A stretch of DNA of 64,000 nt from Trichoplax adhaerens (GCF_000150275.1 NW_002060948.1:2844180-2908179), one strand, 5' to 3'; shown: positions 1 to 64,000, counted from the first letter of the stretch. Notes: generated by a model from the sequence alone, not told the origin. Numbers and translations: made by a program.

Positions 1-1065
1 TAAGAAGGGAAGAAGAAAAAATCTACCTTGTGATAAAATCTAGATTTGTACCTTGTTAATATGACAATAATGACTCTACTTTGATGCTGAGTAAATTAAT
101 TAATAAGAATATGAATGATAAAAAGTGGCGTTCTATGTCTCGTTCAAGAAATAATCTGGGTTTGGGTTATATAGGGAAGTATTCATTTTAAAAATAATTT
201 TAATTATTAATATTGAATAAATGGGTGTTGGATATAATTTATGCGTATAATCAAGGTTAATGATTTTATTTTTCTCCGTAACAATAATAATACCCATGCG
301 TATGATAAAATATTACGTGGAATAATTCGATCATCCATGTCGATATTGACACTAGCTTATAACTCGAGCTGGCGCATTAAAAATAATAAAAGGAAGAATA
401 TTTTTAGATGAAAATATGTATTTTATTTAAGTCTATTTGTACGATTTAAAATAATGAAAAGACGGGACTTAATATCAACTTTTTGCCCTAAAGGTAAAAA
501 AATGGGATGGAAAAGCCTATTATGTTTTATGTTATCTTCTAAACATGAAGAAGTGTCTGATTATACTTCTATTTTATTTCCTTCCTCTACCGATTTATTC
601 AATCATGCTTCCATATTTAATATCGCCTTTCATCTTATTTTTGAATGCTGTTCTTGGATTGTTTATATTATAATCAATCACTGCTTTATTATTTTAATTT
701 TGGTCATATTTTTTATTGTTGTCGGATATTTTTTACCGTGTTGTTGATATTTATTTTTATAATCTTACTTTAGATTAATTTTCAATAGCAGTTTGATGAT
801 TTTAAAAATGAAACACTATTAGTCGTATTAAACTTTAAGAATAGGAATAGCTAAGCCAATCTTTTGTTTAATTATGATGGTTTGTTTTTTGATTACTTTA
901 TATTTAGACTACAGACAACCCCTTCCATTCATTTTGGATTTTTCTATGGTCGACGTATTGGTATTAAAGGATAAACTCGACCTCGTCCATTTATAACAGT
1001 ATACAAGTACCTGTCGCTACTTACTGAAATAGTGGCCTTATTAGAGCTGTCCGATCTTACATAAC

Positions 1066-4000
1066 ATGGCTTCGATGAACATCAAGATTTCCTTCTTCAT
1101 AGCGTTATTCTGCTTAGGTAACTAAATATTGCTGCCACTAATATTTTTATTCGTATGCCCGTAGAATTTTAATTGGAAATTTCGCCGATTTTAATGAAAC
1201 CATATTCATATTATTGTGGCGATAACAACAAATACTTTTAACTATACGTACTGTCTTATCGAGAGAGAACGCCTATTATCAAATTAAAAGTATAATTTTC
1301 ACTTTCTATAACTATACAAGTAAGATAAATGTTATTCCAGTGAGTAGATAAAGTATACTTTCGTTCATGATATTTATGATTAGAATTTGCTAACGACACC
1401 TGTGATTTATTTTACTGAAATAAATTAAGACGACTACTCCAATGTTGCGTAAATTCATTTGGAAGATATCTATAAAATTGACACTATTAACCATGCACTA
1501 AATAACAAGTTGCCCTAATATAATAAAATGACTTTCTGCTTGCAGCTTTCGAGAATTCCCATGGTGCTACACAGAATTCGATTATAGATAGTGGTAATTC
1601 GATTGTAACCTTAGTTATCAAGAATCGGCCGTATACATCACTATATAGATATAAAGACAAAGAGCCTTACTTAAGCTTAATCGCCGAATTCAAGTCAGGG
1701 GTAAGCCTACATTACGATAATGTCAAATATTGAATTTGCTTTGAAATTTGATCCATGTTTGCTTCTAGAATATAAATTTTTCAAAGACTACTTTTCTATT
1801 ATCTTAAAATAGCTTATTTAAGTAAAGCGGGTACGCGTAGGCTATCGGAGAAAGAGTAAAAAAGAAGTTCCTTTCAAATATTTATACTCCGATCATTAGA
1901 AATAAAAACTGAAACCAATCTTATAAATATTTAGATGTGATTTATACTATTTAAAGTTTACTCTAAGCGAATTTCTAGAAGCATAAGTAAATTAATTGTT
2001 GATCTTAGATTATTTTTATACTTTAATACAATCCTACTTCAGAAAAACATACATGGAAGATGAACGGTTGAGGATATATTCATGAGTACAGCTTGTATAT
2101 ATATAGAGTATATTTATCGCATATACTTATAATGAGTTTGGGATATATATTTACGGCGATCAGGTATAACGCTAAACTGAATATTTACTCGAAATTTAGA
2201 CCTGTTAAATGATAGGATAAAAAATATGGTCAAAGTCCATTCTGTAGTTCTACCCTCAATCTAATTTATTGTAGTTTCACATCAGTATGAACGTAGTATC
2301 TCCTCATCAGTTAAGTCTACCATTTTCACATATACGTATTGGAAATGTCATTAATAAACGTTTAAATTACAGTCCATTGAAAATTTGCGGTATCGCTTCG
2401 GTTCCTTATTCACATCCAATATGTTATGATTTTTACTAAGATAAAGTTTATTATCCAATCTGATTGGATAATTAAGTAGGTGATTTTATCCTAGTATTTT
2501 TAATGGATAAAATAATGTGATGAAAGTGACTTTATTAGTTAAGATTTTGATTATGGATTTGCTATTAAGCTGATATTCAATTTGCAATTTATCTTTTTTG
2601 ATGGGTTATTATCCATCTCTCTTGCTAAAAATAACAACTTTAGATAATAACCATGATGCTTGGAGCTGTTGGAAACTATACTCTTCCGCGCATAGGATCC
2701 GCAAAGTATGTTGCTCTGGAGAATCACGTTATTATGTGACAAGTTAAATAGCCTTTATTTCTTTCAGTAGGATTTTATAATCACTAATATGCAATATAAT
2801 TAATTTACTATTTATTATGAATAATTTATCATATTCTTATTAGCCTTAGTGTAATGTTGTATTTTCTATTTTGCATTCAGCCAAGTGTAACGTTGAAGTG
2901 ATGGGATATCATCATGTATTAATTATGAGAAATTGATCATACCGGTACTTTATGCCATGATTTGGCTGTATAGACGCGTGATAACGGCATAAGAAATCTC
3001 AAAACGCTTTACACATAGTTTTTCACACCTGATCAATTTATTTCATGAGAATATTTAAAGAAAATGAAAAATATATTAATATTTAAAATTTTATCGAGGA
3101 AAATAGATAAATTATTTTTAATTCTTAATATTGATCATCGATTGAAAGGAGTTGATATGATTGTCATGAAACGCAATATCAGAATTTTTGTTCTCAAGTA
3201 GTTTACTTGTTCAGTTAATGCCGTCTATATTGTCATCTACATTAATTTTAAATTGATTAGTCGATAGAAAGAAAATTAACTATCATAGTTATGATGAGAA
3301 ATCGTTTACCAATATTGTTCGAGGGTGAACTTAAATAAAAATAGTCAATCCGTCTAGGATTGTCTGATTTTTTAAATGTTAATTCAAATATTTTTGTTTG
3401 ACGTCAATTGAATTAATTATTTAATCCTTTCAAATGATTTAACCTTATTGGTATTGTGTTTTTATATTTTCAAAATATCCGGTCATGCATTGATAAATGG
3501 TAATAGATCAGAATCTTATTGTCAGCTATCAACTCCTGTTCCTACCGCTGTCGGCAATACTGTACCGACTGCTTTGCCAACTGATTGCAGGTAATCTATG
3601 AAGAGATAATATTAGCTGTACATATTTATGTCGTAATCCTGGTGAAAATATTGACGTCAAGATGATAGAATGAGAAAATGGTTTAGTTTATTTTCAGCTG
3701 TTATTTCAGATTTTAATATTTTAATCTTTCAATCAATTAATCAATCAATCAATAGCTTCTTAATGATAAGCTCTAATTAAGTGCTCAATAAAAGAACGTA
3801 TTTTAATGGAAAATGAGTATCAGTCAGGATTGGAGCATTATAACTTTATACAGATAGCTTAGATTAATTTGCAAATTACTTGAATTTGAATATAATGCCA
3901 TTGTCATCGAGGATTGTATTCATCGTAGAGTCACTATTTCTTGCCATGATTGGAATTTGTATCTTGTTAGATAAGATTAAAAGTGCAGCTTGATTACGTA

Positions 4001-7000
4001 ATTTGTCATTAGAAATTTGAAAGCATAATTCTAGTATACTATACGGTTATTTTCAACATATAATTTAGTTTAAATGAATAAGATAACTGGGAGCCTTGAA
4101 GTAGCTTGGGGTGGCGGAATCATTTGCTCGATCTTGATGACTACCTTAATGAGAAAAGCGGTATTCGAATTTAATACTATCAACAATTCAAATAGTGGTA
4201 ATATAGCATTGTCACAAACCAACTTCGTGACAAAGATAATGTAAAACAAATCTCTAAATTACTATAGTCTCCGGGATTCAGTATCTCTTAACTACCTCAC
4301 AAGAATTTAGACGCCTTTGCTTCTACGTTAAAACAACTATATAACTCTTTTATTCAACTATCTGCCGAGCTTAAATACCCTTCGGCAGCAGCTATCATGT
4401 ATGAGCCATAACAGTTCACGAAATTTAGCTCATATTGGATGGCTAAATTAAAATAGACATCATTCATAATTTTGGACTTTTGCTGAACGATTCTAGATAA
4501 TTAGACTACAGTATGCCTACACACAGAATTAATTATAGTATCATCTATAATTGAATATCTTTAGGATATTCATTACAAGCGTTACAAGACATAACGCTAT
4601 CATTAATTAATGTTACTTACCTTATGAGAACTCTTACTGCAATACAGCATAATTTACTGTAACAAAATAATAACTACTGTAGTTCTTACTGTAAGTCATT
4701 ATTAGTTATCTCCATATATAAATGTTAAACACTAAAATTAGTCATTTACTCTTCACGGTATTTTGTACCGTGACAAGTATTTAGAGCATATTTGATGAAA
4801 CGGAATAAAATAGACAAGTAATTATAGCTAATGTAGACGCTCTGAATTTTGTTATGTGGCTAGAAGGCTAAACGAACACATAGTTTTGACAATAGCTTTA
4901 GATAATTGATAGTGTATAATCTAACGTTCGATTCTAACCTTCAATGTAGTCTACTATTACCAGATCAGAAAGCAATATTCTTTTATTATGATCATCACTA
5001 ATCAATTTGCTAGCATCATTTCTGCCTAAAAGTAATATTGATTCTTGAATACTTAAGATTCGTAACTACTATTAATTATTGAATATGTATTGGCCAAGTT
5101 ATTGCCATCTTATCCGATCACTAATAGCGCATTTTTTTAAACATTTTCATCCAAATTTTATTGGTACTGCATCTATCAACCGAGCAGCAGTAAATATGTC
5201 AAAATTTCGGGTATTTTACATTTTGAGTACTATATCAATACCGGCTTTCGGCGAAATGGAATTAAAGAAATTTGGGATAAGGCCATGGCCTTGGGCTTTA
5301 TAGGCAATTTTGAATTAATTCCAGAAAAATGTGTATTGAAACTTGAATTGGTAAATTAGCAAATTTCCTTTCTAAATGCAACTTGATTTACTGCCGTATT
5401 AAACAAACTTATTATGTCTATTCGTATGCTATTGTCAAGCAAGATAACTTTAATTCTTTCTTACGGATCATTTTTTTGCCAATTATTTCTCTTAGTTTGT
5501 TAATTCAGAAAACTTAAATAGTAAAGTGCAATCAGACAATAAGAATGATAATGGAACCGATTATAAAGCAGCTTTTCGAAAAGCCGTACGTTCTATGTCT
5601 GAAATTGGTAATGGTTTATCCTTGATTGGCGCTTTTTTGACATTTTTCACATTAATATCTTTCAGGTATTAATATGTCTATTCTATTCAATATCTTTGTG
5701 TTGTTTTTATAGTTTTTAGCTAGGATCCATTTGAGTAAATAGGATATAGTTAAGGATTATGCAATAATGTTGACCCATATTAATTGAATTAATAAAGTAC
5801 TGGATATTAAGTTATATTAGTAGGATACTATGTTGAAGATATAGCGCCAACATTCCAATGATTCTCATAACGCAGTCTTCTATGAGCCTGCTTTATTATT
5901 GAATCTTTTTTACTGTTACTTTGACTGACTAGCATTTCTTATATTGAATTTCTTGTAGTAAATTACGGAAAAGGAAGAGCAATTTAATTATCTGTATCTT
6001 ATGCATCAGTGTAGCTGCCGTCAATATATTAAATTTCGCTGTGCAACGATCTGCTGATTATCCTATCCCTTGCCTAATTGTCGCTATTCTCAGCCATTTC
6101 TTCTTATTATCTAAAATTATCTGGATGACTATTTTAGCTTTCCACTTATACTTTGAATTGATTAAAGTTTATTCTACTGTCAATCTCTTAACTACTTCTA
6201 AATTGATCTTGATCACTACTGTGATAGGATTTGGTAAGTGAAAAAAAGCAATCTATCCATTTTCTCTGTCATGATAGAGAGCTGTATCGCAACTATGTTT
6301 AAGAACAAGTCCGATTTACGTTCTAATTTATCTCATCCTCTCTTTCATCGTTATTTCTAGGTATACCAATCCTAGTAGTCGGTATAGCTTATATTGCTGA
6401 TGGCGACAAAATCTATGGCAGGAATGCCAATGGATTGTAAGTTTTAAATTAATTTAAATTAGCTATAGTATGCAACCGTTTCAACAGCGGAAGCAAATTT
6501 CTGTATTATAGATTCCAGTTATCGATCGATCTTATACTTTATAAATCACTTTAACATCAAATCGATATCATTAGATTCTACTGCGTGCTGATGGATTTAA
6601 TACTTCAAATAAAGTTCTCGGTCGAGCTTATGCTTTATAAATTACTTCAATATTATAATCCATATTATTAGATTTTACTGTACGCCGATTGATATGACTC
6701 TTTACAACTATCGTTATTTTTATGATCTAGCTGTTGGATGAATGCCGTCCATGCTGATGCACTTTTCATCTATCCTATGCTCGCCTTAGTAGGCGTTAAC
6801 TTTGTTATTTTCATCTTGATCTTCTACCAAGTTCGTAAATTATCCAAAGATCGAGATGGCAATTTTACTCTATCGCAAATGAGGGCATTAATGGCTTTAG
6901 TCACAGCTCTAGGTCTTGCTTGGATATTTGTATTATTGACTTATATCGAAAAACCAGTCTTTCTAAAAAATATTGCTGAAGTCCTTTTTGTCGTTTGTAC

Positions 7001-7646
7001 TTCATTGCAAGGCTTCTTCCTCTATTACTTTTACTGTGTATCTAAAGATGAAGTCAGAGCTTGCTATATGAAATTATTCGGTTACCAACCACTCAGTCAA
7101 ACACAGAGCGGTACTTCTACTAAGCCAACGAATGGTAGTTCACGAAATTTAACACGTATAGGAAGGGATTTAAGGTCTTATCATTCAGAGAAATCTATTT
7201 CACCTAGTGTTTCAACGCAAAAAATTGCTGAAAATACGACTTATAAGACTAATTTAACATCCAATGATACCACCAAACGAGGTAGTGCATGTAGTAGTTT
7301 AACTGGTTCACAGTTAGAAAAAATTGAAGAAGAGAATATTGCTAATGCAGAAGAAGCGAAGGAGGTGAAATCGAGTGCAGAGAAAGCAATATCAAGCAAT
7401 GATGGTAATTCAGGTACGGTTAATATCGCTTTTGAAGCTGAATCAGCTAGCTCAAAATCCACTAATGAAGATGAAATCACTTTCGAGGGTAAAAAGAAAG
7501 AGAAAAGAGTTAGTCTTCAAATCAATGGTAAGATTGAATTCCCAGAAAAGTCAGTAGAATTGACTATTGAAGAAGTCAAGCCAGAAATTCAAATTGCAGA
7601 CGCTAGTAAAGAATATGATATAACTGCCAATGATGATAGAGTATAA
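1066..7646 (+). CDS. Adhesion/secretin-like (family B2-type) 7TM GPCR with N-terminal SEA-like domain and no GAIN/GPS; paralog A, ~649 aa, 9 exons
   Basis: Hand-spliced GT-AG exons 1066-1117, 1546-1700, 2644-2705, 3507-3590, 5191-5350, 5496-5665, 5959-6233, 6361-6436 and 6731-7646 total 1950 nt in one open frame. Signal peptide MASMNIKISFFIALFCLAF. SEA-like VTLVIKNRPYTSLYRYKDKEPYLSLIAEFKSG...IKEIWDKAMALGFIGNFEL. TM motifs EIGNGLSLIG, CLIVAILSHFFLLSKIIWM, CWM, ALGLAWIF, TSLQGFF. Long S/T- and E/K-rich C-tail. Confidence 0.88.
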
Positions 7647-10600
7647 GCAAACATTAACTTTTATTTCAGCTCTGCAATTATCTACTATACAAGTTTGTTA
7701 GAACTAATCAAGTCATGGTCAATCCATGGCATTGATTTAATGATCATCGTTGCAGTCATAGAACGCCTTTGTATTTGTAAATTGCTTCATAATTCTAATT
7801 TTATCGTGTTCATCTCGGTATGTTAAGACAAGAGTGGTTTTATTAATTTCATTCATCATTACTATATTATTACAATCGAATAATAAAATTGACTTATTGG
7901 ATCGATATACTTGCCATTATAACAGCAGTCTAAAGCCAGAGGTATAGAATTCATTTGATTTTCATTTCACTACTGTGACTGCATTCTTGTAGCTTAAAGA
8001 TAGAAACAGTCTGATTCGATTCAACTATCGATTGTTATATCGGCAACTAAATATCAATAACTTACCTGATCTATTGCTATTGCCGCAGTTTTTCAATTTA
8101 ATGGTAAAGGTAAAGTTATAATCGGCTTATTCTTGCTATCATTACTCTAACTTTTCAATAGATTGATAGTGGTAAATTTATTATGCGATTGCATTTCCCG
8201 TTATCATTGTATTCTACTGTATCGGTAGAGGCAATATCTACTGTGCTTGATCAAATTCCCATTTCAGTAATATTGAATTAAAATAGTATAACTTGAATGG
8301 TTCTTAATTATGTTATTATGCTACTGCAATTAAAGGCTAAATAACTAATATAACCAATTGAATGGCTACTTTTGGCAATCTCGATTCAATTACAATTGAT
8401 TTGATCTATCTATGTCATAAAAAACTATAATGTAATAGGTGTGCAAATTCTTCAATTGGATTATATTATTATCGTAAAACTTTTATCTGTTAGCTTTAAA
8501 CTGTGTGTTAAGGTAGTTTCTGAAACTTGGTTCCATGCCACAATCACGGTTTCAATTTTATTTTATTTTCCGGTTGTTAATAACTTTGCTTTCAATCATT
8601 TGGCGTTTGTAATTTTAAGAATATAAATGAGGTGTGATTTAGATTACTACTCATAGGCATAAAATTTTATGATTCGTTCTCTTTATCGAGACTATTCTCT
8701 GAAGATAATCAATATTCTAAGTATATAGATCATCTGCAATAGAAAATAGCAGCTCTTGTTTTTAAAACAGCTATCAACTTATTTGTTGTTATGATTGATA
8801 ATATCTTCTACAATTTTATTCATTCACCATATGATAATGTGGTCAACGTTATTCTTTCATTTTTTCTTATTCAATAAGGTTGAAGTTATTGTGATTTCAG
8901 CTATTATCGACTATTAACGATTATCAAATTCATTTTTTCTGTTATTTCTTTCAGTAAATTGAAAGTTAAAAATAAAATTAATTTAATGGCGTAAAAGACT
9001 TTAGGTAGTAAACCGATCCTTTACTAATATGTTAGTCCTTTCTTGGATTTGATTAGCGCACTCGCGTATGAGACATGGAAATAGAATTTAAGCTTAACGC
9101 ATGATGTAAAAAAGTGAGCTCATTAATTTATTGCTTACGTATAGGGATGTCAACGATCTATAATGTATCTACTGCAAGACTTGAGCAAATAGTTTATAGT
9201 TATCACGAGGTATTAATCTTGATAAATTATCTCAAGATTAAAATGAGGACCCAAAGTACTCTACTTAGATTTATTGTCACTAGACTATATACTTAAAACG
9301 TAAGTAGCCACAAATTCATACGTTATCATTATTTACTAATATGGTATCTCTTAATATATTCTGAGTATTTTCGTGATAGTAGATTAAGGTATGGAAAATA
9401 GCACGCCAGGTCATAGCCTGTGGGTAATCTATTTTATTTTACTGTCAGTACTGTTTATACTCTCATTTATGAATGGACAAGAAACTCATTTCATGAGAAA
9501 CTGTAAATGGAATAATAGCTGTCATAATTTCAAAATTTGTAATTGTTCTCGCGATGGTATTTAGTACTTGTGTAATGACTAACATTACTATTAATTGTCA
9601 GGGTTTTAGATGTAGTTTTATACAGTATAATTATCTTACATTAACAATTTGCGCTTGAGTAGGACTTCTTTAAAATAGACAGTATTTAAGGTCATGTAAC
9701 TTAAATAAAGAAGAGATAAGGAGATCGAAGAGATTTGTAATTATTTATTACACGTATATGATTAGTTTTGATCTTGTTAGTCGTTGGTAACATATCGGCT
9801 TTGGTTTAGTTTCGCGTTGGTAACTTCTCGTTCTCTCCTCACGAAATAAATTGATTATATTGACGGATCTACAAGTTTGGTCATTATTAATTACTCTATA
9901 TCAACAATAATAATCAAACACGAGAGAAAACCTTTTTGTAACTACGGCAATTTACGAGACCAAGGAAAACTTGATAGGAGGTTTTGCTATAAATCATCTT
10001 GAATAAGAATCAATCAATAATACATTAACGATAAAATCGAGGAGAATAGCATAGAAATCCAAGCTAAATTTATTGGCCTCAATAATAATTCTGAGAACTT
10101 AATTTGATTTTGATAATTGCAACAATTTGGGATACCTAGGAAAACTCTGCAACAGAATAGTCGGCATAAATTATCTATAAATAAAAGCCAGTTCATACAC
10201 TAATTTATTCAGTCGAGATAAGTAATATCATAGAAATCCCATCTTAATCCACTGATTACCCATTATTCTTGATATTGAAAGTAGATGTCATAATGTAGGA
10301 TTAAATTAGATAGAAACTTGTCTTCAATTGCTTATTTTCTTAACCTTAATTTCCTTTGTGGACTATCTTGACTTTGATGTTATTAAGAAGAGTTTATGGT
10401 AATTAAGCATCACCGATTTCTATTCATTTATTTTCCTTAAGATCCATGTAACAATGCAAATTCCTTTCAGGACATTTAATCATTTTCCACTGAATGGCTT
10501 TCGGATATCAATACTTGATAATAAATAAAATCAGTTTATTGTCTACCCTACTTCAATGGCTATACATAATTTTTATATGCTTAACGAATTTTCACTCCGT

Positions 10601-11255
10601 CGACACTACTGCACTATCAAAAAGTAAAGAATTCCGAGATTGATATCTATTCATCGAAATGCTAAAAGTGTTGTTTAAGATTACTCTTTGATGTTTTTAT
10701 TGCTTAGAAGGAATAAAGCAACAAATTATGATTTCTATTTCTTTCTTGTATGACCATTGCTCAGTTCTATCTGTAATTACTCATCGCGGCAATGAGAGAT
10801 TGAATTGATTTTTACTGCAGGAAATAAGCCCTTGAAAGCTTCAATTACATAATGAACTGATCAATAATTGAATTATTCTTACCTTGAAATCAGACGGTAA
10901 ATAAAAACTATTTAGGGAATAAATGGTAAGATATGACATTCTTTCTTCTAATCTAATTAGAGCTATCTTGATAACATTCTTAATATTGTTAAATACCTCA
11001 ATATTTATTTATTAAGTCATTTGAAAGGCCGTAGATATCTGATAGCTATTATGCGCATGAAGATTGTATTATCAATCATCATCATCATTTTGTTCCTTTT
11101 GCTTATTAAAATAAAATCCTTTCAATTAATACCAACATTGATAGATAAATATCTTAAAAAATTCTGATATTTTTATCATTTTCAACAAATTCAATTCAAT
11201 TGTAAAACTTGTTTATACTTTTATACAAATACGAAAAATCGCTCTATCTAGCAAG

Positions 11256-14200
11256 ATGTGTTTAAAACTTTATCTTCTGTTAGCAATTGCTATCAGTCAT
11301 CTCGGTAAGTTTTTTACTAGCCAAGATTAATTCTACTCTATATATATATTTTAGAAGTTAGAAGTTATAAATTCCAGTCTCGCGCCATACTTGGCCTACT
11401 TTTACTACCATATGTCATTGTGGTAAAGGATTTCCATAACTTTTAATTCTTGTTAAACAATTTTTAACATATCAGGTGTACAGTGATATAACTTATGCTG
11501 TACACGTATATCAATATACTGATAGATCATTAGCTCTCCTTTAATTAAATTGATTTATATTTGTCCGTAGATTTATGTATTGGCAAGTACTGTAATGATG
11601 ATGATGTGAAAGGGTGCGGTTATGTCTTGATGCAGTTGTATATAATTAATCGACCATACCTTCCTAGCTACCGAGATGAATATCATAAATCTTCGGTCTT
11701 ATTTCAATCTGAATTGCAAAATAGCGTAAGTGCTGTGGTTTTAAGTGATTAGTAAGAATTAGCAACAATAATTATAATTATTAATGATAGGGATGTTATT
11801 TTTACTATATTAAAAATTAGATTCTTGAAGAGTTCTCTAGTGTTGGCTGGAATTTTACCGATGTCGATATCATTGAAATTGGGTATGAATTTTTCGTATG
11901 TAATACTTTTCTTTAACATCATCTCTTTAATTTATGATGATTACTATTTTATGTAAATAATTCTTGTACTCGATTTATGAATAGAAATTTATGAGATTAG
12001 GGTATCTAGGCTCCTCATATCTTAGAGCGTTTTGTTGGTCGATTGATAATGATCAGTAATTGAAATAAATCTAAGTTGTACCATAAGTTGAATTTAAAAG
12101 TTCGCTACGGTAGATAATATAAAATAGCAATATGTTAACATTTGAAGCGCCTAACATATCTAATGATTACTTTCAGAGCCCATGAAAAAATGCTAGCATT
12201 TATTCTTTTACGGTTACGTCTAAAGTAATGACCGACAGTAAATCTGTTCAGTTAGAACTGAAACTTTGGGTCATATTAATCTCCACTTGCTTCTAGTCAG
12301 TTTTCTGTATGCCTTTACGTGAACTCTTGAGTGTATTTTTCGATTTTTTATTAGTTTCGATAGTTGGTGAAATATCTTGGCCATATGAACAAGATTGCTT
12401 ATGCTTAAACACCAATGTATTAGAGTTTGTTAAACATGATGTTTATTTTCGCTTCATTATCATTCAGTATTATACATCAATGCATTAATTTCTTTTATCA
12501 TGGTAAAAAATTAATTATACTAGCGGGTCTCGTATTCACCCAAATCGTTGTTCTTAACTTCGCATTAGATTTCGTTGATTGCTGACTGTTAGTCTTACGC
12601 GTATTAATAAGAGCAGCTTTTTAAATCTCGAGCTAGTATAGATCGATCAAAATCATTCTTAAATTTACAAACATTATCAGAAACAGCCGTATCAGATATA
12701 TATCTGAGCTTTATTTGGCCTTAATATTTCTGTTTTATATCACTTAATTCGATTATGATTTTTTATAGTTATAATCATCATTAAGGCTGTTATTCTAGCT
12801 ATCGTAGATAATTTGTATCAAGTTTATTAAATTGCTATTACAAATGTGAAAGGGTTTGTTTTAATATCGCTCAATATCAATGTAAGAAAAGTACAATATT
12901 TTGGTGTCAAATATAAACTAAAATCTTATAGAAAGGATTCTATGGCTCTATTAGGAGATATCTCTGATAAATCTTGTTGTCAAGAATATAAAGTATTAGG
13001 TTTAAATAGGTTATTTTTTTCTAGCAAAATAAGAAATTACGATATGTAGTTTATCTTTCTTGAAATGAAGTGAAAGTTGCTTATTCTTACTAGCATATAG
13101 TACCGTGCATACTCGTATATCCGGTAATGAGTATTAAAAGCGTCCCAAATAGTTTATTAACAATAATATTCATAAAATACATATTTGATTTTTTAACATT
13201 AATAATGTTAAGAGTACAATTATTATTCTGTTTCTTGCGTATGAAGTACTACTTTATCATAAATACTACAATAAGAGAAAATAATAATTGAAAGAAGGCA
13301 TTAGAGGATATCTGATATTAATTCGATCGGCAATCTATTCACTGCATTCTCTGCCATGTAGACAATAATAGAAATGATATCGGATATGGACTATAAATAT
13401 TTTGATATTGTTTATATTCCACAGAATGTGCTAACGCGTTAGAGATTAATAATAAATAGTACTAATATTAACTCTGTTTTGGATTAAAATAGTCCCGCGA
13501 TATATTGTGACTCAGCGACAGCCCCGCCAGTCCGGAAAATGGCCTCTTCTACTGCATCTTGCAGGTAAGACTTAATTTAGAGTTTAAAAATTGACATATC
13601 TCTACGTGATTGCAATCTATTCATATCTTGCAAATAACAGTAGACTTTAAATAATTTTTAAATTTTTTGACAGCGTTCTTGTGATGTAAATGCATTATTA
13701 GTAAGATAATTGTCCCATACTTGTCAAATGTCATTATCTACCGCACCAATTTAACTGCAGTTCGGTCTTATAAGCTGTCAAGGAAATTTCTTTTTCATCT
13801 GGGTCTAAATGGGTTAAAATAATTATTGTTTTTCCTGAAAAATCATAAGAAAGTAACTTCAAAATAGCAAACTACCGTAAATGAAATTTATATATGCTTT
13901 AATTCAATCATTTCATTGATGCTATTAGGAAATATTCGGAAAATGAGAGTAAAAATTTATCAAAAATTTTTATTTAATTACAAAGGCGTATTATAGAAGA
14001 CAGTATGTATTACTGTTTCTTGACTAATAGAAAAAGAGAAGTAGGCGATTAGTTTCCAATACGATGATGTAAATTCCGGCAGTATAGAAATTGATAGTGT
14101 GTGAATCCAAAATGCAACTTCTTTAATGTCATTAATAAATAAAGTACTAGAATAAGCAAGTGATTCAAATCTGTCTTCTCCATAACAAGAATTAGCATAA

Positions 14201-17200
14201 ACTAAATACATGTTTCAAAAACTGGAGGAGATAATGTTATAAGAAATTTAAACCTATTACCATTGCTATCAATGGAAAATGACTTGTAAATAATAAATAG
14301 GCTACTAAATAGATTACAAAGATTAGAGAATTCTTCAACAGAACTATTTTGGCAAGGAAATGGACACTGACGAGCATTGAGCGTAAAACGTTTTACTTTT
14401 TCATAGGAATTTCATCCGTACAAAAGTAGAGTTGTATTTCCAGCTGTTAGTAAGTGAATGTAATGAAACAATTAACGATATTTGGAAGCAAGTCATTAGC
14501 AAAGGTTATATTGGTCAACTGCAACTGGATATTGTGGATACTACTGGATTGGTATGCTAGATTGGTTCTATACATGTTCTTGTCTGTAATGTAAATTGTT
14601 AGTGATTTTGTCATGCTTGTCTGTTAATTTACAAAAGGGTTGCTTTAAGAATAGAATATGTATGATTCTAAACGCAGTACCAGAGGTTTAGATAAGCCTT
14701 CATGGATATCACTAATTGAGAGTTTTAAATGATGAAGCAGCAACTTTAAATTATTTTGGTAAATATGGTAAAATTGTTGTTGTGATCATAAAGTAAAATA
14801 TAGCATTTACACTTTAGTGGTGACGTAGTAAGTTACTGCAGTTAGTTTTTCGGCTTAGAATTACTACTTTTATGTAGTATAATTGCCACAACTACTCTTG
14901 CGACACAAGAAAACAACACAGTACTTATAATAAACTTTACGTTAATCCGCAGAACTACTTCCCTAGCCTACGGTATAGTAACTGGAATCCTTACGAAGTA
15001 CTAACTCGCTCAACACACTATACGATATAAAACTATCACACAACTTAGCCTTAAGCTGAAAATCCTTTTTATTGAACACAGTCCTTCTTCTATACTCTTT
15101 CAGTAGCTATAAACATATTTACTTTGATACCAACATATTTCAATAACAAACATGTTATTACGATTGAATTATCAAATACGGACATTCGAGGTAATAAACA
15201 ATTTCATACGTAAATCTACTTCGACTGTAAGCCCTGTCAAGCTCCTATGTTCTCGATACTTACTTGTAAGATATTACTATATCATCGTAATATCTTAATA
15301 ACTTAGGGTATTACTAAGAGTAACAATTCATAAAGTAGTAGTTCATACTTCTAAAAAGTTCAAAACAAAATGTTATCATAAACTACATTTCTATATCTAA
15401 GTTATTTTGATGACTGTGACAATAGTTTACAAACTTTAAGACTTCCTCAATTCATTTTAAAATAGAAAGCGAATACTATAGCTACTTTTTCTGTAATACT
15501 ACGAGTATTGCTGATAGCAAGCAATCCTAATAATTTGCTGAATTCTATAGCTTATACAAGTACAGAACGAATAATGCTAAGGCAAAATTACAGTAGTAGG
15601 TCTAAATCTACTCATATCTTCTATTCAAGCGGTATTTATACAGTATAATGATAACATCAGATCGATTGAATCTGTGCAGCTTTTACAATTATTATTATTA
15701 CGTTCATTTATTAATTATTGGAAAACAATTAAAAGGCGATTAATAAATCTTACGTATGGCTGATTTATACACCTTATAAAATACTCTTAACGTAGTTGAC
15801 GAAGAATTTGCTTAATAAATGACTCTTTTATCCTTTTTTAGAGAATTTTATTAATTTGATATTTATACTGAAACGTTAATAATGCAAAATAGAGCTAAAT
15901 TATTACCATAGTAAACTTTATAACGGACTAAATTTGGGAAAAATGAATAGTATGCTAGAGTACTGATATTTAATCTATTTATCATGCATGATTCACTGGC
16001 TATTTCCATTTAGATTACGTGGATAAATTATCCAACATCATTTCCGACAACACTGTCGACAGAGATGAACATAATTGCCACTTGGAGCACTAACATTACT
16101 GCAGAATCGGTTCTCTATCCTTTGTTACTTAGATCAGCAGAACAATTTGGAAATGGCTTTTCTCTAGCTGGTTCATTACTAATAATGTTTATCATTGTGA
16201 TCTGCAGGTAAATTCCTGGTAATAAAGCATACTATACGATAAACCTTTGCGGTTTCACAAAATCTTTTCTTTGTAGAAAAATTATATATTCAATCTTGCC
16301 CTTTGACACTATTAAAGTCGTAATTCACTTAGAATGTTATACAATATGTATGCAGAAAATGGACATATTAATATTTAACCTAGATTTTTACTAACATAGC
16401 TGGGTAACTATCCAATAGTTATTATTAAGTATTATCCTAGTAAGATATAACAAAACTGACCGAGATTTTAGCATGATTTTCTTTTTAGATTGTATGGTTG
16501 CTATATATTTATTATTTCTATTTCTATTTCTTGGGTTTGATCTACGCTGGAATATTAGAAAATTACGAAAAAGAAAAAGCAACTTAATTGTATGCTTATT
16601 AAGTTTTAGCCAATTGATTACCAATGCCTTAATATTACTCGATGGAAGGGCGAAACTTAGCAGCACAATTTGTCGCAGTATGGCTATCCTTATCCATTTC
16701 TTTCTGATGTCGAAAATATTATGGGTTGCTATTTTGGCTTTGCATTTTTATCTCGAATTAATTTATACTTCTATCAATGTCTTCATAACGGCTAAATTGG
16801 TACTAGTAGGAATAGGTTAGCGACTCATTACCCTAACGAAGTAATTTCGATACATATCCTAATCTAATGTTCGCTATTCGGATTAATTTTTATCAGCTAT
16901 ACCAGGTGTCATTGTCGCTATTTGTATGACTGTCAATAATATTAACGTTTACCATCTTCAATCTGATGGGCGGTAAGTAATTTCCATCTCTAAGAATGAT
17001 AGTTAGATGCTAGTGGTATAAGTATGCTCATTAATTTATGATAGTTATGAGAAAAGTTATAACTATACTTGGATGTAAAATAATATAAATTTATAATAAT
17101 TTCTTTAAAAATATCTAATTTAAATCATGTCATTATAATCATAGTTGTTGGATGAAGGAAAGTTTTTCAAAAGACTTTTTTCTGTACCCAATGTTTGGAG

Positions 17201-17463
17201 TTATTGCTGCCACTTTCATAGCATTTATTCTGATCATAATGAAAATTCGCTGTTTCAATGAGCGACGTTTTATTCCTATTTCTACCGCCAGATTGTTCGT
17301 ACTGGTGGGAGCGGTAGTTATTCTAGGACTATCGTGGCTATTTTCAAATTTGACTTTTATGACAATATCTGCCTCGAGGGATATTATTCAAGTTATATTT
17401 GTAGCCTTTACTTCAATTCAAGGCCTAATAATGTGCTATTTTTACTCTATTACTTATTTCTAA
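11256..17463 (+). CDS. Adhesion/secretin-like 7TM GPCR with SEA-like domain and no GAIN/GPS; paralog B, ~442 aa, 9 exons, no C-terminal tail
   Basis: Exons 11256-11304, 11571-11725, 11821-11882, 13493-13564, 14407-14551, 16014-16207, 16559-16815, 16897-16972 and 17145-17463 total 1329 nt in frame. Intron phases match paralog A, and three exons are identical in size (155, 62, 76 nt). Shared motifs NRPY, G(Y/F)IG, GNG.SL.G, KLRKRKSNLI, HFFL.SKI.W, CWM, TS.QG. Confidence 0.85.
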
Positions 17464-18523
17464 ATCACTAAAATTTGTCAGCATTCTTGTAAATTTCATA
17501 TTTAATAGGATGCTAATTTGGAGAGTTATTGATAGATCTGATATACTGTTATAGCTAAATTAAAAGACGTTAATACAGTTTTCATGTTGTAATTGTATTT
17601 ATTTCATTTTCGGCTGAGAGAGAAATGATAACCATATATTCATCTGGAATATTCTACTACTTATAAGTATGAGATGCTTCTTTAACGATAATGCAGAAAA
17701 TTGTTTCACACTTTTTTTATGCGGCCTGCATTCGCTTCAATTATATTATACACCTACTTAATTATCAGGAATCTAATGAAAGTGAATCTGTGTTGGGAGA
17801 TTTTAAATTTCTTGTGAATATAGACGTATCTGTCTAACGTTTTTCTGTGGATAGAACGGATAGTAACGAGTTCTCTGCATCCAGTGTCGGAAATAAATTA
17901 CAATTTTAAAGTAAACTTCTGATGTTATTGTGGTAATGATATGCTAACATTAAATACGGCATAAATTGGCAGCATACGGCCGTATGCTAGATGCACAGCC
18001 AAAAATCGATGTAGGGGAATATTCAACATACATGAAATATTTTACTGGGAGATGTCTGGCTGTATGTATTATAAAATAGTTCAATAATACGCTGGAATTC
18101 TAGTTACGGTAACTGGTTTGAATTTACGTCATCATCTAAACTAAATTGTCTTGCATTCACAACGCAAAGCTATATAAACGTTAACATAGAACAAAAACAG
18201 ATTGTTTTAAAGGTGATTATTCCAGATTTTATTTCGTAACTTGTCTAGTACCTGCTCTTAAATGATTACGATAGCATTTGTGCTCATGGCAACACATAAT
18301 CAAAATACAAGTGGAAGAATTACACTATTAGCCCACTTCTATACTTTTTTTTAGACCTATATAGCATTTATCTACTAATAATGAGGGAATTATGACAAAG
18401 CTAGTTTATGTGGTAAGGATCGAAAAGGATGGATGCCGATTATAATTATGATTTTTATAGGAATATGATCACGGAGGTATAGTTTAATTAATGTTGATCA
18501 TCACAATGGCGCATATGCGTCAT

Positions 18524-21500
18524 TTAACGATAAAGAAGAAAGGAAACTAGCAGAAGTAATGGTAGCAGGGTCCACACTTGCGTTTGGTTATGGTTCATAC
18601 CAACTGCTGCACCTGTTGTAGTTTTATTATGATCGGCAACAACTTTATCACCGTACTGGCTTAAAAATTCCAAGCAGACACCATTGGACCAACCGAAGCC
18701 CACCTAGATATTCAAAAATTTTAAATTAATCCTTGGAAAATTAATGTTAACTGCAATTTCTTTATCGAATTGACGGTATGAATTATTAGTTATTATCATA
18801 CTGTAATCAATGCCTAGATTGACATTAATCGAAGAATACCTGTACGTTGTATTCTCCACCTCTTCCTGGGTTACCAGGAATAGCAGCATCGAACTATTTG
18901 TATACAAATTTAATTGAAAAATATTCCAGTTACTTTATATCAAAGCCATGAAAGAACGTTATGACATTTACGGCTACAACATATTTACAGTTTTTTAGTT
19001 CTACTGACCTTTTCGTACATATAACCAGTCGATTTCCATGATCGCCAGTTTGTCAATAGCCATTTTTGAGCTAATTTGAAAGCTTCATCTTTTAATTCTG
19101 GTGCTTCACTTCCGGACATAGCTGCAACAGCCATTTGCTGCAATGGTGGCCATGAATTTGGATAATCCCATTGCTGGCCACTGCGAAGTAAAGTGGTTGG
19201 TATACCTCCAGCAAAATCGAAGATTTTCATCGCCTAGAAATTGATTTAGGCAAGATTGATAGCAATTATTGAGTCTAACAGTACCGTATACTATACTCGT
19301 ATAGCACATCGCTTATAAATTGATTTAAGCAAGATTGACACCAATTATATTATTGAGTGTAACTGTATCATATACTATGCGCGTATAATAAATCGTCTAC
19401 CAATTGATTTAAGCAAGGTTGATAAGACATTAAGATTGTAATGTGATTAATTAAATCTGCCACATTCGAACACTATTATTGCTTAGGGTAGTTGAGATTC
19501 ATCAACATCTTTTTACAATCGCCTCTGCAATCTACATCGAACTAAACTCAAACCAATGATCATAATATGCTTAATATTAATGAATTAAACAAATTGTCGG
19601 AATAGGCAACACACTTTATGATTATTCATTCTGGTAAAATGATAATATTAGAAAAAGCTAATCAGTGATGGCATTTAATATCTGTAATTTGTTCCTTGAA
19701 ACTAAATTAGCCATATTTATTACAATACACAGATGAATTCCTTTATCAAATGATCTTGTATAACAATTTTTACCTATAGATGACTCTCATGTGAATTTAC
19801 CTTAAGGGCTTGGTGGATTTTTCTTTCCTTGGTGACGTTACCCTTGAAAGAATCGTAACATTTTGCCCACATCGGTAGAAAAACTGAACCCATAAAATCA
19901 GTTCGCGGCTTTTTCGATAGTAAATCATAGTCTAGCCATCTTCCTTCGTATTCATCCCATAGTACACCTTCAATAGCATCACGGCGTGCTTCGCTAGCTC
20001 GCTTATACCTATCAGCCTTAGCATTATCTCCTAATAATATAGAAGACGATCTATTCAGCTTAAAATATCGAATAATGTCCTTCCTATGCAATGGTCTTTA
20101 TTATAATAATTTAAAGGTATATCTTATAGCATTTATATATTTAATGGAATGAATTAAATGATTACCTAGCATTCTACTAAATTTCTCTAAAGTTAATTCA
20201 TTAAAGCAAAGGATAGCATTTAGGTCAACTGGAATAATCTGCTTCGTTACTATGCTAGATAAATCTCCAATAGGTTTATTAAACCATCGACTGCTAAAAT
20301 CCCAACCACTTTCGGCAGCGGAAGCAATATCAGAATACAATTCTGCGGCTATTTGTAATCAATAAAATTGATGATGTATTAATATATTTATATATGGCAA
20401 CTATTTCAAGTAGTGATATAGAAGCATACCAGCATTGGGATTTAAATTCTTTGCAGTTTCGACGTCTTCCCGATACGATTCTGGCCTGAGTAATAAATGA
20501 AGAATTGTAAATAAACTTGTACGTATATATATAATTATGGTGGGTTTCTCCCTTCTCAGGTTATGCCGTATAAATTGATTACTACTTGAGTCTTTGCCAG
20601 GCAAAGTAATATTTTTATGATTGTAAATTAATTATAATTCTATAGTACATGATACTAGCTAACTAGATAGGGCTAGCGTTAAATTGCTACACAATGACGT
20701 TGCTTGGATATCGTTTGCTGTTTAAGTTATGACTCTAACGTAGAGATAGATATGCTACTTAGTTAGTGCTAGCGCTAAACTGCCACGCAATGAAACTGAT
20801 GTTGCCATCTCCTTGGACATCTTTTATTATTTGTAGGGTCATGACTGTAGTATAAAGTACTGGCTACCTAGTTTAGTGCCAGCGTTAAACTGCTACGTAA
20901 GGAAACTGATGTTGCAATCTCCTTGGATATCCTTTATTATTTACAGGGTTATAGTAGTAACGTAGAAATACCAGCTGCCTAGTAAGTTTCAGTATTAAAC
21001 TGCTACGCAACGAAACCGGGATTACCATCTCTTCGGATATCGTTTACTGTTTATAGGGCTATGATTGTAATGTAAAAATACTAGCTACCTAGTTATTCCA
21101 GCGTTAAAATGTAACGCAATGAAACTGATATTGCTACCTCCTTAGATATCGTTTATACTCGTAGGGCTATGATTGTAATGGAGAGATACTGGCTACCTAG
21201 TTATTCCCGGCGTTAAGCTGCTACGCAATGAAACTGACGTTGCATCTCTTTGAATATCGTTTACGATTTATAAGGGTTACGATCGCAATGGATAATGTCT
21301 GCCTGCAATTAATGATGTCCAGGATGGACATTAAAATGTCTTATGCCTTACCTTGGCATACCCATATCAACAGCATAACGATTAAGTGTATATGTCTTTC
21401 CGTTGCGTACGATATCAACAGTTCGGTTGTTCATCCAGAAATTGTATTCTTTTTCCATTTTTGAAAGCAAGCTTTGGACATAGCTAAGATCATTAGTTGC

Positions 21501-24500
21501 TTCATAATAGCTATTAATCATAGGGATAAAAAATGGGGGTTGACTTCTTCTCGTATAATAAATTCTACCACCATTGGGTACAAATCCAAATCTAATGGAA
21601 TGAAGTGAGAATATGTTTACATATGTTATGATTCCAGGATGAAAAGAAAAATTGTAGAAGATGACTACTTAGAAAATGGTACAGCTTAAGAAAAGCTATC
21701 ACAACTATTACTTGTTACAGTGTCAATTTTCCGTTTACCTATCAACCATAGCTTCGAAATTTCCAATCATAGCTTTAACTGTATCTTCCATATCGCTAAC
21801 TAATAAGCCACCAACAACCCAAAATGTATCCCTATACAAAACCAGAAAGTTATTATTTAATAAAATGTCTATATTGTAGTTCTGATGGAAGCAAAAATGG
21901 ATCATTTTGTGTTTATAAGTGATTTATTCTAATGAGATAATGTACCAGTAATAGAATTCTCGAAATCGTCCTCCTGGTACAACAAACGGATTTGGGACAT
22001 AAATTAGAGATGTTCGATTTTGATCTTCTTGTACTTCGTCCTTCATCTAATAGTTTTAACGTAGTATTGATTGCATAATAAAACATTGCTTATTAATACC
22101 TTTTTCAAAAGATTCACACATATAGCGTTATTTCCATAAATGTTTTAAGGTTTAATTCAATTATCGTAACTATTTAGAATTGTGGTACAATAATATTTTA
22201 AGTAAAATAGATATAGGTGAGATTTGAAAGTCTGAAATTAATTTCGCCTGTCATGCTCTCACTCTACGCAACAACTAATGGTCATAATACTAATGAAGAG
22301 AATAATGTCACTACTATCAATTACAATGTATAAAGACGTATGATTACGGTACAGTAAGCTACTAAAGTCAAGATTTATCTCGGGAATTACTCATTGACTC
22401 AACACAATTTATTAATATTTACCCTTCTTCCTAAAACTTTCCATAATTCATTTAAAGCTTTGGCAAATTTTTTAAACTCGCTGTCCTTAATTTTGTTCAA
22501 CACTGCGGGACTGTGCCAATAAAAATGTCATTAATTATCAATTTTTTTACGACGCATTATACAAGTATAAGAAAATTTCAATTTAAATAGAGCAAAAATA
22601 TTATGTGACGGAAACTCTATGCGAAAGTATGACAGCGTTTACTTTTCTTTCCAGTCTGTAGGTGTCCATGCTTCCAAATCTTGAGCAGGGTCTGAAAAAT
22701 ATTGCTTTACAAATGCTTTTATATCAGCATTCGGCGCTAAGTTTCGGAAGGCGGCTAGAATGTTAGCTAAGTTGGATTTTTAGTGAAAGTAAAATCAATT
22801 ATTTAGCGTTGCATATATTATAAATAAAGCCAGCAAATCTATCCAAGGGCTACTTGATTTTTATCCTTAATTTTAATTCGAATTTTAAAAGTATTATTAT
22901 CTCCTTTTAAGTAATTTTAACTTACGATATTGAATAGATATATCTTACAAAAATATTCTTATTATTGTATATAAGCCACTAAATCAACACAACTCTACTC
23001 ATCGATCGATAAATTGATATTACTAGGGGATGGATAAATTAATTAAAAACCATATTTACTTGGAGAGTCTTTCAATTTCATATCAACGAAAGATTTAGAA
23101 TCGTTGAAAATATAGGCATCTTGGGCTCGTCGGAGGAGATCACCATAGCAGAATATTTCGCTAATATAGAGAAATGTTTCCAATGTTACTTCTGCATGAG
23201 TAGTGAACCATGATAGTGTAAAAATGTTATTAAAAAAATGGACACGAGATGATGTTGCTGTAATAGAATGAATACGAAGCAATAGTTCGTTATGCTATTG
23301 CCCTACTCGATGAAATTATTCTATGATTAAATTGCTTCCGTTCTATCTCCGAATTGAACAGTCAAAAATTTTTAACTACCCCGAGGCTCCCTTCATACGC
23401 AGTTATGGTCTAAATTATTCAAAATTAGTACAACCAAATTATTTTCAGTTTTCTGTGTAGGAATGCTGTAGGATGAAAACTAGATTGCATGTGTTATAAA
23501 GGAAGGATTGAACCTATTGATACTAGTTAGCAACATCATCTTCAGCCTTGAGTGATATAACGTTTTTAAGTTTATGACCGTCACCATGACATGATTTAGC
23601 GGATTCTCCAGCTACATTAATCCTTTTACACGACCGTTAAACCTATTTCGTGGTCTGGTGAAAGTTATAAGGATAAAAATTTGTTCTGTATTGTCTGAGT
23701 AGTGCGTACTAACAGCATAAAAAGGCACTAATCTTCGGTAAAATTCTATGCATGTTCTTTAATTAATGCAACGCTTTGAAGTATTGTATTGTATTGTATT
23801 CGATATAAAATTCATGATTGCTCTGTCTTTACAACAACAACTTGCTTTCTTATATTAAGAAAGTTACTAGTAGCCTCCAACAGGTCGCAACTTATTAATT
23901 CCCATTCCATGTTTCTATACATTTAGGGACTAGATGCGGTATGAGGTGAAATACCAATTTTAGATAAATATTGTAGTTTATCAAATGGGAATCCGTTACA
24001 ATGGATGAAGTAGCTGAAACCAAACATTTTTAGCAACTAAATTGACAGACATGAAATTTTTTCCATAAAAATTTGATGTCGTAGACAAATTTGGGGGTCA
24101 GAATGGCAGTATGTTCGTTTTTAATTAATACATATTCAAGGGTTAATGAGGAGACAGTAAACTAAAAAAGGATGCAAGAGGGGTTTCCTGACCGATACAC
24201 CTAAACGGAAAGGCTTTTAGCGGTGGAGAATTTTTGATTTTGCTTTTCCGATCAGTTGACATTAGCCGTAATCAAAAATAAAATTTATGTGAGCTGTTTC
24301 TTGATTATTTTTACTGTACAGACTGCAAAAAAATTACTGAAGTTGTAAAATATTATCGCTCAGTGGTTCAATTTATTGTTATGTGCTGTAGTAGCCTTAC
24401 GATTAAGTATGATATACGTACTAGCCTTTCAAAATTGTTATAAACATCAAATTTTCAAGAATCAAATTAGAGCGCCGATGAAGACGGTTATTAGGAGGGA

Positions 24501-24699
24501 GAAATAAAAATGCAGTTACTGCAGCGGTTTTCGTACACATTGAATTAATTATCTTCAAAATCTACATGTAGTAGTATTTTCATCTAATTTACTTTGCAAT
24601 ACCTTACCTATCACAGGGTTTAGCATTCGGTGATTGTTGTGATACTACTCCTGTAATAGCTAAGCATAAAATACTAGCAAAGACCAACTTTCCAACCAT
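18524..24699 (-). CDS. TREH: Trehalase (GH37), secreted with probable GPI-anchor signal, ~588 aa, 13 exons
   Basis: Exons (minus) 24699-24608, 23160-23060, 22766-22643, 22510-22423, 22046-21946, 21831-21739, 21591-21352, 20485-20430, 20348-20166, 20030-19801, 19233-19009, 18893-18840 and 18703-18524 total 1767 nt. Motifs DSKSFVD, PGGRFREFYYWDTFW, NGGRIYYTRRSQPP, PRPESYRED, SAAESGWDFSSRW, QQWDYPNSWPP, GGEYNVQVGFGWSNG. N-terminal signal peptide and hydrophobic C-terminus. Confidence 0.95.
19233..19445. repeat. ~80-bp degenerate tandem repeat (~2.5 copies) spanning the 3' splice-site region of trehalase intron 10
   Basis: AATTGATTTA(G/A)GCAAG(A/G)TTGA recurs at ~19239, ~19318 and ~19402. TATTGAGT.TAAC.GTA...TATACTAT follows in the first two copies. 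Confidence 0.8.
20650..21310. repeat. Degenerate ~110-bp tandem array (~6 copies) in trehalase intron 7
   Basis: The unit C(C/T)AGCGTTAAACTGCTACGCAATGAAACTGATGTTGC.ATCTCCTTGGATATCGTTTA...TAGGG.TATGA.TGTAA.GTA.A.ATACT.GCTACCTAGTTA recurs at ~20673, 20769, 20879, 20989, 21098 and 21207. Confidence 0.92.
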
Positions 24700-26683
24700 T
24701 TTAATCGAGCTTCAGCTTCCACCCTAGAAAGAAGTGTGCGAACGAAGCGTTCAATTTTCAGTAGCAATCAACTGACTACCTATTGTCTTGAATACGAATA
24801 TAAATGGACTTTCGTAAGACAGTACAATATACGGATCAGTGAATGTTTTCAATTTATTTAGATAATATTGTTAATGTGTACCAGCTAATTATATCTTGCA
24901 GCTTTAATTGGCCTGAAGAATTGTTTCGACGAATATAAGCTTGTACGTACGAGTTCATAATATCATATAGCATTCGAGCTTGTGCAACGTTATTGACTGT
25001 AAATGTCCACATGATTTAAAGAATCATCTAGGCGGTTCTAATTGGGCACAACCAAGCCTTTCAGAAGCATGTTTACACATGATTTACATTGTATCATCAT
25101 TTAATTTCAAAGCTGATGGAGGCCAGTGTCCATCCTTTTTAATTTATTACATTATCGACTGAGTTTATCTTATTCTACCTATAATTTGCGATGCTTAAAC
25201 TATAACAATGCGATTATTCTTTATAATGCCCAATAGTAGTCATAAAAATTTTCCAGCTTATTCTTTCGACGTTAATTACAGTATCAAATACATCCATAAT
25301 GTTGATGGCTAGCTAAACAAACGTTATAGACATTGTTGTAGATGTCCAATAAGATTACCGTAGTGAACTAATATTTTTTAATATTTTAACTCTTTTTTAA
25401 GTGATTTGAACTCATCTTTTAAGTACATGTACGATCTGTTCTTATATATGGGTCTATCTATGAAGGTTTATATCCACTGTATAATACGCTAACGACTAGA
25501 TCTCCAATTATATATATATAGCTCGCTATACAGTAATGTTTAATTTGAGAATACAATAATCCATTAATGAACCGACACGCTAGTGTATCAAGTAATAGCC
25601 TAACTCTGATTGTAGCCATTGCGTTAATCGGTATAGTGAATTAATGTGATATTTTACTGTCTCTCTAAGTCACCCTTATATACTTATACTTCTTGCTTCG
25701 TATCCCACACATCGTTTGAGCTATACATTTTATGTCATTACTAGTTACCTGGCTAAACATGATAAATACATGTTTACCAATAAAAGGTTATTTAACCTTG
25801 AATATAGTAGAAAAATAGTTCGATAACCGACGTGCAAACATTTTAGATAATAATTTAATTCGCGGTGCGGTGTTGATCTGAGAGTAAACGTGATTAATTT
25901 GCCCAATTGCTTGCGTACCAGTAAGTTTTTATAGTACGCTTTGTTTGTTTTACGATGTCTTTGGCATTGCTCTTACTTACTAGCAATGTAGAAGGAATAT
26001 TAATAATATAATCAAAAATACTTTCTTTTAGCGAAAAGATACAGAACAAGTAATCCTTTCTGCAGCCACGAGCTGAATGTAATATCATCGTTTTTTGTTG
26101 TAAACGTGATTATTTCTCACATTTTTATCCACATGCGGCTGTTAATTTTTGTAGAGTAGAGCCAGCCCGCTGGTAGATTCAGTAATCCGATAGTAAGGAT
26201 TTGGTACAGAATATACCGTACTAAAAATGGGAAATAAGTAAGAACATACATTAGCTATCAATGTATTAAGGTGTAATATTGTAATCTGTATTAGAATTAG
26301 ATATTTATAGATTTTATGTTAGCGCTATGATGGATCGGTCGTGAGACTGTTGTTTAGCTGCGACGATTGGGCTCAGATTGGTGATACCTCAGGGCGAGAA
26401 TTTACCTACTTAGCGAGGTGAAGTTGTGAGCCCGGCGAGTAACCGGATTGGCTCCGAAAGGCCAAAACGAGAGCCAAGAGGAAGAAAATAAGGCGCTGCT
26501 AGTAATGGCCAAAAGTTTATAGTAAAATATTAATAAATGATAGTCCCTGTATGAAATATTTGTGCTAGAGTTTCGTTCAAAATATGTCGGAAAATAAGAT
26601 GGGCTCGGATCCTATAAAAGGGTGTTAGAGAGAGAGCTAAAGTAGCCTGTCAAATTTGCCGAGTAGAGATTACTAGACTATGT

Positions 26684-27265
26684 TGTTACGAAGTGTAGCT
26701 CCGTAAATTATAAATTAGGTAATAACAATTAAATTAACCCGGTTGTTTACCATTTTGGTAGGCAACCATGGGGCACTAGTACTGGTTGTTTACAATAATG
26801 GAGCAATCAACAAGGATTAATTATATGTAGCTAGATATAATATTGTTTAATATAGGATTAGCTTATGGGAGCGCACTGCTCCAATAATTAATTACATGTA
26901 TTGGTGCTGAGCTCAGGCTCGCTGATTGGCACCATAATTGGTTGTTTTTCATTAGTGTTGTTTACTATCCAAGCTCATACTAAGTCATATTAATTGTCCG
27001 GGAGTAATTCCCTATAGTAACTTATACAATTTGTGGAAGGAGCAATTTACTAGTATGCCCCACAAATGAGTGGGGATGGTATAAAAGCCCGAGCGAATTG
27101 CCATTCGCCGGCAGTAGTCGCTCCGGGCTAGGACGAACTAGTAGAGACTAGAAACCAAATCACAAGTGGGACTTGTGACATATGTAATAAAAGTTATTTT
27201 TATCCTAAGGCATTCAGTCCCAGCATTACTGTGAACCAGTAGTTCGGAAAAGCTTAGGAGTAACA
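26684..27265 (+). mobile_element. Solo-LTR-like element (~580 bp), possibly nested in or adjoining an older LTR-like fragment starting ~26317
   Basis: Begins TGTTAC (26684) and ends GTAACA (27265), a 6-bp inverted terminus. TATAAAAG at 27080 is followed by AATAAA at 27186, the U3-R-U5 order. GC is higher than in the flanks. No clean target-site duplication is seen. Confidence 0.5.
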
Positions 27266-28125
27266 ATTATTACATAAGGATAGCAGTATTCTTAAGATTT
27301 GCAATAAACATTAATTTTATATATTAATAAATTATTGACGTAGCGTAGCATATGCGTAGAAAACTTTCTCCACTCCCTATTTACGTTATTGTAAATTAGA
27401 AAATTCCGTCGAAAGATCTGGCTTTCCGTCTCCAATATAGTTAATAATTCTAATCTTATGTTATAATTGTTAAATCTATATGATAATCAATCTCAAACAT
27501 TGTGATGAAACTTTTGTGTTGAGCGTATTCAGTAATTGGTGGTTAATTACTCCTTGGGCTATTTCATGTAAACGGCGAACTGATGAAGGTTTCAATACAT
27601 ATTATAAAAAAATTTGTAATGTCCTCGTGTATGGTTCTCAATTATCATGACCACTATAAGAGTAACTGATGAAGACTTAAAATAGCGCTCTGTTATTTAT
27701 TATACTTAGGCAGTACACGTAGCTACGGAAACACAACAAATTCAAAAAATGCCATATAAAATCGGTAGAAATAAAGAACCAAATCTTGCTTAACGGTATT
27801 ACATAGAACTAAGGTATCTCTTTAAGCAACAGTTATTAAATTACATTGCCTCGATTCATATAAATAGTTAGACGTTAATTAAAATATTGGTATTAAACGA
27901 GAAGATTACTATTGTTAAATAATTACAATCAGAGTAACCCATAACAACAGTGGCAAATCAATTAGAGCGTTTAAATCAATGCTAAAGTAAACGATATTCA
28001 CAAAACAAAAAGAGTTTAATAGAAAAGTTTTATAGTCATTTTGAGATATTAATGCCTTTGAAATGTTTGATACTAAAACTTCCTGACTGGATGATATCGT
28101 TTTGTAGGTATTGTTTTAAAGAGTT

Positions 28126-40512
<12,387 letters not shown>

Positions 40513-41415
40513 GACCAAGCCAATGAGCCACTGCAAGGATGATTTTTTGGAATGGAGAGCCAAAAACGATGATGGAGAAATACAAAATGTCAGCGGCTTG
40601 CTAATAGACAGCTTGAATGGAAAATGCCTTTCCTCCGTCTAGTCAGCGACGTCCTACCACAGTCCGTCTGACACTACAGCCATGATACGGTATCGGAAGA
40701 AATAGGGACCGGACCGGTACCAGCACACCGGACTAGTAACTTTGACTCATCGAGACTGACCCGTGGGCAGAGTGACCCGCGACATATATGTCACAGTCTA
40801 TATGTCATATATATTTGCGTACTACTCATCATGTACAGTAGACTCAGTAGTACACTGAATCATGGAGTCCATCCCTACGTCAGTCTATCTGAAGTTGAAT
40901 GCATCAACTCTGACTGACGACGTCTGATCATCATCATATTAATTCATTCATTATAATAGAGCTTTGTGTGTGAAAACTCTTGAGCAATTCGCAGTTACTG
41001 CGCACAATCGATATCTTTCTGTGGCTGCTTAACCATGCTCATTGGTAATGCGCAGAAGTATGAGACTGCGTATTTTATTTACTCTCTAATACGCAGAATC
41101 GTAAGATTGATGAGAAGTGGAAGAAAATCAAGTAGCAAGTTTCGCAACATGCCGATTTACAACTACTGCGCACAATCGACATCTTTCTGCGGCTGCTTAG
41201 TCGTGCTGAATGGCAATGGAGGCATCTTGGCCTCTGCGCCAGATCAATTGATCCTGTACACGATTTCGATGAGGACAATATACTAATGGAGTATGCAATT
41301 TCACTGTTGCGGTTCGCTATTTCAAACGGTATGCCATTTCTGTCATGCCTATCGATGGAGAGATGAACACCAATACGCGGCCATTTTTTGACTAGTAATT
41401 ACAATTAATGATTGG

Positions 41416-41679
41416 CAGCTAGTGTTCAAGACATGTAGTCCAAGTTTGATGTCAAAATAGGCTGGATCAAGTGCATTCGACGGACCCAGGACATTTTTCT
41501 ACTACAGTACAGTATATCATGCTGTATACAAATAGGCAAAAACAGTCCAGCTAGTGTTCAAGACATGTAGTCCAAGTTTGATGTCAAAATAGGCTGGATC
41601 AAGTGCATTCGACGGACTCAGGACATTTTTCTACTACAGTACAGTATATCATGCTGTATACAAATAGGCAAAAACAGTC
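41416..41679. repeat. Near-perfect 132-bp tandem duplication
   Basis: 41416-41547 and 41548-41679 are identical except one C/T (GGACCCAGG vs GGACTCAGG). Confidence 0.95.
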
Positions 41680-42232
41680 CAGTAGCTTCGAGCTGTCCAT
41701 CGTCTATTTTGCAGCTATCCTGCTATTCAGTTGGATAGAAAAACGACAGAGTATCGTCTGTATTCAAGGTTGGCTTTAGTTGCGCGCCATCATACAGTAC
41801 ACTGCTATATAACATATAGATATACGTATATATGTTACGTACAAGTCTGCAATGCAATGAACTTGTCCAGCAGGAGAGGAATGCATGAGAAAAGCGCCCT
41901 AGACAGAAATGCCACCTCGATCGATTGATTTAATAGTAGCTTTACATACAATAGCTGGTCGACGGTGCTGATCATAATGTGCTATACTGTACAGTGTACA
42001 ATATTCATACAGCATGGCGCCTATTTTTACTGGACCAGATGATCAAGACCTCGAGTCGCATCAATCAGAACCAATCGTCAGTCTCGGACATGACAAACTG
42101 CTAAGACGTAGGCAAATTTCTAGTAGTCCTTGATTAAAGAGCATCAATGAGTCATGTTGTGTTCTAAGTGAGTACACATGTATGCAAAAGTATTTTCGGT
42201 TCTAGTCAGATCCAACAGCTGCCGGCAGCCTG

Positions 42233-42398
42233 TAGCCTTTTATGACCTTCTTGTTAGTTTAGCTGTATCTTCATCAAGTGCATAAAAACGTATTAACGTC
42301 TTGTCCTCTTCTCTTTAGCCTTTTACGACCTTGTTAGTTTACTTTTTTAGCTGCAGCATCTTCATCAAGTGCATGAAAACGTATGAACGTCTTGTCCT
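42233..42398. repeat. ~83-bp imperfect tandem duplication upstream of TAF10
   Basis: TAGCCTTTTA.GACCTT..TTGTTAGTTTA...ATCTTCATCAAGTGCAT.AAAACGTAT.AACGTCTTGTCCT occurs at 42233 and 42316. Confidence 0.85.
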
Positions 42399-42511
42399 GT
42401 TGTCTACAGTCTACAGTCTACGACAGTACAGTACATTGTATTGTAGTCAAGGTCCGTAAAATGGACCGTTGTAGTGTACTGTCTCATTCACTAGGTAAAG
42501 CTGGTAACAAA

Positions 42512-42520
42512 CGCCATTTT
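42512..42520 (+). promoter_or_regulatory. YY1-type motif CGCCATTTT ~60 nt upstream of the TAF10 ATG
   Basis: Exact match to the YY1 consensus CGCCATNTT. A second GGCCATTTT lies at ~41379. Confidence 0.4.
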
Positions 42521-42577
42521 AACAGACCTTGTCAGCAGCGATTGGAAAATCAAGCAATCTGATCGGGATTACCAGCA

Positions 42578-44177
42578 ATGGCGTCTTTGTCGACGTCGGA
42601 CAACAATTTAACATCATCGTCAATAACTACACAAAGTTTTGATAGCTTAACTACATCATCTAAAAAGGATGTACTCTCCTCTCAAGCCAAAAATGATAAA
42701 ACCAACAGCCATACCACCGTAACTTCGACTGCTTCCAATACGACGTCGAAGTTTAAAAACGCCAGCAGTGCCACTCATGCTGCAATGGGTGAAAACAACG
42801 CACAAATTGGTGGTATTCGCTTAGCTCAATTTATACAAAACATCGATGATTATACACCAACGGTAAGACTTGACCATGTTGTTATCAAGGATCTTGCATC
42901 TTACACAATGTCCACGACTTCAACTTGTACTACATGTGAACCTAAACTTTAGGGGATATTGCATAAGCATGACATTGATCTGTGCTGGACAACTGCACAG
43001 GCTACGACCAGAAATAAAATCGATAGGATCAAATAATGAATTCTTCTTCATGTCGGGGGACGTTCACAGTTTGCATTCCACCAAGGATACGTAGAGAGTT
43101 TAATCAATGGTAGACAAAGAGCCTAGGCAGTATTTGAAATTATCATATGTTATGCATTCTAAATGGTCACATACCACAGATTTGTTAGGGGAACGACACG
43201 AATGAGAGAATGAAATACTTAGTCGAGTGGCTCAACAGCACACTACGAGTGTTACAGTCTGAAACTTTTTCCATCAAAAATCATCAACTAGAAGAATTTT
43301 ATGGATAAGAGTCATAAATCTATCAGGGCTCGATCTAACAACGCATCATACAGTATACTGTATAATAGTCGGATATTCTGTTAATGTAGCGATCGATTGA
43401 ATTCTACCCATACATTATCTGCGTCGTTTGATATAATATTATACCGTACAAGATGGCTTTAACCTAGATAGATTGTTTTAAATACTTACTATTCGAGCTC
43501 TCACTCGACGGTCGATATTCTTTCCTTGGAGGATGGCAAATTCGGCCGTATTCAGTAATCTTGTGCTGTCATGATATTTAACTTACACTAACTTTAGATA
43601 TATCAACAGCATAGCTGTAGCTGTATACACGGTAGTTCTTTGTAAATGACGATAGCCCCGCTTTAATTAATCATGAAAAGATTGGTTGTGATCTTGACAC
43701 CCAATCTACAAAATAGAAACATAATAATATAAATGATATCCAGATCAAGTCCATCATATCCTTAGAGAATGCATATGAAAATGAGTTATAGATGCTATTT
43801 TATATGCACCTTCTAGATACCCGATGATGTGACTACCTATCACCTAAATCGCGCTGGCTTTGATACCACTGATCCTCGTGTCATTCGCTTAATATCTTTA
43901 ACTAGCCAAAAATTCGTATCTGATATTGTTGGTGACGCTATGCAGCAATGTAAAATGCGTAGTAGCAGCCAAAACAACAAAAAAGGCGCAAAGGTTTGTT
44001 GAAAATTCAGTTTTGCCTTTAGATGGAATCTAGTATGTACAATGTGATACTTAATTGTGCCTGATTGCCATTCATACCATCACGCAGGATAAGCAATATT
44101 GTTTGACTATGGAGGATTTGGCCGCTGCAGCTAATGAATATGGCATACACATCAAGAAACCACACTACTTTAGTTGA
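42578..44177 (+). CDS. TAF10: Transcription initiation factor TFIID subunit 10, 3 exons
   Basis: Exons 42578-42862, 43817-43993 and 44088-44177. S/T-rich N-terminus, then DDYTPT|[48 protein letters not shown]...[24 protein letters not shown], the TAF10 histone-fold signature. Confidence 0.95.
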
Positions 44178-46380
44178 TAGAAATTGATCAGACTTACCCG
44201 TGACTGTCTCTTGGAATCATAAGATCTACATATTTTCATACATAACTGAATACTGTTCGAATACGCAAAATATGGCTACTCGGAGCGATGCTTGGTTCAG
44301 TAATGGACAAATTCGTATATCGGCAATGGATCAGTTTTGTTGTTGTTGCAATTTTGTTGGTATCTGGTGAAGGCTGGGCCGTAATCTTGACATGCAATCT
44401 CGTTATAGGGTTATCAAAGTTCATCTGATTACTCGTGTAAATGAATTATGCTATAAAGTTACGTTGTACCTAGTACGTTCCTATACATGCTTTAAATTCT
44501 GTTTAAGACATTGTTCCCTATAATTATATCCAAGACATTAATGTATTGAATATTCTAATTTAGTACTAATGTATATCAAGACACAATTGTAACTATCGCA
44601 TACTTCGAATAATGTTGTTAGGAAGAGTATGTGCACCTATTAATTTTTGGCCGTAACAGGGGTATGTAATTAATTATCAGCCTGGCATTACAGTAAGTGC
44701 CACGTCAGATTCGATAGACCTGTATTTTGTCTCATAGCTATAGATGATAGGGTAGTTTGTATAACTGTTTGCTTGAAATGTTGAATAAATTATGGCTTGA
44801 ATTAGCAAGTTTTCTTACTACTCTGTTGACAAGATGTTGAAGTTGAAACAAAATTATGATGGGTTGTACTAACCTTCCTTCTAATTAGAAATTGTCTTCA
44901 AAAGCATTATTGACTTTTGAATCCAAATTACATATCGTTGACAGCCTCGATTGAGTTAAATTTTAAGACTACATATTTGAATTATTATTTCCTGTGAGGA
45001 ATGTACTTAAAAATGCATCGTTATTATATACAGTATTATGATCATAAGGTTAAAAAGATTATCAACAATTTCTTAGTCTCATTGAAACGATTTAAGTACA
45101 CGCATGATGAATCTACACCAAAATTCAACAACAATCAATTTTTCTCTTCCATCATACTGCTGTATATACATAGTACAGCCTAGTACAACCATCATATTGT
45201 AGACTTTGGTATTTTCCATAACTTATAATGGGACTATTTATTGAATCTGCGAAGTACTGTATTTACGAAAGGGGTATCGCCTGAGCTATTGAATATGTGA
45301 TAGATAAATAGCGAAATTCAATAACGAATTTTTCTCTTAATCGTACTACTGCCCATGGCAAGTACAATTATCATAATACTGTATAACTTTTGATATTTTC
45401 CATGCTTTATGATGTAGCTGATTATAATTATTGAATTTGTGCCGTATTTATGGGAATACATCTCGACTTATTCATCTGAAAGTTAATGATTGATGGTAAT
45501 TGTATTTACTAGCCTTTATGTTAAGCCCCGATCTTACAATCAGTTGCATACATACTGATAGTAATTTTATCCAAGTCTTCTTATATTTGCTGCAAATAAA
45601 GATAAGGACGTACATCCGTTTAAATGAAATATGGATTATATAATTTTTATTTCGCCGTAGTTTAAAAGCCGGTGCAATTTCTTATCAAAACTTTACCTGC
45701 ATATTATGACATTAATTCATGTTTGTACTATTATATATGCACTGGAATGTGATTGCGTATGTCGTATATAAGTAATATACGCGTATAAACAACTTGAGTA
45801 TCATTTGGCAGAACATCTCGTCAATTAAATCTCGAATGGAAATGTAGTATTGTGTAAATAGCTTTGGCATATGCCAAATACTTTACTGAAATAAAGTATG
45901 AGCGCATCAATCCTCAGACTTTTTGTGTTGCAATAACTTGAGTACAATGAGAATATGTAATGTGTATGTACATCTTCATATAATCTACTTTATACGCTTT
46001 TACTATTTAAAGTATTACTCTGAAACTGTAAGCGACATATCTGGTATTACCTACATTACCTTTACTGATTACGCTGTTAGTGTAGGAATGCCAGAACATT
46101 ATACAGTTAACCTAGGCTTGCCTTCGGCCGTAGTACGGCAATACTAGCCTGCGTAGAGGAATTCCTCTTACCTCTACGATACATCATTGCAAGCATGAAT
46201 CAATACCGAGCGTTATAATATATTGCTGATTTTACTATTGGAAGAAGAAAATAATAAATCTCACATACACTGGGCTTATATAGCTCCCGTAGACTATGAA
46301 AGATGTTTAGTAGTACTTAGGCAGTCAATGTTTCTTCTGCTCTTTTATGACAGACGCGTAATAATCTAGCCAGAGTTTAC

Positions 46381-46394
46381 ATTGCCATGGCAAC
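46381..46394. promoter_or_regulatory. RFX X-box upstream of FHAD1
   Basis: ATTGCCATGGCAAC matches the palindromic X-box GTTGCCATGGCAAC at 13/14 positions, ~310 bp upstream of the ATG at 46707. Confidence 0.7.
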
Positions 46395-46706
46395 AACGTC
46401 AGCCTAAGAGCATAAATCATACTAGCACTTTCATATAGCTTACAGTTAAAGAATAAAGAACTATTAATATTTGGTACGATATCATCTAGTATACTGTACC
46501 GTATATTATAAGAGATATATTGTGGCTTATACTATGATGTGATACAGTATATAAATACATACAGTTGTAAATTTACCTTAAAAAATTTGATCGTATTTAC
46601 TGGTAATACTTGTGGAAATAACTAGGTTTTATGACCCTCCAGAGCAGTACTAACAAATTCTTGATCCCTAAGTAGATACCTAGCGAAATTGTATTTAATT
46701 GACGAT

Positions 46707-49700
46707 ATGAAGGGTTACTTGAAATCTAGCGATGGGCTTTTTCTCCTAGATCCTCGTTTCACAACGATCGGCAGGGACAACTGTGATCTACTACTACAGG
46801 TTGGTTTCAAAATTCACACTAAGGGCACTTAATATCGGTGATAGAACAAGCATAAATCTGCTATAAAGTAAAATCTAATCTTAATAGCTATTCATCTATG
46901 TAAAATATGAAGGTCTATATAATGTATTTTAATAGTACAAAATGGAATACGAAATAAATGTATTGGGAAGATATAATTCATACTCCTTGTAGATTTAACA
47001 TTAACTATCACAAAAATGAAAGAAATTTATCAGTCATTAATTATTTTCGCTGATAGTACAAGATCATGGCAATGTCAGATATTCATTCATAGATAGCTAA
47101 ATTAAAATGATATGGTGTTACTGTCCAATAGCTATTCAAGAGTAACTGTATATAATATTAAAGTAAGTCATCCTAATATACTGTATCTTGCAAATTTCGC
47201 TGTAGTCACCTAACCTGGAACGACGACATGCTATCATCGAATACCATGATAGCGATGGGCACTACTATCTACGAGATCTGAATACTGCTAATGGAACTTA
47301 TGTTAACGACAAAGTTATACAGAATGGTTACATTCAGCTTGCACCTGGTGATATTTTAAGATTCGATTTTGATGGCATCGCTTTTCAATTTGATACTGAT
47401 GAGACGCTAACTCACTTAGCGCTCGCTGTAAGGAAATTTTCTATACATTAATTTACTCCATTATTTTTATTTTTTTATCTTGCAATTTTCGTTATCAAAG
47501 AATATCAGTCATGATAGACTTTTATGATACCTAAGTATCAGCAAATTTGATTATAAATCTATTGACGCCGTAAGTTGATTAAATAGATTTTGGTTACGTC
47601 AATTTTATTATCAGGGTAACCGACAGCAAACTTTAGTAACAGAACAATCTCCGAAAGCTATACATCCAATGAATCTAGGTGCCAATTTTACTGCTACAGC
47701 ACACTTACCGCAGATACATTCCAATTCTGTCGTGAAACAGCAGAGATCAGGATCATTGCCTGGCTCACGGACTCAACCTGTAAGTTATTCTTTTACCAGT
47801 TCTTGGCTACGGTAATAAAATTAGCACATAATATAATATCAATGATATCATTATAATAGTAGATATGTTATCCTCTAAAGTTGTATTAATAATTTTGAAC
47901 TATCCTGACTGCTTATTAATAGACAAACTTAGTCCCACGACCTCCATCGCGTCCTCGCCCTTCAAGTGGTAGCAGCCATAGGTATAGTGATGTCGGAATA
48001 ACACCACCGCTAAACAGCACATACACTCAATCAGTATTTAATCAAGCAAAAAATGGTTGGATCGGCTCTGCAGGTAGTAATAGCTTCCATGGCAGTAACG
48101 ATAGCTTGAATAGTATTTCTAGGAATGATGATGTTGGTGATGCACGAAATAAGGATAGCATTATAAGTAGCTTAAGAAGGCAAGTTGGGGATTTAAAGCA
48201 TCAAATTGAGTTAAAGAATCAATCTATTATCGATGTGAATGATAAGTTAATAGCATACGAAGGACAACTAGAGAGTACAGCCACTGCTGTTGATCATCTG
48301 AAATCGGAGGTATACAATATCATCTTGCAAGTGCTTCAGTTTTTTTCTACGATTTGAAGCTTTTGGTATAGTGCAAATATTTCTATTGCTCACTAAGAGA
48401 TATAATAATTATGAAATTATTTAGATTATGCGTCCACAACAAAGAGAGAATATTGCTAATGAGAGCACTTTTATGACATCCTCACAACAACAATTACAGC
48501 CCCACACTCTAAACGTTGACAAATTAATGAAAGAAATGCAACACTATCGTTATTCTTTGCATGATTCGGCTCAAAATGTTAGTAAACTAAGGCAGGAAAT
48601 TGATTCTAAGAACGGAATAATAGCAGATCTTAAGGAGGAAGTTAGTAGGGTAATCAATGAACTTAATGAACGAGAAGTAACTATTGCTGCTGTTAATGCC
48701 AAGGTATCGATATTGATGATTTAGTAAGCTTAGCAATATTTTATCTAAGACAATACAACATTAATAAGCAATAATATAAAGTTTTTAAATTAAGATTTGG
48801 ATGTATTGTTCAAACTTTAATTCAATTTCATTATTTAATAAAAGTTGGCACGCTTAAACGAAAATGCAGAATTCGAAGCTTCATTAGAAAAAGAACGTCA
48901 AGAGTACAATTCTATGAAACAGGTATCAAGACATTACTTAATTTTGTAGATGTAATCTAATCTTATATTCTGGTAGCAGTTGATCTTTATTTGTTATACG
49001 TATGGAGACAAACATTTATTCTATGATTACGAAAATGACCAATTTCAGTTACCTAATGATTATTATTTAATTCAGAAATATAAGTCGAATGTTAAGGAGC
49101 TAAATGAAATTACTGAAAAATTTCATCTGAAGTCTGAGGAGGTCAAAAGACTAAATACCCTTATTATAGAATTAGAGCAGGTATACAAAGATGGAATATA
49201 CATATTTTGATATAACTATAAAGATGGTTATCATTTAATACGAGCCTCAAAATGTATTTTTTAAATACAATGATGTGCATATCATGAGAATATAATATTT
49301 CTTTTGAAATTATTACACTTCTAAATCATACGTAATAACTGAAAGAACTATCATAACTAAAAAGGTAAAAGATGAACATGAAGCTAAGAAATTAGAATTT
49401 TCGGGGGCGCAAGAAGAAGCAAAACATGCCAAACTACAGTATAGCATAGCGCAAACGAAGGTAAGCCCCTAAGATTTAAATTTTACTGATATCAGGCGTT
49501 ACATCAGATTAATCTTGAATACTTGGGCATTTCATTACTTTCCTATGTTGCAATCGACTACTAGCATGAGCGATTAAGAAAACATTTACTCCATGAGTTA
49601 TTTGCTGATGGTCAACGGCCGTCCCAAAATATGAATGATTGCAGCGATGATGAAATTATTCAACTACTATCTCAATTACGGAAGCAAAATATCGATAAAG

Positions 49701-52700
49701 AACAAACTATTGATTATATCTCGTCGAAGAATGAAGCTGTAAGTTGAAATTCAATGGTACTGTACTATCCCACTATGTTCTGTACTGCAGTATCTATTAC
49801 TTGATAGGACAAATTTTACATACTGTTGTCCAGGGTATATTAAAAGTTTCTAAATACCTCATAGGTTTAAGCAATATTAATATTCGGCTGCCATTTTTTT
49901 TAATTTTAATATTAAAGTTAAAATCGCAAGTGGATAATTTTATAATCGATTCGAAGATGCTCCAGGAATATTTTAAGCGTTCTACGGTAATGTAGGATAG
50001 GAGAATTAATTATTGAATTTAAGAATGATTATTACGATATTATATCTCTTACTACCAGTTTATTAGAGTTTCGCTGTTCTAATGAATCTTTTATTCTATA
50101 GGATCAAATTTTAGATGCACAATTCTCAATAGCAACACTTAAACAAGAACAGAGTAAACTAAATGAATTAGAACTATCAGAAGATATAAATTGGATTAAA
50201 GTGAGTTCTTCTACAGCTTTTAATACGATATCTAAATTTTTTCCGTATGCAATCATGAATTTCAGCGTTAACTGCAGTTCCTGTAAATGACTACATTGAT
50301 CATACTCAAGAGTATATTTAATGCAACCTCCATAATATACTTCGAATTAGGAAAGCACAAATAACTTGCTACAGGGACAAATCATTTGGTGCGAGGCTAT
50401 GGAAGTAGCTCTAACTGATGCAGGATTTGATGTCCATAATGGACATAATCCTTGCGAAGCAATTGCTGATCTAAGCAGCAAACTGCAGCAAGAAAGTAAC
50501 CAAAGTAAATTCTTCAGAGATAGGTAAATAACCGCAAATATCTTACTCTGAGGAGATTAAAATGACGAAAATATTCAGTAAAGTGATGTACAATACTGTA
50601 GCCATCTAATTTGTTATTTGAACCCTTGCAAATATTTAGATGCAAAACAGTTCAAGAAGAAAATGAAATAGCTATGCAAAGCGCTATTAACACCACCAAA
50701 CAGCAATGTCAGGAAGAACTGGAAACGTTGGTCGCCAAATTAAAAGAAGATCATAATAAAGAACTATCTGAATTGAAAGAGACATACGTTAAAGAAAGTC
50801 AGGAAAAATTGGAACAGCAATCACGATCTGATTTAGAAAAATATAATCAGTTAAATGTGGTAAGGTTTTATTTTGTTGAATAGGTGTAATATTGATAGGG
50901 TATGTTGCATTACTACATCCTTATGATCTTGGTAGAATCTAAATATCGTACTGTGTATGATGATCTACTCGTATGTCGTATTTTAGGATTATCAAAAGGA
51001 TTTAAATGACATGGAGTTAATAAAAGGACAGCTTGATTTAAAAAGTACTGAGATCAGCCAGTTAAATGACGAAAAGGTATTCTTAAAATATCCAGTTTGG
51101 ATTAAGCACGGTGATATCCGTCTAATTCGTATATTATACAGGATTAGGCAATCGCCAGCTTTGAATGGAATCATTTTGTTATTTATGATTTATTTGAAAT
51201 AATGCTATATCTGATAATCGTAAAGGTAAAATTGGAAGAGCAATTAGTTAGCAATCAAAACGAACATCAAAAAAATTTGGACCATGTTCAACAGGAACTT
51301 AATGAAGCTAAATTGAATTACGAAAACGATATTAGCAAGTATAGGGTGAGTAATTGCATTTGTGTAGTTATGAGGTCTGCGTAATTTTATAGTTTTCATT
51401 TAAAAATTTGTTACATACTTTAAGTAATGACATTCATCATTTTAGGAAGAAACTCGTCAACATGCATTGACTATTGTTGCAATGGAAGATAAGTTGATAA
51501 CGGCAATTAATGAAAATGTCCAGCTCAAGGATCAAATTGTGGAATTAAAACAACAAAGTAAATAACTATAGACTTATCTAATCTGTATAATTATGATTTA
51601 TTATTGTAGTAATGTTTTATTATTAAAAGAAAAATGTAATTAGAAGGTTCCTTCTGATTAACATTAGATACTTTACGGCAAAACTGTATACGTTTGCGAG
51701 TCATCATCAGATGATTTAAGCCTAATATTCGTTTCTTTTTTTATTTCTATATTAGTAATTACTCAGAGAGAAGTACCGGTTATTCCTCGCTCTCCTAGCC
51801 CAACGATACCTCAAATACAGTCGGATATTGATAAATTGGAAGAACTAGTCACTATTTTGAGGTACAGATAGACTAAATAGAATGTCACCTGAGGTATTCG
51901 ATAGGAATCAAATAATAAATGACATCCGATGATTATTTTTAAAGAAATTCGCAAGCTTTAAGTATTTAATTTTGTTGCTTTATATAATCAGACGAGAATT
52001 ATTAGAGGCGAAGAAAGAAATTCAAGTTCGTGATGACATGATATCGACATTAAATAAAGATTTAGCCGGAGCATCTGCTAAATTAACCGATATGACCGGC
52101 GAATTGAATGAGCAACAGAAGCTAGAACTACAACATCATAGGCAACGTCTTACTGAGGTTAATAATGAGTTACAACAACAAAAGGATCAAATACTGAAGG
52201 TAATGACAGCTTGAATAATTAAAAGGATTTCCGGATTGCAATTGCAAACACTGTATATCTAGAAATATTGGGTGGTAGCATTTTGATATTAGAATTGCTA
52301 AATTTAATTCTAAGCCTTAAAAATGTACTTTTCTTGATGTCAACGATACAAAGATGTCGGAATTAGTTGACCGGCAGCAAAAGGAAATGGAAAAGGACAA
52401 GGCTGATTTAAAGCGTTGCTATAAGGTTATTAATCAACTCAAGAATCGTACTAGTAGCATCAAAGAGGAAACAATAGCGAATAATGACCAACATTCATCA
52501 GAAAAGGAGCACTTAGAGAAGCAGCTTCAAGAGTATATGAAGAAGGCGAGGACTAACTTGATTAGTAGTGTTTTACTTAATATCTTAGTTTTGCATCATT
52601 ACCATTAATTATCGTCGATAAGTTCATTCTGCCTTATCTAAACTTTATTTATTATGCTGGAAAATATTGTCAGCTATCAGATTCTGATGAATTTGTTAAA

Positions 52701-55333
52701 CTTGGAATGAAATGTCAAGAAGAAGGCCACAAGGATGTCATTGCTAAGCAGACAGAATCGCTAAGTTATATGCGACAAAAATTAAATTTGGTAGAGGAGG
52801 ATTTGCCTTATCGTAAGTTTTAATGTCATTTTGTTACTACTTAACAATATTTGAAATCTTCGATCCGATATTTTGCTATAGTAAGTGAAACACGGAGTTA
52901 AAATTATTTCAGTAGATAGTTTTACTGATTGAATTTTGCTCTAAATATTCGTATTTCTAATAATTGCCAAGTCTTGGACGTAGTATTTGATTTTTATAGC
53001 CTAATTTTATTACCCTATATTGTGGTTTCATATCATTCATCATTTCTTGATACATCTTATTTTTACTACTGAGTAGTAAGTATCGTCTTAATAGCACTAA
53101 TTTTATCTTCGTTCTTATTCAAGGGTCAGATAGGGAAGAAGCAATGTTTCAATTATCACAAATGAAGAAAGAACTTAGTAATATTAAGGCATTCCAAAAA
53201 TCAACATCGACGATGAATAAGTTAGTTTCAAAAGCAAATGCATCAGGAACTGATAAAGGCAAGAAGAAGCAGAATAATTCCAACATGCGTGGTCGAGGCG
53301 GTTCTAATAAAGGAGATCCGTTGGCAGCCAGTACTATAGAGTCGTTGGAATTAAGCGAGAAATCGGTTAGTTTACTATCGACTCAATATTATAAGAAAGT
53401 TATTTTTTATTAACAAAATGCAACTTTTAAATAACTGTAAGAAATTATTGAATAGCCTTCGCGAAAACTTATTAAAACTAATGCCCATTTTGAGAATTTT
53501 ATACACTAATGATTCACGTTTAACGTTTTAATTTTATAGTACTTCTCACTATTGAGGGCAATACAAATGGTCTTGCGAGTAAATGATGTTCCAGGCACAG
53601 CTTCTTTTACTTCTGTAACACTGGATGAAAAGTCACAGTTATTGAATGAGCGCCATGAGGTAAAATATAAAATTTAATTAAACTTTAGATAAATTCACAT
53701 AATTGGCATCTGTACATTAGCTTTTTGTTCCAGCTTATGAATTAGTATCAAAGTCTACAATATGTAGTATAGCATCTGTAATTCGTAGATGATTTTAAAA
53801 TAAATCACGGAATTCCTGTTTGAAATATGGCAAGATGACAATGATCCTGTTATACTTTATAGGCTGCAGAAATGCTATCGAGTCAAATTCGTGTTTTACA
53901 AAAGAAGATAGAAAATAAAGACAAATTACTGGCAGGTTATGAAGACGACTTACAAAAATTACGGTACGTTTAAATTATTAGGTAATCACTAAATTTCTTA
54001 GTTTTCATATTGATTAATATAACTTTGTTATTTTAATTGTTTAGAAACTATGAAGAGACTAATGAAAGAAGAACAGCGGATATAAAACTATTAGAGGTAA
54101 TTTCAGTTTCATTTATTAGCCATCCGGTGATAATCTTAGTTATTTCCATTACTTGTAGAACATTAGGATACAATGAGATACTATCATTTATTTTAAATTA
54201 GTTTTTCTTTAACATGGCTAAATTTNNNNNNNNNNNNNNNNNNNNNNNNNNNNNNNNNNNNNNNNNNNNNNNNNNTGATTAGATTTTTACATTGATATTA
54301 TATATTTATTTAAATAGTGTTCTAATAAGACTATACCGTTCGTTTTAATTGTGTCGGAACTGCTTGCAATGTCGTACTTAAAATCAATGCAAATACCAAC
54401 GTGATTGACTAATTGTAACTGCTTTATATGTATATTATGTGATAATGCCGATTTTAGTAGTGTATAGAATGATTATAAAAATAAACACTATATACTACAT
54501 CTCCTTTTTTATGTTAGATTGTATAGATAGAATTTGAAGATTAAATGATGTAATGTAGCTATTATTTATACTTTAATGTTACAGGCATTTTATTCGGAAC
54601 GTAAAGTAGCAGATTATGCTAAACCTAAACAGCCTAAGATTCCAGATGAAATAACGGATTTTAAAGTTAGAATTAATGCTTAGCAAGAATAGTAGCTAGA
54701 ACTCTAATATAAAGCGTGATCTAAACTACAGTTAGTGCTGCCTCTAATAAATTATAAACTAAATCACATTTTCAACTTCCTTTGAATAGGCAAAAACAAA
54801 AAAAAAGGTTAAGGATCGGAAATTAAAGAGAAAAGACTACGAAATTACAACACTAAAAAAGGTAATTAGTGCTACCAATTATAGTAATATAACGTCCAAA
54901 TTATTTTATGTAATTATTGGATCTTTATAAAAAATTCTATACTAGAATTAAAGTTCTTGTAATATACATTTGTGCTTAGGAACTCAAGGATGCAGATAAG
55001 CGTTTAAATGAAACGGCAGCTAAATTACTAGTGATGGAACGAGAGGTATATATGTAGAATAATGTTGAAAGTGATCGTTTTATACTCACAGGCCATAATA
55101 AATCATTGCTTAAAACTATTAGCGTCGTAGATCTGAGAGTGTAAAGACAACTGATAGTTTACAACTAATACTATTTTACGATAGCGGTTGAATTAAAAAT
55201 TATTGATACCCAAAATATGGTACTGAGGATTTACTGTACTGATTGTTGGCTTACTTTAAATTTTCTTTAGGATAAATTTACTCAAAATTCCATAAATGCT
55301 AATTCGGAACAGAGTGAACACTCTGATTATTAA
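46707..55333 (+). CDS. FHAD1: Forkhead-associated domain-containing protein 1 (N-terminal FHA + long coiled coil), >25 exons, interrupted by an assembly gap
   Basis: Exon 1 MKGYLKSSDGLFLLDPRFTTIGRDNCDLLLQ and exon 2 SPNLERRHAIIEY...LRDLNTANGTYVND...LAPGDILRF resemble the FHAD1 N-terminus. Later exons include RQHALTIVAMEDKL, DLAGASAKLTDMTGELNEQQK, LGMKCQEEGHKDVIAKQ and LKRKDYEITTLKKEL. The last exon is 55271-55333. Confidence 0.85.
54226..54275. other. Assembly gap (50 N) inside FHAD1
   Basis: Run of N characters. Exon(s) may be missing. Confidence 0.99.
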
Positions 55334-55809
55334 TGTAGCGCAAGCATCGTATATGTACCGTGCGCTTGATGTTTAAAATCTTTGACTCAAAAGAATACTG
55401 GATTGATCCTTAATATCTTGTATGTAGTTCTACTTAATTATCCTATTATGACACAATTTTGCTCATTTTAATAGTAAATTCAAATCTATTGTATATAGAA
55501 TGCGATTTTTGAGAAATTGCTGACAAGCAAGGTTATCAATTCACTTGTATAGCTTGATATGACCTGTCTAATTTACTATAAATTCGGACATTATATTAGC
55601 ACTTTATAATGTCATCCATAAATTTTTATTATTCGCAGTTGTCTCTATTCTGGCACAATTTGTTTTAAATCTATGCGTAAAAGAATCAATTAACTGTACT
55701 AGATTACTATGTTTCACTTAATTACATGTTATTTTATATAATTAGTAATATAAAGAATTTTTATTCCATTGTAAAATTACAATTGACATGAGTTACAAAT
55801 GCAAATCAA

Positions 55810-56145
55810 TACATTAAACAGAACTACAAGGTTAACATTATATAGTGTACAATATAGTATATTGGTTAGGTGTAATGGTATAGCTAATGTTTAAGTTTAT
55901 TCTAGTACATAATGAACAACAATTTTAATTTTTGGTTTATGACTACGTAATCTAGAAATAAAATGAATGGAACAAACAAGCAATGTACACTAAACAAAAC
56001 TACAAGCTTAACACTATTAGATGTGTAATAGTTAGGTGTAATGGCATGGCTGATATTGAAGTCTATGCTAGTACATAACAAGCACCACAGCGCCAGTTTC
56101 GCTTTTTGGCTAACAACATCTTAATCTAGCAAAAAAATCCGAATA
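55810..56145. repeat. Diverged ~175-bp tandem duplication between the convergent 3' ends of FHAD1 and FBXO31
   Basis: TACA.TAAACA.AACTACAAG.TTAACA.TAT...GTTAGGTGTAATGG.AT.GCT.AT.TT.AAGT.TAT.CTAGTACATAA...TAATCTAG occurs at ~55811 and ~55986. Confidence 0.8.
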
Positions 56146-56665
56146 CATTTCAATTAACTATTAATTAATAACATAATCATTGCAGTTTGTGTTCAACAGT
56201 TAATACGTGCTTAATTGATGATTACAGTATAAGATAAAGTACATTTAAATATACGATCTATGATTGATCAAGATCTTACTTGTATTTTTAATTCTGAAGT
56301 ACAAGAGGTAGGTGTCTATCTTAATAGTGTAGCAGTCGTTAAGCAATAGAAAAATATCAAACCACATCTGATATTTACGGTGTTGCATTGTATATTACCT
56401 TGTTCAAGATTTATACACTACGATGGGTATAATTAGTCAATAGACAATTTATGGAAGAGTCAATTTGTCTCCTTTGATAATAACGCATATATTAGAATAA
56501 GTATTACTGTAGATATTACAGTATGAATTATTTCATTGGACGCAAAAAGCAATTACTCAGCAGATCCAGATATAAAATAGACTATAGAATGGCCATACAT
56601 TTATGATTTAACGTGCAAATACAGCAAAATTTGTATCAATGTTAAGTATAAATATGTAGAATGTT

Positions 56666-57913
56666 TTAATTCTTCCATGAGATTCCAGCTTGGCCTAAAA
56701 ATAAATCTTGATCACTCAAAGCTCTAAATAGAATAAATGACTTTAATCTTTCCATCCATAAGAAACCAAAGGTATCTTTATCGAAAACTACTAAGCGACC
56801 TGGTATAAATTTGGCATCTTTATAGCCATGATAAGCTATCTGGCCTTCCCCTTCAAATTCACCATAATAATGAGAGGGTATACCATGTGAACGATGAGTA
56901 TAATCTTCAGGTAGTGAGAAAGGGAAAATTTTTCCACCGTCTTTTAACACATAAGGTCGGTCCATTGATTCGCTCGTGACGGGCTTATCAAGAAATGCCT
57001 TAATACTAACTTTTCCAGCAGGTACATTAGGATCACCAGATAGTTTCTGACCAATTAATTCATTCTTGTCGATATAGACATGCAATGTCTCAACACCGTG
57101 TGCTCCGTAAGAGCCAGAATAGATGCCGCAACGCAATGGAAAATTTTCACTAATAGATCGCTGTGATAGGCTGACGAGGCGTTTATAAGAGGTTAATTGC
57201 CAAGTAAATAAGTTAGCATATAATTTTTTTTCTAATAAAGTACGCGTTACAATGTCTTCGTCATCATAATAAGGATTCTCTTCTAAAAACCACTGCTTAT
57301 ATGTATCACTATTTGAGAATGAATTGATAGCAATTATAGATAATGCTACATCATCCCTATCTAAACACTTCAATTGAAATTCCAAGACAAGTTGTTCTTC
57401 ATCTCTTTTAGAGATGATAATGTTACCCATACATTCATGGCCCAAAAATGAAAATGATAAAATTTTAGTAGATATCCTATTATCATCATAGCAAGGGATA
57501 ATTTTAAATAGACAACGATGTAGAATATTAAATTCACCCGAATTTTCTAACAAACGTTCATTTCGTCGTAGTACATATTCATTACAAATAATAGCACCAT
57601 TATCAATTTTAATACAGACCAAACCACCATAAGGATCAACAACACGATACCATAAGCCTAATAAGGGGCCATAACGATATAATATTTTTTGATAAAATTC
57701 TTTAAAAGTGTGGATATCTTGCCATGACTCAATCTCACGGATGTTGTATTGATTTTTACAATGTTGTTGCCAAATCCAATCACTTTGAGTAGCATGATAA
57801 AAATTTCTACAAACTAAAGATACGGCAAGATAATCTTTTATAGGTATAAACTGAAAAATATGAAGAATTAGTTCTGTAGGGAGATGTTCAATGGATGTGG
57901 ATGCAGTCGCCAT
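56666..57913 (-). CDS. FBXO31: F-box only protein 31 (SCF substrate receptor), single-exon CDS, 415 aa
   Basis: N-terminal F-box (LPTELILHIFQFIP..DYLAVSLVCRNF), followed by the FBXO31-type motifs YGPLLGLW...PYGGL, GSYGAHGVE, KLSGDPNVPAG and GEGQIA..G...FIPG.L..FD.D.FGFLW. Confidence 0.9.
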   Translation of the reverse strand: MATASTSIEHLPTELILHIFQFIPIKDYLAVSLVCRNFYHATQSDWIWQQHCKNQYNIREIESWQDIHTFKEFYQKILYRYGPLLGLWYRVVDPYGGLVCIKIDNGAIICNEYVLRRNERLLENSGEFNILHRCLFKIIPCYDDNRISTKILSFSFLGHECMGNIIISKRDEEQLVLEFQLKCLDRDDVALSIIAINSFSNSDTYKQWFLEENPYYDDEDIVTRTLLEKKLYANLFTWQLTSYKRLVSLSQRSISENFPLRCGIYSGSYGAHGVETLHVYIDKNELIGQKLSGDPNVPAGKVSIKAFLDKPVTSESMDRPYVLKDGGKIFPFSLPEDYTHRSHGIPSHYYGEFEGEGQIAYHGYKDAKFIPGRLVVFDKDTFGFLWMERLKSFILFRALSDQDLFLGQAGISWKN

Positions 57914-58514
57914 GACACCTAATAGAGTACAAAGTAGGGCAATACTAGTGGAGGAATACTTTTACTACGAGTAGTCAAGGCGTAGAATCAATTTGTATTT
58001 GTAAACTAGTAACATCAACCAGGCTTGTTATCTAATTGAACTCTTTCTTCTGTCCATCAGTATTACAACTGTAAATTCAGTTGGATTAAAGTACAATTTG
58101 ATTTGTCGCTGGAACTGATTTTCAATTTCTATTTTCTCAATGTTTTAAGGATTTGAGCCGACTTACTTTAGCCTATAAACGAATAGAAATCAAGTTAAGC
58201 TATGAAAGGGAAGACTGCAATCCAAGTCGATGATAACGTTGCGATAGCAATCAACCGACTACAAATGCACGCAGTGATGAGTACACGCATACTCTTGCTA
58301 ATAAATTGCATCGACAATCATATACCTTGAATTTCTTGTGTATGCTACTTCTAAATGGCTGTCCAATATGCAATCAAGAAGCAAAAGATGGCCTTGCAAT
58401 AGAGCGAAGAAGAATTCATATGTCGTTGCAAGCCAAGTTCACCATACTGTACATGGCAATCATATCTCAATTTACTATGATCGATTTCTACGGTCTCAGA
58501 TCTCTGCTTTGCTT

Positions 58515-58730
58515 GTACAGTACAGTACTGTACTGTACTGTACATACAGTGCTGTACAAAGTGTCTCAGATGTCTTTCCTAGTACGTACTGTACAGTACA
58601 GTATTGTACTTCGAACTACAGTACTACAGTACTGTAAAGTCAATACCGTTGCTGTTACCGTTACAGTGCAGTATTACTGTACTGTACACTGTAGCCTTCA
58701 ATGTGATACAGTATATGTACAGTATATCCT
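58515..58730. repeat. Low-complexity CAGTA/TACTG pentamer cluster upstream of FBXO31
   Basis: GTACAGTACAGTACTGTACTGTACTGTAC and many further CAGTA/TACTG copies. Confidence 0.85.
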
Positions 58731-59944
58731 GTGCGGTTATAAACTGTTATATCGCTCTTCTTGGCCACTTATAATAACACTACAGTAATATTTACAGTAT
58801 AATAAAGTTCACTTCAGCACTCAAGCTCTAGTTAACTCTTTTAATTACATTACAAATTTTACTGAAAGAATTTGTAATAAGAACCAAAATATTTTTTAAA
58901 TTTTGAACAGTCCAGATGATACTAACTTAATGCTCTGGCCAACTAGTGCATCCGTTAAGCAACAAATGCTGGTATGACGTATTCGTGTCAATCATTGTAC
59001 GCGTACTTGTGTATGATGGTAGGGTAGCACTAGTACCATTTGCAGCCAGGTTTACGAGGGACACTTGTATGTAGTCCTACTATCGTCTGTCACATTTGTC
59101 CGCTTCGTTACAGATTGTTTAGAATTAATTAATTTCCATGCCTTTTATTACACAAGATAACGCCATAGTTCAATGTATCTAGAGAATTAAATTCACGGCT
59201 TTACATTATTTACTAGTCGAGATCAAAGATAATAATAATACTATTTCTGAATAAGATATATAATGCATCAATCCTGTTTATAAAAATTAATTTAAGTTCT
59301 ATTTATACTGTATATGTAACCATTCTTATTACAGCTTGTGAGAGAAATTCTTTACTTAGTCAATATTAAAATATTTATATAGCAGTACAGTATTGTAGCA
59401 CGTAAACCGTGACTGCAGCACTTTCAAAATTTTTTGTTGCATTCAATGCAGTAATTAATAATAATTGCTAGAGGGAAGTACAGATACGAATAGTCAAAGC
59501 GGTATCAAAATTTGATATTTTCAGCATGACAACGTTTCAAGATGCTAGTAACCATGGCGAATGAACATTCTAATTCTGACAAGGTAACATGTTCGTTATA
59601 TCAGAGACTACTCCAAAAAGAATTTTCTCTTTCGACAATTCTATGGTTATATTTTGTAATACAATAACAGTTCAATTAGCTTTATCAAATGATCATGTCC
59701 AGATAGCACCTATTTCAAAATATATTATGGCAACAATTATAGGCACATGTACAGTATATATAAAATAGCTTCAACCAATAATGCACAATGCAGGTCCAGT
59801 CTATACCAAAGGCAATAATATTTGTATAGTACTGTTTACGTTATCTTAGGAAAAATAGTTCAGCGAGCAAGATAATCCATTACAATTGATTTCTATCCTT
59901 TTAAAACAACCTCTGCTAATGAGAGTCTTTTCATTTCCAACTAA

Positions 59945-62429
59945 CTAGGCCTCAGGTGCTATATTGGAATCTTGGATAAGCTGTTCAGATTCTATAATAC
60001 TTGAGTAAGGTGGGGGAGAGCTAAAAGAGCCACTACAATTTCTACCTTCATTAACATTATCCGTAGGATGCAAGCTGATATCGGCGGTTGTAGTACCATT
60101 GGGTTCTTCCTCCATTGTTCCAATAACCACTTGAAACGAAGCTGTCAAATTTTCACCTCGGGGTACAATTACAAGGAACTAATGTACAAAGCAGATCGAA
60201 ATTATAACAAGTGATAATATTGTAAGCACAATTCCACTATTACCCAATGATCAATATTTAATAATAGGTTACAAAGAAACTAGCAAAAATTACGTAGACC
60301 AAGCCAGTAAATTGAAACTTACATTCAGAGCGAATGTAATTTCCATTAGATTGCAATTAAGGATAGTTGATGCAATATTCGCAGGCACTATAAAGGGCTT
60401 GTTCTCCAAATTTATGGTGTCCCCTGGTTTCACCTCTCCGTAAGACATCCTGGCAATTTCTGTCGATTTCAGGGCTGATCTGTCTACGTGAACGTAAAAA
60501 CTCTGATTACTAATTTCGGCATGCAAAGATACGGATTAACCTGCTATCTTGACGATAGCGAATAGTTATAATCATGAAGAAATATCAATCCCCGGGAGGT
60601 GTTCAAAGTGGTGCCAAAAATATTCAAGATTTAATTTATACTGTCTGTACAATGTTCAAAACAGGTATACCTTGAGCTTTATAGTTCTCAATGCGCATTA
60701 GATGAACAGTTACATCTGGAACTTTTCGCTTGGAATAGTTTTGAACTTCACCAAGAATGAGGCATGGCTGCAACGGCAGATATGCTACTTTTTCAATAAC
60801 TGCTAATAACTTGATAGATCCTGATCCACAGCAACAGCGCCGTACTCGGGTTTCTTGTTCTACAGGATTAGGTAAATGCTAAATATAGAAATATTGAAGG
60901 TTATTTGTTTGCTTTCTTCATTTTACCTTATCGTTTGATTATATCTAATACTTTCCTACTACATATTCGGAAATAACTGCATAATGATAAATTATAACTA
61001 TTCTAATCATTCTTTTACATAAACTAAAATCGATATTTCAGTTTCCATAACCATAAGCGAGAGTATAACTTAGCAGTAGCGGTATCGTATCAGTTTGTGG
61101 TCAACTCGCTGAATGAAGAATAACTATATACATACGCGCACTACGAATAATAACTAATGCTACTCTATAACTTGGTTATAGGCCTGAATTTTTTTAAAAA
61201 TCATCATTTTGTCGCACTTTGAAACAACGGCTACACGATGCCTTACCGAGTAACATGGATCGTTGATATTGATAACATTTCTAATGGTGAACGGTTTCAG
61301 TTTTTTATCAGAATTTCCTTTCGGATAATTAAAGATAGTTTCAATGCCATAAGCAACGTGGATATGCTTCGGTTGCTCTGCATCCTGATAAGTCGATGGT
61401 AAATTTCTTGGTAGGACGAAAGAGAAAGGAAATCTATGCTCCCCTTGAGGTATACCCGAGGTACCTCCTTGTTCTACATGTAAAATATGGCATTAGTTTT
61501 CAAGTGTTTTCCTTCTTACCATTAATTATTAGTGGCGAAGTGACGTACTTCAATAACACTTACTATATTGCTGTACTAACAGTTAAATTAATCAAATTTA
61601 GAAGTATATTTTCGCAGCAGTCTATAATCATGGAAATAATTCACATCAGGTGTACACTGCACTGTAGTATTACGATTTATCTTGTGACTGATCGAAATTG
61701 TTCCTTATCCACTACTGTAACTGTATTACCACGAAATTTTTAACTTCTTTCCTAAGTCAGGTCGCCAATTATAGCGAACATAATGATAATCATCTCCACT
61801 ACAGTATATGTAGATGTGATTCTAGGGTTTAATTTCATTTTCGGTAATACGTCGATGCCCAATAATATTGTATACTAAGCAGTGTATAGGGTAGAAGATG
61901 ATTACCAACGTGATATATTCTAACGTTACTGTACAATAGCATAATAGAATGACGACATAACTTACTGTATTTGTGAATCTACAATACAGTAATGTACATT
62001 CATTCGATAAGAACGAACATACAAGTATATACTGTCAACAATTTTTAGATTGTTCGGGTATGACTGCCGCCTGAGCTTATAGCGCACTAACATCTTCGAT
62101 CAAAATGGTTAAAAATTATAATTACAGAGGAAGCGTACATCAATGAATTCGATCGATATCATGGCGAAGCACACGTATTTACCTACGCCAACAAGTACTA
62201 TCTTCTGTTCAAAGATAACATAACAGTCGCGAAATGTCGACTGACGGCCAGATACATCTTTGGCTTTTATTTTAGTAGCTGCAATGCCAGATACTTTTAA
62301 GGTAATATTTTGGACTAATACGTTGCTTGTTGCTCGAAATGATACGTTTCCCGAAATTTGATCATTAGGATAGTAGTATTCCTTTTCATCGGTGACCAGA
62401 ACCTCTAGATTTTTAATCTTTTTAGGCAT
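59945..62429 (-). CDS. Alpha-arrestin (arrestin domain-containing, ARRDC-like), 5 exons, C-terminal PPxY
   Basis: Exons ~62429-62183, 61473-61248, 60878-60671, 60483-60323 and 60178-59945. Motifs YYPNDQISGNV, GEHRFPFSFVLPRNLPSTY, RRCCCGSGSIKL, FQVVIGT and SPPPYS. Confidence 0.88.
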
Positions 62430-62838
62430 GATTCAAATTGAATAGACCGTGAATCCGTTGGGCCTACTGGACCAAAGAGGTAGTAGCAGGGATTACAGTA
62501 AGTCAATTCTTCAATTGCTTTACGTTCAAAAAGAGAGTGTAGGTGATGATATACGGAGTTTCAAATTGATCTAAAAGAACGACAGAATATGTTGCCAGCC
62601 ACGAAAATGCAATGTCTACTTGCGAGCATGATCCAATGCTCGAAGGGAAAGCGGATTACTTAAAATTACACTTTAGTCGCCCGTCGCCTTGTCTAAAATA
62701 AGAAACATTTTGATATACAATACTGTGCTGTATTCATACAGTACAGTACAGTACAGTCTTTTCTTTCAGCAGTCTTGGTACTGTAAAGTCAGTACTGTAC
62801 TGCATACCGTACTCTACCGTATCTTGCAGTAATTACTG

Positions 62839-63009
62839 TAGAATCTCAGCTTGTGCTTTACTTCGCTATGAGGTAATGATCGAAAAAAAGTAAAGTAATC
62901 AAGTGGAAACAGTATCTTGTGGTAATTAGAATCTCAGCTTGTACTTTACTTCGCTATGAGGTAATGATTGGAAAAAAGTAAAGTAATCAAGTGGAAACAG
63001 TATCATGTA
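62839..63009. repeat. 88-bp near-identical tandem duplication upstream of the alpha-arrestin
   Basis: TAGAATCTCAGCTTGT(G/A)CTTTACTTCGCTATGAGGTAATGAT...AAGTGGAAACAGTATC occurs at 62839 and 62927. Confidence 0.92.
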
Positions 63010-64000
63010 CGGCAGTTTACCAGACTTTCACACCATTCTTTTAATATTCGAGTTGTAACTTAGAACTCACTATACTAGCAGTACAGTGTACAGTACTGTA
63101 CTGTACAAGAACTTGTAGTGAACGCGCATGACCTGACGTAATGCTTTTAAATATCATGTGTAAAAACAGGGAGTTACTGCAAGGAAAGAAAGAAAAATGA
63201 CTTTATCCGTTCTTAATGTTAGTCAATACAACGTGATTAGCAGTCCTGAACTCCATCTGATGTTACGATAAGTGTTGGCGAATGAACAAATTGATTCACC
63301 TAATTCTGCTAAAATGAGTGTCTGTGAGTACACCAGTCTACTGCAGTCTAGTGGTACAAAAGTCCTTAAATGCCCATATTGACGTCATAACTAAGAGGGG
63401 ACTGTTGGCGTTGCTATATTGTACGTGCAGGACGTAATACGCGCATCAAAAAGGCCTAGTAAGTCAATTGTGCACTCGTACTACAGCTAGCTATTAGGGA
63501 TTCACTACAGTTGAAATAAATCAAAATAGAATTGATTGAGTCTATGACTTGTATATATAAATAATACGATAGATCCAATGGATTCAACTATACGAGTATA
63601 ACTATTATTACGTGTAAGTAGTATTTATGAGATTGAACGCAACATCGCATCAAAATTACAATCATTCACAAGTGTAAAAAAATTGTATTTGTTTATTTAG
63701 TATTTAGTCTACAATTTTGACCTTAAATACAGTGATCAGGAATGATTAGATTTGTTAGTAGTTAGAAATTGACATGTAAAAGGTTAGTGGTTCTCACCTC
63801 TCAATTCATACTAGGTATTAATATTAACAATTTTAAATCGCCTCTGATAAATTAGAACTTAGGCTTCTCAATACTTGCATAGTTAAGCATGATGACGATC
63901 ACGATTGTTTCAATTGTTTTCGTCAAAGTAGTCTACATTTCTAATCAGATTATTTCATATCGAATCGATGTTTTCCTCTAGTCTTTCTGATACTACGCTA

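What the first reader, a model, noticed from the sequence alone, without database searches (positions are those of the whole stretch)
1066..17463. Tandem pair of GAIN-less 'SEA-7TM' adhesion-like GPCRs
Seen: both genes splice to complete ORFs of signal peptide, one SEA-like domain, a ~30-40 aa stalk and an adhesion-type 7TM. No GPS motif (C...W...GC...C.C.H(L)T) lies between SEA and TM1. The models close in frame and share exon phases, so no GAIN exons need to be invoked. Known: adhesion GPCRs normally carry a GAIN domain next to TM1; SEA-bearing ADGRF1/ADGRF5 keep GAIN, and ADGRA1 is the known GAIN-less exception. Inference: this may be a receptor type in which a SEA fold, which is force-sensitive in mucins, occupies the juxtamembrane sensing position normally held by GAIN. 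The N-terminal exons are largely invisible in the ORF track, so automated annotation could miss this architecture.
Basis: partly seen in the sequence, partly recalled or inferred. Interest (0 to 1): 0.8.

Follow-up and report, generated by a model that had tools for sequence, protein, structure and literature searches.

The report
GAIN-less SEA-fold adhesion receptors, Trichoplax
Two neighbouring genes of the placozoan Trichoplax adhaerens encode adhesion-type seven-helix receptors in which the usual self-cleaving GAIN domain is replaced by one small SEA-fold domain, a rare natural exception that is in the databases but apparently undescribed.

Summary
The window is Trichoplax adhaerens. Positions 1066-7646 and 11256-17463 (+) carry two intact, same-strand multi-exon genes with identical exon phases. 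Gene 1 has 9 exons and 650 aa. It equals the Trichoplax sp. H2 protein RDD42451.1, and the JGI annotation splits it into TRIADDRAFT_57424 and 57425. Gene 2 has the 9 shared exons plus one extra symmetric exon and equals H2 RDD42448.1.

Both encode a signal peptide, an ectodomain of about 155-180 aa, a stalk of about 30 aa and an adhesion-type 7TM.

No GPS, GAIN or Stachel was found by Pfam, a six-frame scan or a motif search. The same GPS model scored in 64 other places in the genome and in 10 of 10 control receptors.

At least seven Trichoplax paralogs exist; the six in the 7TM tree form one clade (SH-aLRT 100). A separate GPS-less family exists in hexacorals.

Verdict: a new variant of a known kind, of moderate interest.

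The parts
1066..1117 (+). Gene 1 exon 1: start codon and signal peptide (MASMNIKISFFIALFCL-), ends in phase 1
   Evidence: Read. Residues 1-17 of H2 protein P0209 map here at 100% identity.
1546..1700 (+). Gene 1 exon 2 (155 nt): SEA-like strand 1 and helix 1 (GNSIVTLVIKNRPY...EPYLSLIAEFKSG)
   Evidence: It is 70% identical to paralog P0003 residues 25-64, which are strand E25-40 and helix H51-67 in the AlphaFold model.
2644..2705 (+). Gene 1 exon 3 (62 nt): end of helix 1 and strand 2 (IITMMLGAVGNYTLPRIGSA)
3507..3590 (+). Gene 1 exon 4 (84 nt, symmetric, phase 2-2): Cys-bounded Pro/Thr/Ser-rich loop. It sits where canonical SEA domains have the G|SVVV hairpin.
   Evidence: The homologous stretch in the P0003 model has pLDDT 46-50 and lies between strands 2 and 3.
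5188..5350 (+). Gene 1 exon 5: SEA-like strand 3, helix 2 and strand 4 (SKYVKISGILHFEYY...IKEIWDKAMALGFIGNFELIPEKCVLKLEL). The acceptor at 5188 gives the 650-aa H2 protein. AGs at 5183-84 and 5189-90 are in-frame alternatives.
   Evidence: dN/dS is 0.21 against ortholog contig L004.
5496..5665 (+). Gene 1 exon 6: stalk of about 30 aa, and TM1
5959..6233 (+). Gene 1 exon 7: TM2-TM3
   Evidence: Pfam 7tm_2 E 8.2e-07 on the open frame. Borders read.
6361..6436 (+). Gene 1 exon 8 (76 nt): TM4
6731..7646 (+). Gene 1 exon 9: ECL2 CWM motif, TM5-TM7 and a cytoplasmic tail of about 210 aa; stop codon at 7644-7646
   Evidence: Pfam 7tm_2 E 1.7e-09. 100% identical to P0001 and P0209.
11256..11304 (+). 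Gene 2 exon 1: start codon and signal peptide (MCLKLYLLLAIAISHL-), phase 1
   Evidence: It matches the N-terminus of H2 protein P0012.
11571..11725 (+). Gene 2 exon 2 (155 nt): SEA-like strand 1 and helix 1
11821..11882 (+). Gene 2 exon 3a (62 nt): ILEEFSSVGWNFTDVDIIEI, the homolog of gene 1 exon 3
   Evidence: mapping of P0012. The length and phase equal those of gene 1 E3.
12932..13009 (+). Gene 2 exon 3b (78 nt, symmetric): an extra exon present in the H2 model and absent from gene 1. Skipping it keeps the frame.
13493..13564 (+). Gene 2 exon 4 (72 nt, symmetric): Cys-bounded loop (PAIYC...TASC)
14407..14551 (+). Gene 2 exon 5: SEA-like strand 3, helix 2 and strand 4
16014..16207 (+). Gene 2 exon 6: stalk and TM1
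16559..16815 (+). Gene 2 exon 7: TM2-TM3. The H2 model instead adds 16278-16348 and starts this exon at 16489, which adds 47 aa.
   Evidence: The insert has pLDDT 43-50.
16897..16972 (+). Gene 2 exon 8 (76 nt): TM4
   Evidence: It matches P0012.
17145..17463 (+). Gene 2 exon 9: TM5-TM7. The stop at 17461-17463 falls right after TM7, so there is no cytoplasmic tail.
   Evidence: 100% identical to P0012 residues 411-515.

Best explanation
SHOWN.
- The two genes are functional members of a placozoan clade of class B2 (adhesion-type) seven-transmembrane receptors. Trichoplax adhaerens has at least seven paralogs.
- In this clade the ancestral GAIN/GPS module is absent.
- The whole extracellular part is a signal peptide, one compact alpha/beta domain of SEA-type fold (strand-helix-strand-strand-helix-strand), and a stalk of about 30 residues that runs into TM1.
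- The SEA-like domain carries a disulfide-bounded Pro/Thr/Ser-rich loop, encoded by its own symmetric exon, at the strand 2-strand 3 hairpin. Canonical SEA domains cleave themselves at G|SVVV in that hairpin.
- There is no GPS, no Stachel (TxFAVLM) and no conserved G-S dipeptide.
- The 7TM keeps the adhesion-class landmarks: the TM3-ECL2 cysteines with the CWM motif, the TM5 Pro/Asn, the TM6 G..W and the TM7 QG.

INFERRED.
- The receptors are not autoproteolytic and cannot be switched on by an exposed tethered agonist.
- They most likely signal through G proteins when something binds or displaces the small SEA-fold cap or its variable glycosylated loop, which sits directly over the helix bundle.
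For: Gene models.
- Exon-by-exon reading with conserved phases.
- Independent H2 annotations match the models.
- The same tandem pair is called in the H2 genome.

Purifying selection on gene 1. dN/dS is 0.07-0.21 against a placozoan-like contig in which only the exons align.

Adhesion-type 7TM.
- Pfam 7tm_2: E 3.4e-28 for P0001 and 6.2e-28 for P0209.
- The best PDB sequence hits of paralog P0003 are ADGRG2, ADGRG6 and ADGRL3 at about 1e-16. PAC1R scores about 5e-3.

No GAIN or GPS.
- Pfam finds none at E<=10 on the full-length P0209 and P0003, and none at E<=1 on four further paralogs.
- The six-frame GPS scan finds 64 places in the genome, none in the window and none at three paralog loci.
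- The C.C.H[LIVMF][ST] motif is absent from all 11 family-set sequences checked (nine placozoan and two Nematostella) and present in 101 of 141 other relatives.
- 10 of 10 size-matched control receptors have a Pfam GPS.

SEA fold.
- AlphaFold model of P0003: ectodomain core pLDDT 76-90, element order strand-helix-strand-strand-helix-strand.
- ESM Atlas leads to SEA clusters for P0003 and P0012.

One clade. SH-aLRT is 100 for the six placozoan members against 137 other relatives.
Against: - No sequence method ties the ectodomain to SEA. Pfam SEA gives no hit. hhalign against Trichoplax SEA domains gives 1.4% and 6.5%.
- The fold evidence rests on a predicted model of a paralog (about 55-70% identical per exon to gene 1), not of the window's own proteins.
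- The model of the gene 2 ortholog has a low-confidence ectodomain (pLDDT 35-69), and its fold search was filled by 7TM hits.
- No transcript or protein data were available.
- For gene 2, the extra exon 3b and the H2 model's 47-aa insert between TM1 and TM2 are unresolved. The gene also sits on a long branch and has no cytoplasmic tail.
- The signalling mechanism is inference only.
Confidence: 0.8

Rival explanations
1. The ectodomain is a generic ferredoxin-like alpha/beta sandwich that arose independently, or is too diverged to call. The SEA resemblance is then convergence of a common fold, not homology.
For: - Pfam SEA gives no hit at E<=10.
- The six-frame SEA scan finds 11 places in the genome and none in the window.
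- hhalign gives 1.4-6.5% probability.
- The cleavage motif is absent.
Against: - The weak hhalign match is in the expected register, the end of strand 1 and helix 1.
- ESM Atlas feature hits and structure hits both point to SEA families.
Confidence: 0.2
2. One reading: the SEA fold acts as a force-sensitive module that took over the mechanosensing role of GAIN next to the membrane.
For: - The position is right. The SEA-fold domain is the only module, and it sits about 30 residues from TM1.
- From general knowledge, cleaved mucin SEA domains are mechanically labile.
Against: - The G|SVVV hairpin that makes mucin SEA domains separable is replaced by a disulfide-closed loop.
- No G-S is conserved among the paralogs (alignments).
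- No Stachel-like hydrophobic strand follows the domain.
- The ectodomain has no adhesion domains to pull on.
Confidence: 0.12
3. The gene models are incomplete, and GAIN/GPS exons are hidden in the introns or upstream.
For: - Introns of 1-2 kb exist, for example 3591-5187 and 14552-16013.
- The JGI models were wrong at the N-terminus.
Against: - The six-frame GPS scan finds nothing in the window at E<=1, while it detects 64 GPS exons elsewhere in the genome.
- The models start with a signal peptide, close in frame and keep their phases across at least five loci.
- The H2 annotation gives the same ectodomain.
- A GAIN domain would have to lie between exon 5 and TM1, which are joined by a conserved phase-0 junction.
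Confidence: 0.03
4. Gene 2 is a decaying or non-functional copy.
For: - It has a long terminal branch (1.14) in the 7TM tree.
- It lacks a cytoplasmic tail or helix 8 after TM7.
- The TM5 Asn is replaced.
- Its ectodomain is modelled with low confidence.
- Its Pfam 7tm_2 scores are weaker.
Against: - All nine or ten exons are open with canonical splice sites and conserved phases.
- The TM6 G..W, the TM7 QG and the CWM motif are kept.
- The gene is annotated in H2.
Confidence: 0.12

Closest known systems
Adhesion GPCRs of the ADGRG/ADGRF type that carry a SEA domain (ADGRG6/GPR126, ADGRG4, ADGRF1, ADGRF5)
   Same: - The 7TM is adhesion-class. The best sequence and structure matches are ADGRG2, G6, G4, D1 and L3.
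- A SEA-type fold is present in the extracellular region.
   Different: - Those receptors keep HormR/GAIN with a GPS and Stachel between SEA and TM1.
- According to a review citation (reference to Abe et al. 2002), the SEA of Ig-Hepta (ADGRF5) is cleaved.
- Here the SEA-fold domain is the only module, it sits next to TM1, and it lacks the cleavage motif.
ADGRA1 (GPR123), the accepted GAIN-less adhesion GPCR
   Same: - It is an adhesion-type 7TM without GAIN.
- The 2026 IUPHAR review names eutherian A1 orthologs as the exception to GAIN being found in nearly all adhesion GPCRs (PMC13197933).
   Different: - From my own knowledge, ADGRA1 has essentially no folded ectodomain and lost it late, within mammals.
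- The placozoan clade carries a conserved folded SEA-type domain.
- It is an old, expanded family.
Mucin-type SEA domains (MUC16, MUC1, TMPRSS family)
   Different: - There is no significant sequence similarity.
- There is no G|SVVV motif.
- A Cys-bounded loop of 25-45 residues is inserted at the cleavage hairpin.
- The domain is attached to a 7TM rather than to a single-pass anchor.
GPS-less short-N-terminus adhesion receptors noted in sponge (Krishnan et al. 2014, PMC4302439) and the hexacoral family found here (Nematostella XP_032219491.1 and its orthologs)
   Same: - They have a 7tm_2 core, a short ectodomain and no GPS.
- hhalign of the ectodomains alone gives 43% probability over strand 1 and helix 1.
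   Different: - The sponge cases were left open as possible model truncations.
- The hexacoral family does not group with the placozoan clade in the 7TM tree.
- Its fold was not tested here.

Membership tests
Adhesion GPCR (class B2) | 7TM domain of the 7tm_2 family, closest to adhesion rather than secretin receptors | tested here: met
   - Pfam 7tm_2: E 3.4e-28 (P0001) and 6.2e-28 (P0209).
- PDB sequence hits of paralog P0003: ADGRG2, G6 and L3 at about 1e-16, against PAC1R at about 5e-3.
Adhesion GPCR (class B2) | GAIN domain with a GPS motif immediately N-terminal to TM1 | tested here: not met
   - No PF01825, PF16489 or PF22259 hit on P0209 or P0003 at E<=10, or on P0012, P0011, P0154 and P0155 at E<=1.
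- The six-frame GPS scan finds 64 places in the genome and none in the window.
- The motif regex finds nothing in the family.
- Only about 30 residues separate the SEA-like domain from the 7tm_2 start.
- Positive control: 10 of 10 other short receptors have a GPS.
Adhesion GPCR (class B2) | Tethered agonist (Stachel, TxFAVLM-like strand) before TM1 | tested here: not met
   The stalks read FVNSENLNSKVQSDNKNDNGTDYKAAF... in gene 1 and ITWINYPTSFPTTLSTEMNIIATWSTNITAES... in gene 2. No H[LIVMF][ST].F motif is present.
SEA domain (Pfam PF01390) | Sequence match to the SEA profile | tested here: not met
   - No hit at E<=10 on P0003, P0209 or the single exons.
- No hit in the window in the six-frame scan.
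- hhalign against six Trichoplax SEA domains: 1.4% and 6.5%.
SEA domain (fold level) | Alpha/beta sandwich (strand-helix-strand-strand-helix-strand) superposable on solved SEA domains | tested here: met
   - Tested on the AlphaFold model of paralog P0003, not on the window's own proteins.
- The ESM Atlas structure leads for P0003 and P0012 are SEA-bearing clusters with TM 0.55-0.63.
SEA domain (autoproteolytic subclass) | G|S[VI]VV cleavage motif at the strand 2-strand 3 turn | tested here: not met
   The turn is occupied by the Cys-bounded loop of exon 4. Gene 1 alone has 'IGSAK', which is not conserved in the paralogs (GKV, GRA, AIR, EST).
Secretin-like receptors (class B1) | N-terminal hormone-receptor (HRM) ectodomain and a class B1 7TM | tested here: not met
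   There is no HRM hit. Class B1 structures score far below adhesion receptors by sequence.

The most novel reading that the evidence does not exclude
A SEA-fold domain directly capping an adhesion-type 7TM is an ancient, pre-bilaterian receptor design. It would be shared by placozoans and by the GPS-less hexacoral family, and it would work without GAIN, cleavage or a tethered agonist. This would be a second, independent way of coupling a juxtamembrane ectodomain to a class B2 helix bundle.
Probability: 0.2. Interest if true: 0.75.

Novelty: new variant of a known kind. Interest (0 to 1): 0.55.

Why it matters
- Current reviews treat GAIN as present in nearly all adhesion GPCRs, with eutherian ADGRA1 as the exception (PMC13197933). 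The GAIN-7TM module is dated to stem holozoans (PMC12716839).
- This is a conserved, expanded and selected clade that discarded GAIN and kept a different small folded domain at the same place. It is a natural experiment on how class B2 bundles are controlled without a Stachel.
- It offers a compact ectodomain-7TM unit of about 440-650 residues that is suitable for structural and signalling work.
- It shows that Pfam-based domain censuses of early-animal receptors miss SEA-type folds.
- It shows that the JGI Trichoplax models under-report N-terminal exons.

Tried and rejected
- My first exon 3 for gene 2 (11985-12055) closed the frame but was wrong. The H2 protein and paralog similarity place exon 3a at 11821-11882.
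- A 'CRCGHYS' string in paralog P0003 looked like a GPS core. It lies about 100 residues from TM1. It comes from an upstream acceptor that no other paralog uses. It has pLDDT of about 46. In gene 1 the homologous stretch is interrupted by an in-frame TAA at 5138-5140, so I treat it as intronic.
- I recalled Drosophila mayo/CG11318 as GAIN-less. The 2026 review says it has GAIN plus 7TM, so I dropped it.
- The first MAFFT alignment with all short exon fragments (A1) misplaced many of them. I used reduced sets instead.
- Foldseek against the PDB returned only 7TM matches for both models, so it did not test the ectodomain.
- Word-based protein searches with an exon and with P0003 found only four proteins each. 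The exhaustive search was needed to find the family.
- hhalign of the hexacoral ectodomain against SEA found nothing. Only 1 of 11 hexacoral members gives a weak Pfam SEA hit.
- Literature searches for the locus tags and for the architecture found no description.

Full report
**Identity of the window**

The assembly has 105,631,681 bp in 1414 contigs. The window is C1409:2844180-2908179. The last coding exon of the first gene is 100% identical to TRIADDRAFT_57425 of Trichoplax adhaerens. Nothing here is human, and no contig was treated as such.

**How the spliced models were handled**

All searches on the window's genes were done exon by exon, by reference. Full-length evidence comes from proteins returned by the tools, namely the Trichoplax sp. 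H2 annotations. The step of folding or searching a joined model of the window's own exons was left out.

**Gene 1**

- Reading the DNA and mapping paralog and ortholog proteins gives nine exons with canonical AG/GT borders.
- The exons are 1066-1117, 1546-1700, 2644-2705, 3507-3590, 5188-5350, 5496-5665, 5959-6233, 6361-6436 and 6731-7646. The total is 1950 nt, or 650 codons.
- The H2 strain protein RDD42451.1 (P0209, 650 aa) matches this model at 98-100% identity. tblastn reported seven of the nine exons; E4 and E8 were not reported.
- The JGI annotation splits the gene in two. TRIADDRAFT_57424 (125 aa) covers exons 1-4 plus a spurious end. TRIADDRAFT_57425 (500 aa) starts at an internal Met in exon 5.
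- A placozoan-like metagenome contig (L004) aligns to gene 1 only over exons 5-9, at 72-82% nucleotide identity.
- dN/dS against that contig is 0.21 (exon 5), 0.18 (exon 6), 0.10 (exon 7), 0.07 (the 7TM part of exon 9) and 0.13 (the tail). dS is near saturation.

**Gene 2**

- The exons are 11256-11304, 11571-11725, 11821-11882, 12932-13009, 13493-13564, 14407-14551, 16014-16207, 16559-16815, 16897-16972 and 17145-17463.
- The total is 1404 nt, or 468 codons. Skipping the symmetric 78-nt exon 3b gives 442 codons.
- The H2 ortholog RDD42448.1 (P0012, 515 aa) has the same ectodomain exons. It also has 47 extra residues between TM1 and TM2, from 16278-16348 and an earlier acceptor near 16489.
- That insert has pLDDT 43-50 in the AlphaFold model. 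No paralog has it. I take it for an annotation artefact but cannot prove that.
- The shared exons of the two genes have identical phases (1, 0, 2, 2, 0, 2, 1, 2). Exons 2 (155 nt), 3 (62 nt) and 8 (76 nt) have equal lengths in both genes.
- The same tandem pair, on the same strand with about 3.6 kb between the genes, is called in the H2 genome.

**The 7TM is adhesion-type**

- Pfam 7tm_2 matches the exons and the proteins.
- The best solved-structure sequence matches of paralog P0003 are ADGRG2, ADGRG6, ADGRL3, ADGRG4 and ADGRD1, at about 1e-16 to 1e-12. Secretin-type receptors score about 5e-3 or worse.
- The adhesion-class landmarks can be read in gene 1: the TM3 Cys and ECL2 CWM, TM5 P...N, TM6 LGLAW and TM7 SLQG. 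Gene 2 keeps most of them but ends directly after TM7.

**No GAIN, GPS or Stachel**

- Pfam finds only 7tm_2 in P0209 and P0003 at E<=10. At E<=1 it finds neither GPS nor GAIN in P0012, P0011, P0154 and P0155. In P0011 even 7tm_2 fell below that threshold.
- A six-frame scan of the whole genome with the GPS model finds 64 places. None is in the window or at the three fetched paralog loci.
- The motif C.C.H[LIVMF][ST] is absent from all 11 family-set sequences checked (nine placozoan and two Nematostella). It is present in 101 of 141 other relatives.
- As a positive control, ten other receptors with similarly short N-termini all have a Pfam GPS just before the 7TM.
- Only about 30 residues lie between the last ectodomain strand and the 7tm_2 start.

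**The ectodomain**

- Sequence methods do not call it SEA. Pfam gives no hit.
- hhalign against six bona fide Trichoplax SEA domains gives 1.4% for the whole alignment and 6.5% for the ectodomain alone. The short match is in the expected register, the end of strand 1 and helix 1.
- Structure supports SEA. The AlphaFold model of P0003, the closest paralog of gene 1, has core pLDDT 76-90. P0003 is 70%, 58%, 55% and about 44-50% identical to gene 1 over exons 2 to 5.
- The element order in that model is strand 25-40, helix 51-67, strands 74-80 and 84-90, a low-confidence loop at 91-131, strand 132-148, helix 155-168 and strands 174-186.
- The ESM Atlas gives SEA clusters as top feature hits (0.85) and structure hits (TM 0.55-0.63) for P0003. 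For P0012 it gives SEA-bearing clusters by structure (TM 0.55-0.58). These are leads only.
- The gene 2 ortholog model has the same order of elements but low confidence. Its fold search list was filled by 7TM hits.
- Exon 4 is symmetric. It encodes a loop that starts with YC, ends with C and is rich in Pro, Thr and Ser. It sits between strands 2 and 3, where canonical SEA domains have the G|SVVV self-cleavage hairpin.
- No G-S is conserved across the paralogs. Self-cleavage, and the mucin-style force lability that depends on it, are therefore not supported.

**The family**

- The same ectodomain exons occur at C1411:7.25 Mb (TRIADDRAFT_56009 / RDD44479.1), C1409:5.05 Mb and C1381:0.18 Mb (RDD39088.1).
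- The exhaustive protein search adds TRIADDRAFT_57516 / RDD44093.1 and TRIADDRAFT_57663 / RDD44229.1. That makes at least seven paralogs.
- In a 7TM tree of 144 relatives, the six placozoan members with full proteins form one group with SH-aLRT 100. The midpoint root falls on its stem.
- Gene 1 groups with 56009, not with gene 2, so the tandem arrangement is old.

**Outside Placozoa**

- Nematostella XP_032219491.1 (540 aa) and its orthologs in Oculina, Montipora, Acropora and Desmophyllum are 42-48% identical over 91-99% of the length.
- They have an ectodomain of about 215 residues, 7tm_2 and no GPS. All more distant hits carry a GPS.
- Ectodomain-only hhalign of the placozoan against the hexacoral family gives 43% probability (pairwise E 2.5e-4) over strand 1 and helix 1.
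- The hexacoral family does not join the placozoan clade in the tree, and its fold was not tested. This remains a lead.

**Literature**

- The 2026 IUPHAR review says GAIN is found in nearly all adhesion GPCRs except eutherian A1 (PMC13197933).
- A 2025 eLife study dates the GAIN-7TM module to stem holozoans (PMC12716839). Absence here is therefore a secondary loss.
- Krishnan et al. 2014 noted sponge adhesion receptors with short N-termini and no GPS, and left open whether the models were truncated (PMC4302439).
- I found no paper that names these locus tags or describes a SEA-fold-7TM receptor without GAIN.

**Verdict**

The architectural interpretation is supported at fold level. The mechanosensing inference is not supported. 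I class this as a new variant of a known kind. The sequences are already public and auto-named (GPR126, ADGRG4, ADGRL3). The architecture appears undescribed.

Noticed in passing
window 1066-3590 and 5285-7646: The JGI annotation splits one gene into TRIADDRAFT_57424 (125 aa, exons 1-4 plus a spurious C-terminal 'FLMISSN') and TRIADDRAFT_57425 (500 aa, starting at an internal Met in exon 5). The H2 strain model RDD42451.1 has the whole 650-aa protein.
   Followed up: yes
window 16278-16348 and 16489-16558: The H2 model of gene 2 inserts 47 residues, including a hydrophobic stretch, between TM1 and TM2. No paralog has this insert, and AlphaFold gives it pLDDT 43-50. It is probably an annotation artefact but would need cDNA to settle.
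   Followed up: partly
window 5117-5187; L003 (C1411) reverse-strand 5587-5649: Paralog 56009/RDD44479.1 is annotated with 21 extra residues (ICDVLNASYFSLFGCRCGHYS) from an upstream acceptor. The other paralogs use the downstream acceptor. In gene 1 the similar stretch carries an in-frame TAA at 5138-5140, so it is intronic there.
   Followed up: partly
P0025, P0159-P0168 (hexacoral proteins; not in the window): Nematostella, Oculina, Montipora, Acropora and Desmophyllum share a conserved family of 530-560-aa adhesion-type 7TM receptors. They have an ectodomain of about 215 aa and no GPS. The ectodomain shows weak similarity to the placozoan one (hhalign 43%).
   Followed up: partly
G000 C1409:5048500-5057500 (L001): A further family member with the same exon layout was found, for which no annotated protein turned up in any search.
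   Followed up: partly
window 19777-20091 (-), 39988-40563 (-), 56669-57913 (-), 62112-62429 (-): Unrelated neighbours in the window: a trehalase exon, a trefoil (P-type) domain exon of a likely alpha-glucosidase, a single-exon F-box plus cyclin-D1-binding-domain gene (415 aa), and an arrestin_N exon.
   Followed up: partly
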